Shown here: piece after piece, positions 1-64,000 of the stretch
Layout of the letters: each line of letters starts with the position of its first letter
Numbering within the stretch: the first letter of the stretch is position 1
Assembly: GCA_964543385.1 (NCBI GenBank)
Contig: CAZIYE010000001.1
Coordinates: 486,755 to 550,754, forward strand
Direction of reading: 5' to 3'
DNA length: 64,000 bases
From: an uncultured Candidatus Saccharibacteria bacterium
Lineage (GTDB): Bacteria; Patescibacteriota; UBA1384; XYA2-FULL-43-10; 1-14-0-10-43-13
Notes under the pieces: model-generated
What the model saw: only the letters and a program-made list of their open reading frames with translations
The model's database searches: none
What the model was told of the DNA's origin: nothing
Translations under genes and position numbers: made by a program

Positions 1-623
1 TCATCCTAACATCTGATAGAACACCTAAGGAAATTAAAGGACTGGAAGTAAGATTAAAAACCAGATTTGAAGGTGGTATGGTCACTGATATTGGACATCC
101 AGATCTAGAAACAAGAGAGGCTATACTCAGACAAAAAGCATTAAAAATGAATAAAAGTATCGAGGGAGATGTCCTAACATTTATTGCAGAACGGGTAAAA
201 TCTTCCATCCGAGAATTAGAGGGCTCGTTGAACAAAATTATTGCCACTTGTGAACTCACAGGAGCCACACTAAGCAAAGAGAAGGCTGCGGAGATACTAT
301 CAAGTATTATCGAAGAAAAACAACAGTTTATAACCCCAGAATTAGTCATAAGAGAAGTACATAAATATTATAGAATACCGATAGAAGAATTATTAGGTAA
401 AAAGAGAACCAAGGATTTAGTCATGCCAAGACAAATTACCATGTATCTATTGAGACATGAATGTAGTTTGTCATACCCTGAGATAGGAAGGAAAATGGGG
501 GGCAAAGATCATTCAACTATTATGCATGGATGCGAAAAGATAGAAAAAACCCTTTTTACAGATAATAAAATGAAAGAAAGTTTAGTGATTATTAAAGATC
601 ATATTTTCTCTGTATACAATTAA
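1..623 (+). CDS. dnaA: Chromosomal replication initiator DnaA, 5'-truncated by the window edge (AAA+ C-terminal part plus domain IV HTH)
   Basis: The frame is open from nt 3 upstream of the listed ORF (ILTSDRTPKEIKGLEVRLKTRFEGGMVTDIGHPDLETREAILRQKA...). This matches the conserved DnaA sensor-II/domain IV region (R..L..RF..G....I..PDlEtR.aILrkKa; C-terminal HTH 'MPRQITMYLLR...S.PEIGRKMGGKDHSTIMH'). dnaN and recF follow in the canonical order. Confidence 0.95.
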   Translation, partial: ILTSDRTPKEIKGLEVRLKTRFEGGMVTDIGHPDLETREAILRQKALKMNKSIEGDVLTFIAERVKSSIRELEGSLNKIIATCELTGATLSKEKAAEILSSIIEEKQQFITPELVIREVHKYYRIPIEELLGKKRTKDLVMPRQITMYLLRHECSLSYPEIGRKMGGKDHSTIMHGCEKIEKTLFTDNKMKESLVIIKDHIFSVYN

Positions 624-999
624 ATATTTGCTATATAAATAAATAGTTAATATAGATATTAGTAGTAATAAGGGCTGTGGATAGTGTTGATAAGTAAAAA
701 AAAGATTGCCAGGAGACAATAATTAGTAAAAAGTTATGTGGAAAAACCTGTACACTTGATTGCCTATAACTTGTTGATAACAAAATATAATTACTAAATA
801 CTGGAAAATCTTAAAAATTATAAACAGTTTTATGCAACTTATAAACAAAGAAAAACTTAAAATTACCATTAATCCACAGATAAAAATTGTGTAATAAAAA
901 AGATAGTCTGGCAAATGATTAATTAAAAGGTAAATATTATAATAATCCACAACTTGTAAGAATCCTGTGGAAAAGATCATTAAATTAGAAAGGATAATA
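624..999. promoter_or_regulatory. Predicted oriC, the dnaA-dnaN intergenic region, with clustered DnaA-box-like 9-mers and an AT-rich unwinding element
   Basis: The spacer is 376 bp and >75% AT. DnaA-box-like 9-mers lie at 676-684 (TGTGGATAG), 737-745 (TGTGGAAAA) and 966-974 (TGTGGAAAA), with reverse-orientation boxes at 870-878 and 943-951 (TAATCCACA). Each has at most one mismatch to TTATCCACA/TGTGGATAA. AT-rich tracts such as 'ctatataaataaatagttaatatagatatt' (630-660) resemble a DUE. Confidence 0.6.
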
Positions 1000-2109
1000 A
1001 TGAAGATTACAATCTTACAATCAAATTTCTCAAAAGCGCTGTCACAGATTTCCAGGGTAGTGGGGAATAGAACTACTCTACCTGTTTTGAGTAATGCTCT
1101 TATCGTGGCAGAAAAAGGAGGAATCAAGATTTCCGCGACCGATCTAGAGGTTGGAATTACTACACATACAACGGGCAAAATTGAAGCAGAAGGAAAAATC
1201 ACTCTTCCTGCAAGAATATTGTCTGACTTTATTAATAATAATAAAGATCAATCCATTTCAATCACTACTAGCGGAAACATAGCTACTTTAAAGTCAGAAA
1301 GGTTTGAAGCAGTAATACATGGAATTTCGGCCGAGGAATTTCCTACTGTTCCTGAGTCACAGGATGCCCCCTTCATCTCTATCGAGAAAGAAATATTTTT
1401 AAGCGCCTTAAAAAAAGTTATAATAGCTCCCGCTCTTGATGAAACTAGACCTGTTCTAGCTGGCTTGTTCTTCTCTTTTAGTAATAAGGAATTGATTTTA
1501 GCAGCAACTGATTCTTATCGGCTTGCTGAGAGCAAAATAAAACTTCAGAAACCAATTGAGGTCAAAAAAGTTATTGTTCCAACCAGAACCATGAATGAGG
1601 TAGCTAGAATATTAGGCAATAGCGATACTGCTAAAGAGGTATTGTTATATTTAACAGAGAACCAAATATCATTTAAGATAGGTGATACACAGATAGTCTC
1701 TAGATTAATAGAGGGAGCATTCCCAAATTATACCCAAATTATTCCATCGTCTTCTAAAATAAAAGCTAAAACAGATTTGAGCGAAATGGTCTCGGCAGTA
1801 AAAATGTCAGCTCTTTTTGCTAAAGATTCCGCAAATAATAATATTCGTTTTACTATTAAAGATAAGATTTTTACTGTTTCCTCCACTGCAACACAGGCCG
1901 GTAGCGCAAAATCGACTATCAAGGCTGATATTGTCGGAGACGATCTCGAAATTGCTTTTAACGCTAAATATGTATTGGATGTTCTTGGTATTTTCCCTCA
2001 AGGTTCTATAACAATAGAATTCAATAATAATGCCTCTCCGTGCTTGGTTAAGACCGAAAAAGATGCAAACTTTATATATATCATTATGCCGTTAAAACTT
2101 GAGTCATAA
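1000..2109 (+). CDS. dnaN: DNA polymerase III beta sliding clamp
   Basis: MKITILQSNFSKALSQISRVVGNRTTLPVLSNALIVAEKGGIKISATDLEVGITT... is a classic DnaN N-terminus with the three-domain length (~370 aa). An RBS-like 'aaaggat' lies 6 nt upstream of the ATG at 1000. The upstream ATG at 967 in the ORF track would run into the oriC spacer. Confidence 0.95.
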   Translation: MKITILQSNFSKALSQISRVVGNRTTLPVLSNALIVAEKGGIKISATDLEVGITTHTTGKIEAEGKITLPARILSDFINNNKDQSISITTSGNIATLKSERFEAVIHGISAEEFPTVPESQDAPFISIEKEIFLSALKKVIIAPALDETRPVLAGLFFSFSNKELILAATDSYRLAESKIKLQKPIEVKKVIVPTRTMNEVARILGNSDTAKEVLLYLTENQISFKIGDTQIVSRLIEGAFPNYTQIIPSSSKIKAKTDLSEMVSAVKMSALFAKDSANNNIRFTIKDKIFTVSSTATQAGSAKSTIKADIVGDDLEIAFNAKYVLDVLGIFPQGSITIEFNNNASPCLVKTEKDANFIYIIMPLKLES

Positions 2110-2115
2110 CTCTAA

Positions 2116-3159
2116 ATGTTAAAAAATGTTATTTTAGAAAATTTCCGCAATCATTCTAAATATGAAATTGATTTAGGAAACACAACTATTTTGATAGGTC
2201 CAAATGGCATTGGTAAAAGTAATATATTAGAAGCCATTTCGGTTTTATCTTCTTGCCGTTCTTTTCGAGAGGAAGATAAAAAAAATCTAGTATCAAACGA
2301 AGAGGATTTCTGCCGTATAAGAGGTGATAATCTTGAAGTCTTTATACAAAAGAATCCCACGCTTTTGCTCAGAGCTAAAGAGAACGGAATATTTAAAAAA
2401 AAGTCATTATTCATAGGACTATTAAGAAGTGTTGTCTTTTCTCCCGAGACAATGTTATTGGCGACCGGTAGCCCAAGAACGAGAAGGCGATTTTTAGATT
2501 TGATGATATCTCAAAGAAATCAGGAATATCTTCGTGCCCTGATTTCTTACGAGAAAATTAGAGCACAACGCAACTCTCTTCTTCAGAGAATTAAAGAGAG
2601 GCAGGCTAGTGATAAAGAATTATCATTTTGGGATGATGGTTTAATTGCAGAAGGGACCACCATTATTAGGGAGAGAGAAGGGGCTGTTTCTCTTTTGAAC
2701 AGCCTTATCAGTGATATCTATGGTAATATTTCTGGTGTAAAAGACGACTCCTTATCAATTATATATCAGAAAAGTGAAGGATTTGAATATAACATTAGGG
2801 AATGTCATCAAAAAGAGATTTGGCAAGGCTGCACGCTTTTTGGTCCTCATCGTGATGATTTTATTATTAGTTTAAACGGATTGAACATAGCAAACTTTGC
2901 TTCGAGAGGTGAAATAAGAAGTGCAGTTCTAGCAATCAAAATTGCTGAGTTGGAATTTCTGAAGATAGGAAATAATAGCTCCCCAATTTTGCTTCTAGAT
3001 GATGTATATTCGGAATTTGATGAAGAACGAAGAGAACATCTTAACCAGATAGTAAAAAACTACCAAAGTGTTGTTACTACAACTGATATGAGTCATTTAT
3101 CTAAACAATTATTAGACAATGCTAAGATAGTAGAAATGAGTAAAAGTGGAAAAAATTGA
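2116..3159 (+). CDS. recF: DNA replication and repair protein RecF (SMC-like ATPase)
   Basis: The N-terminus MLKNVILENFRNHSKYEIDLGNTTILIGPNGIGKSNILEAISVL carries the Walker A GPNGIGKS. C-terminal 'LLLDDVYSEFDEERR' is the Walker B/D-loop. Its position after dnaN is canonical. Confidence 0.9.
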   Translation: MLKNVILENFRNHSKYEIDLGNTTILIGPNGIGKSNILEAISVLSSCRSFREEDKKNLVSNEEDFCRIRGDNLEVFIQKNPTLLLRAKENGIFKKKSLFIGLLRSVVFSPETMLLATGSPRTRRRFLDLMISQRNQEYLRALISYEKIRAQRNSLLQRIKERQASDKELSFWDDGLIAEGTTIIREREGAVSLLNSLISDIYGNISGVKDDSLSIIYQKSEGFEYNIRECHQKEIWQGCTLFGPHRDDFIISLNGLNIANFASRGEIRSAVLAIKIAELEFLKIGNNSSPILLLDDVYSEFDEERREHLNQIVKNYQSVVTTTDMSHLSKQLLDNAKIVEMSKSGKN

Positions 3160-3421
3160 TAAAATACTAAGCAGTGTCTTAGCTAAAAAAGGGCTTGCTA
3201 AGGCCGCACAGGGCGCAATGGTGTGTTTTTATGCTAAGGAATGGGGAAAGGGACTATTTGAGCCTATTTCATTCCAAAATGGTACTTTGAAGATCTCCGT
3301 CTGTTCATCTCCTGCTGCTTCAGAAATTCACATAAAAGAAGCTGAGTTAATAGATTTCTTGAATAACAAACTATCAAAAAGATCAGTACGTTTCCTGAGA
3401 ATCGTAGTTAAGAATAGTTAA
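3146..3421 (+). CDS. DUF721/DciA-like small protein
   Basis: The gene is 91 aa, overlaps the recF stop by 14 nt, and sits where DUF721 (yaaA/DciA-family) genes follow recF in many bacteria. Its pattern '...LAKKGL..AAQGAMVCFYAKEWGKGL...ISFQNGTLKISVCSSPAASEI' resembles DUF721 members. The family assignment is from memory, not a search. Confidence 0.55.
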   Translation: MEKIDKILSSVLAKKGLAKAAQGAMVCFYAKEWGKGLFEPISFQNGTLKISVCSSPAASEIHIKEAELIDFLNNKLSKRSVRFLRIVVKNS

Positions 3422-3433
3422 GAGCTATCTGAG

Positions 3434-6400
3434 CTAGAATCCGATATGGGTCCAGGCAACTGTTTGAGGATTTTGCCATATGCCCATGCGGGTATCACTT
3501 TCACATCCGTTACCTTTTTTTGATCCACAAATACCACCGCATGAGATTGAGTCGTTTCCTAATCTGGGCTGGCACATATTCACCGTTATCATCCCTGCTT
3601 GATCAAAATAATCTACATCTTCTTTTCGGCCTGTCATAATCTGGATTGGATATATCGGCTCATTGTCAGTTGTATTATATTTCTCGTAATTTTGGATCCT
3701 CATCATATTTTCTATCAATTTTCTTGCCTTATTCTGAGAAGCCTCAACCATTTTCTTTTTGAGTAGTTCGTTTATGTTGTTATTTTGCTTGATTTGTCCG
3801 CCCCATACTCCCATACCAGTTGTATCATTTATCTTTGGCTGAGGAGCTTCAATCTTTGGATAATATCCATCAGCAGTACAGTAATAGTAAATTTTTTGAC
3901 CCAAAAGATATCCTGCCAAAGCTATAACTACTGCTGCTGTCCACCCCACCGGACCAAGACCAAGCAAAGGCGCGACCACGAGATTATAAACAGCCACAGT
4001 TATCAAAGGAGTCAGGGTGCCAGGGATCATTCCCAAGCTATCTTCTACTCCCGCGATTTGCTTGTCTAAAAGCTTTTCTACTGCAATTGATACAATTTTG
4101 TATACCACTAATGTTTCCGCAGCAGTAAAAGCTTGTTTTGCTGCATCTTTGGCTTCTGCTAAGTCAGAGATCTTATTTAATTCCATAAACTCTTTAGCGT
4201 TGCTCGACAGTTGAGCAATATCTTTCACTCTTGAAATCTCTTCATATATCTTCCAAGACTTATAAAGATCATAACCAAGTTTAAATATTTCAAGAGACTG
4301 TCCAGCTTTAAGGCCCAGTGTTTTATCTGCCCAAGTAAAAAGCTTTGTCGTAATAACAGTAGTTAATACCCCCCCCACAGTTGGCAGAGACATAGTTGAA
4401 CCATCAGCTACAATTGTATTATGTGTTGTGCTATCACCTTTAACAATGTTATCTAGAGTTATTGATTTCAAGCCCCAGTCGCCGGTACCGACACCGACAA
4501 GAAGTCCTTTGGCCAAATCTCCACTTATTGGGAAGCCAAACCATTCCTCGGAATTATCTGAGAGGAAGTTGCTGAAGAAATCAAATCCATTACCACTTGC
4601 AAACGTTGTAAAGGCATCTTTATCTCCGGCCACAAAATCCTTAGCAAATTTTGCTACCTGGATCCATTCGTCGACATTTTTAATTGCCTCAAAATTTTTG
4701 CCTAGTAAATGGCCATTTGTAAGGCCTGTTTTAATATATCTGGCAAGGGCAGCTGCCTTTATCTCAGCATTACCCTGAAGCAGGTCTCTGGCCATGCCTG
4801 GGTAAGAGTTCTCGTCTAATTTCCAAAGAGCAATATCGAGCATCTTGAATTGGAGATTATCCAAAGAAGCTTTTCTTATTGATTTCTGTACCGTTGTTAG
4901 TAATTCTCCATTTTTGGGAGTAAAGTTTGCACCGCTTGGTTGATAATAAGATTCTGGATTAGAAAGTCTGTCCAATCTGCCTTCTGGGTCTCCATTGTTT
5001 TTATTATATTCAGAAACACATTTATTATATTGGTCTCCACTCGCTTGGTTGGTCGATTTCTGGCAGGCCGCTGGAGCGGCTGCATTATTGCTCACAATGC
5101 TTGTATTTAACTCGTCGATCTTACTTTGCAAATTCTCCGGCGAATAATTATATTGTTCATCAACTTGATTAGTTACTGATGTTGAAGTCGATGTTTCAGT
5201 ATAATTTTTCCCCAGAGAATCGATCAAGGCATCACCGAAATTGCCGCTACCTGTTTTTGGGCAATTATCACCATTACATACCTTTCTTGTTTCCGGATTA
5301 CTGTAAATACCATTAACATCAACCCAAGCCGCCCTCTGATATGCTTCGACATCAGGCGCCCCTATTATAGAAGTTTTTATGTCATCATAGGCTATGCGCA
5401 TCTCTTGTGGAATTGCAGTCTTACACTCGTCGTCTCCATTTGCTGAGCAGTGACTTTTCCTTATATTGTCTATAGGAGCCATAACATAATTAACTCCTAG
5501 AGAAATCGCTGCAATTTGGAAATACTTCATATCCCCACTAACTAGATTAGCGATATCTTCCAAAGGCATATCAACGCCGACTCTTATCTCTTTATTATTG
5601 TAATTTGCCTTAACGTTATATATAAAATCGTGAATTTTATCACTCAATACTTCTTTACCCCATGCGACGATGTCCTCTTTAAACGATCCGTCAACATTTC
5701 CCGAAGGATTTTGGGAGATTGCGGCCTTGCAGATATTATATCGATCGTTGATCTCCTTGCTGAGGGTGGTTCTGGCCTGTTGGACTTCAGTGAGCGCAAC
5801 CTTTAAATCTTCCTGCCATTTTTTATATTCGCTAGAGTTAATATAATCATCCGTTTTTTGCCCATTCTTTGAAACAGGCTTCTGTTTTTCAAGTTCGGCA
5901 AGCTTGGCTTCTGCATTATGCAGACTAGTATCAAGCGGCGATACGGTAGGGTCCGAACTTGCTTCATTTAAACAGTCTTTTGTCTGTCCTGTCGGGCCAA
6001 AAGAAACATGAACAACGCGACTATACAATCCCGTAAAAGAAGCAGCTTTTGAAGAATCAAGCCCAAATTGGTAGTCTATTTTCTGCGCACCAATTTCCAT
6101 CAAAATAGTTCCTGAGTTCATTGGATCAGCAATAATTCTTTGGAAGGTTCCCTCAGGCAAGTTTGCTCTTTCATCAAGCTGAAAAGTGAATATCTGATTT
6201 AAATGATCATATAACTTATCCCACTTCCCATACCATTCGTCTGTTGCCGAACCAGTTCGACAAACTTTTTGTCCGTCGGTTTCGATTATTTTCCCCTGGC
6301 ACTTGAAAATATTATTTAAGTTCTTAACAAGAGTAAGAGCTGTCTCTGACTGATTTTGGTCTAAACCAAGGCTTTCTCCTATTTTGCTACCAACAAGTTT

Positions 6401-9400
6401 CAATCCTGTTTGTTCGCCAACTAGTTGATTGTATTTATCTGGAGTCATACTATTCAAGCCAGCCAAGAGGTCATAAGTAGAGTTTGAGCTTATACCAAAC
6501 TGTTTATCTAAATAATTCAACTGCTGATAAAACTCTATATTCCCAGAATTATTTTGTTGACTCTTGCCTGCAACAGCCAGTGCAGATTTCAGTCGATCTT
6601 TGATTTTTTGATCGATATTGTTAATTGCAGTAAGGGCCGGGCCATTTATAACCAACGATCCCCTTAAATGATTTTGAATTTGCCGTGCTTTGTATTCGGC
6701 GCCAGTATTTTTAATTTTCTTGGCATAGCTATCGCCAAAGATATCTACCAGGGATTTCTCATCAAAAATTTCTTCACCATTATCATCAGAGAGGGGAATG
6801 TTGAAAGATAGAGCGATATTGATAGCGCGGGACCTATCAAAGGCTTCACCGAATGTTGCCCCAAAGAATGTTCCTCTTGGAAGATTCAATGATTGCTCAA
6901 CTTTTGATTGTCCGAAGTTCGATACAAAATCACTAATTTTTTCGCCTTTTAGCGGGAAATAATCTAGGCCGATTAAGCTTCCAAGTATAGATCCGCCAAC
7001 TTGATTTAGAGTACAGTTTCTTGATATTTGGTCTTTTGCATTAAATACCGATAGGACGGTCCCGGGCTTTAAATTTAGCTCCTGATCGATATAGTTAGTA
7101 CTTATTCTGTATAACGATGTAAAATCACCGCCAAGGACATTGTAGAGGTCGTCGGGCCCAAATAATGATGGGTCAATGTTTAGGCCTGAAGCATCAAAAA
7201 TTTTATAGTTAATTACTTTTTCTGCAACTGCTCTACCAACTAATAGTTTGTAATTGGGAACTGGTAAATTTGTGCTGTCTTTGATAAACAATTTACTTAG
7301 AATCTTTTTATCAATATTATTTTTATTGCCTATAGCATCGATAAGTTGTTGGGTTTTTTCTTTATTATTTCCAAATGCATATTGTACATTTTTATCAGTG
7401 ATAAAAGACAACAGGTTATTTCTAATATCAGAGATTTGTGACTTATCACTCGCACTGTCTGCTAATCTTTGGGCTAATTCCTCCAATATATTGCCATATC
7501 TTTGGTCTTTGTTAATCAGTGAATATCGCTGGGCTTCTTCGGGGCTTTTGAAACAATGACGACCCTTCTTGTCGTAATAACAGAAGGAGTTATTCTCTAG
7601 GCTGGTTTCATTTATCGAGAATCCATCCTGTTTAGTATAAGAAACAGGGCATTGATTGCTATCAGATGCGGTATCAGCATAAGGGTTTACAAATACATAG
7701 TCTGGGTTTAATACATCGTCGTTATATTGATCAAGCTCGCTAGGTAAGATCTTGCCGCTTACTAATTTTGTATAAATATCAAGAACATTCTTGCTTATCT
7801 TTAGATTGTTCTCGAGCAAATTTTGTTCATCGCTAGACAGATTTACAGAGTAAAGATTCTTGTCCTTAGTAAATAGTGACTTCGTATCACCGTCTTCTAG
7901 GCCAAGAAGATTATCAATAGACAGGGCCTCTGAAAGTGCTTTTTGCCATGCCAAAACACCTCCAGATTTTAGTGCTTCGTAGTTTCCGCTACCAAGCCCT
8001 AATCGCATCATCAAGTCGCTTTCAGCAGATTTTAATGCATCGTTAAATCCTCTATCCTTAATATTTTGAACGATACTATCAGTATTAAAACTGTTTGCAT
8101 TTGTCTTGCTGCCAAATTGTTCAATTATTTTGTCTTGTTTTTGCTTCCAATTGTCTCTTGCTGAGGCAACCAATAAATCGTAATCAGGCCAGTTTTCAGC
8201 CTGCATCTGGCTCAAAACGTTTAATAATTTATTGCTACTATTAATACCCGTTATATCGGTAGGTAATTCCCCCAGCGGCGATTTGGCTTTATTCAATTTA
8301 CTTGCCAGGTAACTGTTTACTGCTTCATCAATCTTAGTTTTGTCTGCATACTTTAATAATTCTGAGGCATTTGTAGCAAAATCAGCCATTGTAGAGACCG
8401 AATTCTTTTCCTGAAAATAGAATGGTGGCATCGAAAAGACTTCCTCAATCTTAGCTTGGCCGATAGACTTGAAGAACGCGTCACTTCCCCCCATTCCTTT
8501 TTTCTCGAAATTCTCAACTAAATATAAGAGAGAGTTACTTGGTAAACCAAGCTTTGATTCTGCCATATTGGCACCAAATGAGATAAAAAGATCAGTCGGC
8601 GATACATTACCTGCCAAGAACCCAAATATTAGAGAGGAGGCCTTAAACGGCGAGATATTATTATTTCCTCCTCCGCTATCATTGCTAGTCAGATCCATAC
8701 TATTTATTTGAGAAAGTTTAAGGGAGTCCGAAGTTGGTATCTCTCGGCCGGATATGATTTCAGAAGATATCCTAAGGAGTTCGTTGGCATTAAAGATAAT
8801 AGAATTCAGTTCATCAATCTTGTTATTTGCCTCTGCCTTGGCGGTGGTGAAGTTCTTAATTGAATCTAGCTGGGTGACTATAGAGTCAATCTGGCTTGTT
8901 GCAGAACTCATTTTCTCCCACGTATTTTGTATTTTTATTGTATTTGCATCACTAGATTCAAAAACATTTTTGAGATTACTAATTAAATCATTAATTTCAG
9001 TATATGTATTCTCGAAACCTGAATCCTTGCTTGCAAAGATTTTCCAATCACCCTTAATATCAGCCAATAATTTTTGTGCCTGATTCAATCTTGATGTATA
9101 AAATGCGATAGTACTGTTGCTAATTCTTAATTCTGGATTCGTGTTTAATAAATCTATTTTGGTTTTGTCTTCTTTGTTGATTAATTTGTTTGCAACACCT
9201 GTATATAAAATTTGTGAACCGATCCTCTTGAAGACGGGGCTATTATTAGCTGTAGAACAACCAAAGATCCTTTGCAGGTCAAGTTTCTCGAGCCCAGCTA
9301 GCATGGACTTTTCTTCTGTCACAATAAAATCATCAGTTCGTGTTTCCACATTTTGGTCAGAGTATACTAGTGAATACTCAACTTTTTGTGTTATTGGAAT

Positions 9401-11854
9401 AGCTGGTAGAGCGTTAGAAATCTTAGAACTGCCTTGAAAAATAATTTGTCCCTCTGGTGTAATTTCATAGTCTAGAGTTTTGTTTAGCTTTGGGGCACTA
9501 CATTCGTTGCTTGATTTTTGAATGTTTCCACGAAGCCACTGTCGGAAAATAAATCTGCCAAATTCATCTGGATTAATATCTTGTGTTACGCCCCCTTCGA
9601 TAACTCGGATTTTTTTATAACTCTGGTCTGAGCTTCCCTTTGGTGCTACGCTATCATCTGCTAGGAGCCGTGCCAGAGTGTAGATGCCGATAGTTGATAG
9701 GCTCTCATGATCACCACTTAGCGCTCCCTCCCAAGTGTCTCTAATATCCGGTTGTTTCTCTGTTGGGCCTGGTAATTGATAAGCACCATTATTCATTGAA
9801 AAATATTTTAAACCATAGAGTGTGTCATCAAGTCTCTTCTTGCCTACCATCGCAGCAAAATCTGCAGAATTGATTCTTTCTAGAATAAAATTATTTGCCG
9901 TGCCTGCACCAAGATTTAGGTCATTATCAATCAATCCAGGATTGTTTTTAATCAAAGTCGACCTCAATGAGCCGATTTTATCCGAGAGGTTGCCGAAGGT
10001 TACTGCTTCTTTCGGCCAAGAGTTGCCTGCTAGATTCAAATCTTTTTCGATAACTTTTGCGCCTACATAGTTAGCGAAAACATCATTTTTTGAAGTAACA
10101 AAGGCATCTAAATCACCAGCGTTCAGATTCATCTCATGTTCTAACTTTCTCTGGCCAATCTTGATGAGAGTTGATGGCAGGTCACTACCTGATAGCGAGC
10201 CAAAAGGTATTCCTAGCTTCTTCTCAATTGCTGATCGGCCGATAGTGTATTTTATTTTCTCAATGTCTGAAAGATTCTGACCAATAAATATTTCTCTTGG
10301 CAACCCTAAATAATCAGCAACATAAGTACTTCCTAGCTTCTTGAGGGTATCTTCTACATTAAATCCGGCAAAGTTCAGACTCTTCGATTCTAAGACATTA
10401 CCTAACAGGGATTTTCCTAATATCTGAATTATATCTTCAAAATTAGCCTTGCTGAGATCTCCTTCATAAGAAGAGATGTCGCTATTCAAGTTGCCCAGCA
10501 AACCATTGACTGATTCGGAGGCAGCCGATTTTAGAAGACTCATCATATCAAATGGATCTCTCTCTCCGGATGCATTCCAGCCGTCGGTAGTTTGCCAAGC
10601 TAATTTAATTGGTTGTATCGGTTGTTTATATTTCTTTGTGCCTCCAGTGTTCTTTTTAACAACCTTCGTACACCTGATATCATCGATCTCTGATATATCT
10701 ATAGCTTGCCCTTCAGCATGAGAGGACAGATTGCGTTCCTCTACAAAAGAGTCCTCCTTTTCGGTAAGGCTAGTTAGGTAGGCCTCATATTGAGCACCAT
10801 TCTTATCTTCAATTTCAAGATCTGGGGTCGTTCCTTTTTGTTTGCCACAGTCAGCGGCAGTCATTTCATCGCTACAACCTTTAGACACAGACTTTTGGCT
10901 ATTAGCCAGAGTTTGTACCACAGAATCAGATTCTGTTGATTTATCCTGCCTTTGCAGAATGCGATTAACTCTTATTCTCCAGTGGCCAGCCCCACCCTGA
11001 TTTTTTGGAGTAATTAGGTAGACCAAGGTTTTAAGAACCCTTACATCAATATTCAGCGAGTCTATAGATTCTTTTAGTTTTTCTGCTAAATATGGCTTAT
11101 CGTGGTTAACATAATTAATAATTCTTTCGCGCCCGATTCCTGTCACACAAACCAAAGTGTCTAAATCAACAGAAGGAACTTTTCCTTTTTTTAAATTATC
11201 TTCTTCATCTGCCCAAATATCTCTTATTTTATTTTCGCCAACATTCTTTCTTGCAGCTTCGGCAAGACGATTAAAAAGTTGCAGATTGTCGAATCTCTCA
11301 GTAGAGGTTAGGTTATCTCTTCCGATCTTCAAATATTTTAAATATTCAATTGGCGTCTTGAAATCTTTGTTAGATTGCAAATTTTTATCTACGATCTCTG
11401 TTTGATCCTTAGGCAAGTTTTTATATAGGGCATCAAAATCTTCATCAAAATTTGGGAGTATATTGGAAAGACAGGAAAGTGATTTCAAGGCCGCTAAATC
11501 ACTTTGTTTCATAATTATTTTCTGTTCTGATGAATTTGTTAACAGATCATCAAAAGTAATAAGGCTATCTTGATCGGAGAACTGAGCCATTGTTTCTAAT
11601 AATTTCTTATATGCCAAAGAGTCGCTCAGTGTTTTTTTTACCTTACACTGCTGGTTATCTTTAGTTGGTATATAAGAATACTTTTTCTGATCAGCAACTT
11701 TTATTAGCAAAGGAATCTCTGGATCATAATCAATCTCTCCATCGTTGTCATCGGCTGCTTTTGCATTCAAGGCAAAAGCATATCCTGTGGATCCAAATGC
11801 GATTGATATTATCAATAAGTAAATAACAGTCTGTTTTAAAATATATTTCAACAT
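3434..11854 (-). CDS. Giant (~2,806 aa) secreted or surface-anchored protein with an N-terminal signal peptide, coiled-coil-rich body, two C-terminal TM helices and a Cys-rich tail
   Basis: It is a single uninterrupted 8.4 kb ORF. The likely start is MLKYILKQTVIYLLIISIAFGSTGYAFALNA (signal peptide), whose ATG overlaps the stop of the upstream M23 gene (TAATG). The C-terminus has hydrophobic segments 'LTPLITVAVYNLVVAPLLGLGPVGWTAAVVIALAGYLLG' and then a Cys-rich tail (CGGICGSKKGNGCESDTRMGIW). It is the last gene of the T4SS-like operon. An alternative start at 11887 extends it by 11 aa. Confidence 0.8.
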   Translation of the reverse strand: MLKYILKQTVIYLLIISIAFGSTGYAFALNAKAADDNDGEIDYDPEIPLLIKVADQKKYSYIPTKDNQQCKVKKTLSDSLAYKKLLETMAQFSDQDSLITFDDLLTNSSEQKIIMKQSDLAALKSLSCLSNILPNFDEDFDALYKNLPKDQTEIVDKNLQSNKDFKTPIEYLKYLKIGRDNLTSTERFDNLQLFNRLAEAARKNVGENKIRDIWADEEDNLKKGKVPSVDLDTLVCVTGIGRERIINYVNHDKPYLAEKLKESIDSLNIDVRVLKTLVYLITPKNQGGAGHWRIRVNRILQRQDKSTESDSVVQTLANSQKSVSKGCSDEMTAADCGKQKGTTPDLEIEDKNGAQYEAYLTSLTEKEDSFVEERNLSSHAEGQAIDISEIDDIRCTKVVKKNTGGTKKYKQPIQPIKLAWQTTDGWNASGERDPFDMMSLLKSAASESVNGLLGNLNSDISSYEGDLSKANFEDIIQILGKSLLGNVLESKSLNFAGFNVEDTLKKLGSTYVADYLGLPREIFIGQNLSDIEKIKYTIGRSAIEKKLGIPFGSLSGSDLPSTLIKIGQRKLEHEMNLNAGDLDAFVTSKNDVFANYVGAKVIEKDLNLAGNSWPKEAVTFGNLSDKIGSLRSTLIKNNPGLIDNDLNLGAGTANNFILERINSADFAAMVGKKRLDDTLYGLKYFSMNNGAYQLPGPTEKQPDIRDTWEGALSGDHESLSTIGIYTLARLLADDSVAPKGSSDQSYKKIRVIEGGVTQDINPDEFGRFIFRQWLRGNIQKSSNECSAPKLNKTLDYEITPEGQIIFQGSSKISNALPAIPITQKVEYSLVYSDQNVETRTDDFIVTEEKSMLAGLEKLDLQRIFGCSTANNSPVFKRIGSQILYTGVANKLINKEDKTKIDLLNTNPELRISNSTIAFYTSRLNQAQKLLADIKGDWKIFASKDSGFENTYTEINDLISNLKNVFESSDANTIKIQNTWEKMSSATSQIDSIVTQLDSIKNFTTAKAEANNKIDELNSIIFNANELLRISSEIISGREIPTSDSLKLSQINSMDLTSNDSGGGNNNISPFKASSLIFGFLAGNVSPTDLFISFGANMAESKLGLPSNSLLYLVENFEKKGMGGSDAFFKSIGQAKIEEVFSMPPFYFQEKNSVSTMADFATNASELLKYADKTKIDEAVNSYLASKLNKAKSPLGELPTDITGINSSNKLLNVLSQMQAENWPDYDLLVASARDNWKQKQDKIIEQFGSKTNANSFNTDSIVQNIKDRGFNDALKSAESDLMMRLGLGSGNYEALKSGGVLAWQKALSEALSIDNLLGLEDGDTKSLFTKDKNLYSVNLSSDEQNLLENNLKISKNVLDIYTKLVSGKILPSELDQYNDDVLNPDYVFVNPYADTASDSNQCPVSYTKQDGFSINETSLENNSFCYYDKKGRHCFKSPEEAQRYSLINKDQRYGNILEELAQRLADSASDKSQISDIRNNLLSFITDKNVQYAFGNNKEKTQQLIDAIGNKNNIDKKILSKLFIKDSTNLPVPNYKLLVGRAVAEKVINYKIFDASGLNIDPSLFGPDDLYNVLGGDFTSLYRISTNYIDQELNLKPGTVLSVFNAKDQISRNCTLNQVGGSILGSLIGLDYFPLKGEKISDFVSNFGQSKVEQSLNLPRGTFFGATFGEAFDRSRAINIALSFNIPLSDDNGEEIFDEKSLVDIFGDSYAKKIKNTGAEYKARQIQNHLRGSLVINGPALTAINNIDQKIKDRLKSALAVAGKSQQNNSGNIEFYQQLNYLDKQFGISSNSTYDLLAGLNSMTPDKYNQLVGEQTGLKLVGSKIGESLGLDQNQSETALTLVKNLNNIFKCQGKIIETDGQKVCRTGSATDEWYGKWDKLYDHLNQIFTFQLDERANLPEGTFQRIIADPMNSGTILMEIGAQKIDYQFGLDSSKAASFTGLYSRVVHVSFGPTGQTKDCLNEASSDPTVSPLDTSLHNAEAKLAELEKQKPVSKNGQKTDDYINSSEYKKWQEDLKVALTEVQQARTTLSKEINDRYNICKAAISQNPSGNVDGSFKEDIVAWGKEVLSDKIHDFIYNVKANYNNKEIRVGVDMPLEDIANLVSGDMKYFQIAAISLGVNYVMAPIDNIRKSHCSANGDDECKTAIPQEMRIAYDDIKTSIIGAPDVEAYQRAAWVDVNGIYSNPETRKVCNGDNCPKTGSGNFGDALIDSLGKNYTETSTSTSVTNQVDEQYNYSPENLQSKIDELNTSIVSNNAAAPAACQKSTNQASGDQYNKCVSEYNKNNGDPEGRLDRLSNPESYYQPSGANFTPKNGELLTTVQKSIRKASLDNLQFKMLDIALWKLDENSYPGMARDLLQGNAEIKAAALARYIKTGLTNGHLLGKNFEAIKNVDEWIQVAKFAKDFVAGDKDAFTTFASGNGFDFFSNFLSDNSEEWFGFPISGDLAKGLLVGVGTGDWGLKSITLDNIVKGDSTTHNTIVADGSTMSLPTVGGVLTTVITTKLFTWADKTLGLKAGQSLEIFKLGYDLYKSWKIYEEISRVKDIAQLSSNAKEFMELNKISDLAEAKDAAKQAFTAAETLVVYKIVSIAVEKLLDKQIAGVEDSLGMIPGTLTPLITVAVYNLVVAPLLGLGPVGWTAAVVIALAGYLLGQKIYYYCTADGYYPKIEAPQPKINDTTGMGVWGGQIKQNNNINELLKKKMVEASQNKARKLIENMMRIQNYEKYNTTDNEPIYPIQIMTGRKEDVDYFDQAGMITVNMCQPRLGNDSISCGGICGSKKGNGCESDTRMGIWQNPQTVAWTHIGF

Positions 11855-13578
11855 TATTGTCCAAGAACTTTCTTCATATTGTTCCACAAATATTCGCCCC
11901 AGGATTTTCCTTCAGTCTGCTCATATTCAATCTTATCGAGAAGTGTTGTGGTGACGGGGACACCACAATAACTAAGCTCGAGATGCAATTGAGAATAGTC
12001 TGATATTGTAGCCACCTTACCTATAGTCTTGTCCCGAGTGACGCCGGTGCCTTCTCCGACATTCTTATCCAAGTCAACATGGGCGTATAGAATTTCATAA
12101 TCACCATTTTTAATAACAATCTTCTTATGACCTGTTCCATCGTCTGAAATATTAGTGACCTGGCCGTCGAACATTGGGTAGACCAAAGTATCCTTATTAG
12201 TATAGAGGTCAACTGCATCAGCTTTACCCTGACCATAGTACATGTATGTACTATGTCCGCTTTCATTGCTAGGCATTTCTTTTCGTAAGGGAGTGCCATA
12301 ATGGAGCTCCCAATTAAACCCAGATATATTTTCTAATGGAAGTCTGGTCTTTGCTTGCATAATAGGAGATTGCTGGTCAGCTGATTCCAAAATAGATTTT
12401 ACTGAAGTTATAATCTCTCGTCCAAGAACAGGGTCGTTATTTACTAAATACTGGTCGATTTTGGATGAAGTATCAGCTATTTTGTTTTTAGTTTCTTGAT
12501 TTGATGATGATACATCTGTTCCGGTGGATGCTTCCAATTGCGATAGTTGCTTTTGAATATCGGAAAATGTTTGGTTATTTAATTTAGCTTTTGCCTCTTT
12601 ATCACCTGATGCCATAATTGTTTTCTGAATCGCAGCGGAATCTGTAACAGGATCCGCAGGCTTATTAAATGTTGATCCTGCTTTTCCAGTCCCAGCATCT
12701 CCTATAATGGCAGACATAATTGCAATGCCCGCTACAATGATGACAATTGCCAAAATAATCCACGGTAAATATGGCAAGATTGCTTTCCATAGGGCAGCTA
12801 GGGCTTCTTTGGAAAACTTTTTCTTTAATTTATCAATTATCTTTTTACGTGCTTCCTTATTTAACCAATCCAGCCAAGAAGACTTCTGCTGGTTTTGTGC
12901 TTGATCATCTTGGGATTTTTTTTGCTCAGCTGCGTCAGAATCAGCTTTCTCTTGGTCTAATCTTTCTTGATCAGGATTATTTCCATCGTTTTCCTCATTA
13001 CCATCACTCTCTTCCGATTGTCGTGCTCCCATAACCTGGATCGTCATGGAGCCAGGAGTACCGCTCTTGCTACCAATGGCAGTAATATATAAAACTCCAT
13101 TCTCACACTCGGGGCTAGTTTTGATAATAAATGACTTACTTGAACCATCCTCAGTCTGGTCACTCACTCCATGGAATACCCCGCTCACCCCACCTTCGGC
13201 TTCCCAGAAATATCCTTCATCCTCGGTAAAATCTATAGTTCCGCCTGACAAAGTAACACTCTGATTCGGGCCGACCGACGATGGACCGTCAATAATAACT
13301 ACTGGTTGGATAGGAGATACAAGGGCTCCTCTCGTTACTGCAGGCGATCCGCTTACGGCTTTTTGGCGCGCCTCACGAAGTTTTGAATTGAAGAGGTTTA
13401 GCAATTCTTGTGCCTTCTTCTTGTTTTTTATTTTTTTTAGCTGCTCACTAAAATAGCGGCTGGCTTGTGCACTATTCCATGCGCCGCTTTTTACTTTATT
13501 TATATAAGAAGGTATTGATCTTTCTACAAACCTAATGAATTTTGCTTCTTTGTCGTCCACAAACCCCTCCATTATCAC
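11854..13578 (-). CDS. Membrane-anchored M23 (LytM-type) peptidoglycan endopeptidase-domain protein
   Basis: A central single TM segment (LPWIILAIVIIVAGIAIMSAIIG) is present. The C-terminal ~130 aa carry M23 motifs: GHSTYMYYGQGKADAVD (HxxxD region), VYPMFDGQVTNIS, KIVIKNGDYEILYAHVD, and IGKVATISDYSQLHLEL (the HLH(F)E-like second His motif). The N-terminal half is acidic and low-complexity. Confidence 0.7.
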   Translation of the reverse strand: MIMEGFVDDKEAKFIRFVERSIPSYINKVKSGAWNSAQASRYFSEQLKKIKNKKKAQELLNLFNSKLREARQKAVSGSPAVTRGALVSPIQPVVIIDGPSSVGPNQSVTLSGGTIDFTEDEGYFWEAEGGVSGVFHGVSDQTEDGSSKSFIIKTSPECENGVLYITAIGSKSGTPGSMTIQVMGARQSEESDGNEENDGNNPDQERLDQEKADSDAAEQKKSQDDQAQNQQKSSWLDWLNKEARKKIIDKLKKKFSKEALAALWKAILPYLPWIILAIVIIVAGIAIMSAIIGDAGTGKAGSTFNKPADPVTDSAAIQKTIMASGDKEAKAKLNNQTFSDIQKQLSQLEASTGTDVSSSNQETKNKIADTSSKIDQYLVNNDPVLGREIITSVKSILESADQQSPIMQAKTRLPLENISGFNWELHYGTPLRKEMPSNESGHSTYMYYGQGKADAVDLYTNKDTLVYPMFDGQVTNISDDGTGHKKIVIKNGDYEILYAHVDLDKNVGEGTGVTRDKTIGKVATISDYSQLHLELSYCGVPVTTTLLDKIEYEQTEGKSWGEYLWNNMKKVLGQ

Positions 13579-13671
13579 ACCTAAACTTTGTCTATACCGC
13601 CAAAAGACCGGTCATCATATGTCTAACTGGGATTCAAGCACTTTCTAAATTATAATAACAGTATTATGCTG

Positions 13672-14934
13672 CTATTCGACATTTAATGCTCTGATCGCCT
13701 CATTATCTTGGTAAATAATGATGTTGTTATCATCGGTCAGCACTAGATTGTGAATAAAAGTATCCCCAAGATTCTTGATAACAAAACCATTCTGCTGTCT
13801 TTTTTTTGTGTCATATTTGAATATTGATTCCTCTTTTGTATCGGGGTCATAAGTAGCCACAATAATATTTTCAGAATCCTTGCTCCAAGTAGTCTTTTTC
13901 AGTTCGGCTCTGATGTCCAGCGATTTTTTATTAGTGCCATCTTTATCCATAATAGAAAGGATTGATTCTACTGGCCCTTCTTGGCTTTTAGAATATGTTG
14001 AATAGAGTATTTTATTGCCATCAGGGGAGAAATTAGCATCAAGCTGGTTTCCTATGTCGGCAATCTCTGATATTTTTCGTGAATAGGAATTAAATAAATA
14101 AATCTTATTCTTTTCGGTATCCTCATTGCGGGGAATTATTAAAAGCCATTCGGAGTCAGGAGACCAACGTAAAAGGGGATTATCAATTCCATAATCATTA
14201 AAATTGAGCACTCGCGTAATTTCTTTATTTGCTGCGCCAGTAAAGATTAATGACTTCTCGCCATCTTCCGGTGCATAGTAGTATGCGATCTTAGAATTGT
14301 CTGGAGCCCAAGCGATGCTACCAATATTATTACCCCACGAATCTTCATTTTGATTGATAAAGTCATATTTTTTCAAATCAAAAAAGGAAATGATTTCAGG
14401 CTTACGTAGCAAAGCTAGATCTTTTGTTGGAGACCAGATAATTTCATCTATGTCTGATATTACAGGATTTGTAACGGCTCTTTCTTCGGCCAACTTTACT
14501 CTTTGTCCGACATCTGTTTTTGTGCGTACCCTATATATTGTTGTCCCATTTTGGTAATAAATATCATTAAAATCATTACCCTTATTTAAAAACTTTCCGC
14601 CGATAGAAATAGTCAGAGGATCGGGGGTTCTATCTAGGCTGATAGTAATTTTCTTAGGCATACCCCTTTTAAAATTCATTTCCTGATTTATGCCGATATA
14701 TCCTCTTGCTTCAATTCTGATCATATGTAGGCCTGGAGAGATAAAACGACGTATTAGACCAGAGTCGGGAACAGCAAAAGGCTTGCCGTCGATTGAAAAT
14801 GAAGAATTAGTGGGCTCTAGCTGAATATTCATAAATGAATGAGTAATAAACCATAGGAGCACAATCAAAGCCAGAGTAATTGCTGATATTACTAGAAATA
14901 TTGAACGTGTTAATTTTTTAATTTCTTTATGCAT
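13672..14934 (-). CDS. Membrane-anchored PEGA-domain plus TolB-like (PD40) beta-propeller protein
   Basis: An N-terminal TM (IFLVISAITLALIVLLWFI) is followed by a PEGA-like segment (FSIDGKPFAVPDSGLIRRFISPGLHMIRIEARGYIGINQEMNFKRG). Repeated PD40 signatures follow: WSPTKDLALL, IAWAPDNSKIAYYY, WSPDSEWLLII, FSPDGNKILYSTY, WSKDSENIIVATY. Confidence 0.65.
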   Translation of the reverse strand: MHKEIKKLTRSIFLVISAITLALIVLLWFITHSFMNIQLEPTNSSFSIDGKPFAVPDSGLIRRFISPGLHMIRIEARGYIGINQEMNFKRGMPKKITISLDRTPDPLTISIGGKFLNKGNDFNDIYYQNGTTIYRVRTKTDVGQRVKLAEERAVTNPVISDIDEIIWSPTKDLALLRKPEIISFFDLKKYDFINQNEDSWGNNIGSIAWAPDNSKIAYYYAPEDGEKSLIFTGAANKEITRVLNFNDYGIDNPLLRWSPDSEWLLIIPRNEDTEKNKIYLFNSYSRKISEIADIGNQLDANFSPDGNKILYSTYSKSQEGPVESILSIMDKDGTNKKSLDIRAELKKTTWSKDSENIIVATYDPDTKEESIFKYDTKKRQQNGFVIKNLGDTFIHNLVLTDDNNIIIYQDNEAIRALNVE

Positions 14935-14974
14935 TTTTATCTATTTTTATTTTATAATAAATTGAATATTTTTG

Positions 14975-16255
14975 TTAGTATTGCTCAATTCTTAAGTGAA
15001 AGTGGGCCTTGTGCTTATCCCATGCTACCATGCGCCCTGGCTTTTTATTTTCTATAGCATAGCTATTTACTGCCGCTATAACCTCTGAGTCTTCGTAACC
15101 AATCCTTGTGGCGCCACAATTGATCAGAAGTTTACCCAGGTCTATCATCATTTGTCTATTTGCAGCATCATAATTATTATTAGCTATAGCTGGTCTCTCC
15201 CTAACATTCATCATGTGGCCAGGTAGTAATATATCAGCGTCGATTCCTTTGGCGTGGGAGGCATGACCGTCAGCCTTTTTGCATTGCCCGCTCAATTCAC
15301 CGATAACAAGTTTTGGTCTGCCGGCTTCAGCCCACTGTTTGCTAACAGATACAAGAATATTAATTAATGACGGCTTGCCCCAATGTTCTTCTTTATCGCC
15401 GCTCTTTGTGTAATACTTTTCAAGTGCTGGAACTTCTACCCAACCGCAGGATGAGCCCTTATAACCAAGGTTAAGGTTTGTTTTGCAAAGAAGAGAATTT
15501 GGAATGAGTTTAGTAGTTACCGATGCAAGTGAGAGACAGCCATTATTAAGTCCTTGAAAATTTTTCCATGTGCGCAATGCATATCCTGGTCCATTTGGGT
15601 TTGGGTAAGGTGCTCCCCAATTCCACCCAGGGTTTTTCGTATTCTCTGGTGCCCTATCTAGAGGAAAACCCATTTTTTTCCACTCCCTTAATCTGGCGGG
15701 GCCTCTGTTATAAAGCATTCCCGCAGCCTTCACAGTTTTTTCGTCAGCCCCGTCTGCTTTCAAACCATTATCTTCGAGATGGTATTTTATATATGCAGCT
15801 GCGGCTAATGCAGAATCAGCGAAATCGTCTGGATTACCTGTGGGCTTATCTGAATATTTTTTATAAATATTACCGGCCCACTTACCGTCAAAATCCTCAA
15901 TCTGAAAAGGTCCCTTTGCATTTCCGCCTCGTGCCCAAATTCCATTAGCACCAGCAGAAGCCTTAATAGAATCACCGTGCTCTGCCATGAATATAGCTCC
16001 AAGCAAGGCAGGTTGTATCCCAACCTTGTTAGCAGCTTCCTCAATGGCCGATTGATACCCGCTAGGAGCTGCATCCCAGGACGTACAGCGTATATTGCCA
16101 AATAAATTAACAGGGTTTACGGTTTCCTTTATTCTTCCGCTCCACAGAGATGTTCCAGCTGCAGTAAAAGCGAGTGAAAGTACTGCGGCCAAACCTAAAA
16201 CAGCCAGTATTATACCGGCCTGAGTAAAACCCTTGCTGTTTCTGTGAAACATCAC
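14975..16255 (-). CDS. Bifunctional cell-wall hydrolase with an N-terminal lytic transglycosylase (SLT) domain and a C-terminal M15/VanY-like peptidase domain, acting as a VirB1/CwlT-like T4SS accessory
   Basis: A signal/TM N-terminus is present. SLT motifs are GIQPALLGAIFMAEHGDS (catalytic Glu context) and GPFQI. C-terminal 'ASHAKGIDADI' (H-x2-G-x-D-x-D) and terminal 'DKHKAHFHLRIE' (HxH) match the LAS/M15 zinc-peptidase pattern. The gene lies directly downstream of virB4. Confidence 0.65.
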   Translation of the reverse strand: MMFHRNSKGFTQAGIILAVLGLAAVLSLAFTAAGTSLWSGRIKETVNPVNLFGNIRCTSWDAAPSGYQSAIEEAANKVGIQPALLGAIFMAEHGDSIKASAGANGIWARGGNAKGPFQIEDFDGKWAGNIYKKYSDKPTGNPDDFADSALAAAAYIKYHLEDNGLKADGADEKTVKAAGMLYNRGPARLREWKKMGFPLDRAPENTKNPGWNWGAPYPNPNGPGYALRTWKNFQGLNNGCLSLASVTTKLIPNSLLCKTNLNLGYKGSSCGWVEVPALEKYYTKSGDKEEHWGKPSLINILVSVSKQWAEAGRPKLVIGELSGQCKKADGHASHAKGIDADILLPGHMMNVRERPAIANNNYDAANRQMMIDLGKLLINCGATRIGYEDSEVIAAVNSYAIENKKPGRMVAWDKHKAHFHLRIEQY

Positions 16256-16256
16256 A

Positions 16257-18110
16257 TTATTGTCCTAATAATTGCTTTGGATCAGTGGTAATTATCTGAT
16301 CTTCTGTATATGAAGCAACAGCCTTGAATGCAACATGATTTAATCCCGCAAAGAACAGTCCTTCCCCGACGTCGGACTCAAGAAGAAGGTATTTCTCTCC
16401 TTCGGTTAAATTAAAAGTTTCAGCTACGATATCTATTGATGCCGTTGATTGTTTCATAAGTATTTGCATTGATGAGTTGGCCACTACTGCTTTACCAAAC
16501 CTACTGCCCAAGAAATCCTCAACATCTTGGCTTATTATTGTAAGGCCAAGATAATATTTTCTGGCTCTTTTTGCCAATCCATGAAGAAATTTTGCAGAAT
16601 CCTCATATTGCATCATCCACCATGCTTCATCTACTATCATCAAGCGCTGCTTCATATTCATGCGGACTTTGGTCCAAATATAATCAAGAACGGTGTAGAT
16701 TGCTATTGGTCTCAGCTGTTCTTCGAGATCCCTAACGGAGAAGACCACAAAGCCGGGGTTTAATTCGAAATTCGTTGGCTGATTGTATAGATTTGCAAAT
16801 GAACCCTCTACATATTTTGATAATCTTGCTCGAAGTGACCCAGTTCCTTCTAGATTAGATAAAATATTATAGAAATCTTGAAGGAGGGGAGGTTCATTTT
16901 TCTGACTTGCTGGATCGACAGTGATGTCTTTTATTGCGTATGTTTCATAAAGAGCTTTGTCTATAATAGAATCTTCTTCAGGGCTGAGTCCGCCCGCCAT
17001 CAAATTAATAAGTCCATGTAGGGAAGAAATATTTGAACGGAGAACATCTTCTCCTGCCTCATTTGGATTGAGGGGTAGATCGAAAGGGTTGATTCTTTTG
17101 TCGGAGTTTAATGATATTTCCAGATAGCTGCCACCCACTGAATCGCAAAGAGTCTTATATTCATTCTCCGGGTCTATTACAATGACATCTGTCCCCAGCA
17201 TCAAATATCGGAGCGCTTCTAGTTTCACAAAGTAAGATTTACCAGAACCAGATTTTGCCAATACTATAGAATTAGCATTTTCCAATGAAAATCGGTCAAA
17301 TATAATTAATGAGTTATTGTGTCGATTTATTCCGTACAATATCCCATCATCCTGAGTCAATTCACTTGATGTAAAAGGAAATGTTGAAGATAGAGAAGCG
17401 GTATCGAGATTTCTAAGAACACTAATCCTATCAGACATGATCGGCAGCGTGGCAGTAAAGCCTTGCTCCATTTGGAATATTGATTGTTTTGTATAGATTA
17501 GCATTCCGCCAAGGGTTGATTCTACTTGGTCAGTTATCGTTTTTAGTTCCTCCTCTGATTTTGCGTACAGTGTGAAGTAGAGTCCAAACTGAAAAAGTCG
17601 AACCTCTCCTCTTTGAAGGACATCTCTTAATGATTCGACGTCGCCTAGCGCAGTTTCAAGCTCTGGATCCCTAGGTGAGCCTTTTTCTGCTTGAATTTGC
17701 ATTGTGGATTCAAGTTTTCCTACCTGAGTTTTGAGCTCAGTCATCACATCTTTAGATTCTAATGGGTGGATGTATAGCCCTATGTCCATTGTGATGTCAT
17801 AGTTTATGATTGGAGATAGCCAGTTTGTTTCTAAAAATCGGGGGTAAGTAAAGACGAATAATGTTTTAGTAAATTGAGTGCCAACTTGGAGACTGTTTGG
17901 GCTCACAATAAATGAGGCTGGTGCAATAATATCTCCAATAGCCACAGTCCCTTTTCGGAACTGTTCTTGGAGTTTTTTGCTCTGATCCCAAAAACCGTTT
18001 TCCTTAAGCTTTTTTGATTCGACTTCCCGTTGCTGTAGGTTGGCCTGAGCCATTGATCTTGGGTCTGGTGTTTGATTTTGTCCTGCTAAAACAGGGTTAT
18101 TATTGTCCAT
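16257..18110 (-). CDS. virB4: VirB4/TrbE/CagE-family T4SS ATPase, central plus C-terminal ATPase portion
   Basis: Walker A is 'SIVLAKSGSGKSYFV' and Walker B is 'RLMIVDEAWWMM'. The VirB4 middle-domain signature 'FTKTLFVFTYPRFLETNWLSPII' is present. The likely start MDNNNP is at 18110. The ORF-track start at 18176 lies inside the upstream ORF. Confidence 0.85.
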   Translation of the reverse strand: MDNNNPVLAGQNQTPDPRSMAQANLQQREVESKKLKENGFWDQSKKLQEQFRKGTVAIGDIIAPASFIVSPNSLQVGTQFTKTLFVFTYPRFLETNWLSPIINYDITMDIGLYIHPLESKDVMTELKTQVGKLESTMQIQAEKGSPRDPELETALGDVESLRDVLQRGEVRLFQFGLYFTLYAKSEEELKTITDQVESTLGGMLIYTKQSIFQMEQGFTATLPIMSDRISVLRNLDTASLSSTFPFTSSELTQDDGILYGINRHNNSLIIFDRFSLENANSIVLAKSGSGKSYFVKLEALRYLMLGTDVIVIDPENEYKTLCDSVGGSYLEISLNSDKRINPFDLPLNPNEAGEDVLRSNISSLHGLINLMAGGLSPEEDSIIDKALYETYAIKDITVDPASQKNEPPLLQDFYNILSNLEGTGSLRARLSKYVEGSFANLYNQPTNFELNPGFVVFSVRDLEEQLRPIAIYTVLDYIWTKVRMNMKQRLMIVDEAWWMMQYEDSAKFLHGLAKRARKYYLGLTIISQDVEDFLGSRFGKAVVANSSMQILMKQSTASIDIVAETFNLTEGEKYLLLESDVGEGLFFAGLNHVAFKAVASYTEDQIITTDPKQLLGQ

Positions 18111-19071
18111 TATTTTGTATGGTTGTATTAATTGGTTGAGCAGGGGCTGATTGTATAGGCATATTATTTGTATCAACAGCCGATGGTATCTGTTGGATTT
18201 GCTGTATCAATTGGTCAGTTGTATTTGATTGTATAGTATTGTTGCCAACGACTGGTTGTGTTCCTTGCGGGGTTTGTGCTGTCTTATCGGCTTCTTGGCG
18301 TCGTCGTGAGGCGATTTGCCTTTGTTGTTCCTCTACCATGTCAGCGTTATCAATTGATTCTTGAGAATCAACTTGTTCTACCGGTTGTTGTGTATTCTCA
18401 GAAATCTCATTCCTCGCAATTATTACTGGCGCTGACAATGTCTCCGCATCGCTAACCCTTTCCTTCGCCGACTCATCAGGATTATATATCTGGTAGAAGA
18501 GCTCTATTATTTGTTCAGTAGAAAGCTGGAAGCAATGTAAGCCCATGCTAGCCAAGCCCGAGGCAACAATACTCGCTCTTTGCCCTAGTTGGTCAGTAGA
18601 TGATTTGAACTCCGTATCAGTAACTTTGATATGGTCAAACGTTTGTGTCTTGGCAAACAGACTATCAAAGACATTTAATTTTTTTATATTAATTGGATCG
18701 TAGGGGACGACTAGATAAAAGGTCTTTTTCATAATATTGGCTATTGAGATCAGTTTTGACACAAAATCAACATAATCACCAATTTGCATTTTTATAAGTT
18801 CATTGATGCTTTTTTCAGAGGCCCTTTTTATTTTTTCAAGATAGGGATTCAAGTCTAATCGTCTCGATCTAATAACAATTTCAACAGGGAAGTGTAGAGA
18901 ATTAAGAAAACTCTGATATTGAAATATAAGTGAGTTTTGTTCTTGTTCACTTTTCAATGCAAAATTTACGGCAGATACTTCTAAAATCATGCGGTAACTA
19001 CCATCTTTCAATATCATTATACCGTCTTTGATACCGGCTATAGGAACAGATTGTTGGGTCGATAATGCCAT
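18100..19071 (-). CDS. VirB4 N-terminal domain (CagE/TrbE/VirB N-terminal-like) encoded as a separate 323-aa ORF ending in a Q/N/P/T-rich linker
   Basis: 'IAGIKDGIMILKDGSYRMILEVSAVNFALKSEQEQNSLIFQYQSFLNSLHFPVEIVIRS' matches the characteristic VirB4 N-terminus. A later segment 'ELFYQIYNPDE' also fits. The tail is low-complexity QQ/PT-rich. Its last 11 nt (ATGGACAATAA) contain the start of the ATPase ORF, and the low-complexity coding continues in both frames. Confidence 0.65.
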   Translation of the reverse strand: MALSTQQSVPIAGIKDGIMILKDGSYRMILEVSAVNFALKSEQEQNSLIFQYQSFLNSLHFPVEIVIRSRRLDLNPYLEKIKRASEKSINELIKMQIGDYVDFVSKLISIANIMKKTFYLVVPYDPINIKKLNVFDSLFAKTQTFDHIKVTDTEFKSSTDQLGQRASIVASGLASMGLHCFQLSTEQIIELFYQIYNPDESAKERVSDAETLSAPVIIARNEISENTQQPVEQVDSQESIDNADMVEEQQRQIASRRRQEADKTAQTPQGTQPVVGNNTIQSNTTDQLIQQIQQIPSAVDTNNMPIQSAPAQPINTTIQNNGQ

Positions 19072-19088
19072 ATATTAACTTTAAATAA

Positions 19089-19511
19089 TTATTTTCTAAT
19101 TAGCGGGCTGTTGTCACCCGAGTCGGATTTTTTAGCCAGGATGTCTATTTGTGATTGACTAATGTTCTTATGTTGGATTTTTTGTTCGTTACTTTTTTCA
19201 ACATGATAAATTTCTATATTTAAATTACTACCTAGGCTTTGATGCCAGAACCTTCTCTTTGGTGTAGCGGCATATTCTATGGCAGAAATAAAGAAATCTA
19301 AAAATGGTCTCTCATTTACTTTGACGAAATCAAGACAAACAACAAAAAGTGCTATAGGGGCAATTAAAAAGTATGACGCCGGACGAGGCAAGCTCATATA
19401 GATGGCATAGCATGTGCCAAATCCAACTACCGCATAAACAAACTGGATCATTGTTAATGGTCCTAAAATGCGATCCTGCATATCTATATTTTGTGGAACT
19501 TTAAATTGCAA
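19089..19511 (-). CDS. PrgI/VirB3-like small T4SS membrane protein
   Basis: The 140-aa product starts 'MQFKVPQNIDMQDRILGPLTMIQFVYAVVGFGTCYAIY' (M.KvP..I...dki.G.LTlrQ motif of PrgI/VirB3 family) and has two predicted TM helices. It lies immediately upstream of virB4, the usual VirB3 position. Confidence 0.55.
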   Translation of the reverse strand: MQFKVPQNIDMQDRILGPLTMIQFVYAVVGFGTCYAIYMSLPRPASYFLIAPIALFVVCLDFVKVNERPFLDFFISAIEYAATPKRRFWHQSLGSNLNIEIYHVEKSNEQKIQHKNISQSQIDILAKKSDSGDNSPLIRK

Positions 19512-19577
19512 TTAACCCCTCCAAAGATATTCTTCAATTCAATTTTACCATTAAGATGAAAGACAATCAATCAAAGG

Positions 19578-20396
19578 TTATTCGGGCAATGGGATAATAT
19601 AATCAGTCTTGTTTTGCATTGCTAAGTCTTCTTCTTCAAACCAATAAGCCGCAATTTGATCTATTAACTGTCCTTTTGACGGGTTATTTTTCGGATTTAT
19701 TTTTCTGCACTTCATAACAGCATTACCAGCCGTAACCATTCTCTCAACGATTGTCATAAGCATACCGGCAGTCTTCGTTTCGAGCATATCTTTTGGGTGT
19801 CCTGCCTTGGTTAGTGCCTCTATTGCCCTTCTCTTGGCATCGTTTGGTACTAGAATTAAGACTTTAAGATCAGCATGAGTATAGACAAGCTCACTGACCT
19901 CTGCTGCTACTTCTTCATATATCATATTCACATATCGACTACAGTATGGCAATATTTCCAGAAATTCCTCCCAATACTCAGTCACCCTCATAATCTTTTT
20001 TGACTTCTCGAGCAGAATGATCCTTCCAATCGATTTGACGGTTTCTTCAAAATTATTTTCATCAACCTTAAAATCGATGTTATTTTTCTCACAAGTTTCG
20101 TTTAGTTTACCAATCACAATTTTCTTATCAGCTTTCTTAAGGACATCAATATTCATTTTTGATGCAAGGTCGATGAATTTTATTCGCTGGTCTCCGATAG
20201 TAATATTTAAAACATCACAGTAAGATCCCTCGGCCAGAGAAGCAGACATCATAATGGGGAACGATTCCTTTCTTATAAGATCTATATATTCGGCCTTTTT
20301 ATTGCGCAGAAAAACCAGACTCTCACTAAAAGAACTGGTGTTAACGGCTGACAGGATAATATCATGTAATATTTTTTTTGCTTCCTCTTCTTGCAT
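19578..20396 (-). CDS. Hypothetical cytoplasmic protein, T4SS-operon-associated
   Basis: The 272-aa product has no TM segments or recognisable motifs. It is tightly packed between the VirB6-like and VirB3-like genes on the same strand. Confidence 0.5.
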   Translation of the reverse strand: MQEEEAKKILHDIILSAVNTSSFSESLVFLRNKKAEYIDLIRKESFPIMMSASLAEGSYCDVLNITIGDQRIKFIDLASKMNIDVLKKADKKIVIGKLNETCEKNNIDFKVDENNFEETVKSIGRIILLEKSKKIMRVTEYWEEFLEILPYCSRYVNMIYEEVAAEVSELVYTHADLKVLILVPNDAKRRAIEALTKAGHPKDMLETKTAGMLMTIVERMVTAGNAVMKCRKINPKNNPSKGQLIDQIAAYWFEEEDLAMQNKTDYIIPLPE

Positions 20397-20413
20397 TTTT
20401 TACCTTTTGAATA

Positions 20414-23038
20414 CTAAGTTGGCGCACCTGGCAATAATTGTGTTTCTACGGCATCGTTTAAATGGCGACGATCGGAATTCTTTGGATAAGTTTTATAATA
20501 ATCCACCATTAGTGTTCTCAGAGTTTCAGTGTCACCATTTGTGACCGCTGTCTGAAATGCATCCCAAAGTGCTGCAGCGGTCTTCGAGTCTGTACGGTGA
20601 TCTTTCTTTAGTTCTTCAACAAGCCATTTTTGACCGATAGATAAGACATCGGATTCCGGCGCTTGGCTAAGAATTGCCTCGGTGGTCTTGGCGCTATCTG
20701 CTTCACTATTCAAGTGGTACCTCATCCCCTCGGCATTAGCATAAATTCTACTCTCCTTATTTGAATCTTCAATTACCTCACCATTTCTTAGTCTTGATGT
20801 TAGCTCTTCGGTTAAGCCATCTTTTAGATCGGAGCCAAAGAAAATACTAACCGTCTCTTCAGCACTTCGCTTGGCATAGTCATTTGCAGCTCGACTATTC
20901 GTTTTGGTCATAGCAATACCTTTGTTTCTGGTATATACAACTCTTTCCATTAGTCTGATATCATCGACTCTGCCATCTTTGTCTAAATGGACCATATCTC
21001 TGAGGTGTGAATCGATATAGCCTTTATCGGGATCATCTAATTGTTTATTTAATTTATCAATCATCCTTTGCCTATTTGTTGTTGCCTTCTGTACTGCATG
21101 CGAAAATCTTTCGCTATCGAGAACTAATTGTTCGCCTTCTTGGAGAATATTCTGTGATGCAAGGATATTGGAGACTCTGCGACTGGTTGACATTACATCG
21201 AGGACGGCTTTCCTTCGTTTCTCGGTCGCTGTAGCTTCCTCTTTTGTCATTTGATCTGTCTTTGTAATCTCTGCAAGGGCTCTGGCATGTTGTCTTTTCT
21301 CATCTGCCGTCAACTGGTCGAGCGCTTTCTTTCTTGACTGCAGGTATTTGATGAGCTCTCTAACTTCTGCCGAGGAAGAATCTGATAATTTCTTGATCTC
21401 GTCTAGCATCATAACAGCCAATTGCCTTTCTTGAAGAGCGCTTCTTTCAAGAGCTGGTTTTACTGAAGCGTCGTTGAGCATTTTTTCCATACCGGCCTTT
21501 GACGATTCTTCGGCAGATCTTGCTCTGCGAAACAATTGCTGGAAAAGTTCTGCTTCTTTTGCGTCAGTACCAAGAAGCGCCAGATTTGATGCTTTTCTTT
21601 TGGCAAACTCTTCTTTGCTTTCATGATCCTTTTGACTTCCGCCGCCACTTAGCCATAAATATTGACCATTTTGTCTTAAGGCGTTATCCATACTTGTAGC
21701 AGCCCCCATCCGACCCGCGGCCATACCAGAGCCGGCTCTCCATTTCTCGTATTGCTTCCACATCGGATTTTCAGGGTCAGTGATACCTAGTTTTTGCAGT
21801 GCTTCAAGTCCATAGGCTTCATATTCGCCGACTTCACCATTACGGTTTTTTATCCACTCAATTTCCATCGTGCGGCTAAGGCCCTTATCGAGGTTATACC
21901 TCCCCTGTATACCCTCGGTAATTCCCTTAGATAATCGCGATACATGTGCTTCGTCTGCTGCTAATTTGTCCCCACCACTTCCAATCCAATTTTTACCAAG
22001 CCATCTGACCCAACCAAACTTGCCCTCTCTTTGCATATTGAGTCCAAACTTCTTATATCTTTCCCAACCAAGACTGGCTGTGGCTTTAACTCGACGACCC
22101 CAATAGTCTTTGGCATTGTTTGCAAGGAATTTAGATCCGGTGTATGTCCAAAATTTATCCATAACTACGCCACCCATCTTGAATGGTATGGCAATGGCGG
22201 CATATAAACAAAGGCCAGCCAATAAGGCACTAACTATAGGTGACGGCAGCCATGAGGTTGCTACGATAGGATTCTCAACGAATATAGTCCCAAGCCATAG
22301 GAAAAAGATTGCTGGCACTGGCATGAATGTCCATTTTAAAAATTCACTCCACCATTTACTAAAATATGGTTTTGTTTGAGGAAGAGCCAGTGTCATGAAA
22401 GCGACGGAAGAAACTATTGTCAAAAGATATATCATCCATGTTCGAACAATAAATATAAAACTGAGTACGAGGGTAAGAGCACTTCCAACAAGCATAAATA
22501 ATATTTTTACAACAACATCAAAGAACATCGAGTAAGTGAACTTTGCGAAATCTATAGATTCGCCCATCAATTTATCTCTAAAAGTATATTTATAAGTATC
22601 TCCCATGCCAGACGCTTGGCCTAGTAGGTTTGGGTCGGTAAATAAGGTGATAGACATATTGGCAAAGTCTATTACCAATTTACATATAAGATAACTAAAT
22701 TGGGCAGCAATGATTGCAAGTAAAAGGGTAGGCAATATCTTTTTAAAACTGTAAGTGTCAATTTTTAAGTGCAGTATCTCAGCGAAAGCTACTACTACTA
22801 CTACTAGGATGATAGGTATATTAATAATATTTAGAAATCCAGTATGTAGATTCTTAATATCATTATTACTTCTTAGTGTTTGTTGTATGGTCTCTGCATG
22901 GGCTTCTGAAGGCATCAAAATAATCACCATTAGAATTGTCAATAGAATAGAGAAGGTGATGTATCTATTTAATTTTAATTTATTGTTAATTAGGTGCATA
23001 TTTAAATTCACATTTTGTTTCTTTAGCACCAATAGCAT
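20414..23038 (-). CDS. VirB6/TrbL-like polytopic membrane protein with a large C-terminal coiled-coil domain
   Basis: An N-terminal signal-like segment (ILLTILMVIILMPSEAHA) precedes at least seven hydrophobic helices across aa ~60-330. The ~500-aa hydrophilic C-terminal domain is rich in coiled-coil/charged residues. Size and topology resemble Gram-positive VirB6 analogs (ConG/TcpH-like). The assignment rests on topology and context, not motifs. Confidence 0.5.
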   Translation of the reverse strand: MLLVLKKQNVNLNMHLINNKLKLNRYITFSILLTILMVIILMPSEAHAETIQQTLRSNNDIKNLHTGFLNIINIPIILVVVVVAFAEILHLKIDTYSFKKILPTLLLAIIAAQFSYLICKLVIDFANMSITLFTDPNLLGQASGMGDTYKYTFRDKLMGESIDFAKFTYSMFFDVVVKILFMLVGSALTLVLSFIFIVRTWMIYLLTIVSSVAFMTLALPQTKPYFSKWWSEFLKWTFMPVPAIFFLWLGTIFVENPIVATSWLPSPIVSALLAGLCLYAAIAIPFKMGGVVMDKFWTYTGSKFLANNAKDYWGRRVKATASLGWERYKKFGLNMQREGKFGWVRWLGKNWIGSGGDKLAADEAHVSRLSKGITEGIQGRYNLDKGLSRTMEIEWIKNRNGEVGEYEAYGLEALQKLGITDPENPMWKQYEKWRAGSGMAAGRMGAATSMDNALRQNGQYLWLSGGGSQKDHESKEEFAKRKASNLALLGTDAKEAELFQQLFRRARSAEESSKAGMEKMLNDASVKPALERSALQERQLAVMMLDEIKKLSDSSSAEVRELIKYLQSRKKALDQLTADEKRQHARALAEITKTDQMTKEEATATEKRRKAVLDVMSTSRRVSNILASQNILQEGEQLVLDSERFSHAVQKATTNRQRMIDKLNKQLDDPDKGYIDSHLRDMVHLDKDGRVDDIRLMERVVYTRNKGIAMTKTNSRAANDYAKRSAEETVSIFFGSDLKDGLTEELTSRLRNGEVIEDSNKESRIYANAEGMRYHLNSEADSAKTTEAILSQAPESDVLSIGQKWLVEELKKDHRTDSKTAAALWDAFQTAVTNGDTETLRTLMVDYYKTYPKNSDRRHLNDAVETQLLPGAPT

Positions 23039-25064
23039 TATTAAAAAGACAGAAAGAGAACTTCCATATTGAAAATGCTAGATCATGGATAAACTTTAAA
23101 ATATTACATAGTGCCCAAGCAAAAGGGTCCAGCCCTTTGCCAGTAATAGATATTTTTGGACATGTTGAATCAAACCATGGGGATGATTTCAGTATGCCCA
23201 AAAATCTTAAAACAGCAATACCGAGTAAACCTGCCCCTACAAGGACTTTTTTGATTGCTCCAGGTATCATCCCTATCCATTTTCCGACTATTTCGGCACC
23301 CTGAAATAGTCCATACAATGCTTTTCCTATCAACCCCTTGAAGCCTGGCTTTGCCATCAGATCAACAATTTTAACTCCGAGTGCTGTCCATAAAAGTTTC
23401 AATTTGTTTCCAGCTCCCGCAAAAAAGGTAATTTTACTTAGCAATCTTCCTATTGGACCAAGTGCTAATTTGCCAATCCAGCCGACTCCTTGCAATAATT
23501 TTCCTGCGGGTATTAATGAAATAGCCATCCATATCGATGCCTTTACGATGTTTCCCGCATTCTTACTCTTTATTGCGTTATAAAGATCAATGCCAGAGAT
23601 TACAATACCTGCCACATACAAGACCGCAACTGCTGCGGCCAATGGGGCGATGGCTTGTGCCCTTTGCGGTCTTAGCCCACCTATTACTGCCCCTTCTTCA
23701 TTTATTCTTAGCTCGTCCATGCTATTAATTTTATCTTCAGGATCTTTGGATAGTTCATTTGCTACTTCATTTCCCATTTCGGGCCAAAAAGGAAGCTCCT
23801 GTAACTCCTCTTTGGTTTGTGGGTCATATGATGCAAGTTTCACTTGGTATTTATCTATTGCTTTAAGAGCTGACATCATCTCTGGTGCCATCAGTATCTC
23901 TTCTGAATATTTTGGCATCTCAAACCCTCTTTGATTGTCAATTTGTTCATCCATGTAGCTTATCAAGTCTGTCATCATGGTGAGATTAAAAAAAGCTTTT
24001 GCCGCTTCTTCTTTATTTTCGATCTTCTGACTATCAAGGTATCGTTTATATGCGACAACGCTATCAGAAAGTTCGGTAGCATCAGCATCATTAAACTTAT
24101 TTGGGTATGAAATCTTATTGCTTTGATCAAGAGTAAAATTACCGTTGGCGGCTGCCTTGGCTAAATGATCCTGAATTTGTTTCCTAGTTTTACAATCATT
24201 TTTGCTGTTGCATTCAAGTTTCTTTAGCCAAAAGTCATTAAGACTACCATTCTCATTGAGATAATTGTTCCAGAAACCATCCTTTTCAATCCCGTTCCAT
24301 GTCTTCTCAACCACCTCAATTTCTCTGGTTATTGGCTCTTTGTACAAAACGAACTTATCATCTTTCTTTTGATAAACCTCTACAATCACTTTGTGTTTGC
24401 TTCCAGATTTATCTGCCACAGATTGAGCCAGAAAAGTGTCCCATGTATAAATAAAGTTAAGTTGTTTCTTATCCTTATAATTGATAAATGAGTCCTTAAA
24501 ACTAGTTCGTCCGTTAGATTCTTGTATTGAAATATTAATTTTATCTATTGTTTCTTCCGAGCTATCTTTAATCCAGAAAGATACAGATATTGGCGTGGTT
24601 GCTCCAAGAGCTACTTTGTCAGCGGTTTGGAGCAAAATTGCAACATCCGGCATCTCTGAATCGTCGGGCACATTCGGAACTACCACTTCAGCGTTACCTA
24701 TATCGCTGTTCTCCGATGAATCATCTGTGGTTGTGGGGGAATCTGATGAATCTGTTTCAGTGTTGTCAGTTTCATCGGCGTCCTCATTTACACTATCTTC
24801 CGTATCTAGTAGATCTTCTTCGGGAGTTAGCATTAGTTCTTCTTCTGCATTGGCTTTATTGATGAGATTTGATAGAGAAGCCTTTTTACTGCTGTTTTTA
24901 AAATTTTCAACCCCATCTGCCAAATATTTTAGGCGGTTGTTGACTCTCGCAATTTCCGCATTGAGATTATTTTGCTCTATTTCCTTGACCTGAATCAAGG
25001 GTTGAAACAGCAAAAAAACTAAGCTAAAAATTAAAGCCCAAGATATTATGCTTCTGAGTTTCAT
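22986..25064 (-). CDS. Secreted protein with a signal peptide, acidic Asp/Ser/Thr-rich stretch and a C-terminal Gly-rich amphipathic hydrophobic domain; T4SS-operon first gene
   Basis: The N-terminus MKLRSIISWALIFSLVFLLFQPLIQV is a signal peptide. The C-terminal ~200 aa are Gly/Ala/Leu/Lys-rich hydrophobic repeats (GKLLQGVGWIGKLALGPIGRLL... glycine-zipper-like). It overlaps the next gene by ~14-52 nt. Confidence 0.55.
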   Translation of the reverse strand: MKLRSIISWALIFSLVFLLFQPLIQVKEIEQNNLNAEIARVNNRLKYLADGVENFKNSSKKASLSNLINKANAEEELMLTPEEDLLDTEDSVNEDADETDNTETDSSDSPTTTDDSSENSDIGNAEVVVPNVPDDSEMPDVAILLQTADKVALGATTPISVSFWIKDSSEETIDKINISIQESNGRTSFKDSFINYKDKKQLNFIYTWDTFLAQSVADKSGSKHKVIVEVYQKKDDKFVLYKEPITREIEVVEKTWNGIEKDGFWNNYLNENGSLNDFWLKKLECNSKNDCKTRKQIQDHLAKAAANGNFTLDQSNKISYPNKFNDADATELSDSVVAYKRYLDSQKIENKEEAAKAFFNLTMMTDLISYMDEQIDNQRGFEMPKYSEEILMAPEMMSALKAIDKYQVKLASYDPQTKEELQELPFWPEMGNEVANELSKDPEDKINSMDELRINEEGAVIGGLRPQRAQAIAPLAAAVAVLYVAGIVISGIDLYNAIKSKNAGNIVKASIWMAISLIPAGKLLQGVGWIGKLALGPIGRLLSKITFFAGAGNKLKLLWTALGVKIVDLMAKPGFKGLIGKALYGLFQGAEIVGKWIGMIPGAIKKVLVGAGLLGIAVLRFLGILKSSPWFDSTCPKISITGKGLDPFAWALCNILKFIHDLAFSIWKFSFCLFNNAIGAKETKCEFKYAPN

Positions 25065-25187
25065 TTCCCTCTCTTTGTTATAGTTGGCCCCACCAATTAC
25101 TGTCTATATAAATTATAAACGATTGAGGGGTAAAAAGTAAATGAAAATTAAATAACAATCTTCAAAATAAAATGACTTAATCTATAC

Positions 25188-25835
25188 TCATTTTATTTTC
25201 TTCAATTCTTCTAAATAATCTTTTGTCGGCTGATATTCAGGGTCGAGACTTTTGGCTTTTGACAATGCTTTTTCAGCTTTTTCTTTGTACAATTTTCTTG
25301 AACTATCAGTTAGCTCAAGCATCTTGATTGCCTTTAGGTTTGCAATCCCTAAATAGAGCCAAGCGTCCCTATATTTGCCATCTATATTTGTGGCTTTTTC
25401 TGCAGCAATGACGGCATATTGGAATTCGCCGTCCTCGATCAGTTCTTTAGATAACTTTACCGCAGCCGTTTCGTCTTCCTGATCAGCTTTTACTTTTCTA
25501 ATCGTCTTTATTTGAGCATCAAGCTTTTGCTCCTCATAAAATTTATCTAACTTCAATATGTTGGCAGAGCTCTCTTCTGCTAATTTTATTCTATCTTGAG
25601 CTTGTTTTGCTTTCCAAAAAAGGAATAATGATTTGTTGTATTCTAAAATAGCACTTTCGAATTTTTTTTGTTCTAAATAGTTGTCACCTTTTTCAAAATA
25701 ATTTTGCGACCATGATTTGCGCAGTGGCTTAGTAATTAGTCCTAGCGACAAGAGTCCGATAATACAAATAATCAGCCATTTTAAAAAATAGAATGAGAAA
25801 TCATAAGTTTTCTTATCTTTAGTGTTAGCCATCAA
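25188..25835 (-). CDS. TPR-repeat protein with an N-terminal TM anchor
   Basis: A TM helix (LKWLIICIIGLLSLGLI) is followed by TPR-like helical repeats (EYNKSLFLFWKAKQ..., AWLYLGIANLKAIK...). A 4-nt overlap (ATGA) with uppP upstream implies co-transcription. Confidence 0.6.
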   Translation of the reverse strand: MMANTKDKKTYDFSFYFLKWLIICIIGLLSLGLITKPLRKSWSQNYFEKGDNYLEQKKFESAILEYNKSLFLFWKAKQAQDRIKLAEESSANILKLDKFYEEQKLDAQIKTIRKVKADQEDETAAVKLSKELIEDGEFQYAVIAAEKATNIDGKYRDAWLYLGIANLKAIKMLELTDSSRKLYKEKAEKALSKAKSLDPEYQPTKDYLEELKKIK

Positions 25836-26611
25836 ATAAAGAACACCATTAATACTATTGCTGCCAAGAGTATTCTATACCAGAGAAAAATCACAAAATT
25901 ACTTTTTCTAAGGTAATTTAACAAGAATTTAATAGCAAAGAATCCAGCGAGTGCTGAGAAGCCTACGCCAAGGAAAAATGGTAGATTGAGATCTGATACT
26001 TCGAGTTTGCGTGCTTGTATCAGAAAAGCTCCCACCATTGCTGGTGTACCAAGAAGGAAGGAAAATCTAGCGGCATCATCACGTTTTAAACCTAATCCAC
26101 GTGAGGCGATCATGGTGATCCCAGAGCGAGAAACCCCAGGAACTAGAGCTAAACATTGGGAAATTCCAACAATGAATGATTGTGTAAATGTGATTTTGCC
26201 GATCATCTGAGTCGATTTCGCGACTTTGTCAGTTGCCCACAGGAGGATACCAAATATTATCAAGTTTATAGCCAAGAGTAGCGGCGAGTGGAAGTATTTC
26301 TCAACATAATTTTCTAATATTAGTCCGGCAATGGCAGATGGGATGCTGGCTAATATAATTTGCCAAAGAAAGTTCCTTGGCAAATCCGCTGATTGACTCT
26401 TTTTTATCCCAAAAATATTGAGCCAGTCCTTGTGAAAATAACACATAATAGCGATGACAGTGCCTAAATGCAAAGCTGTATCAAAGACCAGCCCATTATA
26501 CTGCCAATTGAATAGATAGGGGAGCAGAACAAGGTGGGCTGATGATGAGATGGGCAGAAACTCTGAAATTCCCTGAGTAATACCCAAAGTTATTGATTGA
26601 AGTAATTCCAT
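25832..26611 (-). CDS. uppP: Undecaprenyl-diphosphatase (BacA/UppP)
   Basis: MELLQSITLGITQGISEFLPISSSAHLVLLP... carries the hallmark UppP N-terminal motif. A second conserved motif is 'PGVSRSGITMIASRGLGL'. The product is ~260 aa with 8 TM. Confidence 0.9.
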   Translation of the reverse strand: MELLQSITLGITQGISEFLPISSSAHLVLLPYLFNWQYNGLVFDTALHLGTVIAIMCYFHKDWLNIFGIKKSQSADLPRNFLWQIILASIPSAIAGLILENYVEKYFHSPLLLAINLIIFGILLWATDKVAKSTQMIGKITFTQSFIVGISQCLALVPGVSRSGITMIASRGLGLKRDDAARFSFLLGTPAMVGAFLIQARKLEVSDLNLPFFLGVGFSALAGFFAIKFLLNYLRKSNFVIFLWYRILLAAIVLMVFFI

Positions 26612-26689
26612 AAAAATATTCTACCTTCTGTCATTGTTTGAGGCAAGTTAGCTCTTTATTTTTATTGTTCTCTCTTCTAGAATAAACTT

Positions 26690-27244
26690 ATGGACACAAT
26701 CTTCGACAAAATTAGGCTTTATGATTATCGCATCTATAAATTTTTTCATGGTGCAATTTACGGCCATCTTTGGATAGGCGATTTTTATTTGTTCTTTGCT
26801 AAATATGGAATTGTACTCTTCTTTCTGGCTTATATTTATTTAATTTTAAAACGTAAAATAGAAGCCTTTATTTGTACCTTTGTCGCTATGGCGATTGCCC
26901 TATCAATTGATCTTATCATTGTGCTCGCATGGAAAAGACCGAGACCGTTTATTAGTCATAGTGATGAGATAATGACACCAATAACGGAGGGCCTTCGTGT
27001 TACTAGCATATCTTTTCCTTCCGTCCATACTTATATTGCTTTTGCTATTGCCACCAGTGTCTTTCTATATGGCCATAAGAGGTTGGGGACACTTTTATTC
27101 TTTTTGGCACTGGCTATAGCGATCAGCCGTGTTGGAGCAGGTCTGCATTACCCGTCTGATATTATTGGTGGAGCATTGCTTGGGATAGCTTCTGGAATCT
27201 TTGCTTATATTATTGTAAGCAGTTCAGAAAAAAGATGGGAATAA
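26690..27244 (+). CDS. PAP2-family (type 2 phosphatidic acid or undecaprenyl-PP phosphatase-like) membrane phosphatase
   Basis: The three PAP2 motifs are present: KRPRPF (KxxxxxxRP), PSVH (PSGH-like) and SRVGAGLHYPSDI (SRxxxxxHxxxD). It is divergently transcribed from uppP. Confidence 0.75.
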   Translation: MDTIFDKIRLYDYRIYKFFHGAIYGHLWIGDFYLFFAKYGIVLFFLAYIYLILKRKIEAFICTFVAMAIALSIDLIIVLAWKRPRPFISHSDEIMTPITEGLRVTSISFPSVHTYIAFAIATSVFLYGHKRLGTLLFFLALAIAISRVGAGLHYPSDIIGGALLGIASGIFAYIIVSSSEKRWE

Positions 27245-27301
27245 GTTTAGTGTAGAGTCAAGAGTACATAGTTAAGAGTATAAAATGCAGAGAGAGTAGC
27301 A

Positions 27302-27682
27302 ATGAATAAATATAAGAATCTAAATGCTTGGAAAGCGGCCAAAAATTTGGCAATCCTTGTTTATCAGATTACTGATAGCCATCCAAAAAAAGAAATATAT
27401 ACGCTAACAAGTCAAACAACTAGGGCCGCTGTTTCAATTCCTGCAAACATTGCCGAGGGAGATTCCAGAAAATCTGGTAAAGATTTTTGCCACTTTCTAG
27501 ATATTGCTATTGGTTCACTTTTTGAACTAGAGACTTTGCTTGAAATTGCTTTTAGCAGAAATTATTTTGATATGGTACAAAAAGACCACTTGGATGTTGA
27601 ATTAGAAAACACGGTAAAACTAATTTATGGTCTAAAGCGTAGTATCAACTCTAAACTCTTAGCCCTAAACTCTCAACTATGA
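27302..27682 (+). CDS. Four-helix-bundle protein (23S rRNA intervening-sequence protein family)
   Basis: NAWKAAKNLAILVYQIT...KEIYTLTSQTTRAAVSIPANIAEGDSRKSGKDFCHFLDIAIGSLFELETLL carries the family's conserved SIPANIAEG and SxxELxT motifs. The gene overlaps the xerC start by 4 nt. Confidence 0.8.
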   Translation: MNKYKNLNAWKAAKNLAILVYQITDSHPKKEIYTLTSQTTRAAVSIPANIAEGDSRKSGKDFCHFLDIAIGSLFELETLLEIAFSRNYFDMVQKDHLDVELENTVKLIYGLKRSINSKLLALNSQL

Positions 27683-28656
27683 AGACTTTGTCTGAATTAA
27701 AACGTGAATTCTTGGAGCATTGTGAGCTTGAGAAGGGGCAATCTGCCTTAACGGTTGATAACTATTCAAGGTATATTGATCGATTCTTGGATTTTCTAGC
27801 TGGCGACGATAGGGCTAGTTTGCAATCTTCTGATATTACTCAAGAGATCATCCACAAGTATCGCTTACACGTGAATCGCCTAAAGGATATGCAAGGGCAA
27901 CCACTCAAGAAATCCACAGAAAACTATCACATGCTTGCTGTGCGCGCATTCTTGCGCTATTTAGCTTGGAGAGGGATTACTTCTCTTTCCCCCGAGAAAG
28001 TTCCTGTAGCTAAATCGGAGGATAGGGAAATTACTTTCCTAGAGGGACAAGAGGTTAAAACTATTATTGATACTCCAAACACAGCAAAGATAAGTGGATT
28101 GAGAGACAGGGCGATATTAGAGTTCCTCTTTTCTACGGGACTTAGGGTATCTGAGCTTGCAAGATTGAATACCGATGATATTAATTCCCAAAGAGGCGAA
28201 ATTTCTGTTTTAGGCAAAGGAAAAAAAATCCGTGTTGTATTTTTATCTTCTGATGCCCTAAATACGGTAGATCAATATTTGAAAAACAGGGGATTTATCC
28301 GACCGGAAGCCGGTACATTTAAGAGAGACCAGCAAGAGCCACTTTTTTTATCTAAAAGGCAGGAACGTTTAACGGTCCGATCGATAGAAAGGATTGTCAA
28401 AAAATATGCAGAAAGAGCTGGCATAACAAAAAAAGTGTCTCCGCATACTCTGAGACACTCATTTGCAACAGATCTTTTGATGGCAGGGGCCGATATTCGT
28501 AGCGTTCAATCCATGCTTGGTCACTCGTCTATAACAACTACACAGGTTTACACTCATGTAACAGATCAACACTTACGAGAAGTGCATCAGAAGTTTCATG
28601 GGAAGAGTCTCGAGCAAGAGCAGACGACAGTCGACAGCCAACCGACGATCGAGTGA
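27679..28656 (+). CDS. xerC: Tyrosine site-specific recombinase XerC/XerD family
   Basis: An N-terminal SAM-like core-binding domain is present (LSELKREFLEHCELEKGQSALTVDNYSRYIDRFLDF). Catalytic-domain motifs are 'TGLRVSEL', 'HTLRHSFATDLLMAGADIRSVQSMLGHSSITTTQVYTHV' (R-H-R-H-Y box). The C-terminal ~25 aa are a Ser/Gln/Thr-rich extension. Confidence 0.9.
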   Translation: MKTLSELKREFLEHCELEKGQSALTVDNYSRYIDRFLDFLAGDDRASLQSSDITQEIIHKYRLHVNRLKDMQGQPLKKSTENYHMLAVRAFLRYLAWRGITSLSPEKVPVAKSEDREITFLEGQEVKTIIDTPNTAKISGLRDRAILEFLFSTGLRVSELARLNTDDINSQRGEISVLGKGKKIRVVFLSSDALNTVDQYLKNRGFIRPEAGTFKRDQQEPLFLSKRQERLTVRSIERIVKKYAERAGITKKVSPHTLRHSFATDLLMAGADIRSVQSMLGHSSITTTQVYTHVTDQHLREVHQKFHGKSLEQEQTTVDSQPTIE

Positions 28657-28693
28657 CATCTGTTGTCTTTTGTCGGTAAGCCGTTGTCTGTTT

Positions 28694-28867
28694 TTATTTG
28701 CTGCTCTCCCACATCTCAAGAACTTCGGCTCTATTCAATTCGAGCTCATCAATTGCAAAACAATCCTGTATTTCTTGTTTTATTTCTTCAATTCGGTGTG
28801 TTGGGGAGTTTACACATACATCGATTTGATTATCCTCGATCTTTTTAACCTTGATTTTTGTTTTCAT
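28694..28867 (-). CDS. Small hypothetical protein (57 aa from MKTKIKVKK...)
   Basis: The ORF lies in the xerC/Mur-ligase convergent spacer. Nothing supports it beyond the open frame and a Lys-rich N-terminus. The ORF-track version begins 23 codons further upstream. Confidence 0.25.
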   Translation of the reverse strand: MKTKIKVKKIEDNQIDVCVNSPTHRIEEIKQEIQDCFAIDELELNRAEVLEMWESSK

Positions 28868-29004
28868 GGCCTTGTTTCTATTAATGGGGTATTCTGGAAA
28901 TTGAATAAGTATATCAAAAATAACACAAATTGTCAAGAGGCTAATTTGCCAACTTTATGTCTTAATATCTAAGAGTTCTTATTTCTGCCACTTTATAATT
29001 ATAT

Positions 29005-30333
29005 CTATTCGTGTCCAAAGCGTGCGTAGAGTTCATTACGGACTACTTCTCTATCAGAAAATGGAGTAAAGGTTGAAGCACCCACAGCCATTACTTCCTC
29101 GGCGCCTTTACCGGTAACTACTATCACATCATTTTTTCTAGCTTCTTTTATCGCCTTATGTATGGCTTGTGAACGGTCAATCACTTTCCAATAATTTCTA
29201 TTTAGGTGCCATTGATGCTTTTTCACAGCTCCCCTATGTATGCCTTCGGCGACTTGTTCCATAATTTCATCAGGGTCTTCGTCATAAGGATCTTCATTTG
29301 TAAAAACTACAAGATCGGCATAATGACCGACCAGCGCCCCCATAATTGGGCGTTTTGTTTTATCTCGTCGTCCGGTAGCACCCAGAACAGCTATTAACCT
29401 TCCTCCGGTATTTTTCATCCCATCGCGTACGGTTTCATAAACATTCTTGAGAGAGTCTGGATTGTGAGCATAGTCAACAATGACGGTTATATCCTGTTTC
29501 TTCGAAACTTTTATCGTTTCCATTCTACCAGGCACCAGGATGACTTTCTCAATCCCGGACTTAATTTTTTCAGGACTTATTTCCAAAGCAAGACCTACAC
29601 AATAAGTAGCTAAGGCATTCTGAACATTAAAAATTCCAGGAAGCTTTAAATTAACAATATTCTGTCCATCATCATGAGCAGCAGTAAAGGTAACACCATT
29701 TGGTGAGGTCAGAATCTTCCTGGCGACTGCCCCGTGGTCTATCATCTTTTTAACAGAATAAAGAAATTTTTCACTTCCGGGCAGGGAATGAAATTTATTC
29801 CAGTTCGCATCATCAGCATTGATCACAAACTTAGCTTGAGGGTTATCTTTAAAGACCTTCATCTTTGCAGATAGATAGGCTTCCTTTGTTTTGTGATAAT
29901 CTAGGTGGTCATGGGAGAGATTTGTGTAGACCAATGTGTCAAATTTGATACCATAAACCCTATTTTGATCAATAGCCTGGGAGGTAACTTCCATAATAGC
30001 GTACTTGCATCCTGCTTTGACTGCTTTTTTTAGAAATTTCTGAACCACATCTGCAGGAGGAGTAGTAACCCAGCGAACCTTAGTCTTATGAGGTGTGACA
30101 GCGTCACCAATTTTTGTATTGATGGTTGTCTCCATGGCATTCTTGAGGCCAGCTTCATCTAATATTGAAGCGATCATATTGCAGACAGTGGTTTTACCTT
30201 TTGTCCCAGTCACCCCTATTACCTTAATTTTTTTAGCTGGATAACCGTTTCTAAAACAGGCTACCTTTGCTTCGAGCTTATGTAATTTATTCTTAGTTTG
30301 CTGATTGAGCATTTTTGATATTAGTTTTTTCAT
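29005..30333 (-). CDS. Mur ligase family protein (MurE/MurF-like peptidoglycan peptide ligase; central plus C-terminal domains)
   Basis: The P-loop is 'KVIGVTGTKGKTTVCNMI'. The Mur ligase C-terminal domain is 'IDRSQAIHKAIKEARKNDVIVVTGKGAEE' (DRxxAI...GKGxE). No MurE/MurF-type N-terminal domain is present, so the specific substrate is not assignable. Confidence 0.75.
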   Translation of the reverse strand: MKKLISKMLNQQTKNKLHKLEAKVACFRNGYPAKKIKVIGVTGTKGKTTVCNMIASILDEAGLKNAMETTINTKIGDAVTPHKTKVRWVTTPPADVVQKFLKKAVKAGCKYAIMEVTSQAIDQNRVYGIKFDTLVYTNLSHDHLDYHKTKEAYLSAKMKVFKDNPQAKFVINADDANWNKFHSLPGSEKFLYSVKKMIDHGAVARKILTSPNGVTFTAAHDDGQNIVNLKLPGIFNVQNALATYCVGLALEISPEKIKSGIEKVILVPGRMETIKVSKKQDITVIVDYAHNPDSLKNVYETVRDGMKNTGGRLIAVLGATGRRDKTKRPIMGALVGHYADLVVFTNEDPYDEDPDEIMEQVAEGIHRGAVKKHQWHLNRNYWKVIDRSQAIHKAIKEARKNDVIVVTGKGAEEVMAVGASTFTPFSDREVVRNELYARFGHE

Positions 30334-30340
30334 GTGGTTA

Positions 30341-31279
30341 TTAATTTCTCCTTATCTTCTCTAATACCTTAAATAACTGATATGAAGTTGGCTTTAATAT
30401 CCGATCATAACAGCCATGAATATCCACTTGGTATCCGCCAAACTGTTTCTTGAAGCTTGTGATCCCCGACCATGGATGTTTCGGGTCGTCGTTGGGTGCA
30501 ATGCCATAAAAATCAAAGGCATCGCAGCCTTTTTCTTTAGCGTCTTGAATCATTTGCCAAACTAGTAAGTTTGGCGCTTTTAAATTGCGGTATTCATTAC
30601 TTGATGCGCCGAACATATATATAGCCTTCTTGCCCGAATAGACAACAATGCCCGATGACAAAACTTTGCATTGGCCATCAGACTTGAGCGTGGAGCTATA
30701 AATCCGAGCATAGCCGCCTTTGCTTAAAATATCAAGTAAACCTTGGAAGTAACCTATGCTTCTATATGTAATGCCATGCCTCTTTCCGGTAATAGAATAT
30801 AGCGAATAAAAGTCATGCAACATCTCGTCGCTATATTCAGTTGATGTAATCTCGACGCCGCTTTTTGCAGCGAGTCGTATATTATATCTACATCTCACAG
30901 ACATCTCGGCTAATAATTCATCCTGATCCTTTGTTATATCTAGGATCCAAGTATTTTCTGGTTGCATGTGCTCAAAAGATTTGGTTAAGCTAGAGTCTTG
31001 AATATTAGTGGTTAGGGATACAGAAATAGGAATATCAAACTCTACTCTGTAAAAAATAGATTTATTTTCTTTTGCGATCTCTTGGATTTTATTCCAGAAA
31101 TTGCTCTTGACTCTTGACTCTTGACTCTTGACTACCATAGGCGAATAAAGCATCGAATAACCAAGAGGAAGATTTTTTTGCAAAACCAAAACACCATCTA
31201 CCCAATAACTTTTCTGGTAGCCTGTTTTGAGTTTAAATTTCTCCCATTCCTCTGATTGAAAGATTGATTGCATAAACAA
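30341..31279 (-). CDS. FemAB-family (peptidoglycan interpeptide-bridge aminoacyltransferase-like, GNAT fold) protein, short form
   Basis: The 312-aa product fits a FemX-like C-terminal GNAT domain ('KAIYMFGASSNEYRNLKAPNLLVWQMIQDAKEKGCDAFDFYGI'). It forms a short operon with the Mur ligase gene and contains a 7-nt x4 repeat near its 5' end. Confidence 0.5.
   Translation of the reverse strand: MFMQSIFQSEEWEKFKLKTGYQKSYWVDGVLVLQKNLPLGYSMLYSPMVVKSQESRVKSNFWNKIQEIAKENKSIFYRVEFDIPISVSLTTNIQDSSLTKSFEHMQPENTWILDITKDQDELLAEMSVRCRYNIRLAAKSGVEITSTEYSDEMLHDFYSLYSITGKRHGITYRSIGYFQGLLDILSKGGYARIYSSTLKSDGQCKVLSSGIVVYSGKKAIYMFGASSNEYRNLKAPNLLVWQMIQDAKEKGCDAFDFYGIAPNDDPKHPWSGITSFKKQFGGYQVDIHGCYDRILKPTSYQLFKVLEKIRRN
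31104..31131. repeat. Perfect tandem heptanucleotide repeat (CTCTTGA)x4 inside the FemAB-like coding sequence
   Basis: 'ctcttgactcttgactcttgactcttga' is seen directly. On the coding (minus) strand it is (TCAAGAG)4, encoding SQESRVKS. A unit of 7 nt is not divisible by 3, so a copy-number change would frameshift. Confidence 0.9.
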
Positions 31280-31386
31280 ATGTTAGCATTAAATAATATT
31301 TTTTTCGAGTGGTCCCTCGCCCAATATATCCACTGACGGTTCGAACTGTTTTCATTGCCAATAGTCTCAAAAAATGTTAAAACAAG

Positions 31387-32610
31387 ATGATGAAAAACAA
31401 AGCAATCAAAATATTGGCTATAGAGACTAGCTGTGACGAGACGGCAGCAGCGGTGATAAGAGAGAATGAGGGGGAGCCAGTTATTTTATCGAACGTGGTC
31501 TCTTCGCAGATTGATCTTCATGCTAAAACTGGTGGTGTTGTCCCAGAGGTTGCAAGCCGAGCCCATATGGAAGCGATAATGCCTGTGATTGCCGAAGCAT
31601 TCATTTCTGCTAATTCTTCCGAAAAGAGTTCCAACGGTGCTATTCCAACCCTCAACTCTAAGCTCTCAACTCTAAACTATAAGGAAACAATCGGATTGTT
31701 TCCTGATATTACTCACATAGCTGTTACTTCTGGTCCCGGTCTTATTGGTTCTCTCTTGGTCGGATTTAATGCTGCAAAGTCTCTATCCTATTCAAGAGAC
31801 TTGCCAGTTATACCTGTCAACCATATAGAGGGTCATATATACTCAGTTTTTGGTCAATTACAAAATGGTCAAGCATTCCCAATATTGGCTCTTACTGTTT
31901 CTGGTGGCCATACGTCTCTTAATTTGATGAAGGGTCATGGTGAATATGAATCTATAGGAGATACTTTAGATGATGCGGTCGGCGAAGCTTACGATAAAGT
32001 AGGAAAGCTTTTAGGACTAGGCTATCCAGGAGGGCCGGCGATTTCTAAACTCGCTCAAGAGTTTAGAAACAGATTTAGCAATTTAGCAATTGGTTCATTT
32101 AATAATTTAATGAATAAATATCCAAATGGACAAATAGCCAAATCACGATCTTTGATCGTGTTTCCTCGTCCAATCATAAATGATGGGACATTTAATTTCT
32201 CCTTTTCGGGTTTAAAGACAGCAGTTCTATCGGAAGTAAAGAAAAATATTACAAAATATAATGTTGAAAATTCAGAAAACATTCCCGAAAATGTCAAAGA
32301 AGAAATAGCTTTTGCTTTTGAAGAAGCAGTTGCTGACGTGCTAGCAGCAAAAACAGTCAAGGCAGTCCTTAAATTTAACCCAAAGACAGTGATTTTTGCT
32401 GGCGGTGTCTCCGCGAATATTTATTTGCAAGATAAAATCAGAAATGCGGTTGTGGGTTGTCAGCTATCTATTGATTTTCTAACCCCGCCTAGAGCATTAA
32501 CTGGGGATAACGCTGCGATGATTGGTATTGCCGCCTTTTATCATATTAAAAGAGGTAACATCAAAAGTTGGGATAAAATTACGGTTGATTCAAATTGGGA
32601 GTTGAATTAA
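31387..32610 (+). CDS. tsaD: tRNA N6-adenosine threonylcarbamoyltransferase TsaD (Kae1/YgjD family) with internal insertions
   Basis: 'ILAIETSCDETAAAVI' is followed by conserved His-His metal-binding 'VNHIEGHIYS' and 'GGVSAN' near the C-terminus. At 407 aa it is ~60 aa longer than typical. The low-complexity insertion 'SNGAIPTLNSKLSTLNYKE' contains an imperfect DNA repeat. Confidence 0.9.
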   Translation: MMKNKAIKILAIETSCDETAAAVIRENEGEPVILSNVVSSQIDLHAKTGGVVPEVASRAHMEAIMPVIAEAFISANSSEKSSNGAIPTLNSKLSTLNYKETIGLFPDITHIAVTSGPGLIGSLLVGFNAAKSLSYSRDLPVIPVNHIEGHIYSVFGQLQNGQAFPILALTVSGGHTSLNLMKGHGEYESIGDTLDDAVGEAYDKVGKLLGLGYPGGPAISKLAQEFRNRFSNLAIGSFNNLMNKYPNGQIAKSRSLIVFPRPIINDGTFNFSFSGLKTAVLSEVKKNITKYNVENSENIPENVKEEIAFAFEEAVADVLAAKTVKAVLKFNPKTVIFAGGVSANIYLQDKIRNAVVGCQLSIDFLTPPRALTGDNAAMIGIAAFYHIKRGNIKSWDKITVDSNWELN

Positions 32611-32705
32611 AGATGGTTTTGGAATTATTACCTTACTTTATATAATATTTCATATCCGGTAAAATTATAAATTAATAATTCTATAACATTAAATTAAAAG
32701 GTATT

Positions 32706-33335
32706 ATGGTCACCACTATCATTGATTTTTTAGCAAATGTTGTTGTTTCGACAATCGATTTTACAGGCTATTTTGGAGTTTTCTTTCTGATGCTTGTAGA
32801 AAGTTGCGGCATCCCGATGCCCTCGGAGGTGATCATGCCATTTTCGGGTTTTTTGGTGGCTGATGGGCGAATGTCTTTTTGGTTAATCGTGTTGGCTGGT
32901 ACTTTTGGTAATCTCGTTGGCTCGTGGCTAGGCTATTGGATAGGAGCAAAGGGAGGGAGACCTCTTATCGAAAAATATGGCAAATATATCCTTATCTCTA
33001 AGCATGATCTAGATTTAGCTGATAAGTGGTTCTCTAAATATGGAGAGTGGACGGTTTTCTTTGGCCGTCTATTGCCTGTGATTCGTACTTATATCTCTTT
33101 CCCAGCGGGGATCGCCAAGATGAATTTTAAGACTTTTTCTGTTTATACCTTCTGGGGAGCATTACCTTGGACAGCACTTTTCGCTTGGCTTGGTGTGAAG
33201 ATGGGTGCAAACTGGGAGATGATCCGCCAAAAGCTCCATACGTTTGATATGTCGATTGCCGTGCTAGTGGTCGTTTGCTTAGTACTATATATTTGGAGAC
33301 ATATCAGAATAATCCAAAAAGAGAAGTCTCAATAA
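32706..33335 (+). CDS. DedA/SNARE-associated family membrane protein
   Basis: 'YFGVFFLMLVESCGIPMPSEVIMPFSGFLV' is the typical DedA N-terminal motif (E..G.P.PsE). The 209-aa product has 4-5 predicted TM. Confidence 0.85.
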   Translation: MVTTIIDFLANVVVSTIDFTGYFGVFFLMLVESCGIPMPSEVIMPFSGFLVADGRMSFWLIVLAGTFGNLVGSWLGYWIGAKGGRPLIEKYGKYILISKHDLDLADKWFSKYGEWTVFFGRLLPVIRTYISFPAGIAKMNFKTFSVYTFWGALPWTALFAWLGVKMGANWEMIRQKLHTFDMSIAVLVVVCLVLYIWRHIRIIQKEKSQ

Positions 33336-33397
33336 TGATCATAAATATGTGAGAGATAATAAAAATAACCCTTGATCTATCAAGGGTTATTTTTATG

Positions 33398-34135
33398 TTA
33401 GAGCTGGGTTGTTGTGGGTGGGATAGGAGATTGGACGGGAGCAGCTGGATTTACCGGAGGATTTGTTGTGGTTATAGATGGTACAGGCTGGCTATCGATT
33501 TGTGCCGGGGGTGTGACCACTGTTGGTTCTACACCGGTAGTAGGAGCTAAGGGATTAGTATCAATAACAGGGGCAGGAGACATAGCAGGAGTTGGGGAAA
33601 ACGATGGTGCTATTGTCTGCTCAGCGATTGGGGTTTCTGGTGCGAAGAGATCGTCAAGACCATCATCGACTATTGGACTTGTCTTAATTTCTGGTACAGA
33701 TAAATCCTCCTGTGGCGGTTGGATCGTTGTTACTATTGGAGTCTCTGGCATAGTAGCATTATTTGTACTTGTTTCTATGTCGGCATGGGGCGTCAAGAGT
33801 GTAGTATCGTTGGTCGATGTATCTGAAATAGTTGTGTTTGATGTGTCGGTAGTAACACTTGATGAGCTTGTGGACACATCCAGTGGATTGCTATCTTTAT
33901 TAACTATTGGATCATCATTTTTAACATCATCCTCAACATCTTCGGGGATAATCATTTTATGGTCTATGCCAGTAAGCTTCTCGAGATGGTGCACCCCTAC
34001 AATTATTGCAGCCGGTTTACCATTCTTTGTTATTACATAAAGATCCTCACTGTCGGTGACAGCATCTATTATTTTATTTAAAGAATCTCTTACTTCCGTA
34101 ATAGGCAATATTTTTTCGACATCCACGTCCAACAT
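33398..34135 (-). CDS. Phd/YefM-type antitoxin-like N-terminal domain fused to a long Thr/Pro/Ser-rich low-complexity C-terminal region
   Basis: The N-terminus 'ILPITEVRDSLNKIIDAVTDSEDLYVITKNGKPAAIIVGVHHLEKL' matches the YefM/Phd fold signature (tEaR..L..ll..v..ge.v.It..GkpvAvlv). The following ~170 aa are rich in T, P, S, D and I. No partner toxin gene is adjacent. Confidence 0.55.
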   Translation of the reverse strand: MLDVDVEKILPITEVRDSLNKIIDAVTDSEDLYVITKNGKPAAIIVGVHHLEKLTGIDHKMIIPEDVEDDVKNDDPIVNKDSNPLDVSTSSSSVTTDTSNTTISDTSTNDTTLLTPHADIETSTNNATMPETPIVTTIQPPQEDLSVPEIKTSPIVDDGLDDLFAPETPIAEQTIAPSFSPTPAMSPAPVIDTNPLAPTTGVEPTVVTPPAQIDSQPVPSITTTNPPVNPAAPVQSPIPPTTTQL

Positions 34136-34252
34136 AGAACCTCCAAGAGTTATTTATTTATCAATTGATCATTAAACCATTTTTCATTAATTTGTCATTT
34201 ATAATTTTACATTTATTTTAAAAATTAATAAATCCCTGATACAATTAAAGAA

Positions 34253-34612
34253 ATGAGCAGAGAACAAGAATTTGAAGATCGTCTGATAAATTTTTCACAA
34301 AGTACTCTCCTTTTATGTAGAAAAATACCCGAGACAACCATAACCAGGCCAATCATTACTCAATTGGTGAGATCAGCAACAAGTATAGGTGCAAATTATT
34401 GTGAAGCTAATAATGCCAGCTCCAAAAGAGACTTTAAGAATAAGATTTTTATTTGCAAGAAAGAATCACAAGAAACTAAATATTGGCTCAAACTAGTATT
34501 ATCATCTTCAAGTGAAGGAAAGGATGAAATAAATAAACTTATTCAAGAATGTCATGAGTTTTGCCTGATATTTCAAAAAATTGTCGCCACTATAGAAAAT
34601 AATGGTAAATGA
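34253..34612 (+). CDS. Four-helix-bundle protein (23S rRNA intervening-sequence protein family), second copy
   Basis: 'ITQLVRSATSIGANYCEANNASSKRDFKNKIFICKKESQETKYWLKL' carries the family-typical SIGAN..EA and KESxET motifs. The 119-aa product is divergent from the copy at 27302. Confidence 0.75.
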   Translation: MSREQEFEDRLINFSQSTLLLCRKIPETTITRPIITQLVRSATSIGANYCEANNASSKRDFKNKIFICKKESQETKYWLKLVLSSSSEGKDEINKLIQECHEFCLIFQKIVATIENNGK

Positions 34613-34644
34613 ATAAAATATTTAAAATTAATGGGTAATGAAAA

Positions 34645-35091
34645 ATGAAAAATCAAAAATCAAAAGAGTCTCTGCTTCAATTTATAAAATTCGGCATTGT
34701 CGGAGTTGCGAATACTTGTGTTGACTGGATAGTTTTCTACATATTAGTTAACACAATCTTGGGTGAGCAAAGAACGATTGCCAAGGCTATTGCATTTATA
34801 GTTGCGGTATTAAATTCCTATATATTTAATACGATTTGGACCTTCAAAAAGGAGTATGCAAGTGCTGCTGGCAAATCCGGAGACTCTTCAGCTAAATCGG
34901 CGATTTTTGGCAAATTTATAATAGTTAGTTTGATTGGGTGGGCTGTAAATGTCTTTGTATTTAGTCAAGCTGCAAATCGTGTAGATATGGCTCTTTTTAA
35001 TAAACCGGACTTATTACCTTTAATCTTTGCTTCCGGCGCTGCAATACTTTGGAACTTCTTCGCGAATAAACTCTGGACTTACAAGAAGTAA
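34645..35091 (+). CDS. GtrA-family membrane protein (polysaccharide synthesis/translocation associated)
   Basis: 'LLQFIKFGIVGVANTCVDWIVFYILVN' is the GtrA signature. The 148-aa product has 4 TM and a C-terminal 'WNFFANKLWTYK' motif. Confidence 0.8.
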   Translation: MKNQKSKESLLQFIKFGIVGVANTCVDWIVFYILVNTILGEQRTIAKAIAFIVAVLNSYIFNTIWTFKKEYASAAGKSGDSSAKSAIFGKFIIVSLIGWAVNVFVFSQAANRVDMALFNKPDLLPLIFASGAAILWNFFANKLWTYKK

Positions 35092-35244
35092 TTGCTTAAA
35101 TTATCTTGTCCAGTAAGGACAAATTTATATTGACAAGTGTGGCATCTTTGCAGGATTTAACAATTTAAATTATAATTTAAACCAAGGCCAAAGGCCATAT
35201 TCTATTTTACTTATAAACATAAAAAATATAATTTGGAGGAGGAC

Positions 35245-36969
35245 ATGAACTCAAAGAAGATACTCGCCGGTGTTCTGGCGGTGGCTGTCCTGGCTACAAG
35301 TGGTGGTATATACTACTACAAAGCCAAGACCAAGGCAGACACAGCCGAGACTCTCGCTGGTACTAGACTGCAGATGGTGGACACAGCCGGTGCAGTTGTA
35401 AAGCAAAATGTGCCATTGGAGCTTAGTTTCAAGGCTACTGTTCGGGTCTGTAAAGTGACAAGAGTAATTTTTAAGATCTCCACTTGTAAGTGGGAAGACA
35501 GAAATTTTAAAAGGGTTGCTCTTACTAGTAACGAAGGTACCTATAGTGTTGGGACAGAATCTTATCGTCCTCTAACTCCTGCTGAGGCAAAAATTGTTGT
35601 TCAAAACTTAGCCGCAGAAAAAGCAGGTAGAGCATTATTACCAGATGAAGCAGCTAGACTTGACCGTGTTACATTAGCTGCCGCAGGGATTGCCAATCCA
35701 ACCAATGCACAAGTAGAGGGCATGGTTAGCGAGGCTTTTAAAGACTATACCCCTCCTGCAACTGACGAAGAGGCAACTATCTCTTCCAGTCGTCCGTTTG
35801 GTAATTTGGTTAGTACTGCCCTCACTCTAGGAGCATCAGTTGCTGCTGTCAGTGCTGCAACTATATATGGTGCCAATCTCACTGGTGATTTTGGTGCAAA
35901 CGGTGCTAAAGGTAGTCTTAAAACTGCTCTTTCACCGAGCACATCTGTCACTGCTGCTGGTGAATTTGCTGCCAAAGGTGTTAGTGGTCTTGCCGGACAA
36001 GCTGCAAATGTTGCTGGTCAAACATTAAATACCCTAACACATGGTGCTAAATGGTTGTTTACTACCCCTACGGGCTGGGCTGTTTTGGCTGGAGTAATCT
36101 TGCTTTCATCCATCTCAACAAAGACAACTGAGAAATGGTTTACCTTGCTATCTGTTGATGTAAAAACTGCCGGTGATTTCTACACAGGAGGTCCTTTGAC
36201 TCTTTATTATCAAACCGACAAGGATACTACTAGCAATCAGTATAAGAAGAGTGAAAACTTTGCGATAGATCTAAATGATTTTGACCAGGCTTTCTATGGT
36301 CAAGCTGCTGATCAGCTGTATAACAAATTCATAACTTCAAATACAGCGCTTACAGATGCAAGCAAGGAAAATTATAAGAATTTGCTCGCTGCTAATATAA
36401 AATACATGCTTTATGCACGGTTGCATGGGTATTCGGAAGCAAATAATGACAAGACAATTAGCGAGTTGATTGCCAAGTTAACGAATCAACAAGTAGCTAC
36501 CGATACTAATTATGCTGATGCTACAAATCTACTAACCAATGGTGGCTTTGAGAATGGTATCGATGGTTGGCAGACAAGAAATGATAAGGGCGGCGCTGAG
36601 ACAGTAACCGCATCAAACTCGGTAGTCACATGTCCTGCTGGTGCAAAATGTCTAAAAATGACTAACTCTGGCAAGGGTTGGCAAGCCGCTCAACAGAAAC
36701 TTACCTTGGAAAAAGGTGTTTATAGAATTTCCGTTAAGTTCAAAACTGGTGAGGGCAAGGCACGTGGTATCGTAAACCTTCACGATCATACTACTGAAGT
36801 AGCAAACCAAGTAATGTCTGAGGGATCATCCACAGAGTGGAAGACAGTGGGTTCTGAGATTGAGATAACCGATCCTAGTCACAACTACTGGCTCTATATC
36901 TACAATGATCCGGGTAATATTACAGATACTATCTACTATGATACTATCTCTCTGCAGAAGATCAGATAG
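35245..36969 (+). CDS. Secreted or surface protein with a C-terminal CBM4/9-like carbohydrate-binding module
   Basis: A GGAGGA RBS lies 6 nt before the ATG at 35245, followed by signal/TM 'KKILAGVLAVAVLATSGGIYYY'. The C-terminal 'LLTNGGFENGIDGWQTRND...VTASNSVVTCPAGAKCLKMTNSGKGWQAAQQKLTLEKGVYRISVKFKTGEG' matches the CBM_4_9 GGFE...W pattern. The ORF-track start at 35233 adds 4 aa upstream of the RBS-supported start. Confidence 0.6.
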   Translation: MNSKKILAGVLAVAVLATSGGIYYYKAKTKADTAETLAGTRLQMVDTAGAVVKQNVPLELSFKATVRVCKVTRVIFKISTCKWEDRNFKRVALTSNEGTYSVGTESYRPLTPAEAKIVVQNLAAEKAGRALLPDEAARLDRVTLAAAGIANPTNAQVEGMVSEAFKDYTPPATDEEATISSSRPFGNLVSTALTLGASVAAVSAATIYGANLTGDFGANGAKGSLKTALSPSTSVTAAGEFAAKGVSGLAGQAANVAGQTLNTLTHGAKWLFTTPTGWAVLAGVILLSSISTKTTEKWFTLLSVDVKTAGDFYTGGPLTLYYQTDKDTTSNQYKKSENFAIDLNDFDQAFYGQAADQLYNKFITSNTALTDASKENYKNLLAANIKYMLYARLHGYSEANNDKTISELIAKLTNQQVATDTNYADATNLLTNGGFENGIDGWQTRNDKGGAETVTASNSVVTCPAGAKCLKMTNSGKGWQAAQQKLTLEKGVYRISVKFKTGEGKARGIVNLHDHTTEVANQVMSEGSSTEWKTVGSEIEITDPSHNYWLYIYNDPGNITDTIYYDTISLQKIR

Positions 36970-36992
36970 TCCTAGATAGGGCTCTAAATAAT

Positions 36993-37030
36993 AAAATGCA
37001 CCCTAAGTACTCGGGGTGCATTTTATTATT
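36993..37030 (+). terminator. Rho-independent terminator: 11-bp perfect stem (AAAATGCACCC/GGGTGCATTTT), 10-nt loop, T-rich tail
   Basis: 'aaaatgcaccctaagtactcggggtgcattttattatt' lies 24 nt after the stop of the CBM-protein gene. A second weaker hairpin (aagcta...tagctt) follows at ~37035-37053. Confidence 0.8.
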
Positions 37031-37113
37031 ACCTAAGCTATTCCTCTTAGCTTGAGTTTTGGAGGTATTTGTCTTATTATAAGAAATAGAAATATTAAAT
37101 ATGTAGCAATTTT

Positions 37114-37950
37114 ATGGCAACTGCTGATAAATTCTCTTATGAAATAACACCACCAAAAAAGCTGGTAAATATAAATTTACCAGAGATTTGGCGTTTTCGT
37201 GACCTGCTTTATATATTCGTCTGGCGCGATGTAAAGGTACGCTACAAACAAACTGCCATCGGTGTTGTATGGGCGATATTTCAGCCACTTTTCACTATGC
37301 TGATATTTACTGTATTTTTTGGCAAATTGGCGAAGATGCCCTCTGATGGAGTGCCATATCCAATATTTGTCTATGCCGGTCTTCTTCTGTGGAATTATTT
37401 CTCAAGTGCGCTAACCAATGCTAGCGATTCGCTGGTGGCGAATGAGAGTATAGTCAAAAAAGTTTATTTCCCGAGATTAATTCTGCCTCTTTCAACTACT
37501 GTCACTCCAGTTCTTGATTTCCTCTTGGCCCTAGTAGTACTTTTTGGATTAATGGCTTTTTACCATTTCACGCCAAGTATTTTAGGTATAATTCTATTAC
37601 CTTTTCTCCTGCTTATCTCTTTATTAAGCGCTTGGGGTCTAGGCATATTCCTTGCTTCAGTAAATGTAAAATATCGAGATGTGAGACATGCATTACCTTT
37701 TTTCATCCAGCTAATGCTTTTCTTAACACCAGTGATATATCCAGTTAGTTTGATACCGTCAGGCTATCAGTGGATAGTCTACTTAAATCCAATGTCTGGT
37801 GTAATCCAAACGGCAAGATCTTCACTTCTTGGGAGTAGTCCTGTTGATTGGAACATACTATTAATATCATTAGCTATCAGCTTAATATTTGTCTATGGCG
37901 GCATATATTATTTTAGAAAAACAGAACGCTTTTTTGCGGACATATTATAA
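37114..37950 (+). CDS. ABC-2 type polysaccharide/teichoic-acid exporter permease (Wzm/TagG-like)
   Basis: 'WRFRDLLYIFVWRDVKVRYKQTAIGVVWAIFQPL' is the ABC-2 permease signature. It has 6 TM and is followed directly by the cognate ATPase. Confidence 0.85.
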   Translation: MATADKFSYEITPPKKLVNINLPEIWRFRDLLYIFVWRDVKVRYKQTAIGVVWAIFQPLFTMLIFTVFFGKLAKMPSDGVPYPIFVYAGLLLWNYFSSALTNASDSLVANESIVKKVYFPRLILPLSTTVTPVLDFLLALVVLFGLMAFYHFTPSILGIILLPFLLLISLLSAWGLGIFLASVNVKYRDVRHALPFFIQLMLFLTPVIYPVSLIPSGYQWIVYLNPMSGVIQTARSSLLGSSPVDWNILLISLAISLIFVYGGIYYFRKTERFFADIL

Positions 37951-37958
37951 ACAACACA

Positions 37959-39191
37959 ATGACACAACCAATTATAAAAATTGAAAATATCAGCAAGAAA
38001 TATAGTATCGGACATAAAGAACCATACTATTCTCTCCGTGACCAAATATCAGGACTTTTCTCTGGAAAAAAAGAGAAGAAAAACGAAGAATTTTGGGCAC
38101 TTCGAGATATTGATTTTGAAATTGAACAGGGCGATACCATAGGTATAGTAGGTAGAAATGGCGCCGGTAAAAGTACACTCTTGAAGATTCTTTCACAAAT
38201 TACTCCTCCTACTACTGGAAAAATTACAATGGGTGGCAGGGTGGCCTCTCTGCTTGAAGTTGGGACAGGTTTTAATCCTGAGCTTACCGGACGTGAGAAC
38301 ATATTTCTAAATGGCGCTATCCTCGGGATGACCAGAAGTGAAATCAAACGAAAATTTGATGAAATTGTTGCATTCTCTGAGATTGAAAAGTTTTTAGATA
38401 CACCAGTAAAGAGGTATTCAAGCGGAATGTATGTGAGGCTTGCCTTCGCAGTTGCAGCCCATCTGGAGCCAGAAATATTGATAGTTGATGAAGTGTTGGC
38501 TGTAGGCGATGCTCAATTTCAAAAGAAGTGTCTTGGTAAAATGTCAGAGGTTGGCAAGAGCGGCAGAACAGTTATATTTGTCAGTCATAACATGGCAGCA
38601 GTTAATGAATTGTGCTCAAAATCGGTCTTGTTGCATAAAGGAAAAATGGTTAATTTTGGCGATACATCAAGCATCATTTCGGAATATTTAAAATCGCAAA
38701 ATGTTACTTCCGAGGGATTGATAGAACTAACCGATAACAAACTTAGAAGAAATTCACTCGATGACAGCAATTTTAAATTTACAAAAATTGAGATCGTTAA
38801 TTCAAAAGGTGAACATACCTCATCAATTGGCCTGAAAGAACCATTTAAGTTAGTTGTTCATGGGTTTATCGATAGAGAATTAAATGATTTAAGAATAGGC
38901 TTTAGCGTTGATTCATCTCTAGGTTTCCCGATTTTTAACTCACATATGACTAAAGAAGAGTTGAATATTTCCGGCAAAGGAGAGGTTAAAATTGTTATAA
39001 GCTTTGGACAAAATCTGCTTGGGCCCGGTCAATATACTATAGGACTTGGTGCAAATGGTGAAAATGTAGTGGATTGGATCCCTGAGGCGGCCAATCTAAA
39101 TATAGAGCAAATATCTTTGAACGGGGAGAGCGTCAAAAGTAATTTTGATGGGATTATTCTATACCCGTGCGATTGGTCTCTCGAGAAATAA
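37959..39191 (+). CDS. ABC exporter ATP-binding protein (Wzt/TagH-like) with a C-terminal substrate-binding extension
   Basis: Walker A is 'GIVGRNGAGKSTLLKIL', the signature is 'YSSGMYVRLAFAVA' and Walker B is 'ILIVDEVLAVGD'. The C-terminal extension runs ~170 aa beyond the NBD, as in Wzt O-antigen-recognising ATPases. Confidence 0.9.
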   Translation: MTQPIIKIENISKKYSIGHKEPYYSLRDQISGLFSGKKEKKNEEFWALRDIDFEIEQGDTIGIVGRNGAGKSTLLKILSQITPPTTGKITMGGRVASLLEVGTGFNPELTGRENIFLNGAILGMTRSEIKRKFDEIVAFSEIEKFLDTPVKRYSSGMYVRLAFAVAAHLEPEILIVDEVLAVGDAQFQKKCLGKMSEVGKSGRTVIFVSHNMAAVNELCSKSVLLHKGKMVNFGDTSSIISEYLKSQNVTSEGLIELTDNKLRRNSLDDSNFKFTKIEIVNSKGEHTSSIGLKEPFKLVVHGFIDRELNDLRIGFSVDSSLGFPIFNSHMTKEELNISGKGEVKIVISFGQNLLGPGQYTIGLGANGENVVDWIPEAANLNIEQISLNGESVKSNFDGIILYPCDWSLEK

Positions 39192-39218
39192 TTTTTTAAA
39201 TTAATATTTAAACTATCA

Positions 39219-41936
39219 ATGAAGACTAAAAAATATTCTATAGTATGTATTTGTCAGATCTACAATGAGATCGAAAAAGGGAATCTGGAAAGGTTCTATA
39301 AGTATATAAAGCCACTTGTTGATGAAATAGTCATTTATGATGATGGCAGCACCGACGGAAGCTATGAATATTCGCTTGGGCAGACTCCTCATGTAATACG
39401 TGGTGGAAAAAATGATTTTAAAAATGAAATCAGTCATCGTCAGTTAATGCTAGAGAAAGCTTTGAAGCTGTCTCCTGATTTTATTTTATGGCTTGATGCC
39501 GATGAGGTTCTCTCTGGTCAATCAAATGAGAACTTGCAAGAAGTTTGTAATGAATGTATCAAGAATGAATTTGACGGAGTTTCTATAAAAGAGCTAAATA
39601 TATGGCGAAGTTGCACTTGGCGTAGATTAGACAGCCTTTATGATATAGGCTGGTTTACTAGACTGTGGAAAGTCGTGCCAGATCTAGCTTTTGAAGATAC
39701 AAAAGAAGGTCTTCATCAAGATCTTTTCCCTCCAACGATTAAAAAAGTGATGAAAACTGATAAAACATCAGTTCTTCACTACGGCTTTTCCGATGAAACC
39801 AATCTTTCTTACAAATACCTCACTTACCGTAGTCATGGCCAAAGTGGTTACGAAATGTTAGATAGACTAATAAGCGAGGAGAAGATTGAACTGGAGAGAG
39901 TGCCAAAAAACCTTTTTCCAGATGGTCTATGGGTTGAAAAAGAGAAAGAGCCTGAGAAGCTGACCTTTTCTGAGTCGTTGTCTTATGTTGATAAACTATC
40001 GGATAAAGTTTTTAGGCCTAAATATTCGATAGCTTGCCTTATTTATAAAAGCGTAGACTGGCTTAAATTTGCTTACGAACAAGTATTAAAAAATACTGAT
40101 ATGGGTGGTAAAGAATTTTATTTTGTAGCAAATGATGCCGATGAAAATGTACTGGAATATTTGAGAAATAATTATATTCCTCATTATGTGCTAAATAATA
40201 CTCCCGACCAACGCAAAGAGTGGTATATAAATAATGTTTATAGAGGCTATAACTATGCTGCAAAGGTGGCTAAAGGCGATTTTGTTGTTTTTATAAACTC
40301 CGATATGGCGTTTACTCCAAATTGGCTAGATAATTTAATTGATTCCTACGACGGCTCAAATTGTATTGCATCGAGATTGGTAGAATCCGGCAAGCTTGAA
40401 GTAGGCAAGAATGGTATAGAGAAGGACTTCGGCCGTACAATATCAGAGTTTAAAGAAGATGATTTCCAGCGCTATGCACAAATGGTCTCTGATAATGAAG
40501 TAATTAATAGTGGTCTGTATATGCCACTCCTTGTTAGGAAAGATAAGTTTGAACAAATCGGCGGGTATCCGGAGGGCAATATCAAGATTAGCTCTAAAGA
40601 CATTTTCCATCCGGAGATTGCAAAACAGGGAGAAGAGTTAATTTCTGGCGATAGAATCTTAATCGAGAAGCTAAAATCGATTGGAGTTCGCCACCAGACT
40701 TCCTACGGCTCTATAGTGTATCACTTTCAGTGTGGAGAGAAGGATGAAACTGGCACAGACAGAAATCAAGCAGATAAAACTGAAGTTGCTATATGTAACG
40801 ATTTAGCGACAGGGACTATGGGCGAAAAGGTCCTTTGGGACTATTTGATTGAGAATTTACCTGGTGCCTACGGGGTAGATCATAGGACGGTAGGCGATAC
40901 CAACTTTGCAGAAAAAGCAAAAAGATATATTCACCAAAAACATCCTAATACTAAAGTAATTATCCAAAATGCTTCGTTTATAGATTCGGTTGATAAAGAT
41001 ATCTATACGGTCGCTTTCTTGCAGGATGATCTTCGTTCTATGGGTAGACAATTATGCCAACAGGAAATGAATTTGAAGTTAGCTCATAAAGTTGTTACAA
41101 ATTCATACCAAACTGCCGCTGTCTACAAGGACTATCCTTGTGAAATAATTCCTGTCGGATTGGACTCTGATCTATTTAGTCCCCAAAACAAATCTTCTCT
41201 TCGTAAGAAACATGGATTTTTGGAAAAAAAGACAGGTATTTTTGTGGGTAATTTCTCCGAGGTTAAGGGTTGGTCAAAAATAAAAAATTGTATTGACAAA
41301 TATCCTGAGATCCAATGGATTCTAGTTACCAAGAAAGATGAAGATTGCAAACATCCAAATGTAAGGGTATATAAACGAATTGATCAGCAATTACTGTCAC
41401 AATTGCTCAATTGTGCTGATTTTTTCATTATAGGATCGCCGGTTGAAACTCAGTGCCTTGCTGCTATAGAGGCTTGTCTTTGTGACATTCCTGTTGTGAT
41501 GCCCAACGTTGGTTTATTCAAAGATTTAAGCGAAGAAGAAAAAAGAAATGTGGGGATTATCGGTGATGATCTAGAGTATGGAGTAGAGAATATTGTAAAA
41601 GGCAAATATTCTCCCAGAAAAGTAATAATAGATCGAAGTCTTACTATTAAAGATTCAATGTCTAAATGGAAAAAGCTCGTAGAAAATTCTGTCCTAATTG
41701 CAAACATAAATGGTAATAACAAGCTAGAATGGAACAATGATTTTTCTGGCCTATGGTTTGAGATAGAGTTCTTTTATAGAAAAAAAATTCTTAAAAAAAT
41801 CTTTGGCAAGGAAGATCTCCAGATAAGAAAACATTTATCCAAGGAATCAATACTTGTATTTGGCGGATCAATTCTAAGAAAAGTAGGACTATTAGAGATT
41901 GTTAAGAAAATTATTGGTTTCAAGTCAGAAAAGTGA
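39219..41936 (+). CDS. Multidomain glycosyltransferase (two GT-A/GT2-like domains plus a C-terminal GT-B/GT4-like domain), 905 aa
   Basis: The N-terminus 'YSIVCICQIYNEIEKGNLERFYKYIKPLVDEIVIYDDGSTDGS' is GT2-like with 'WLDADEVL' (DxD). A second GT-A-like module starts near aa 270 ('YSIACLIYKSVDWLKFAYEQVLKNTD...'). The C-terminal 'IIGSPVETQCLAAIEACLCDIPVVMPNVG' is a GT-B (GT4-like) motif. Confidence 0.7.
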   Translation: MKTKKYSIVCICQIYNEIEKGNLERFYKYIKPLVDEIVIYDDGSTDGSYEYSLGQTPHVIRGGKNDFKNEISHRQLMLEKALKLSPDFILWLDADEVLSGQSNENLQEVCNECIKNEFDGVSIKELNIWRSCTWRRLDSLYDIGWFTRLWKVVPDLAFEDTKEGLHQDLFPPTIKKVMKTDKTSVLHYGFSDETNLSYKYLTYRSHGQSGYEMLDRLISEEKIELERVPKNLFPDGLWVEKEKEPEKLTFSESLSYVDKLSDKVFRPKYSIACLIYKSVDWLKFAYEQVLKNTDMGGKEFYFVANDADENVLEYLRNNYIPHYVLNNTPDQRKEWYINNVYRGYNYAAKVAKGDFVVFINSDMAFTPNWLDNLIDSYDGSNCIASRLVESGKLEVGKNGIEKDFGRTISEFKEDDFQRYAQMVSDNEVINSGLYMPLLVRKDKFEQIGGYPEGNIKISSKDIFHPEIAKQGEELISGDRILIEKLKSIGVRHQTSYGSIVYHFQCGEKDETGTDRNQADKTEVAICNDLATGTMGEKVLWDYLIENLPGAYGVDHRTVGDTNFAEKAKRYIHQKHPNTKVIIQNASFIDSVDKDIYTVAFLQDDLRSMGRQLCQQEMNLKLAHKVVTNSYQTAAVYKDYPCEIIPVGLDSDLFSPQNKSSLRKKHGFLEKKTGIFVGNFSEVKGWSKIKNCIDKYPEIQWILVTKKDEDCKHPNVRVYKRIDQQLLSQLLNCADFFIIGSPVETQCLAAIEACLCDIPVVMPNVGLFKDLSEEEKRNVGIIGDDLEYGVENIVKGKYSPRKVIIDRSLTIKDSMSKWKKLVENSVLIANINGNNKLEWNNDFSGLWFEIEFFYRKKILKKIFGKEDLQIRKHLSKESILVFGGSILRKVGLLEIVKKIIGFKSEK

Positions 41937-43174
41937 AAACCATGAAGTCACCTATGAAAATATTGATTATAGCGATGACTGATAGTATCCATACATCAAG
42001 ATGGGTCTCTCAGATAATTGATCAAGGATGGGATGTCCATATTTTCCCGAGTATATTGGGCGGAATTGCGCATGACAAACTAAGAGGAGTCAAAATCCAT
42101 GATAGTTTTCTCTCGTTTAATGGCAAAGTTGGCATAAAATTTTCTTCACTACCCAGTCTTTTTGCTGCAATACCAGATCTTATAATGACAAGATTTAATA
42201 CCAAGCGATTCCACCAAAGGAGATTGTCTAAATTAATAGATAGGCTCAAGCCAGATATTGTTCATACTCTTGAATTCCAGACTTCAGCCTATTTAATGTT
42301 GGAAGCAAAAATGAATCTTAAAGAAGTTTCTTTTAAATGGATTGCGACCAATTGGGGTAGCGATATTTATTACTTCGGACGTTTTCCTGAGCACGAAAAA
42401 AAGATTAGAGAAGTTTTATCCCAGTGTGATTATTATTCCTGCGAATGTGAGCGCGATGTGGCCCTAGCAAGACAATTTGGCTTTAAAGGGGAAACATTAC
42501 CAGTCTTTCCAAATGCCGGTGGCTTTGATCTATCAGAAATCAGTTCTTTGCGTCAGGATAACGCTGAGGATAGAAAAATAATAATGTTGAAAGGTTACCA
42601 AGGATGGTCTGGTCGTGCCCTGTCTGGCCTAGATGCTCTTAAGAAGTGCAAGGACCTCCTATCTGGATACGAGATTGTTTTATACTCGGTTGACCCAAAT
42701 TCAGAGGTTCCAAACGCTGTAGATACTTTTAGGCAGGAAACAGGAATATCTGTAAAAATTCTTCCTGCAAAAACTCCTCACGATGCAATACTCAAATTTC
42801 ATGGCCAGGCGCGTATATCCATAGGTCTAAGTATCAGTGATGCTATTAGCACATCACTACTTGAAGCTTTGGTCATGGGATCATTTCCTATACAATCGTC
42901 TACCGCATGTACAGATGAGTGGATTAATGATGGCAAGACAGGGATTAAAGTGCCGCCCGAAGATCCTGTAAAAATTGCCGAAGCTGTCAAAAAAGCCCTT
43001 TTGGATGACGACCTTATTAACAGCGCAAGGAAACATAATTATAAACTTACAGAAGAAAGGCTCGATTCCACAATCATCAAGAATAAATCTATTGATTTCT
43101 ACAAAAGTGTTTATAGCGACAAAAAAGAGTCTGCTAAAGTCACTCTTCTTGATAAAACGGGCAAAAAAGGATAA
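41933..43174 (+). CDS. Glycosyltransferase family 4-like (GT-B)
   Basis: The C-terminal 'SISDAISTSLLEALVMGSFPIQSSTACTDEWINDGKTGIKVPPEDP' matches the GT4 E..G.P...s......e.i.dg.tG motif. It overlaps the previous gene by 4 nt. Confidence 0.7.
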   Translation: MKTMKSPMKILIIAMTDSIHTSRWVSQIIDQGWDVHIFPSILGGIAHDKLRGVKIHDSFLSFNGKVGIKFSSLPSLFAAIPDLIMTRFNTKRFHQRRLSKLIDRLKPDIVHTLEFQTSAYLMLEAKMNLKEVSFKWIATNWGSDIYYFGRFPEHEKKIREVLSQCDYYSCECERDVALARQFGFKGETLPVFPNAGGFDLSEISSLRQDNAEDRKIIMLKGYQGWSGRALSGLDALKKCKDLLSGYEIVLYSVDPNSEVPNAVDTFRQETGISVKILPAKTPHDAILKFHGQARISIGLSISDAISTSLLEALVMGSFPIQSSTACTDEWINDGKTGIKVPPEDPVKIAEAVKKALLDDDLINSARKHNYKLTEERLDSTIIKNKSIDFYKSVYSDKKESAKVTLLDKTGKKG

Positions 43175-43203
43175 ATTAAACTAAAGAAAAGAAGGTATAT
43201 ATT

Positions 43204-44091
43204 ATGAATAGACAAAAGATCCTTGTTCTTGGCGCAACTGGCATGCTTGGCAACGCCATTTTTACTGAATTATCTAAGGCTGATTTTGATGTTTATGGCA
43301 CAGCCAGAAAAATAAGCCCAGAGTTTTTTTCTAAGGAGCTAACACAAAAAATCATTACAGGCATTGATATTGAAGATATGGCTTCACTTACAGCAAGTAT
43401 TAATGATCTGAAGCCTGATATTGTGATAAACTGCGTTGGTTTAATTAAGCAGGCACCCAGTGCATCAAACACGGCTTTGGCAATATATATGAATGCCCTA
43501 TTTCCTCATAAATTAGCCGCAATTTGTGAGCAGTCTGGATCACGCATGATCCATTTCAGCACAGATTGTGTATTTAGCGGCAAGAAGGGCAATTATAAAG
43601 AAAGCGATTTTGCTGATGCTGACGATGTATATGGCAGAACCAAATATCTTGGCGAAGTTCCCTATGATCATTGTTTCACGATGAGGACATCAATTATCGG
43701 CCATGGTATGGAAGCGAATGCATCTCTTATTGACTGGTTCTTGTCTCAAAAAGGCGAGAAAGTAAATGGTTATGATAAGGTGGTTTACTCCGGTTTTCCT
43801 ACAGTTGAAATCGCTAGAATTGTTAAAGAATATGTTATCCCAAATCCCGAACTAAAAGGCCTCTATCATGTCTCTGCAGAGCCAATTTCTAAATATGATC
43901 TACTCAAACTTGTCGCCAGAATTTATGGCAAAAAAGTAGAATTAGTACCTTCGGACAATGAAATCTCTAATAAATCTTTAAATTCAGATATTTTTAGAGA
44001 GGCGACTGGCTATAATCCACCAAGTTGGGAAGAATTGGTCACTAAAATGCACGACTATTATAAGTCAAACGATAGTTTTGTTAAATTCTAA
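43204..44091 (+). CDS. RmlD-like NAD(P)-dependent 4-keto-6-deoxy sugar reductase (dTDP-4-dehydrorhamnose reductase family; WbvR-like)
   Basis: The Rossmann N-terminus 'KILVLGATGMLGNAIFTEL' is present in a ~295-aa product typical of RmlD. It lies immediately before the CapE/FnlA-like dehydratase and a UDP-GlcNAc 2-epimerase. Confidence 0.65.
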   Translation: MNRQKILVLGATGMLGNAIFTELSKADFDVYGTARKISPEFFSKELTQKIITGIDIEDMASLTASINDLKPDIVINCVGLIKQAPSASNTALAIYMNALFPHKLAAICEQSGSRMIHFSTDCVFSGKKGNYKESDFADADDVYGRTKYLGEVPYDHCFTMRTSIIGHGMEANASLIDWFLSQKGEKVNGYDKVVYSGFPTVEIARIVKEYVIPNPELKGLYHVSAEPISKYDLLKLVARIYGKKVELVPSDNEISNKSLNSDIFREATGYNPPSWEELVTKMHDYYKSNDSFVKF

Positions 44092-44109
44092 ATATAAATA
44101 GAAGGTTAT

Positions 44110-45165
44110 ATGGAAAAACAAATCAGAAAAAAGATAGAGGGCAAAACAATCTTAGTTACTGGAGGTACTGGTTCTTTCGGAGGGATTGTATCAAGAAGAC
44201 TTTTGACTATGAACCCCAAGAAAATTATTATTTTCAGCAGGGATGAGAAAAAACAATTTGACATGAGAAATGAGTTCAATAATCCATTGATTGATTTTAT
44301 TATTGGAGATGTCAGAGACAGGGAGAGTGTTGATAGGGCTATGCGCGAGGGAGTGGATTACGTTTTTCATGCTGCTGCCTTAAAACAAGTACCATCTTGC
44401 GAATTCTTTCCTATTGAAGCGGTCAAGACAAATATATTAGGAGCAAATAATGTTTTACAATCGGCAGTTGCTCATGGTGTAGAAAGAGTTGTTGTTTTAA
44501 GTACTGATAAGGCAGTTTATCCAATCAATGCCATGGGCATATCTAAGGCTATGATGGAAAAACTAATGGTTGGAACATCAAAAACATTATCAAATTCAAA
44601 GACAAGCACCTGCGGCACAAGATACGGCAATGTTATGTATTCGAGAGGATCGGTGCTTCCATTCTTTGTTAGTTTGATGGAAAAGGGTAAGAAACTAACG
44701 GTAACAGATGGCAAAATGACCAGATTTCTATTGCCCCTTTCATATGCGGTCGACCTTGTTCTATTTGGTCTGACTCACGGTGGTAATGGCCATACATATA
44801 TCAAAAAGGCGCCAGCTGCTGATATGGAAACTGTGGCCAAAGCAATGTGTGAACTCTTTGATTATGAGCCTGGTTACACCGAGGTTGGCATAAGAAATGG
44901 CGAGAAGATGCATGAAACTCTTGTTTCTCAAGAGGAAATGATGAGAGCGGTTGATCTCGGCGACTATTATGATATACCGCCAGAGAGCCAGGATTTAAAT
45001 TACAAGAAATATTTTACTTCCGGGCAGAAAATTGATCCTGAAAAAATTGAGCCTTACACATCAGGTAATGCCACTCAGCTCAATGTAGAGGAAACAAAAG
45101 AACTATTGCTTAAATTACCGGAAATTCAGCAGGATTTAGAAAGGCTAAAAAATGTCAGAAAGTAA
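44110..45165 (+). CDS. UDP-N-acetylglucosamine 4,6-dehydratase/5-epimerase (CapE/FnlA/WbjB/WbvB family)
   Basis: 'KTILVTGGTGSFGGIVSRRLL' and 'GDVRDRESVDRAMREGVDYVFHAAALKQVPSCEFFPIEAVKTNILGANNVLQSAVAHGVERVVVLSTDKAV' closely follow the CapE/FnlA pattern (SDR with the atypical M/K catalytic context). Confidence 0.8.
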   Translation: MEKQIRKKIEGKTILVTGGTGSFGGIVSRRLLTMNPKKIIIFSRDEKKQFDMRNEFNNPLIDFIIGDVRDRESVDRAMREGVDYVFHAAALKQVPSCEFFPIEAVKTNILGANNVLQSAVAHGVERVVVLSTDKAVYPINAMGISKAMMEKLMVGTSKTLSNSKTSTCGTRYGNVMYSRGSVLPFFVSLMEKGKKLTVTDGKMTRFLLPLSYAVDLVLFGLTHGGNGHTYIKKAPAADMETVAKAMCELFDYEPGYTEVGIRNGEKMHETLVSQEEMMRAVDLGDYYDIPPESQDLNYKKYFTSGQKIDPEKIEPYTSGNATQLNVEETKELLLKLPEIQQDLERLKNVRK

Positions 45166-46252
45166 GAAACCAAAAGTCATCACAGTTCTGGGAACTCGTC
45201 CTGAAATCATCCGACTAAGCCGAGTTATGGCTACACTGGATAAATTCTGTGATCACAAAGTTCTTCACACCGGCCAAAACTTTGACAAGACATTGAACGA
45301 TATATTCTTTGACGAACTTAAGGTCAGGAAGCCTGACTGTATCTTGGACTCAAAATCATCAGGACCTATGGGGCAAATAGGCATAATACTAGAGGGCTGT
45401 GAAAAGTATTTTCAGGAAGAAAAACCTGATGCCGTTCTTATCTTGGGCGATACAAATAGCGCTCTGTCAGCTATAGCGGCCAAGAGAATGGGTATACCAG
45501 TATTTCACATGGAGGCAGGAAACCGTTGTTATGACGATAGGGTTCCGGAGGAAGTAAACCGTCGCATAGTTGACCATTCAAGCGAAATATTATTGCCATA
45601 CACGGAACGAAGTAGAGCAAACCTTCTGAAAGAAGGTATTCTGGGCCAAAAAGTGTATGTTACAGGGAATCCTATTCTTGAAGTTTTGGATTTTTATAAA
45701 GAGCAGATTGACAGCAGCGATATCATTGAGAAATTAGGTCTTGAGGCAGGTAAATATTTTCTCGTTACTTTACATAGAGCGGAAAACGTAGATGTAGAAG
45801 AGAGACTCTCTGATTTTATAGAAGCTTTTAAAAAGACATACGAAAAATACAAAATGCCTATTGTTCTAAGTGTACATCCACGGACGAGATCTCAGCTAGA
45901 GAAGCAAAATAAATCCTTAAATGGCGATGGCATGATTGCACTAGAGCCAATGGGTCTATTCGATTTTGTAAATCTAGAAAAAAATGCTTTTTGTGCCCTT
46001 AGCGACAGTGGCACTGTTCAGGAAGAGTGTGCCATATTTGGCGTCCCAAATGTAACTTTGAGAGATGTGACAGAGAGGCCCGAAACAATCGAAGCTGGCA
46101 GTAATTTTATTGCCGGATGCAAACCAGAATCGATTCTTTTAGGAATTGAAGTTGCAACCAGCTCTAAGCTTAATTGGGAACCACCAAAAGAATATCTTGT
46201 TAGAAACGTTAGTGATATTGTTGCAAGAATCGTCTTGAGCTATTGGAAGTAA
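45152..46252 (+). CDS. UDP-N-acetylglucosamine 2-epimerase, non-hydrolysing family (WecB/FnlC/CapG/WbvD-like)
   Basis: 'KVITVLGTRPEIIRLSRVMATLDK...HTGQNFD' is the classic N-terminus. 'HMEAGNRCYDDRVPEEVNRRIVDHSSEILLPYTE' is the conserved catalytic region. Confidence 0.85.
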   Translation: MSESKKPKVITVLGTRPEIIRLSRVMATLDKFCDHKVLHTGQNFDKTLNDIFFDELKVRKPDCILDSKSSGPMGQIGIILEGCEKYFQEEKPDAVLILGDTNSALSAIAAKRMGIPVFHMEAGNRCYDDRVPEEVNRRIVDHSSEILLPYTERSRANLLKEGILGQKVYVTGNPILEVLDFYKEQIDSSDIIEKLGLEAGKYFLVTLHRAENVDVEERLSDFIEAFKKTYEKYKMPIVLSVHPRTRSQLEKQNKSLNGDGMIALEPMGLFDFVNLEKNAFCALSDSGTVQEECAIFGVPNVTLRDVTERPETIEAGSNFIAGCKPESILLGIEVATSSKLNWEPPKEYLVRNVSDIVARIVLSYWK

Positions 46253-46253
46253 A

Positions 46254-48272
46254 ATGATATTCCACCCAAAAGTATCCATCATAATTCCTGTCTATAACGG
46301 AAAGAACTATTTGCGTGAAGCTATTGATAGTGCACTTGCCCAGACGTACGATAATTTTGAGGTAGTAGTAGTAAATGACGGCTCTATCGACGACGGGGCA
46401 ACCGAGAAGATAGCTTTATCGTACGGAAGTAAAATACGCTATTTTAGTAAGCCAAATGGCGGAGTTTCCTCTGCGCTCAACCTTGGGATAAAGAATATGG
46501 AAGGGGAGTATTTTTCATGGCTAAGCCATGATGATGCTTATTTCAATGACAAAATTGAATCTCAAGTAGAATTTCTCTCCAAAGAAAAGAACAAGGAAGC
46601 GGTCATTTTTAGTGACTATGACCTGATGAACGAACATTCCAAAACTTTTGCAAGCGTTAAAGTAAAGGAATTTCCGGTTAATAAATTGAAACTAGAGCTG
46701 ATTCAGGCAAGTCCAATACACGGTTGTACTCTTTTGATAGCCAAATCATTATTTGCAAAAGCAGGTCTCTTTGATGAAAAACTACGTACATCACAGGATT
46801 ATGACTTATGGTTTAAAATGGCAGATTATACTGATTTTGTGCACTTAAAGAAAAAGTTAGTGAAGTCGAGAATCCATAGTGAGCAAGGTACCCAATCTCT
46901 TTCAGACGTTATGATAAGAGAATCAGAGTCTATGTACCAAAGAGAGGTAAAAAGATTATTCGTCGGTAACAAAGATTATTCTTCGCTTGAATTAATAAAA
47001 TGTGCTGATGGATTGATCAAAAAGTATTGTTTCAAATCCGCTGCCCTTGTAGTAAGTTATGTTCCCCTTAAGAGAATAAATCTCTTAGTCGCCAAAAAAT
47101 TACTTTCTTACGGTTTTGATTTATTGTTTTATAAAGCAATAGCCGTAAAACAAAAACTATTTCCAGTAAAGAAGAAACAAAAAACTATATTAATAATTAC
47201 TCCAGGATTTTATCCTTTACCTGGCGGACTTGCCGAGCAAAGCTATCTTCTTGGAAAAGAATTTGTCAGAAGAGGCTATAAGGTTGATATTCTGACTGAA
47301 AGACTCAAGAGCAATCTCGAAAAAAGGGAGATTATAGATGGTATGGATGTCTATAGAATGAGTCATATCAAAAAAAGAAATATTTTTGGCTTGTTAAAGT
47401 TATTTTTTGAGACCACTTTCTTTGTCATAAAAAACCGATCGAAATATTCATTTTGCATTATCAGAACCATCAGTCTGTATGCAGTAATAATTGGTTTCTT
47501 GAAATATATCAGAGTGGTTACATGTAAAACTTATATATCTGCTGAAACTGGCGGGGAGAATGATGAAATTAAAGAAATAGGAGATAGGCCCTTCTATAGA
47601 ATAATAGTTTTCTTTCTCAACAAAAATGATTATATCAATAGCAACAATAATGATAATACTAATCATTATCTCCAGATAGGGATTATCAAAGACAAGATAA
47701 CACTTATTTATAATGGCATAGATGTTGCCGGCTACAAAGAGTCTAGCTATCCCAAGGAAATAAATAATTTTGTTTTTCTGGCAGAACTCAACGTTGGCAA
47801 GGGGATAAAAGAGCTTCTCGAAGCCTTCAAAAAGCTGTTAGAGAGGTTTTCTGGCAAAAAACTATACATTGGTGGGTATGGTCAGATGGAGAACTATATA
47901 AAGGATTTCGTTAAGGAGAATAAATTAGAGAAAAATATTTTCTTCAAAGGATATATCAAGAAAGAAAATAAAAAATCATTTTTTGAAAAAGGCGATTGTT
48001 TCGTTTTTCCATCTTATTCGGAGGGTTTTGGTATAGTGACGGCTGAAGCCATAAAGTATAAAAGAGCCCTAATCACTACGAAGGTTGCGGATCTTGAGAA
48101 AATATATGGAAATCACGTTCTATATTGCGATATCAAAAATGTTGATATCTTGCTAGATATTATGACAAAGGCTATTACCGATTATGATCTTAATAAGATG
48201 AATTATGATAAGATAATCTCTAAGATTGATATTAGAACCACTACAGCAAAGATCGAAAAGCTATTTGTATAA
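46254..48272 (+). CDS. Bifunctional glycosyltransferase (N-terminal GT2 plus C-terminal GT4-like)
   Basis: The N-terminus 'VSIIIPVYNGKNYLREAIDSALAQTYDNFEVVVVNDGSIDDG' is canonical GT2. The C-terminal 'FVFPSYSEGFGIVTAEAIKYKRALITTKV' is the GT4 EX7E-type motif. Confidence 0.75.
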   Translation: MIFHPKVSIIIPVYNGKNYLREAIDSALAQTYDNFEVVVVNDGSIDDGATEKIALSYGSKIRYFSKPNGGVSSALNLGIKNMEGEYFSWLSHDDAYFNDKIESQVEFLSKEKNKEAVIFSDYDLMNEHSKTFASVKVKEFPVNKLKLELIQASPIHGCTLLIAKSLFAKAGLFDEKLRTSQDYDLWFKMADYTDFVHLKKKLVKSRIHSEQGTQSLSDVMIRESESMYQREVKRLFVGNKDYSSLELIKCADGLIKKYCFKSAALVVSYVPLKRINLLVAKKLLSYGFDLLFYKAIAVKQKLFPVKKKQKTILIITPGFYPLPGGLAEQSYLLGKEFVRRGYKVDILTERLKSNLEKREIIDGMDVYRMSHIKKRNIFGLLKLFFETTFFVIKNRSKYSFCIIRTISLYAVIIGFLKYIRVVTCKTYISAETGGENDEIKEIGDRPFYRIIVFFLNKNDYINSNNNDNTNHYLQIGIIKDKITLIYNGIDVAGYKESSYPKEINNFVFLAELNVGKGIKELLEAFKKLLERFSGKKLYIGGYGQMENYIKDFVKENKLEKNIFFKGYIKKENKKSFFEKGDCFVFPSYSEGFGIVTAEAIKYKRALITTKVADLEKIYGNHVLYCDIKNVDILLDIMTKAITDYDLNKMNYDKIISKIDIRTTTAKIEKLFV

Positions 48273-50228
48273 ACCCTTTTCAAAGATCTCTATATTATTA
48301 TCCTCCCAATATGGTTTGTAGGTGCTAAACTCTGAGGTCTTTTTAATTTTTTGAACCTCTTCAGTGTGTCTTTCTTTTGCTTCGGTTTGCTCTTGTGTAA
48401 AGGCGCGGAAGTTTTTATCAATAGCAGACGCTTGCTGTGAGAGGACGGGGTCAACCGTCATTAAATGTTTTTCTAGCACCACGAAACATATATCCTTTTT
48501 GCATGTCTCTTGCATCGCGCTCTCTGCAAGAATTTTTATTGTAATTTTGTCCGAGAGAACGCTTAAACGCTTGTCAGAGGCTATTATATTTACAGACGAT
48601 TCGGGCGATTTTTGGATGACATCTTTAATAATTTTATATGGTTCGGTGTAATACGGCCGGTAATAAATTGGTGGTTTGATAATGCCTACAATACCCATAA
48701 CGGCTATTATGGGCAGAATGATTTTCTTACCATCGATTCTTTTAGAGATAAGATAATCGATAATGAAGGCAAGACCGATTGAGGTTAAAAGCATCAAGTA
48801 CCAGCCGCTTCTGCCCCTATATGTGCTAATTTCTAAAACCCCCAATTGGGTCGATATACCAAAGACAAAGCTAAATACCGATATGGTAAAAAGAATCATA
48901 TTATTCTTTTTTATAGATAATGGTATGAGAATCAAAGATAGCGCAATCCATAAATAGGCACCGAGGGAGAATATATCGTTTGGTGGTCGAACATTTTTTA
49001 TCATGAACGCATTCCATGCGATATTAGACATTGGGGTTATGTATTGTATAAATATATCCTTTTGTTTGAGGTTTTTAATAAAATCATCTATTTTTGTTCT
49101 TGCAGAGTGATTTTGAGAAGTATTATTAGATGAAGAATCCACACCTTGATTATTGGAAGAAATAGCAGATGCCTGATAATTGTCTGTCTTGATTATTTCA
49201 CCGTTATCGAGATAGGTTAGCTCCATCGCCGGAAAGCTGGTTGCTCTTTTAAGCACTTTCGTTTGAAGATATACATGGCCAAACGCGATGGCAAATCCAA
49301 TGATGGAAATTATCATTATTGTTAGTAAATGGTTGACATAATTATTTTTTAAATACTTTTTGAAAAGCAGAGCAATTAGAAATAATACAACCAATGCCGG
49401 TAAATATTGAATGTATAGATAAGGCAATGTTAAAGATAAAGCAGCGGTGATAGTAGCAAAAACAACAAACAATTTTATTTGGGACACAATTTTTGAATTA
49501 TTGGCAATAATAAAAATTAGAGCAGGTAGAAATATAAAGGATAGTGAAGTCGAGAAAAATCCAATTTCTTGTAGAAAAAGCTGGTTGAATATTGGCAAGC
49601 AGAGAATCAGCAGGAGAATATATCGTGAATAGCGACTTATAAATGTTTCTTTTAATAATAAAAATAAAGAAATGGAGGTAATAACTCCTATCACTGGTCC
49701 TGCGAACCGGTATATCTCAGAGGTATTTGCAAAAAATGTTAATGGGAAAACAAAAAGATGAAATCCTGGGGCATATTGAGGAAAACTTAAGACCCCGTCC
49801 TTTATTAGATCTTTTAAAAATACCAGATGGTTATAAGTGTCAATTTCGCCCGGAGCAACAGTGGTAAACGAATCAGAGAATCGATTATAAATAATCACAC
49901 AGAAAAGGATAATCGGAACAATGCAAGCTATGATACTTTGCTTTTTGAATATGCTCCCTGATGAGCCCTTTGACTTTAAACGCCAAAACGACCAAATATT
50001 CGCTCCTAGTACTATTAGGATATAAACTAATGGATAATATTTAGTAAGCCCCAAACAATAAAATATGTAGCCAAATATTATTTGAAAAGATATTGAAACC
50101 GGAATAACAAATTTTGGCGCTAGTTTATTGCCTATTAATATATTCAGAGGAAGAAATAAGGCAAAACTACTAATTGTAAGAATAAATGCAATTCTGAAAA
50201 TTGCATTTAGGTCTGACCAGTCGATCAT
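48261..50228 (-). CDS. Large polytopic membrane protein (>=12 TM plus C-terminal soluble domain), possibly a GT-C-type glycosyltransferase or polymerase
   Basis: The N-terminal ~470 aa are hydrophobic helices throughout, followed by a ~180-aa hydrophilic C-terminus. It sits inside the glycan locus and shares a stop/start overlap with the downstream GT4. No diagnostic motif was identified. Confidence 0.45.
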   Translation of the reverse strand: MIDWSDLNAIFRIAFILTISSFALFLPLNILIGNKLAPKFVIPVSISFQIIFGYIFYCLGLTKYYPLVYILIVLGANIWSFWRLKSKGSSGSIFKKQSIIACIVPIILFCVIIYNRFSDSFTTVAPGEIDTYNHLVFLKDLIKDGVLSFPQYAPGFHLFVFPLTFFANTSEIYRFAGPVIGVITSISLFLLLKETFISRYSRYILLLILCLPIFNQLFLQEIGFFSTSLSFIFLPALIFIIANNSKIVSQIKLFVVFATITAALSLTLPYLYIQYLPALVVLFLIALLFKKYLKNNYVNHLLTIMIISIIGFAIAFGHVYLQTKVLKRATSFPAMELTYLDNGEIIKTDNYQASAISSNNQGVDSSSNNTSQNHSARTKIDDFIKNLKQKDIFIQYITPMSNIAWNAFMIKNVRPPNDIFSLGAYLWIALSLILIPLSIKKNNMILFTISVFSFVFGISTQLGVLEISTYRGRSGWYLMLLTSIGLAFIIDYLISKRIDGKKIILPIIAVMGIVGIIKPPIYYRPYYTEPYKIIKDVIQKSPESSVNIIASDKRLSVLSDKITIKILAESAMQETCKKDICFVVLEKHLMTVDPVLSQQASAIDKNFRAFTQEQTEAKERHTEEVQKIKKTSEFSTYKPYWEDNNIEIFEKGLYK

Positions 50229-51379
50229 CAGATAATCCCTTTGTAAATATTTATTATTGATTTAGTAATCACTGGCAATTCAAATAAGGACAGTATGCCA
50301 GAGCAGTTCTCAGATAATTTATATCTCATTTTGTATGTTAATTCTAGACTTAACGCACACTTTGCTGAGCTTTCCGTATCTTCCATGATAATTCCACAGC
50401 CGGCATTTTTTACTTGATCTGCTATGCCGATATTTTTAGATAAACAGCATGGCAGGCCGTGTTGTAATGCCTCCAATGTGGCGACTGAGAACGATTCATA
50501 ATCAGAAAAAAGTGCAAAGATGTCAGACCGGCCAAAAATTTCTTCCTTCTGTCTATCACTTACCATACCTGTGAATTCTATCTTATCGCTAATCTTTAAT
50601 TCTGCTGCCAACCCAACTAGTTTTACAAGGTTTCCATTTTCGTCAGGACCAGCTATCACGAGTCTATAAGAATCATCCCTTTTTAGGAGTTCGCCGAAGG
50701 CTTTGATTAGCTTATCGATTGCTTTGATAAAGCTAAGTCTTCCAAGATATAGGATAACTTTTTCATTCTTTTCTTTGATAATGTTTTTAGATTTTGTTTC
50801 ATAATGCTCAATCGGATTTGGCACCACTTCTATCTTTTTGCTTATATCGGGCAAGTATTGGCTCAATATATCTTTTTCTCGAGTGGAAACAACAATGATT
50901 TTTGCTGCATCCCTGAGAATATTTTTCCCAAAGAAAAAATTAAACATGACCTTAATTATTCTCTTCCCAAGTAGTGGGTGCGGTACTGGCATCTCATGAA
51001 GATGAATTATATAAGGGATTTTCTTGGTTTTACACAATCGGCGGATTACAATATTTTGGTATGTGAAAAAAGAATGGCAGTGGACCAAGTCATAATTAAC
51101 AATTTCCTTTTTTGCATAACCATAAAAGCCCAATGGAGTAAACACGTTATATCCATGCGTAAGGCTAGGAAGCAAATTCCTGAAACGTTTGACGGATATA
51201 TTGTCTAAGACTTCACACAATCTTGTGATCGGTTTATTCTGATCGGCAGCATCTGTGGTCCAGACCGTCACCTGATTACCTTCATTTATCAACTCTTTTG
51301 ATATCTGATAACAAACTTTTACAGGCCCACCAAAGCTCCAAGAGGGTGCAAAGTAAGGTATTACTTGTAGTATTTTCAT
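50228..51379 (-). CDS. Glycosyltransferase family 4 (GT-B)
   Basis: The likely start is 'MKILQVIPYFAPSWSFGGPVKVCYQISKELINEGNQVTVWTTD', the typical GT4 N-terminus. The C-terminus has 'FSVATLEALQHGLPCC'. The ORF-track start at 51436 adds 19 aa. Confidence 0.75.
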   Translation of the reverse strand: MKILQVIPYFAPSWSFGGPVKVCYQISKELINEGNQVTVWTTDAADQNKPITRLCEVLDNISVKRFRNLLPSLTHGYNVFTPLGFYGYAKKEIVNYDLVHCHSFFTYQNIVIRRLCKTKKIPYIIHLHEMPVPHPLLGKRIIKVMFNFFFGKNILRDAAKIIVVSTREKDILSQYLPDISKKIEVVPNPIEHYETKSKNIIKEKNEKVILYLGRLSFIKAIDKLIKAFGELLKRDDSYRLVIAGPDENGNLVKLVGLAAELKISDKIEFTGMVSDRQKEEIFGRSDIFALFSDYESFSVATLEALQHGLPCCLSKNIGIADQVKNAGCGIIMEDTESSAKCALSLELTYKMRYKLSENCSGILSLFELPVITKSIINIYKGII

Positions 51380-51448
51380 TCGACTGTGTATAATATTAAT
51401 ACTAATGAACCTATAATACATCAAATTTAATTTCACGAGTAGACCACA

Positions 51449-52633
51449 ATGAATATTTTATTTATCCACGAGACTGAATACATAAAGAAAGTTGTGTTTG
51501 AATTTCAGATAATTCCTGAAATTCTTGCATCAAGGGGGCACAATGTTTATATGGTTGATTACCCAATGTGCTGGGATAAAAAAGGACCTTTTGATATTGG
51601 ATCTTTCAAAACTCAATATTTGACTGACGTCAGAAAGGCAGGCAAGAAAAAAGGCATCACTCTCATCCGGCCAGGGATTATAAAAATTCCGATTATTAGC
51701 CGACTTATAGCCTTCGTTTCTTACTTTTTCGTTATCAGAGACGCTATTGTGAAATATAAAATTGATAAAATAGTCCTTTATTCTGCACCAACAAATGGGA
51801 TCCAAACAATTTTTTGGGCAAAAAGATACAAGATACCAGTGCATTTTCGTCTCTTGGACGTTTTGCATCAACTTGTTCCATCGAAACTCCTCTCATTGCC
51901 AACATATTTAATAGAAAGATATGTATACAAGAGAGTCTCTGAAATTACCGCCATCACCCCTATGCTAACAAAATATGCGATTGAGATGGGAGGGGATCCA
52001 AAAACAACAAGTTATCTTCCCTCGGGCTCAGATCTTGACCTTTTTTATCCTGAGGAAAAAGATATAGAACTTTTGAAAAAGTATGAGATAAAAACGACAG
52101 ACCAAGTCATCCTATTCGCAGGCACATTGTTTGATTTCTCTGGCCTGGATGTAATCATTAGATATATGGCTGAAAATAAGAATATAGCTGAAGATATAAA
52201 ATTTTTGATAGTGGGACATGGGCAGCAATCGGGATTATTGAAGAAACTGATAAAAGAAAATAATCTTGAGCAGAGAATAATTTTGACTGGATTTATAGAC
52301 TATGCGAAATTAGCGAAGTATATAAATTTAGCAGACGTCTGCATCAATCCTTTTCAGATTAATAAAATTACCAACATAATATTTCCAGGAAAGATTTATC
52401 AATATATGGCTTGTGAAAAGCCCGTAATAGCAACCAGACTAGCAGGGGTCATCGATATATTTCCAGATAATGCCGGCAAAAATAATATTTTTTACTTTGA
52501 CCTAAATAATCCAAAAGAATTTTTTGATATTGCTAAGAAAATAGGCAAAACAAAAATAAAGGATGTAAACCCTTCCCTGCAGGAGATTTCAAATATTCTT
52601 TATGAGAAACTTGAGAAACTAAAGCTATCTTAA
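51449..52633 (+). CDS. Glycosyltransferase family 4 (GT-B)
   Basis: The N-terminus is 'MNILFIHETEYIKKVVFEFQIIPEILASRGHNVYMV'. The C-terminal 'CINPFQINKITNIIFPGKIYQYMACEKPVIATRLAGV' is GT4-like. Confidence 0.8.
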   Translation: MNILFIHETEYIKKVVFEFQIIPEILASRGHNVYMVDYPMCWDKKGPFDIGSFKTQYLTDVRKAGKKKGITLIRPGIIKIPIISRLIAFVSYFFVIRDAIVKYKIDKIVLYSAPTNGIQTIFWAKRYKIPVHFRLLDVLHQLVPSKLLSLPTYLIERYVYKRVSEITAITPMLTKYAIEMGGDPKTTSYLPSGSDLDLFYPEEKDIELLKKYEIKTTDQVILFAGTLFDFSGLDVIIRYMAENKNIAEDIKFLIVGHGQQSGLLKKLIKENNLEQRIILTGFIDYAKLAKYINLADVCINPFQINKITNIIFPGKIYQYMACEKPVIATRLAGVIDIFPDNAGKNNIFYFDLNNPKEFFDIAKKIGKTKIKDVNPSLQEISNILYEKLEKLKLS

Positions 52634-52636
52634 TCT

Positions 52637-52969
52637 TTACTCTATATCTCTTAGGCCTAGCTTCATGACTAACTGATGGAGCTGTTGTTCTATTCTATTG
52701 GCCTTTGTATAAACTCGATATGTAATAAAAAGTAAAAAGACAAACGCTGCTCCAATAAAGGTATTTACTCCGTTGCCTTGCGATCCTACGAGCTGATTGA
52801 ATTTTTCGATCAGGGTTGGGAAGACTGAAAGTGTGATAACAGATCCCCATGTTATCAGCCAGAAAACAAACATTGTCAGACTCTCTTTTTCTTTGCGAAA
52901 ATCCAAAAAAGTTTTTGATATTACGATTAAGCCCAATGCAATTGATAGAACTTTAGCTAAAATTATCAT
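52637..52969 (-). CDS. DUF2304-like small membrane protein (typically paired with polyprenol-phosphate GT2)
   Basis: The 110-aa product has 3 TM. It overlaps the upstream GT2 by 4 nt (translational coupling), the arrangement typical of DUF2304. The family assignment is from memory. Confidence 0.55.
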   Translation of the reverse strand: MIILAKVLSIALGLIVISKTFLDFRKEKESLTMFVFWLITWGSVITLSVFPTLIEKFNQLVGSQGNGVNTFIGAAFVFLLFITYRVYTKANRIEQQLHQLVMKLGLRDIE

Positions 52970-53655
52970 TTTTTGCCTGTTATTTTAATGCTGATGATTT
53001 TTGTTAAAATGTTAACTGCATTTAACCAATTTTGACCGGTTGCCCTTGAGTAATCAGTATATATAACTTTAATCGGAACCTCAATCATTTTTAGGTTATT
53101 CCTTTTTATCTCGCCGATCATCTCGGAGCATATTTCATAGCCAATAGAATGAAAACACATTTTTCTGATAGCTTTTTTATCAAAAGCTCTCATTCCTGAT
53201 TGTGAGTCGGATGACCATTTATGAAAAACTATTACGGTAATAAAATTCATTACCCAGTTCCCGAATATCTTTATGAAGGGCATTCCCTTAGGACTTCTCA
53301 TTCTGGTTCCTATAACAACGTCTGCTCTTTTCTCTAGGATTGGGGATATAATCTTTTCAATGTCGTTGGGGCTGTGTTGGCCATCAGCATCGACTGTTAT
53401 GATAATATCGGCAGCCAATTTTTTGGCAGCTCCAAACCCTGTTTGTATTGCTGCACCTACACCTAAATTGATGATGTGATGCAATACGTGCTTAGTATTA
53501 CTTTTGGCTACATCATAAGTTTTGTCAGTAGAGCCATCATCAACGACTAAAGTGACTATCTCGTCGATACCTTTAATTTTTTTTGGTAGTCCTCTTAAGA
53601 CCTCACCAATCACTTTTTCCTCGTTATAAGCGGGGATTATTATCGCTAGTCTCAT
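52966..53655 (-). CDS. Polyprenol-phosphate glycosyltransferase (GT2; DPM1/ArnC/GtrB-like)
   Basis: 'MRLAIIIPAYNEEKVIGEVLRGLPKK...IVTLVVDDGSTDKT' and 'DADGQHSPNDIEKII' (DxD..Q) match the DPM1-like family. The 229-aa product lacks C-terminal TM, the soluble-type form often paired with DUF2304. Confidence 0.85.
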   Translation of the reverse strand: MRLAIIIPAYNEEKVIGEVLRGLPKKIKGIDEIVTLVVDDGSTDKTYDVAKSNTKHVLHHIINLGVGAAIQTGFGAAKKLAADIIITVDADGQHSPNDIEKIISPILEKRADVVIGTRMRSPKGMPFIKIFGNWVMNFITVIVFHKWSSDSQSGMRAFDKKAIRKMCFHSIGYEICSEMIGEIKRNNLKMIEVPIKVIYTDYSRATGQNWLNAVNILTKIISIKITGKK

Positions 53656-53785
53656 ATAGTTATATTTTCAGTTAAGTTTCAATATAAGGACAAGGTTCAT
53701 CCAAGAACCGATTGTCGCCGCAATCGTATCAAAAACAGTCATAATCAGCAAGGCGAAATTCTATTTTTGGCCTCTTTTTGATATT

Positions 53786-55204
53786 ATGTTCTTGATGGAA
53801 TTAAAAGTCAAAAATTTGTTTACTTCAAAAATAGGTCAGGTATGTCTATATCTGTTGGCGATAATTATATTGGGAGTTATCTGTTTTCAGTATGCAGGAG
53901 TCGCCCATTTTCCAACCGGTGATGATCCGGCAGTGCATATACGCTATGCCAAAACTCTTTCTATCAGAGAAATATATTCAACTCTTCCTTATCCAATCCC
54001 TCTTAGCATTTTTAAATCAATACACGAACTAACCTCCATAGAATATCCCCGTCTATTTACTCTCACTATCTCTACTTTTCTGCTATTTTCGTCTATCTGC
54101 ATATTCATCTTAACTAGAAAAATATCCAAGTCGGGATTCATGGCCTTCATTGCGGCTGCGATCTTTGCAACTGGGGGTTGGGTGACTGACGGGCTTCGCA
54201 TGGGTCTTCTCGCTGAGTCATTTGGTTGGGGCATGCTTGCTCTGACTCTTTATTTCCTTGCGAGTCAAAACATTGTTTTCACTCTAGTATTTAGTGGACT
54301 ACTAGCATTATCACATCCGTTTTCCTTCTCGGTATTTATTTTTGTGGCCATATTATATGTGCTTACAACTATATTTAGCAAAGACAAAAAAGAGCACAAT
54401 TTTTCAATAACCATATCGTTGATTTATTTACTTTTCGCAATATTAATATGGTTATTTGATAAAGAATTGATTCTTAAATTTGTTGACTTTATAAATCCCG
54501 AGAGAGCAGGTTGGGGCGAAAGAAAACTTTGGGAGATTGTCACAACTTATGACCCAAAGAGGATCGTAATTGGATTTATGGCTCTGATTGGGGTAATGTC
54601 CAATATCAAAAGCTGGGGAAAGCCAGCCATTAAAGTTATATACATCCTTCTCTTTGTTGGGTTGTTTATGTCTATGAACCAAATCTTTGGTATTAGATTC
54701 CTTGTTTTTCGTTTCTTCCCATATTTAGAGATGGCGATTGCTGTTTTTGCGGCGCTTGGTCTTGTCGCCTTCGTGGAGAGACTACAAATTGTTAAATACA
54801 AGAATATAGCAATAATATTATTGGCTATCTTGGCTCTGACGCCCCATTACATTAATAACGGAAAGGCTGTCCAAAATCAGGTTACAGATATTAGTCTAAA
54901 CGATAGTATGACGGCAGGGGACCAAATAGCAATCAAATGGATTGATCAAAATGTATCGAAAGATGCTTCTATTGTAGCTACGCGCAAAAGATTACTTTGG
55001 ATCAGCGCTCTAACTGGAAACAAAAACACCCAAGAAGATATCACGCCTTTCGATTTAGCTGCTACAAAGAAACTGTATGATTCGGGAAACGGTTTCGCCT
55101 ATGACTATTTCTATTATTCAGAGGTTGATACTATTCCTGATGAGATAAAAAATAATTTCGACCTCATTTACAACAAAATGGGGGTTAGGTTATATAAAAG
55201 ATGA
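53786..55204 (+). CDS. Polytopic membrane protein, GT-C-like candidate (paralog of 55498-57111)
   Basis: It has ~11 TM. The first extracytoplasmic loop carries 'YAGVAHFPTGDDPAVHIRYAKTL', and the paralog has 'QYAVPAGDDPMNHYWMARPF'. A GDDP acidic motif in loop 1 is typical of GT-C enzymes that use polyprenol-P-sugar donors. Confidence 0.45.
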   Translation: MFLMELKVKNLFTSKIGQVCLYLLAIIILGVICFQYAGVAHFPTGDDPAVHIRYAKTLSIREIYSTLPYPIPLSIFKSIHELTSIEYPRLFTLTISTFLLFSSICIFILTRKISKSGFMAFIAAAIFATGGWVTDGLRMGLLAESFGWGMLALTLYFLASQNIVFTLVFSGLLALSHPFSFSVFIFVAILYVLTTIFSKDKKEHNFSITISLIYLLFAILIWLFDKELILKFVDFINPERAGWGERKLWEIVTTYDPKRIVIGFMALIGVMSNIKSWGKPAIKVIYILLFVGLFMSMNQIFGIRFLVFRFFPYLEMAIAVFAALGLVAFVERLQIVKYKNIAIILLAILALTPHYINNGKAVQNQVTDISLNDSMTAGDQIAIKWIDQNVSKDASIVATRKRLLWISALTGNKNTQEDITPFDLAATKKLYDSGNGFAYDYFYYSEVDTIPDEIKNNFDLIYNKMGVRLYKR

Positions 55205-55554
55205 AACAATTTGGAAATAAAATTTGGTGGTTGATCTTAATATATCTAGCTGTCGGGTACCTTTTCCCTGTGATTCTAAGGCAGAGATTTATGATTGTGG
55301 TTCTATTCGTATCTACTATGCTGATTCTCAGTGGATTGTCTTTAAAGGAAAAAAGCCGTTTTACTGCAGTGGTTGCAATTGCGGCTGCGTTTTTTCTAAA
55401 GATCATCCCTTCGCCTTACCCAGTCTTGGCAGACACGGGATTGCCAATGGCCATTAACTTATTTCTGACAATGTTGGTAGTATTCCTTAGCTGTATTTTA
55501 GCTGCCAGAATATCCGACATAGTCTTGTTGAGAATTCAAAGGACAGAAAAATAA
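55201..55554 (+). CDS. Small membrane protein (117 aa, 3-4 TM), translationally coupled to the upstream gene
   Basis: An ATGA start/stop overlap with 53786-55204 suggests coupling. The product is hydrophobic throughout. Its 3' end overlaps the convergent 55498-57111 gene by 57 nt, so it is uncertain. Confidence 0.35.
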   Translation: MKQFGNKIWWLILIYLAVGYLFPVILRQRFMIVVLFVSTMLILSGLSLKEKSRFTAVVAIAAAFFLKIIPSPYPVLADTGLPMAINLFLTMLVVFLSCILAARISDIVLLRIQRTEK

Positions 55555-57111
55555 TTCGTGATGAACTTTGAATAGATAAACCTCATTTATTTGGCTTTTT
55601 GAATTTAGAACTGTCGTCAAAAAGCGTTTTTTCTGATATTTATCAGCCATGCCAAGAGTTACCTCTGATGGCAGCCAGCCGGTCTTTGATTCCAAAAGGT
55701 ATATATAGTCGAACTGGTAGATTGACCCATCTGCTTCGGGAACCCAGTAGTTATATTTAATTTTCCATTTTGGCAGGAGCGCATGTGAATAGAAATTATA
55801 TGTCACAAGCAAAACTTTGCCTGGCTTTTGCTTATTTAAATAGTTAATAACATCCATATCGGCGTTTGTTACGCGTATCATTGGTTCATATGAAACAGCA
55901 CTGTCTAGCCTTAATTTAAATGGCAAAAAAAGAGAGACAGCCATGACAATCATGCCAAGTATACACAGGATTTTATTGGTTTTAATTCTTTCTAATAAAT
56001 AATAAACTCCACCTCCAGCCAGGATAGCTAAAGGCACGATCATATCACGAGCTGGTCGTTCTGGGTTGCTCAGGAATGGCAATCGCGATGCGACGAATAA
56101 AATAACTATCCAAACCATCAATATAATTAATGGGGCAGATATCTTCCTTTGTTTTAGATAAATAAAGGGCATCGATATTAGTCCAAGAAGTGCATACAAA
56201 CTAAAATACCGTCCGGGATTGCTGATATATCCTCTTAGAGACCACATTGCTTCTGGGTTTGACCCGCCCAATATCTTAAAGAACGGAAAGGTGGAATTTA
56301 TTTGGATCATTGTGCTAGACAGTGCTTTAGCGGATGCAAAAATTCCCGTCTTAGTAAAAGCATAAAAAAATGCCAGATACACTAAAAGATTTAATCCTAG
56401 AAGCAGAACTCCTTTTTTGACATTCCATTTATTTCTAATCCAATAAATTATAATAAATGTTGGCAAAGACACCAATATAATAGCAATAAGATAAAAAGTG
56501 GTAGTGTGATGGGTAATTGGTATCAAAAGGGTAAAAATAATTGATAGTATAATAAATTTATTTCTGACCTTATGATTAATAGCTTTTATGGCACAAACAA
56601 TAAAAGTCAAAATAAGCGGAAGTATAATTTGGGCAGCAATTATATTCGGATATCCTCCATCATTGAGCAGTTGGATTGGTGTTTTAGCAATAAAAGCGTA
56701 GAGAATAAAGGATACCAAGCCTGCCTCGACACCAAAAACAACGTAACCGAGAACAAATATTGCGACACCAGATAGGACAAGTATTGCGGGCGCACTCCAC
56801 TTAATTGCCTCCAGGAGATCTACATTAAATAAGATGGCGCTCTTTGCTACTAGATAATGGTAGGCCGGAGGATAACCGCCACTTTTCAAAACCTCAAAAA
56901 AATTACCTGTTCCATCATAAAATGGTCTGGCCATCCAATAGTGGTTCATCGGATCGTCACCAGCAGGAACAGCATATTGATACAGGACTAAGCCGTAATA
57001 TTGGATAAAGGCTAGGACAACCAGGCCAAGCGATAAAAGATACCAATATATTCTCTTGCTCTGTATTAACTTTTTAATGAAGTCGATCATTTGTTTTATT
57101 ATATCAGCCAT
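55498..57111 (-). CDS. Polytopic membrane protein, GT-C-like candidate (paralog of 53786-55204)
   Basis: The 537-aa product has >=12 TM. The N-terminal loop motif 'AGDDPMNHYWMARPFYDG' parallels the paralog. Confidence 0.45.
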   Translation of the reverse strand: MADIIKQMIDFIKKLIQSKRIYWYLLSLGLVVLAFIQYYGLVLYQYAVPAGDDPMNHYWMARPFYDGTGNFFEVLKSGGYPPAYHYLVAKSAILFNVDLLEAIKWSAPAILVLSGVAIFVLGYVVFGVEAGLVSFILYAFIAKTPIQLLNDGGYPNIIAAQIILPLILTFIVCAIKAINHKVRNKFIILSIIFTLLIPITHHTTTFYLIAIILVSLPTFIIIYWIRNKWNVKKGVLLLGLNLLVYLAFFYAFTKTGIFASAKALSSTMIQINSTFPFFKILGGSNPEAMWSLRGYISNPGRYFSLYALLGLISMPFIYLKQRKISAPLIILMVWIVILFVASRLPFLSNPERPARDMIVPLAILAGGGVYYLLERIKTNKILCILGMIVMAVSLFLPFKLRLDSAVSYEPMIRVTNADMDVINYLNKQKPGKVLLVTYNFYSHALLPKWKIKYNYWVPEADGSIYQFDYIYLLESKTGWLPSEVTLGMADKYQKKRFLTTVLNSKSQINEVYLFKVHHELFFCPLNSQQDYVGYSGS

Positions 57112-57146
57112 TGGGCCTAAACCAAAGATATTTGTGTGTTGCTACA

Positions 57147-57175
57147 TTGACTTATAATCAATATTATGCTATAAT
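57147..57175 (+). promoter_or_regulatory. Perfect sigma70 consensus promoter: TTGACT (57147-57152), 17-nt spacer, TATAAT (57170-57175)
   Basis: This is read directly from the sequence 'cattgacttataatcaatattatgctataatatag'. The predicted TSS at ~57182 gives a ~64-nt leader with two small hairpins (ttgctt-gcaa-aagcaa at 57184-57199; gcgag-atacc-ctcgc at 57203-57217) before the high-GC ORF. Confidence 0.6.
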
Positions 57176-57245
57176 ATAGAAGTTGCTTGCAAAAGCAACA
57201 ATGCGAGATACCCTCGCAAATTTTCAGGTGAATGAGGTAATTATA

Positions 57246-57842
57246 ATGAATGGGAAGCGTCATTGGAGTGTCACTGGACCGTCGAACGGTTGGTTGCAGG
57301 ATGGCACCGGATTAGTCAGCCCATGGGGGCAGATAATCTTCGTCACCGATGGCAAGGTGACGGAACCGCGCATCATCGATGCGGGCGGGGCGATTGTGAT
57401 CGCTGCGAATTCCCACGGCGAGATCGCCATGGTATATCGCGAGCGGTCCGTATTACCTGCATGGAGCAAGAAAGAGTCGCTCCCCATCGTGGACATGCCG
57501 GCATTCCTGGCTCGGCTCGAGGAGAATCCTCCTGAGCTCGAACTGATCCGGGCCTATACGGCTCCGGATCTCACCATTGATCAGGCTGCCATGGTAGTGG
57601 CGGCAAGATACGGCATACCCGAGGCACATGCCAGTGGTACCGAGCTTATCGGAGAAGTATTCCTGTTCGGCCATACGCCGCAGCCGAACCCTATCATCTT
57701 GCTTGGTGTGATAGGTCGCCCCGAGCTTTCCGACGGGGCGTTCTGGATGCCGGCCGCGGAAGTGAAGAAGGCCCTCGCTTCGGGAAAAATCCGCGATGCC
57801 TCCACTGGGACCGCGTTGGGCATTCATTTCGCCCAAATGTAA
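57246..57842 (+). CDS. Hypothetical protein encoded in a high-GC (>60%) island; function unknown
   Basis: A GAGGT SD lies 7 nt upstream of the ATG at 57246. The frame shows strong G/C enrichment at third codon positions (gcc, ggc, ccg, atc, gag codons dominate), unlike every other gene in the window. The product is Ala/Gly/Pro-rich (MNGKRHWSVTGPSNGWLQDGTG...GKIRDASTGTALGIHFAQM). The other six overlapping ORFs in this patch look like stop-codon-poor high-GC artefacts. Alternative in-frame starts are 57201 (ATG) and 57183 (TTG). Confidence 0.6.
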   Translation: MNGKRHWSVTGPSNGWLQDGTGLVSPWGQIIFVTDGKVTEPRIIDAGGAIVIAANSHGEIAMVYRERSVLPAWSKKESLPIVDMPAFLARLEENPPELELIRAYTAPDLTIDQAAMVVAARYGIPEAHASGTELIGEVFLFGHTPQPNPIILLGVIGRPELSDGAFWMPAAEVKKALASGKIRDASTGTALGIHFAQM

Positions 57843-57932
57843 TAGTGCGTTGGCTTGGGAGATCGCTTGTTTGCATCTCCCACCACCCCTCTTTGCTCAA
57901 ATCTTGAGCTCGAAGGCAGTGGTAATAATATT

Positions 57933-57961
57933 TTGACAATTTTGTGCGAATAGGTTATTGT
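57933..57961 (+). promoter_or_regulatory. Candidate promoter for the riboswitch-metK transcript (TTGACA, 17 nt, TATTGT)
   Basis: 'ttttgacaattttgtgcgaataggttattgt' has the -35 at 57933-57938 and the -10 at 57956-57961. It lies ~20 nt upstream of the riboswitch P1. Confidence 0.4.
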
Positions 57962-57977
57962 AACAGTACAACTTAAT

Positions 57978-58080
57978 ATATTTATCAAGAGTGGCGCGAG
58001 AGTTTTGGCTCTATGACCGCCCAGCAACCTCAAGGAAACTTGAACGGTGCTAATTCCAAGCCTCACGGCGAGATAAAACA
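57978..58080 (+). ncRNA. SAM-I (S-box) riboswitch aptamer upstream of metK
   Basis: Core elements in order are UUAUCAAGAG (P1 5' strand) and GGCG..AGAG-UUUUGG-CUCU (P3 hairpin), then AUGA..CCGCC..GCAACC and GGUGCUAAUUCC, closing with P1 3' GAUAA at 58072-58076. Spacing agrees with the Rfam SAM-I consensus as remembered. A T-run (58107-58113) follows, but no convincing terminator stem was found. Confidence 0.75.
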
Positions 58081-58136
58081 GTAAAATATCTTGCTTAACG
58101 GCAGGATTTTTTTAAAACTAAACAAAGGATAGACAA

Positions 58137-59321
58137 ATGGAAGAGCCAAAAAATAAAAAAGTAAATAATTATCTTTTTACCTCAGAATCAGTGACCGAGG
58201 GCCATCCAGATAAAATGGCTGATCAAATCTCAGATGCTATTTTAGACGAATTACTCAAAAAAGATCCACTTTCGAGGGCAGCTGTCGAAACTATGCTGAC
58301 AAACGGAGTTTGCATTATTGCTGGCGAAGTCACAACTGACGCTTATGTTGATATTGCAAAGATAGCTCGATCTGTCATCGAAGACATAGGTTATGACGGT
58401 TGTGGCTTTCACCATGCTTCCAGCGGCGTTATGACAGCAATCAAGGAACAATCATCGGATATTGCCCGTGGCGTTGATAGCTTCGAAAGAGTTGACGGCA
58501 AAATAGTAAAGGAAGATTTAGAACAATTGGGTGCCGGCGACCAAGGCTTGATGTTTGGCTATGCATGCACAGAGACCAAAGAACTTATGCCCTTGCCGAT
58601 AACTTTAGCTCATGCTCTCTGTGAGCGTTTGTCAAAAGTAAGAAAAGCAGGGATCATAATGGGCTTATATCCTGATGGAAAATCTCAAATAACCATTAAG
58701 TATAAAGATAATAAGCCGGTAAGGGTACATACAATTTTGATTGCTGCTCAGCATGAAGAGGAAAAAGATCAAAAAATCTTGCAAAAAGAGATTATTGATT
58801 TTGTTATTAAGCCGGTTCTTGCAATTTATGATCTTGGTATTGATAACGAGACTAATATTTACATCAATACTACCGGAAAGTTTGTCATAGGGGGCCCACA
58901 AGGGGATACAGGACTTACTGGCAGAAAGATAATAGTTGATACTTATGGCGGCTACTCTCGTCATGGCGGCGGTGCTTTTTCTGGCAAGGATCCTTCAAAG
59001 GTTGATAGATCTGGATCGTACATGGCTAGATGGGTAGCTAAAAGTGTGGTTGGCTCAGGTCTGGCAGAGAGATGTGAAATACAAATATCATACGCTATAG
59101 GCAAGCCAGAGCCATTATCAGTTTATGTAGATACTTTTGGAACTGGTGTCATCCCAGACTCCGAGATCAAACAGAAGATACTTGATAACTTTGATTTTAG
59201 GCCAGGTATGATAATCAAAGAACTGGATTTGCGAAGGCCTATTTATCGACAATTAGCAGCTTACGGTCATTTCGGCCGCCCGGATCTTGATCTGCCTTGG
59301 GAAAAGATTAGAAAAATATAA
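58137..59321 (+). CDS. metK: S-adenosylmethionine synthetase
   Basis: '[52 protein letters not shown]' and '[29 protein letters not shown]' are diagnostic MetK motifs. An RBS 'aaaggat' lies 6 nt upstream. Confidence 0.95.
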
Positions 59322-59444
59322 GTTCTTCATGTGAAATATTTTCCTCATGTCATTGCGGACTTGATCTGGAATCTTGAGCTCTCAGATCCTAAGTAGACGA
59401 CTTCGTTGGTTTAGGATGACAACTTTTAATTCAAATTCATAGGA

Positions 59445-60878
59445 CTATTTTGTATCAGCTTTTATAAGCGATCTAACCGATTGTAAGCTGATAATATCGA
59501 AGAGATATGCGAGAACAAAAAAGAAAGCAGCTGAAATTATCATACTCGGAATAAAATGAAGTGCTAAAATTTTTAGAATTAGAGCAAAAGCCAAAGTTAC
59601 TATTGCTATAAAAACAGTTTTTACAACATTGATGAGGTCAATTTTGAACGGTATGATTCTTCTTGTGTTATAGAGGAAAATAAAGAATAAAACAATCTCC
59701 GATATCAATGTACCGTAAGCGGCTGCCATATATGAATATTGGGGTATAAATACCAGATTGAAGATAAAATTAAAGAGTAAAATAAATGCAGAAATCTTTA
59801 ATAGCAATTTTCTCTCGTCTTTTGCTATTAAAATTTCTCCAAGCAGGATATCAAAATACAGAAAAGGCAGTGCAAGAGAAAGTATTATCAACGCCGATCC
59901 TCCGATACTATAGCTTTCGTTACTCAAGAAGGCGATTATTTCTTTTGAATAGGCGCAGGATATAGCTGCTATTGGTAGAGAAATAAGCATCATCGCTGTA
60001 AATGATTTTTCAATCAGGCTTTTTAACTGGGATGCATTATCTATACCGCGAGAGATAATCGGTTTGAGTGAATTTGCAAAATATGAACCGAAGAAGACAG
60101 TTACCTCTAAAATTTTGTAGGCTACAGAGTAAATACTAACTGCCACTGCTCCCTTGATTGCAAACAGCATAATAGTATCAAGTCTGAAGAATAGGTTATT
60201 GGCAATAAATATTATGCCCATCGGCCAAGCCAGATCAAATATCCATTTGGTAATTTTTTTCTCATAACCAATTTTGATAGGTGTAAACTTGCTGGCGAAG
60301 TACCATTTGAAGACAAAAATTAGAATGCCAGACAATGCTACCACCGAGAAGACAATCCAGAGGAAGTTGCCTTTCAGAGTCACAACTACAATTAGCGCAG
60401 CTAAGGAAATAAGCTTGCTCAAAAATTCTGCGACAGCTGAAAATTGCATCTTCAGTCGGTGTTGCAAAATCATATCCCCAATACTACCCATTAGGTTGAA
60501 GAATAGAAAACCACAAGCAATCATTATCCCAAAAACAAGATTATGGTCATTGCGATATGGTGTTAGATATATAATGGCAATTGCTGCAAGACAGGCGAGC
60601 AAAGATGAGACTAAACGTATAAAGAAAACATTCGAGATGATTCTTTTCTCGCTGGAGGGATCTTTTGAAATCTCTCTGACGGTTACGGAAAATAGACCAA
60701 GATCAGCAATGACGAGAAAATAATTTACATAAGCTGTGATTGTATTGAGATTCCCATAATCAGTGTTTGAGAGATAGTTTGTTAGGATCTTTATAGAGAT
60801 AAGGGTAAACACCAAAGTAACGATTCGTACAAGAATCTGGGAGGCCGTATTTATAAATATAGCTCTACGTTCTTTCAT
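59445..60878 (-). CDS. Wzx-like polysaccharide flippase (MOP superfamily)
   Basis: The 477-aa product has ~12-14 TM. The N-terminus 'INTASQILVRIVTLVFTLISIKILTNYLSNTDYGNLNTITAYVNYFLVIADLGL' is typical of PST/Wzx proteins. Confidence 0.8.
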   Translation of the reverse strand: MKERRAIFINTASQILVRIVTLVFTLISIKILTNYLSNTDYGNLNTITAYVNYFLVIADLGLFSVTVREISKDPSSEKRIISNVFFIRLVSSLLACLAAIAIIYLTPYRNDHNLVFGIMIACGFLFFNLMGSIGDMILQHRLKMQFSAVAEFLSKLISLAALIVVVTLKGNFLWIVFSVVALSGILIFVFKWYFASKFTPIKIGYEKKITKWIFDLAWPMGIIFIANNLFFRLDTIMLFAIKGAVAVSIYSVAYKILEVTVFFGSYFANSLKPIISRGIDNASQLKSLIEKSFTAMMLISLPIAAISCAYSKEIIAFLSNESYSIGGSALIILSLALPFLYFDILLGEILIAKDERKLLLKISAFILLFNFIFNLVFIPQYSYMAAAYGTLISEIVLFFIFLYNTRRIIPFKIDLINVVKTVFIAIVTLAFALILKILALHFIPSMIISAAFFFVLAYLFDIISLQSVRSLIKADTK

Positions 60879-62161
60879 TATTTTAGATCCAGAGTTTTTA
60901 CCATTTTACGGAGATGATTATTTTTTCTTCCACTTATTATTATAGTAGTTAGAGCGACAAGAAGTATCAAAATAACGCTGGTTAATATGATTGAGGCTAT
61001 ACGGAAATCGATTTTGTCATACCACTTTTTGACTTGTTCTTTTGCTTGTACAACAATAGGCTCTTTTGCATCATCAGCAGTTAATACGTTTATTACCCCA
61101 CCCTTTTTCTGTGAAATTTCAAAATAAGTAGGATCACTTTCTGGAGTCAATATTTTTTCATTTTGACCCTGAACTGTGAGTTTGTAACGGCCGGCTTTGA
61201 TAGGGAAGTCAATCAGTAGCGCAAATTTACCAGTTTCATCAGACTTTACTGACAGGGTTTTACCTTCAGGTAAGGTAATCGCTGGGTCAAGTTTGAGATT
61301 AGCAGTAAAATTCGGCTCGGTGATCCCTACTATTTTAAAGCCTGAGAAAGTACCATCTTCAATATTATTGATATAATCATCAGTCTTTGTAAATTCGATC
61401 CGACTAGGTTTCGCTAGCCCTTCTTGTATTTTTGGATCTGGTTCCTTGATTGTAACTTTAAAATGAGTTACAGGGCTCCAGCCATCGCTATTTTTGGCTT
61501 TAATATGGAAATAATAAGCTCCGATTGCTTTGCCATCATAAGTGACAGTGGTATTGGCATCGATTACTGTCGATGGAGGAGTGGTATCAGCAACTTGATC
61601 AAGTAAATATGCAAACCCAGTTACATTGCTGGCTTTTGTCCAATTTAGAGTAATCGAGGTACCATCATAGGCAACGGCCTGATCGGGGTGGGTTGTGGAG
61701 GTAACTGCGGTAGCCCCAGGTAGTTCGAGTGCGCGCTGGATAGGGAAGGAGGCGCTGCCTCCGGATGTACCGAGAGTAGCTGACCCATTTTTAAGAACTA
61801 CGTTAGAAACTGAGACTGACCCAGTACCAACCCCTGTGGCTTTTAATTTGATAGTAGCTACAGTAAATGATGTTACCTTCTGACCAAGTAGGGCTCCGGA
61901 AAATGAGCCGTTGGCAGACGGTTGAGTTATCCAATTGGCGCTACCTGCTGAGAAAGAAACAACTGAAAGCGGTCCGGATACAGCAATCTTGCCTTGGAAG
62001 GCGTTGAATTCTCCGCCGCTCGCTACAATATTAGCAGTAAAAGTTTGCCCGACAGTCTTGCTTCCACCTCCACTGACTGATATTCCGGCAGCAAAGACAT
62101 GACTTGGTAGGATAAGAGCCAACAAAGTAATAAATGCTAAAGTTGATATTATTTTTTTCAT
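60878..62161 (-). CDS. Surface protein with a signal peptide, cohesin-like N-terminal beta-sandwich domain, Ig/FN3-like middle domains and a C-terminal TM anchor
   Basis: The signal peptide is MKKIISTLAFITLLALILPSHVFA. 'ISVSGGGSKTVGQTFTANIVASGGEFNAFQGKIAVSGPLSVVSFSAGS' resembles the cohesin pattern (G.tV.V.V.....V.a.Q..I.yd...L.vvsv). The C-terminus 'IASIILTSVILILLVALTTIIISGRK' is a TM anchor. ATGA overlap with the flippase gene implies co-transcription. Confidence 0.55.
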   Translation of the reverse strand: MKKIISTLAFITLLALILPSHVFAAGISVSGGGSKTVGQTFTANIVASGGEFNAFQGKIAVSGPLSVVSFSAGSANWITQPSANGSFSGALLGQKVTSFTVATIKLKATGVGTGSVSVSNVVLKNGSATLGTSGGSASFPIQRALELPGATAVTSTTHPDQAVAYDGTSITLNWTKASNVTGFAYLLDQVADTTPPSTVIDANTTVTYDGKAIGAYYFHIKAKNSDGWSPVTHFKVTIKEPDPKIQEGLAKPSRIEFTKTDDYINNIEDGTFSGFKIVGITEPNFTANLKLDPAITLPEGKTLSVKSDETGKFALLIDFPIKAGRYKLTVQGQNEKILTPESDPTYFEISQKKGGVINVLTADDAKEPIVVQAKEQVKKWYDKIDFRIASIILTSVILILLVALTTIIISGRKNNHLRKMVKTLDLK

Positions 62162-62214
62162 ATTAGATCCCTTCTTTTATGTGTATTTTTGTTTTTATTT
62201 TATTACTGTAGACG

Positions 62215-63444
62215 CTATTTTCCCCAATTCTCTGCAAAGATAGCGAGATCTGTGATATCCACAACATTATTTCCATCTATATCAGTCATTGGCTCTGTAG
62301 GACCTTCTTTTCCCCAATTTTCTGCAAAGATAGCGAGATCTGTGATATCAACTACACCATCGTTGTTTATATCAGCAGTTTTGTGTCTTACTACGGTAAT
62401 AGGTTTGATACCAACTTCAGCCCCAGCTTCATTCTTAAAAATAATAGCGGCGTTTGTGGTCCCAATTCCTGGCTCAAATGTTAGAGACCATGAAGTAGTA
62501 TTTAAGTCTGCCAAAACAGCGTCTCCGTAGTAAGCTCTGGAAGTTAATGTTTTCTCTCCTGTATAAGTAACTACTGCGCGGTAAGTACGTCCGTTGACAG
62601 GGACAATATCGTTAGAAAGAGGCGGCGGCGGAGGAGGTTCACCAGCTGCAGGATCGCCGAAATAACTGGAGAAAATATTATAAAAGCTTGTTTGGATATG
62701 TGGAGTGTAGAGATAAAGTATTCTACTGCCGGCAGTTTGGCACACAACCGATTGACCATCGATAGTTGTAGGATCATAGTACTGTTGCCAATATCCGCCG
62801 GTACAATTTGATCCAGTGCCACCGATACAACGCCCACCATTTTTGTATGAATTATATTTGCTCCCAAACCAGCCAATTGAGTATCCGAGCTGGCGCCCCA
62901 TGCCACCAAAATCAAGCGAAATTTGGCGATATGCCGAATCGTTGCAATTTACTCCGCTATTTAAACAACCTGCCATTGTCTCGTCATACATATAGAACAT
63001 CGGCCATGTAGCTACTGTTGAACTTCTAAAAACATCTCCGGTGATAGCAGAACTTTCTTTTTGCAGTGTTGCTAGGACTACTCTAGGATTAATATTATGC
63101 TCAACAGCTTCATCATAAATCAACTGTGCTACAGTCTTGCCATAGAAGGCATTACCATTTATATCGTTTATCTGTCTGGAGGTCACAGTGCCAAATCCAC
63201 CAGCGGCAAGAGGATACGGAACATCGATATATTCAGGAATAACGTAATTAGCCAGCTTGCTGCCTTTAGAGACCAGGAAATCATTTATCGCCGTTGCTGT
63301 CATAGGGTTACTATTATTGGAAAAGTTATAATCGCTAATAATGTTGGCATTATCAAGAGTTGCCGATACTGAGCCGGGATTTAATCCAATAGCAAACACT
63401 ATTGCCGATGTAAGAAATATTAATTTTGAAATCTTTGACTTCAT
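62215..63444 (-). CDS. Secreted protein with an N-terminal putative cell-wall-hydrolase-like domain and two C-terminal dockerin-type repeats
   Basis: The signal peptide is MKSKISKLIFLTSAIVFAIGLNPGSVSA. The C-terminus has two tandem 'DINNDGVVDITDLAIFAENWGK' segments matching the dockerin type I Ca-binding repeat (D.N.DG.V..tDl..l). A poly-Pro linker 'EPPPPPPLS' is present. N-terminal 'INPRVVLATLQKESSAITGD' is weakly glucosaminidase-like, at low confidence. Confidence 0.6.
   Translation of the reverse strand: MKSKISKLIFLTSAIVFAIGLNPGSVSATLDNANIISDYNFSNNSNPMTATAINDFLVSKGSKLANYVIPEYIDVPYPLAAGGFGTVTSRQINDINGNAFYGKTVAQLIYDEAVEHNINPRVVLATLQKESSAITGDVFRSSTVATWPMFYMYDETMAGCLNSGVNCNDSAYRQISLDFGGMGRQLGYSIGWFGSKYNSYKNGGRCIGGTGSNCTGGYWQQYYDPTTIDGQSVVCQTAGSRILYLYTPHIQTSFYNIFSSYFGDPAAGEPPPPPPLSNDIVPVNGRTYRAVVTYTGEKTLTSRAYYGDAVLADLNTTSWSLTFEPGIGTTNAAIIFKNEAGAEVGIKPITVVRHKTADINNDGVVDITDLAIFAENWGKEGPTEPMTDIDGNNVVDITDLAIFAENWGK
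62217..62378. repeat. Direct DNA repeat (two ~72-nt units with 90-nt period) encoding the two dockerin repeats
   Basis: Units at 62217-62288 and 62307-62378 share a 40-nt core 'ttccccaatt(c/t)tctgcaaagatagcgagatctgtgatatc' with 1 mismatch. Confidence 0.9.
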
Positions 63445-63456
63445 TTCCCTCTGCTT

Positions 63457-63990
63457 TTATTGTGGTTGGCTGCCTATATAATCTTTTTGTAAGACATCCA
63501 ACCTTGATTTTAAGAGATCACTCTCAGGATTAGCGGCAAGGCCGGCTTCCAACGTGCTTATAGCCTGATCTTTTTGTCCTAAATTGTATTGAGCCTGAGA
63601 CTTGCGGTTGTAATAATCCGGGACCTTATTATCAATATTAATCGCTTGACTAAAGTTTTCTACGGCTTTGTCCCAACTCTTTTCGGTCATCAAGGTTTGT
63701 CCCTCACTGAAGTAATCATTTGCACTTTTTGTTTCTGGTATGGCATCGATCTTTCCAGTATCTTGATTTGTTGATGGTACGTTATCGATAGCAGTTATAG
63801 TGCCAGGACTATTATCAATATTTGCCAAATCCTGTGTTTTTTGATCATTCCTTTTATGGAGATACAAAAAGATTGCCAATACAATGAGTGAAATTACCAG
63901 AATAATAGTCAGAATAAGGATCAACCTTTTGGGACGACCTTTAAAAAAGTGACCGCTGGCATTTTTTATATCTGCTTGCTCTTTCATCAC
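63457..63990 (-). CDS. Membrane-anchored TPR-like repeat protein
   Basis: An N-terminal TM 'LILILTIILVISLIVLAIFLYL' is followed by TPR-like helices in the C-terminus (WDKAVENFSQAINIDNKVPDYYNRKSQAQYNLGQKDQAISTLEAGLAANP). Confidence 0.5.
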   Translation of the reverse strand: MMKEQADIKNASGHFFKGRPKRLILILTIILVISLIVLAIFLYLHKRNDQKTQDLANIDNSPGTITAIDNVPSTNQDTGKIDAIPETKSANDYFSEGQTLMTEKSWDKAVENFSQAINIDNKVPDYYNRKSQAQYNLGQKDQAISTLEAGLAANPESDLLKSRLDVLQKDYIGSQPQ

Positions 63991-64000
63991 ACCTATATTT

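Follow-up and report, generated by a model that had tools for sequence, protein, structure and literature searches.

Within the genome of an uncultured Candidatus Saccharibacteria bacterium, a short coding island of high GC content interrupts a surface-glycan locus that is otherwise AT-rich, raising the questions of where this gene came from, how it reached its present position and what its product might do. The window analysed here is a 64,000 nt (64-kb) stretch of one contig, and all positions are counted from its first base. A sequence-only reading of the window had proposed the recent horizontal acquisition of a single-gene cassette, possibly from an actinobacterial or proteobacterial source, or alternatively a chimeric join in the assembly.

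A GC-rich reading frame and its insertion site

The features of the locus, from left to right, are as follows.

55498-57111, minus strand: gene for a DUF6541-like polytopic membrane protein, the native left neighbour; its start codon lies 22 nt from the insert
57134-57932, no strand assigned: insert as defined against the empty site of L004, a related genome; ~0.79 kb, with the junctions placed to within roughly ±15 nt
57147-57175, plus strand: sigma-70-type promoter of the island gene, TTGACT-N17-TGcTATAAT, with an extended -10; 11 of 12 consensus matches and the TG extension
57182-57218, plus strand: two leader hairpins, at 57182-57199 (the predicted mRNA 5' end) and 57202-57218
57234-57237, plus strand: Shine-Dalgarno sequence GAGG, read directly from the sequence, 8 nt ahead of the ATG
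57246-57842, plus strand: island ORF, ATG start, 198 aa; an alternative TTG start at 57183 would give 219 aa
57857-57923, plus strand: two 3' hairpins, at 57857-57881 (GGGAGAT...ATCTCCC) and 57882-57923, with UAAUAAUAUUUU after the second
57933-57961, plus strand: native metK promoter TTGACA-N17-TATTGT, conserved in L004; its -35 box abuts the insert
57979-58107, plus strand: SAM-I riboswitch (57979-58079; RF00162, 59.6 bits) and terminator (58088-58107), native and outside the insert
58137-59321, plus strand: metK, encoding S-adenosylmethionine synthetase (PF00438, PF02772, PF02773), the native right neighbour

GC content across the window averages 38.0 ± 3.8% in 600-nt sliding windows, and the island forms the sole maximum (z = 5.5). 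The sharp rise starts at the start codon, values in 100-nt windows from 57250 to 57900 being 54-63%; the ORF itself has a GC content of 58.5%, and the interval 57250-57910 one of 57.9%. The GC jump previously described is therefore real and sharp, although the figures then given, above 60% within the island and about 36% outside it, were slightly high and slightly low respectively. At the three codon positions the GC content of the ORF is 61, 47 and 67%, compared with a GC3 of 33-35% in the neighbouring genes and of 33.9 ± 2.9% (maximum 44%) across the window's 41 remaining ORFs with a length of 150 aa or more, which bears out the strong GC3 enrichment attributed to a 198-219 aa ORF at this position. 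The protein is rich in alanine, glycine and proline, as had also been noticed (12.1, 10.1 and 7.6%, against 6.9, 6.3 and 3.6% over the ORFs of the window), and the overlapping ORFs reported on both strands number six to seven when counted at a length of at least 50 aa. As in horizontally acquired genomic islets, both composition and codon usage deviate from those of the host genome. The Muto-Osawa and Lawrence-Ochman regressions imply a donor genome of ~56-59% GC (56% from GC1, 59% from GC3). The coding part shows no amelioration, hence its arrival was recent on an evolutionary scale.

The promoter reported upstream, TTGACT-N17-TATAAT, is the only one on the plus strand of the window to match the consensus at 11 or more of 12 positions. 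Over the whole window, three sites with 11 of 12 matches were seen against 3.0 expected by chance, and two that also carry the TG extension against 0.22 expected; the island promoter is considered more than a chance match because it lies on the correct strand, 71 nt upstream of the ATG. This ATG is preceded by GAGG, and the N-terminus of the only homologue found aligns to it. The two hairpins previously described in the leader are present and unusually stable (minimum free energy -17.7 kcal/mol, z = -6.7), none of 200 shuffled sequences being equally so; they also score as terminator-like on the minus strand. No copy of the AT-rich promoter and leader exists elsewhere in the window. Beyond the stop codon, the hairpin GGGAGAT...ATCTCCC was also correctly recognised before, at coordinates one base off; a second hairpin directly downstream was absent from that account. 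The pair (-31.7 kcal/mol, z = -3.65) probably acts as a terminator or insulator in front of the metK promoter, and was missed by a simple terminator scan because a strong T-run is absent.

The insert sits between the divergently transcribed DUF6541-like gene and the riboswitch-controlled metK, within a large locus for surface-glycan biosynthesis. No transposase, integrase, tRNA or prophage genes are found within ±10 kb of the insert. A gene of the F420_ligase family just outside the window was considered as a second transfer and rejected, its composition being native (GC 37%, GC3 28%). In L004, the closest available related Saccharibacteria metagenome-assembled genome (78% aa identity in the neighbouring gene), the gene order and the SAM-I riboswitch are the same and the island is missing: the spacer between the DUF6541-like gene and metK is 265 nt long, compared with 1,025 nt here. 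The island is likewise missing from L009, an outgroup with 48% aa identity. A metagenome scan with the 537-aa neighbour protein gave no match, and one with an alignment of the neighbour recovered only the distant L009 and an uninformative sequence, L010; the polarity of the event is thus drawn from one close relative, an outgroup and composition, rather than from a dense phylogeny.

The junctions were placed by a custom affine-gap pairwise alignment with L004 and by-eye reading. Homology in the left flank stops at 57133 (..AAAGATATTT); in the right flank it restarts at the TTGACA of the metK promoter (57933), and is solid, at 91% identity, from 57949. The motifs ATATTT and TTGAC are present at both junctions, which is not significant in AT-rich DNA; they could represent a short target duplication or microhomology. 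Neither direct nor inverted repeats of a convincing kind were seen at the borders, and no terminal inverted repeats were found. Relative to L004, the insert takes in the AT-rich promoter and leader (33% GC) in addition to the GC-rich ORF. Being AT-rich, these did not come from the high-GC source of the ORF; hence either the history of the insert comprises more than one step, or it consists in part of fast-evolving native spacer.

Nudix homology with a degenerate catalytic box

Searches of ~15 billion proteins recovered a single relative of the island protein, P0002, with 33% identity. In an exhaustive phmmer search of 1.8 billion proteins this match extended over residues 14-197 (E = 3.5e-8; 2e-16 in pairwise BLASTP), whilst the third match, P0003, was rejected as spurious, being a repeat-rich Ig-like surface protein aligned over a 40-residue stretch only. 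Word-indexed protein searches that used the island protein, P0002 or the joint profile of the two as query yielded no further relatives; the island protein reached no model in Pfam, NUDIX giving no match even at E ≤ 10, and had no match in NCBIfam. Nor were relatives of the gene found in PHROGs, PADLOC, a tblastn search of phages and plasmids or a scan of IMG/VR. No other Saccharibacteria protein in the searched databases is homologous, and the Logan assemblies of the same runs contain no further assembled homologue.

The link to a known family is made through P0002, which matches PF00293 at 29.2 bits (cut-off 21.1) and has an intact Nudix box, G-x5-E-x7-RE-x2-EE-xG. It matches PDB 2yvm with E = 8.8e-4, all of its remaining matches being Nudix enzymes, and profile A1 aligns to the 2yvm (Ndx2) segment with an hhalign probability of 91.8% and E = 7e-7. 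On the strength of these alignments, the island protein is a divergent ADPRase-like Nudix homologue. The assignment hangs on this one intermediate, because the protein itself reaches no Pfam or NCBIfam model and AlphaFold predictions have a pLDDT of ~35 (34.8 and 35.6, with one and two input sequences only).

Within the Nudix box (residues about 102-124), A103, L109, V117-V118 and A120-R121 replace the G, E, RE and EE of the consensus, such that all metal-binding residues are replaced and only the terminal G123-I124 is retained. Elsewhere, the T-P-Q-P-N motif at 144-148 aligns to H-P-Q-P-S of Ndx2, and S-G-K-I-R-D-A-S-T at 179-187, in the C-terminal helix, aligns to K-G-E-I-Q-D-A-S-T. The protein is cytoplasmic and, judged by these motifs, a member of the ADP-ribose/NDP-sugar pyrophosphatase (Ndx2/NudF-like) branch. 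Non-canonical catalysis aside, canonical hydrolysis would no longer be possible; with the G/E/RE/EE residues lost, the protein probably binds an NDP-X ligand without cleaving it, or else is a functionless passenger. Since GC3 is still at the donor equilibrium, the box was most likely lost before the transfer took place.

Amongst solved structures, the best match of the two-member family is the Ndx2 ADP-ribose pyrophosphatase of Thermus thermophilus (PDB 2yvm/2yvn/2yvo/2yvp), the alignment taking in the Nudix domain together with the 'PQP' loop that follows the box and the A-x-G-x-I-x-D-A-S-T helix at the C-terminus. However, identity is 26% over 103 columns, the catalytic G/E/RE/EE of Ndx2 are A/L/VV/AR in the island protein, and the latter is apparently one residue short in the box helix, so activity cannot be assumed. 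Nudix scaffolds that have a degenerate box and bind without hydrolysing include the effector domain of NrtR, the C-terminal domain of MutY and the NUDT9-H domain of TRPM2. The island protein is alike in its scaffold and degenerate box, with ligand binding established in the known examples and predicted here; unlike them, it has no DNA-binding or other fused domain, and the relationship is no closer than that of the superfamily.

Origin of the insert

The best overall explanation, which we hold to be very probable, is a foreign one-gene insertion of ~0.79 kb coding for a degenerate Nudix protein. The recent acquisition of a single-gene cassette envisaged by the sequence-only reading is supported by composition, by the empty site in L004 and by independent assemblies. 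A stretch of foreign DNA with one complete gene entered the short DUF6541-like/metK spacer once this lineage had separated from the nearest relative sampled. The cassette is self-contained, comprising promoter, 63-nt leader, Shine-Dalgarno sequence, 198-aa ORF and two 3' hairpins. With neither a mobility gene nor a tRNA or inverted repeat associated with the insert, the likeliest route seems to be uptake by natural transformation and then illegitimate recombination; natural competence has been described for Saccharibacteria (PMC10633639). The gene may be expressed, with the 5' stem-loop of the leader stabilising the mRNA and the 3' hairpins terminating or insulating ahead of the metK promoter, and its product may bind, uncleaved, a ligand such as ADP-ribose or an NDP-sugar from the glycan pathway encoded around it.

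The donor might have been the actinobacterial host of the epibiont itself, whose DNA was taken up and fixed. Cultivated members of the Saccharibacteria, the group to which this genome belongs, show natural competence and use Actinobacteria as hosts for growth (PMC10633639), and the ~58% GC content of the island falls in the lower actinobacterial range. However, a recent host donor should leave a close match, and P0002 was the only relative among ~15 billion proteins, a search encompassing all NCBI genomes and the same-run Logan assemblies; no actinobacterial homologue was found among the sequenced genomes searched. P0002 itself is encoded in a genome of ~30% GC, and the GC3 of the island, 67%, falls below what Actinomyces-type hosts typically show. 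In the study of McLean et al., no strong signal of transfer from host to TM7x was seen (PMC7427843). A host donor is therefore disfavoured, and we regard it as unlikely; the earlier suggestion of an actinobacterial or proteobacterial donor is if anything weakened, because no sequenced organism has a recognisable homologue. A donor phylogeny could draw on one distant homologue only, whose gene lies in a patch that itself looks foreign to its low-GC genome.

That patch also bears on a decidedly unlikely alternative, in which the gene is the cargo of a mobile element, either an IS-mobilised cassette or a unit resembling a phage 'moron', moving among the glycan loci of low-GC, CPR-type genomes. 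The P0002 gene is situated in a GC-elevated patch beside glycosyltransferase genes, a HAD hydrolase gene and a DDE transposase gene; the transposase directly adjoins P0002, and the GC-elevated block terminates within a glycosyltransferase gene, at what appears to be a recombination junction. A phage moron is a single gene of deviant GC content that lies between two others and brings its own promoter and 3' hairpins. The island fits this definition and resembles single-gene genomic islets in the same respects, being a promoter-gene-hairpin unit that lies between conserved genes and is missing from that site in a relative, and the short repeats at both junctions would also be in keeping with mobile cargo. 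Nevertheless, it differs from morons in lying outside a prophage, in having no mobility functions and in that its promoter and leader carry the AT-richness of the recipient. Furthermore, the surrounding ±10 kb contains none of the mobility, tRNA or prophage genes sought, terminal inverted repeats are missing, the phage, plasmid and viral collections hold no relatives, and the junction repeats are insignificant in such AT-rich DNA.

It is very improbable that the gene is ancestral, kept here and deleted in the relatives. Just two relatives were compared, with 78% and 48% aa identity; however, long residence in a 38% GC genome would not leave GC3 at 67%, and the gene is missing from the ingroup L004 and the outgroup L009 and has no counterpart among the remaining Saccharibacteria proteins of the databases. 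Composition, taken with the outgroup, excludes a deletion in L004. Horizontal acquisition thus withstands the alternative of vertical inheritance within the clade, given these absences and a single homologue in ~15 billion proteins.

Exceedingly improbable is the misjoining of a high-GC fragment from another organism into the contig. The left GC boundary is abrupt and the data are all short-read metagenome assemblies; however, two false joins would have to fall within a single 265-nt spacer whilst leaving synteny perfect to either side, and the ORF is framed by a well-placed promoter, Shine-Dalgarno sequence and hairpins. The interval 57000-58200 is identical in at least five contigs of the Logan single-run assemblies SRR12261223, -24, -26 and -27, with constant neighbours, meaning that four or more runs independently yielded the same sequence on assembly. 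As the junctions are base-identical in these contigs, the chimeric join previously suggested falls away.

GC-rich islands in AT-rich genomes are often structured non-coding RNAs, and the 685-nt region folds somewhat better than its shuffled equivalents (z = -2.6, 20 shuffles), a value unremarkable for the island as a whole; however, the codon-position GC pattern is that of coding sequence, the frame is open for 198 codons, the protein homology is full-length and Rfam gives no match at the gathering threshold or at E ≤ 1, hence we attach practically no credence to this explanation. An engineered resistance cassette, brought to mind by the consensus promoter and intergenic site, was rejected, the ORF fitting no marker or known family and the data being environmental metagenomes.

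Position in the glycan locus and possible roles

The GDP-mannose mannosyl hydrolase Gmm/WcaH (NudD) is a Nudix protein that is encoded in a surface-polysaccharide gene cluster and retains its catalytic residues. The island gene is similarly a Nudix gene in a glycan locus, placed to act on NDP-sugar pools, and both known members of its family lie among glycosyltransferase genes. In contrast to this positional association, specific sequence similarity to Gmm was not detected (no match in NCBIfam). There is a slender chance that a tiny ADPRase-like Nudix family passes, as accessory genes, from one surface-glycan locus to another among low-GC, CPR-type genomes, and that the copy found here is a dead, binding pseudo-Nudix under a strong promoter. 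If so, such a protein might tune surface-glycan synthesis, or sequester a nucleotide signal during interaction with the host; an origin in that host would be an added twist.

The locus represents a real and recent horizontal transfer, in the form of an ordinary islet. Its ORF is unameliorated, and a sister population belonging to the same study has the site empty; it records the recent gain of a single gene by reduced, host-dependent Saccharibacteria. It is hence relevant to gene gain by these ultra-small, naturally competent epibionts, and to whether the surface-glycan locus is a favoured landing site. As a near-orphan with a degenerate catalytic motif, the protein is also a candidate for a Nudix scaffold that may have been repurposed for binding.

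Composition and signals of the island

Measured in 100-nt windows, GC content is about 31% at 57150-57249, climbs to 56-63% over 57250-57850 and drops to 34% by 57900-57999. No 600-nt window of the 64 kb has a higher GC than the one that starts at 57251 (58.7%, against a mean of 38.0 ± 3.8%), and the GC z-score of the 600 nt at 57250-57849 relative to the window is 5.5; the jump described in the sequence-only reading is therefore real. The signals associated with this island are as follows.

57147-57175, + strand: promoter TTGACT-N17-TATAAT with a TG extension, 71 nt upstream of the ATG
57182-57199 and 57202-57218, + strand: two stable leader hairpins (folding z = -6.7)
57183 (TTG) or 57246 (ATG) to 57842, + strand: longest ORF of the island, from an ORF scan
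57857-57881 and 57882-57923, + strand: two hairpins 3' of the stop codon (joint z = -3.65)

The ATG at 57246 is taken as the probable start, since GAGG stands 8 nt before it and the alignment with the only homologue places that protein's N-terminus at this methionine. GC at the three codon positions of the ORF is 61/47/67%; third-position GC (GC3) is 33-35% in three neighbouring genes and 33.9 ± 2.9%, with a maximum of 44%, in the 41 other window ORFs of at least 150 aa. The island protein contains more Ala, Gly and Pro, and less Lys and Asn, than the products of the window's ORFs. The second-highest GC3 among the long ORFs (44%; GC 42%) belongs to 32706-33332 on the + strand, a far milder case than the island; GC skew is strongly positive (0.24) at 33001-34000, the stretch holding that ORF.

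What had been read from the sequence around the ORF was borne out: the promoter is present on the correct strand, the leader does contain two hairpins, and the five or six further ORFs overlapping across the island are all short, as expected of stop-poor, GC-rich DNA. The predicted 3' hairpin also exists, at coordinates one base away from those first assigned, and a U-rich stretch follows the second one (57882-57923). Promoter matches of 11/12 are not rarer than chance in the window (3 observed, 3.0 expected); with the TG extension, 0.22 would be expected. The only other window site with at least 11/12 matches and this extension is TTGACA-N17-TATACT at 28908-28936 on the - strand.

An occupied site and two empty ones

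The 537-aa DUF6541-like membrane protein encoded to the left of the island (55498-57111, - strand) has a single relative in the GTDB species set, at 78% aa identity, in the related Saccharibacteria genome L004. Gene order there is that of the window (surface protein, Wzx-type flippase, metK, membrane protein) and the same SAM riboswitch is present, with no GC anomaly; however, metK is 265 nt from the membrane-protein gene, as opposed to 1,025 nt in the window. Homology of the left flank runs to 57133, and that of the right flank begins at the metK promoter (TTGACA, 57933), with 91% identity from 57949 through the riboswitch.

57134-57932 (approximate): extra DNA relative to L004, about 0.79 kb, from the pairwise alignment

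At one end the insert thus abuts the metK -35 box; at the other, only 22 nt separate it from the start codon of the membrane-protein gene. L009, a more distant relative (48% aa identity), has its flippase gene directly next to the membrane-protein gene and shows neither island nor GC anomaly. Given that both ingroup and outgroup sites are empty and that the composition deviates so strongly, one insertion in the lineage of the window is far more parsimonious than two losses.

The SAM-I riboswitch (RF00162, 59.6 bits) upstream of metK occupies 57979-58107, including a terminator at 58088-58107; that of L004 (6835-6969) has around 32 nt extra inside the aptamer, after the equivalent of 58029, and is still above the gathering threshold. 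In the window and L004, metK and the riboswitch fill the spacer between the flippase and DUF6541-like genes, on the opposite strand. Comparison of L009:3560-7867 with window 55498-60878 revealed neither in the L009 spacer, and adenosylhomocysteinase follows; hence this spacer has been hit by gene gain or loss more than once.

The promoter and leader part of the insert (112 nt) is AT-rich, at 33% GC, and has no copy elsewhere in the window. It may be a trace of earlier domestication of the cassette in another AT-rich genome or vector, or else native spacer that evolves fast. ATATTT and TTGAC occur at both insert junctions, which is not significant in AT-rich DNA; a search for inverted terminal repeats found none, and the 10 kb on either side of the island contain no transposase, integrase or tRNA. 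An int-alpA RNA (RF02996, 62.7 bits) and a tRNA at L010:5713-5781, on an unrelated metagenome contig from a weak protein match, are irrelevant to the island.

A chimeric join, the other explanation offered by the sequence-only reading, is regarded as excluded at the level of assemblies: four Logan contigs encode the identical protein, and positions 57000-58200 recur without a base change in contigs of four different runs (SRR12261223, -24, -26 and -27), all with glycan-locus genes to the left and metK to the right. Two false joins in one short spacer, repeated independently, would be needed.

Insertion also affected the DUF6541-like gene, which in L004 is only 27 nt from the metK promoter region (-35 box). 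It was cut off from the DNA to its right, with its native promoter region displaced by about 0.8 kb; its promoter must now lie in the AT-rich part of the insert, or else transcription must cross the island antisense.

57192-57163, - strand: weak candidate promoter for the DUF6541-like gene, TTGCAA-N18-CATAAT, from a sequence scan

This candidate and the promoter of the island overlap in back-to-back orientation, and the two leader hairpins score as terminator-like sites on the - strand.

A predicted, divergent Nudix protein

Searches of Pfam, NCBIfam, PHROGs, PADLOC and PDB sequences gave no match to the island protein, and a word-indexed search of 5.8 billion clusters retrieved only the protein itself. 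Two AlphaFold runs each gave a pLDDT of about 35, too low to confirm a fold. Only one true relative, P0002, came out of an exhaustive phmmer comparison with 1.84 billion representatives; it is a 225-aa protein with 33% identity (E = 3.5e-8) over residues 14-197.

L003:1340-2017: P0002 gene, within the region L003:180-5097 (metagenome contig; JGI 3300050015, Ga0494705_0001862)

P0002 scores 29.2 bits on the Pfam NUDIX model, above the threshold of 21.1, and its Nudix box is intact (G-YAKKL-E-TATETGL-RE-SR-EE-V-G-L). All of its PDB matches are Nudix enzymes, the best being the Thermus ADP-ribose pyrophosphatase Ndx2 (2yvm, E = 8.8e-4). The profile of the two proteins aligns to an Ndx2 segment with an hhalign probability of 91.8% (E = 7e-7), sharing with it the PQP loop and a C-terminal ...G-x-I-x-D-A-S-T helix. 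As its homologue is a bona fide Nudix protein matching Ndx2, the island protein is predicted, by transitive homology, to belong to the Nudix superfamily, its closest branch being that of the ADP-ribose/NDP-sugar pyrophosphatases. Nudix enzymes hold their catalytic metal ions with the glutamates of RE-x2-EE; in every alignment, the box positions G, E, RE and EE are A103, L109, V117-V118 and A120-R121 in the island protein. Hence the canonical mechanism should be lost.

Origin and possible role

Donor GC was estimated with the Muto-Osawa regressions in the form used by Lawrence and Ochman, which imply a genome of about 56% GC from GC1 and about 59% from GC3. These values agree, with no sign of GC3 decaying towards the recipient's 34%, which means that the island arrived recently and that the protein most likely diverged, and lost its Nudix box, before the transfer. 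Beyond P0002, no gene resembling the island's was found in about 15 billion proteins (a set that takes in every sequenced actinobacterium as well as Logan assemblies of the same runs) or in phage, plasmid and IMG/VR collections, which speaks against a well-sampled or co-assembled host as the source of a recent transfer; the actinobacterial or proteobacterial donors proposed earlier are not supported. Saccharibacteria are naturally competent (PMC10633639), which provides a route for DNA uptake, and McLean et al. reported that genes of host origin left no strong signal in TM7x (PMC7427843).

The island lies in a surface-glycan locus.

25 kb surrounding the island: GT2 and GT4 transferases, FnlA/CapD-type dehydratase, RmlD-like reductase, UDP-GlcNAc 2-epimerase, Wzx-type flippase and Wzy_C

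In the P0002 block (41-47% GC) there are a DDE transposase and a HAD hydrolase; directly beside it, at about 30% GC, is a cluster of glycosyltransferase genes. Since both family members sit near such genes, their positions suggest a connection with NDP-sugar metabolism, the Gmm/WcaH genes of colanic-acid clusters being a parallel for a Nudix gene in a glycan locus. At the right edge of the P0002 block, a 74-aa ORF (2786-3010, GC 37%) matches residues 9-76 of a 672-aa GT2+GT1 protein of the window (46254-48272) with 73.5% identity, and the following ORF resumes in a different frame at residue 73 with only 40% identity. The pattern at this edge resembles that of a recombination junction with a frameshift within a glycosyltransferase gene, with the incoming DNA apparently from a window-like, Saccharibacteria-type glycan locus.

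The cassette would be transcribed from its own strong promoter; the 5' stem-loop may stabilise the message, and the 3' hairpins could reduce transcription running on into the metK promoter and riboswitch. The encoded protein might bind a nucleoside-diphosphate-X ligand without cleaving it; equally honestly, the gene may be a neutral passenger.

Composition, the empty sites in L004 and L009 and the assemblies of four runs support a recent horizontal transfer of a single gene, as first proposed, over a chimera. Such islets are of an already known kind; what is unusual here is a near-orphan gene with a degenerate Nudix box, and so clean an empty-site comparison in an epibiont genome.

Follow-up and report, generated by a model that had tools for sequence, protein, structure and literature searches.

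A putative one-cohesin, one-dockerin surface tether for a predicted wall enzyme, conserved across a lineage of tiny uncultured bacteria

A stretch of 64,000 nucleotides (the window) from a tiny uncultured bacterium of the Berkelbacteria group carries two adjacent genes, here called A and B, which raise the question of whether a secreted, dockerin-bearing protein is plugged into a cohesin on its membrane-anchored neighbour, and what such a link would serve. The reading favored here, with a probability of about 0.58, is that the two proteins form a two-component surface tether, in which a wall enzyme is held on a membrane stalk to remodel the wall or envelope of the cell itself. An earlier note on this DNA had proposed a docking pair, and this interpretation was supported by the modelled cohesin fold, the dockerin ligands, invariant synteny, the symmetry of the repeats, and covariation in the N-terminal domain of B. 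Its observations were borne out in part: the genes and domains held, and the details of repeat identity, duplication, and linker did not.

Layout of the two genes

Both reading frames were recovered as described in the earlier note, on the minus strand, which it had left out; A comes first and B follows after 53 nt (Table 1). In A, the expected signal peptide (residues 2-20 are a helix in the AlphaFold model) and two C-terminal 22-residue dockerin repeats were found. The poly-proline linker had been placed directly before the dockerin; instead, it separates the putative enzyme domain from a beta-sandwich spacer, whose top Foldseek match is the Fn3-like module of CbhA (3pe9, E 2.8e-4). In B, the signal peptide, beta-rich N-terminal domain, FN3 and Ig-like segments, and C-terminal transmembrane (TM) helix with a basic tail (60881-60928) were all present as claimed. 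By Pfam, the FN3-like segment matches Y_Y_Y in 26 and fn3 in 16 of 49 homologues, the matches of the window protein being weak. One B homologue (locus L051) is without the Ig-like domain and retains the N-terminal domain, FN3, and TM helix.

Table 1. Features of the A-B locus (positions in the window)
Feature	Position	Strand	Basis
Gene A, secreted enzyme-dockerin protein, 409 aa	62215..63444	-	ORF; exact protein P0121; AlphaFold model pLDDT 93.7
A signal peptide, residues 1-28	63361..63444	-	from sequence; predicted cleavage after VSA
A_N domain, residues 29-268, unnamed mostly helical family, putative peptidoglycan hydrolase	62641..63360	-	
A poly-proline linker EPPPPPPL, residues 269-276	62617..62640	-	sequence
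A Fn3/Ig-like beta-sandwich spacer, residues 283-353 (~70)	62386..62598	-	model strands
A dockerin repeat 1, DINNDGVVDITDLAIFAENWGK, residues 358-379	62308..62373	-	Pfam, profile, ligand residues
A dockerin repeat 2, DIDGNNVVDITDLAIFAENWGK, residues 388-409	62218..62283	-	Pfam, profile, ligand residues
Gene B, membrane-anchored stalk, predicted cohesin-like tip, 427 aa	60878..62161	-	ORF; exact protein P0001
B signal peptide, residues 1-24	62090..62161	-	from sequence; conserved in homologue alignment
B N-terminal predicted cohesin-like beta-sandwich, residues 25-150	61712..62089	-	AlphaFold model + Foldseek
B FN3/Y_Y_Y-like domain, residues 151-240, with conserved THPDQ motif	61442..61711	-	weak Pfam matches
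B Ig-like domain, residues 241-352	61106..61441	-	Big_13 and Ig_J in 10/49 homologues (Pfam)
B C-terminal TM helix, residues 388-411	60929..61000	-	from sequence; hydrophobic stretch conserved there
Wzx/Polysacc_synt-type flippase gene	59445..60878	-	Pfam Polysacc_synt E 3.8e-23
Membrane TPR protein gene, 12 nt upstream of A	63457..63990	-	Pfam TPR_2

The genes are packed as in an operon, with spacings of 12 nt (TPR-A) and 53 nt (A-B) and a 1-nt overlap between the stop codon of B and the ATG of the flippase (TAATG). A search of the minus strand for a terminator-like site found none, and the TPR gene is probably the first gene of the transcription unit. Of 45 loci, 15 have a TPR homologue upstream of A. 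In 8 of the 45, the flippase gene directly follows B in the same orientation; it lies no more than about 3 kb downstream in 16, and 10 others carry it at another place in the locus.

The dockerin and its predicted partner

The dockerin identity of the C-terminus of A is real. The Pfam score of the window protein (22.9 bits) equals the Dockerin_1 gathering threshold (22.9 bits), the family is matched in 47 of 68 relatives of A, and the family profile matches the solved dockerins 2y3n, 4fl4, 2vn5, 2jnk, and 1daq (best 2y3n_B, E 1.9e-5). The Asp/Asn set for calcium binding, whose absence the earlier note would have taken as refuting its idea, is complete in both repeats at loop positions 1, 3, 5, 9, and 12. 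Position 12 is Asp in all 45 sequences in either repeat; position 1 is likewise always Asp in the first repeat (45/45) and is Asp or Asn in the second. The two dockerin helices are modelled at pLDDT > 96.

The repeats had been described as one peptide occurring twice; they differ (Table 1). The proposed near-identical duplication of 72 nt does exist, over 75 nt (62211-62285 and 62301-62375), but at 81% identity, with only the helix-coding part nearly identical (95% identical DNA; 11/13 at synonymous third positions). The recognition residues are symmetric: position 10 is the same in both repeats in 36 of 42 proteins and position 11 in 31 of 42, against 16.4 and 15.2 expected from random pairing. 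Type I dockerins capable of dual binding have been described as symmetric in this way (PMC12484212).

The window contains only a single dockerin and a single cohesin-like domain, the latter at the N-terminus of B. Its AlphaFold model (pLDDT 89.1, 10 strands) was compared with the PDB by Foldseek, and cohesins made up the top four and seven of the nine best matches (TM 0.57-0.70), including 2xdh, 2vo8, 5n5p, 3l8q, 5m2o, and 5aoz at E values of 9e-7 to 1e-4. Other beta-sandwiches, such as the CnaA-like CLIPPER (9ifr) and Als adhesins, scored only 10 to 100 times worse. The prediction of a cohesin fold had been set beforehand as a test of the docking pair, and solved cohesins were the best structural matches. 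At the sequence level, all tests for a cohesin were negative: Pfam gave none at E <= 1 among 49 members, searches of PDB sequences with the B profile found none, and alignment to a thin CipA profile with hhalign returned a probability of 0.12%. Hence, of the two HMM checks that had been suggested, Dockerin_1 was recovered at threshold and cohesin PF00963 went undetected in B, and the cohesin assignment is a prediction at the level of fold only.

The arrangement of the two genes is invariant. All 46 of 46 loci have an ORF with a terminal dockerin ahead of the B homologue and on its strand. The median gap is 53.5 nt (150 nt or less in 37 of 46), and A_N is present in 43 of these 46 upstream proteins; in the reverse test, a B homologue follows the A homologue in 3 of 3 cases. 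The pairing held among proteins with just 40-50% identity and was much tighter than that with the flippase or TPR genes. This recurrence excludes chance, and the notion that EF-hand-like Asp-rich repeats merely happen to lie beside a generic beta-rich ORF, as an annotation artefact, is scarcely credible. Although the window protein barely reaches the Pfam threshold, each protein has hundreds of full-length homologues (for B, 196 at E <= 0.001, the best 120 of which are all near full length), the family profile matches solved dockerins, and both AlphaFold models are confident; the artefact reading was refuted on these grounds.

An unlikely alternative is that A does not bind B directly, B being a generic stalk or adhesin whose resemblance to cohesins reflects convergence of CnaA/Ig-like folds. 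The partner of the dockerin would then be an S-layer, a glycan, or some other protein encoded elsewhere in the genome, and the adjacency of the genes would reflect co-regulation of envelope proteins. The negative sequence tests and the presence of CLIPPER and Als adhesins among the structural matches agree with this view, and the search for other cohesins covered 64 kb of the genome. In addition, a mirror-tree comparison of whole domains did not single out the N-terminal domain (partial r 0.48, against 0.43 for the Ig-like domain). On the other hand, cohesins lead the structural matches both in rank and in number, the pairing of the genes is invariant in both directions, and covariation with dockerin recognition is concentrated in the N-terminal domain of B. 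Entropy-corrected mutual information with dockerin positions 10 and 11 was higher there than in FN3 and Ig together (p 6e-14 and 1.6e-8) and weak for control loop positions (p 0.11 and 0.0024), with columns treated as independent and the effect of phylogeny not fully removable. The pair is retained in every related genome examined, and this suggests that the putative enzyme is tethered to the cell surface in the manner of a plug and socket.

In the proposed tether, B would be exported by Sec and kept in the membrane by its C-terminal TM helix, with the Ig-like, FN3-like, and distal cohesin-fold domains following one another outward. A would be secreted, and its type-I-like C-terminal dockerin, with two calcium-binding F-hand repeats, would plug into the cohesin-like domain and thereby hold the enzyme on the cell surface, a fixed distance away from the membrane.

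The putative wall enzyme and its target

Identification of the N-terminal domain of A by HMM or structure, as had been suggested, yielded no named family: A_N matched nothing in Pfam, NCBIfam, or PHROG, and no solved fold in the PDB. The unnamed family comprises 4,796 cluster representatives. Elsewhere, A_N occurs in fusions with the PcsB coiled coil (CC_PcsB), Peptidase_S11 (DD-carboxypeptidase), and PG_binding_1; it follows PcsB/RipC-type coiled coils in 12 of 64 other proteins and accompanies Peptidase_S11 in 8 of 64. In PcsB/RipC-type hydrolases, the catalytic domain is placed after the coiled coil. From these fusions we infer that A_N is most likely a peptidoglycan-cleaving enzyme. Faint hydrolase hints came from SLT_4, matched by 3 of the 68 members at E 0.065, and from a transglycosylase in PHROG (E 0.054), beyond which similarity to a characterised hydrolase was not detectable. 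E130 (LQKESS), Q185, and Y246-T-P are invariant and H249 nearly so; Glu130, within the motif QKE(S/Q), is the candidate catalytic residue.

The most likely role of A would be to remodel the cell's own wall or envelope, by analogy with the autolysins of other bacteria, which are retained via the PcsB coiled coil, LysM, SLH, or similar modules. The same tether might instead present a weapon or feeding tool directed at the walls of host or prey cells, in line with the epibiotic or parasitic link drawn in the earlier note. Patescibacteria are frequently episymbionts, and the long stalk of B would place the enzyme away from the membrane. Moreover, an essential surface protein with a dockerin domain has been reported in a saccharibacterium, with host glycans as its speculated target (Wang et al. 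2023; PMC10633639). That saccharibacterial protein, SEML1_0315, a 927-aa Ig-repeat protein, is, however, no homologue of A, and outside the lineage A_N occurs in housekeeping wall-enzyme architectures. The A-B pair is single-copy and invariant, and lies among the cell's own envelope-glycan genes (Wzx flippase, Wzy_C, DUF4012, and glycosyltransferases), where it looks like a housekeeping module of envelope biogenesis. A use against host walls is thus quite unlikely, and the epibiotic link found no support.

Comparison with known tethering systems

The type I cohesin-dockerin pairs of clostridia are exemplified by the CipA cohesins and enzyme dockerins of Clostridium thermocellum (PDB 1ohz, 2ccl, 1aoh). 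As in these, the dockerin of A is built from two F-hand repeats of 22 residues that carry Asp/Asn at the five ligand positions and are internally symmetric at positions 10 and 11, it ends a secreted, putative enzyme after a linker and an Fn3-like spacer, and the partner domain has a predicted cohesin beta-sandwich fold. Unlike the clostridial type, the cohesin-like domain escapes PF00963 and hhalign, anchoring is by a C-terminal TM helix rather than SLH or sortase, and the host is a small-genome Patescibacterium. B carries one cohesin-like domain per anchor, in contrast to a multi-cohesin scaffoldin, and neither a CBM nor a plant-polysaccharide enzyme is present. The term cellulosome-style was therefore an overstatement for one cohesin and one enzyme, with no CBM.

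Non-cellulosomal systems include the glycosidase/toxin complexes of Clostridium perfringens (cohesin 2vo8; dockerin 2jnk/2ozn) and a cohesin of Archaeoglobus fulgidus, 2xdh; the two cohesins take the top two ranks for the N-terminal domain of B in Foldseek, and the C. perfringens dockerin is among the PDB sequence matches of the A family profile. In those systems, too, single modules join non-cellulolytic proteins, but the modules sit on soluble enzymes or proteins of unknown role, whereas here a dedicated membrane stalk would be joined to a putative wall enzyme and the genes are invariant neighbours across the whole lineage.

Surface anchoring scaffoldins, such as OlpB/SdbA of C. thermocellum with SLH and ScaE of Ruminococcus flavefaciens with a sortase signal, offer a further parallel, as the cell-bound B would likewise present a cohesin that captures a dockerin partner at the surface, and the R. 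flavefaciens ScaB cohesins 5n5p, 5m2o, and 5aoz are among its top structural matches. The differences lie in the TM anchor and in the proposed partner, the enzyme itself rather than another scaffoldin. Finally, PcsB/RipC-type hydrolases carry an FtsEX-bound coiled coil followed by a CHAP or NlpC/P60 domain. A has no coiled coil, B is not FtsEX, and the sequence of A_N bears no relation to CHAP or NlpC/P60, but relatives of A_N occupy the position of those catalytic domains, and the proposed logic is shared: a wall hydrolase would be kept at the membrane by a protein-protein interaction, here a cohesin-dockerin plug. Our verdict is a non-cellulosomal tether, conserved across the lineage, in which one dockerin on a putative wall enzyme would bind one cohesin-like domain.

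A fixed gene pair among envelope-glycan genes

Two neighbouring ORFs, which an earlier note on this DNA had read as a cohesin-like and a dockerin-like surface protein, were both recovered where it had placed them. Both lie on the minus strand, so that A, the secreted dockerin-bearing protein, precedes B, the membrane-anchored stalk protein, at a spacing of 53 nt. In all of the 45 genomic loci fetched for their B homologues, as well as in the window, B is preceded on the same strand by an ORF with a two-repeat dockerin at its end, with a median gap of 53.5 nt (150 nt or less in 37 of these 46 cases). The putative enzyme domain of A, A_N, was present in 43 of the 46 upstream proteins by profile HMM, and on this ground a tblastn impression that conservation upstream of B is limited to the dockerin and excludes A_N was rejected. 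In a reverse test, all three divergent A homologues (40-44% identity) directly precede a B homologue (E 1e-84 to 1e-128). The homologues of A and B come from Berkelbacteria and Patescibacteria MAGs, and both proteins are found in identical form on a contig of 671 kb.

Several variants of the arrangement were observed. One of the three B homologues from the reverse test, of 303 aa, lacks the Ig-like domain and keeps the cohesin-like domain, FN3 and the TM helix. ORFs of 97-124 aa lie between the dockerin gene and B in four genomes, and these small ORFs look like mobile or selfish insertions. Two dockerin-coding segments occur upstream of B at loci L018 and L027, and some genomes may therefore have two cargo proteins for one anchor. 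At L027 and L035, the protein adjoining B is long (949 and 1,105 aa, respectively) and lacks A_N.

In the window, the gene of a membrane TPR protein ends 12 nt before A, and the TAA stop of B shares one base with the start codon (ATG) of a flippase gene of the Wzx/Polysacc_synt type. No minus-strand terminator-like site was seen from the TPR gene through A and B to the flippase gene, and co-transcription of the four is plausible. Upstream of the TPR gene, past the right end of the window, lie Wzy_C (O-antigen polymerase/ligase-like) and DUF4012 genes, which place the pair within an envelope-polysaccharide neighbourhood; the envelope-glycan genes around it comprise Wzx, Wzy_C, DUF4012 and glycosyltransferases. 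The flanking genes are far less strictly conserved than the A-B pair itself, as a flippase occurs within about 3 kb downstream of B in 16 of the 45 loci and a TPR gene upstream of A in 15. Elsewhere in the window, a SAM (S-box) riboswitch directly precedes metK, the ordinary arrangement for this S-adenosylmethionine synthetase gene.

Coordinates of the features discussed, in the window unless a fetched genomic locus (L number) is named
Feature	Location	Strand	Remark
Gene A	63444..62215	-	ORF, dockerin-bearing, 409 aa
A_N	62641-63360	-	residues 29-268 of A
Helix-coding DNA of both dockerin repeats	62218-62373	-	
Gene B	62161..60878	-	ORF, 427 aa
B N-domain profile with weak VH matches	61712-62089	-	residues 29-117
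Wzy_C and DUF4012 genes	L046 1-3329		
B homologue, no Ig-like domain	L051 5660-6571		
Intervening small ORF	L008 9666-9971		
Intervening small ORF	L009 9549-9917		
Intervening small ORF	L014 9675-9968		
Intervening small ORF	L019 8602-8976		
First dockerin-coding segment	L018 1418-1576		
Second dockerin-coding segment	L018 2435-2602		
First dockerin-coding segment	L027 5789-5962		
Second dockerin-coding segment	L027 8816-8980		
Permuted A_N, upstream dockerin ORFs	L005, L006, L008, L009, L013, L014, L017, L019, L024		
SAM riboswitch	57979-58079	+	RF00162, 59.6 bits
metK	58137-59321	+	
Giant ORF	3434-11887	-	2,817 aa
Peptidase_M23 ORF	11854-13578	-	574 aa

The dockerin and the cohesin-like domain

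The C-terminus of A consists of two 22-residue repeats, DINNDGVVDITDLAIFAENWGK (residues 358-379) and DIDGNNVVDITDLAIFAENWGK (388-409), which are alike but not identical, in contrast to the single peptide occurring twice that had been described. They have the tandem F-hand loop and helix organization, in repeats of about 22 residues, of type I dockerins (PF00404), with helices at residues 367-375 and 397-405 predicted at pLDDT above 96 in an AlphaFold model of A (whole-model pLDDT 93.7). Loop positions 1, 3, 5, 9 and 12, which provide the Ca2+ ligands, read D,N,D,D,D in the first repeat and D,D,N,D,D in the second; both repeats have the Asp/Asn ligand set whose absence, according to the earlier note, would have refuted its reading. 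Among 45 orthologues, position 12 is always Asp in both repeats; at position 1, the first repeat always has Asp and the second has either Asp or Asn. The assignment also holds in profile searches. Although the Pfam Dockerin_1 (PF00404) score of the window protein taken alone is marginal (22.9 bits, equal to the gathering threshold), 47 of 68 family members are matched (best E 1.5e-12), and the family profile matches dockerins of solved structure (PDB 2y3n_B at E 1.9e-5, followed by 4fl4, 2vn5, 2jnk from C. perfringens and 1daq). The poly-Pro linker (residues 269-276) had been placed directly before the dockerin; in the model, an Fn3-like beta-sandwich of about 70 residues intervenes, whose best Foldseek match is the CbhA Fn3-like module 3pe9.

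The DNA of the two repeats had been described as a near-identical 72-nt duplication, either recent or under concerted evolution. The duplication extends over 75 nt at 81% identity, and near-identity is confined to the helix-coding DNA, which is 95% identical between the repeats and has equal bases at 11 of 13 synonymous third positions. The corresponding identity falls to 79% in the closest relative and averages 65% over the family, which indicates a recent, gene-conversion-like homogenization local to this lineage; homogenized repeats are found only in this genome and a few others. Family-wide concerted evolution was rejected, third-codon-position identity being 0.52 within a gene versus 0.44 between genomes.

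For B, sequence and structure gave different answers. The cohesin family PF00963 matched neither the window protein nor any of 49 homologues in Pfam at E <= 1, and cohesins were absent from the matches of full-length B and N-domain profiles against PDB sequences. An hhalign comparison of the N-domain with a CipA-type cohesin profile gave a probability of 0.12%, a negative result weakened by the thinness of that profile (7 sequences; with the CipA cohesin 1aoh as seed, a homology search gave only 10 proteins). On the other hand, an AlphaFold model of residues 25-150 built with 66 homologues is all-beta (pLDDT 89.1), and cohesins, whose fold is a flattened nine-stranded beta-sandwich, account for seven of the nine top Foldseek matches of this model in the PDB. 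The best are A. fulgidus 2xdh (E 8.7e-7, TM 0.70), C. perfringens 2vo8 (E 1.4e-6) and two chains of R. flavefaciens ScaB 5n5p (E 1.6e-6), with 3l8q, 5m2o and 5aoz further down. Als adhesins and 9ifr, a CnaA-like CLIPPER domain (PMC12617251), rank behind the cohesins with E-values 10 to 100 times worse. Taken together, the negative sequence tests and the positive fold test suggest that the N-domain is cohesin-like in its predicted fold while not being assignable to PF00963 by sequence; the cohesin fold called for by the earlier note is thus predicted. The profile searches of PDB sequences gave only weak matches to antibody VH (E 0.002-0.1 for the N-domain), which are due to a stretch resembling SGGG..G....S..ASG.TF. 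As the TM of antibody V domains in Foldseek is no higher than about 0.4, this resemblance is probably coincidental.

After the N-domain, B continues with FN3/Y_Y_Y-like and Ig-like domains, which are followed by a TM helix (residues 388-411) and a basic tail; in topology, B is a type I membrane stalk that carries the cohesin-like domain at the far end. Public annotation recognizes the dockerin in A homologues and describes a B homologue only as a 'fibronectin type III domain-containing protein'; B is thus a case in which cohesins can go unseen by sequence-based annotation.

In dockerins, the classical contacts with the cohesin are made by positions 10 and 11. These positions are variable in the A family (IT, IS, LL, ST, IQ, VQ and others), and position 10 is equal in both repeats in 36 of 42 proteins and position 11 in 31, where random pairing expects 16.4 and 15.2. 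This equality corresponds to the internal symmetry of dual-binding type I dockerins (PMC12484212). Mutual information between dockerin positions and B columns was corrected for column entropy and compared by Mann-Whitney tests; columns of the N-domain had higher values than those of FN3 plus Ig for positions 10/11 of repeat 2 (p 6e-14, the columns being non-independent) and repeat 1 (p 1.6e-8) and for positions 18/19 of repeat 2 (p 1.7e-10); control loop positions 2 and 4 gave p 0.11 and 0.0024. Because of this non-independence and of a phylogeny that is only partly controlled, the enrichment is supportive, not decisive. In a coarser mirror-tree comparison of the dockerin with each domain of B, based on distance correlation, partial r was 0.48 (N-domain), 0.43 (Ig) and 0.15 (FN3), which does not separate the N-domain from Ig.

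The putative enzyme domain and the proposed role of the pair

A_N had no match in Pfam, NCBIfam or PHROGs, and neither its sequence nor its fold matched lysozyme-like/SLT or other known peptidoglycan hydrolase families. It defines a large unnamed family: among 1.84 billion cluster representatives searched with its profile, 4,796 are related to it at E <= 1e-3, and 4,127 of these also pass E <= 1e-10. In 12 of 64 sampled relatives, A_N follows a PcsB coiled coil, the place where PcsB and RipC carry their catalytic domain, and N-terminal regions of RipC/PcsB/DIP1281 were also matched. A Peptidase_S11 DD-carboxypeptidase accompanies A_N in 8 of the 64, and PG_binding_1, lectin and Ig modules also occur. 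The invariant residues of A_N are Glu130 (in LQKESS, and invariant in three alignments), Gln185 and Tyr246-Thr-Pro; His249 is almost invariant. The Glu-Ser motif recalls lytic transglycosylases; SLT_4 matches in the A family are few and sub-threshold. With its peptidoglycan-associated contexts and an invariant acidic catalytic candidate in Glu130, A_N is, as the best inference from these comparisons, a putative peptidoglycan hydrolase.

Some upstream dockerin ORFs carry a permuted A_N, in which the first 50 or so residues of the profile are placed after the main part; the displaced subdomain has the pattern ISD..F..MSA..IN.FL..KGS.LANY. Proteins of the A_N family are listed as P0239-P0368. Another wall-active enzyme is encoded in the window by the Peptidase_M23 ORF, which lies immediately upstream of a giant ORF without a Pfam domain at E <= 1e-3 and overlaps its start.

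The best-supported model is that B would serve as a stalk anchored in the membrane, and its distal cohesin-fold domain would bind the dockerin of A in a Ca2+-dependent manner; the putative wall-active enzyme of A would in this way be kept at a set height over the membrane. For such binding, the evidence is of an indirect kind, namely the constant gene order of A and B and the covariation centred on the N-domain. Less probably, the displayed enzyme would be directed against a host as a weapon. Wang et al. 2023 (PMC10633639) found a dockerin protein, SEML1_0315, to be essential in a saccharibacterium; that protein is not homologous to A, being a 927-aa Ig-repeat protein. However, the pair is single-copy, invariant and set among Wzx, Wzy_C, DUF4012 and glycosyltransferase genes, and we therefore favour a housekeeping role of the tethered enzyme in the cell's own envelope over the host-directed one. 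A bolder proposal, which is possible but rather unlikely, is that A_N represents a new widespread peptidoglycan-hydrolase family, with neither a Pfam model nor a solved structure, and that the main autolysin of Berkelbacteria is positioned by a minimal cohesin-dockerin plug, cryptic at sequence level, on a membrane stalk. If so, the plug would functionally replace control of the FtsEX-PcsB type in Berkelbacteria and close relatives, and cohesin-dockerin docking would be a core envelope or division mechanism instead of an accessory of polymer degradation.

Comparison with known cohesin-dockerin systems

Cohesin-dockerin docking is known mainly from cellulosomes, and the roles of the few non-cellulosomal cases are mostly unclear. 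No published description of the A-B pair was found in the literature searched. As a fixed two-gene module of a stalk and a probable wall enzyme across a lineage of ultra-small uncultured bacteria, the pair offers a concrete, readily testable role for non-cellulosomal cohesin-dockerin pairs, and A_N adds a large uncharacterized family that is likely to act on peptidoglycan. For Patescibacteria, with their poorly known envelope biology, the pair may offer a way into the retention and positioning of enzymes that act on the wall.

The label 'cellulosome-style' used in the earlier note goes too far, as the pair is not a cellulosome. A cellulosome combines a scaffoldin of several cohesins with several dockerin-bearing GHs and a CBM, whereas the 64 kb contain one cohesin-like domain and one dockerin-bearing cargo, and neither A nor B matched a GH or CBM family. 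Structurally, the N-domain of B comes closest to cohesins from outside cellulosomes, those of A. fulgidus and C. perfringens, and the pair would work like a minimal type I cohesin-dockerin pair.
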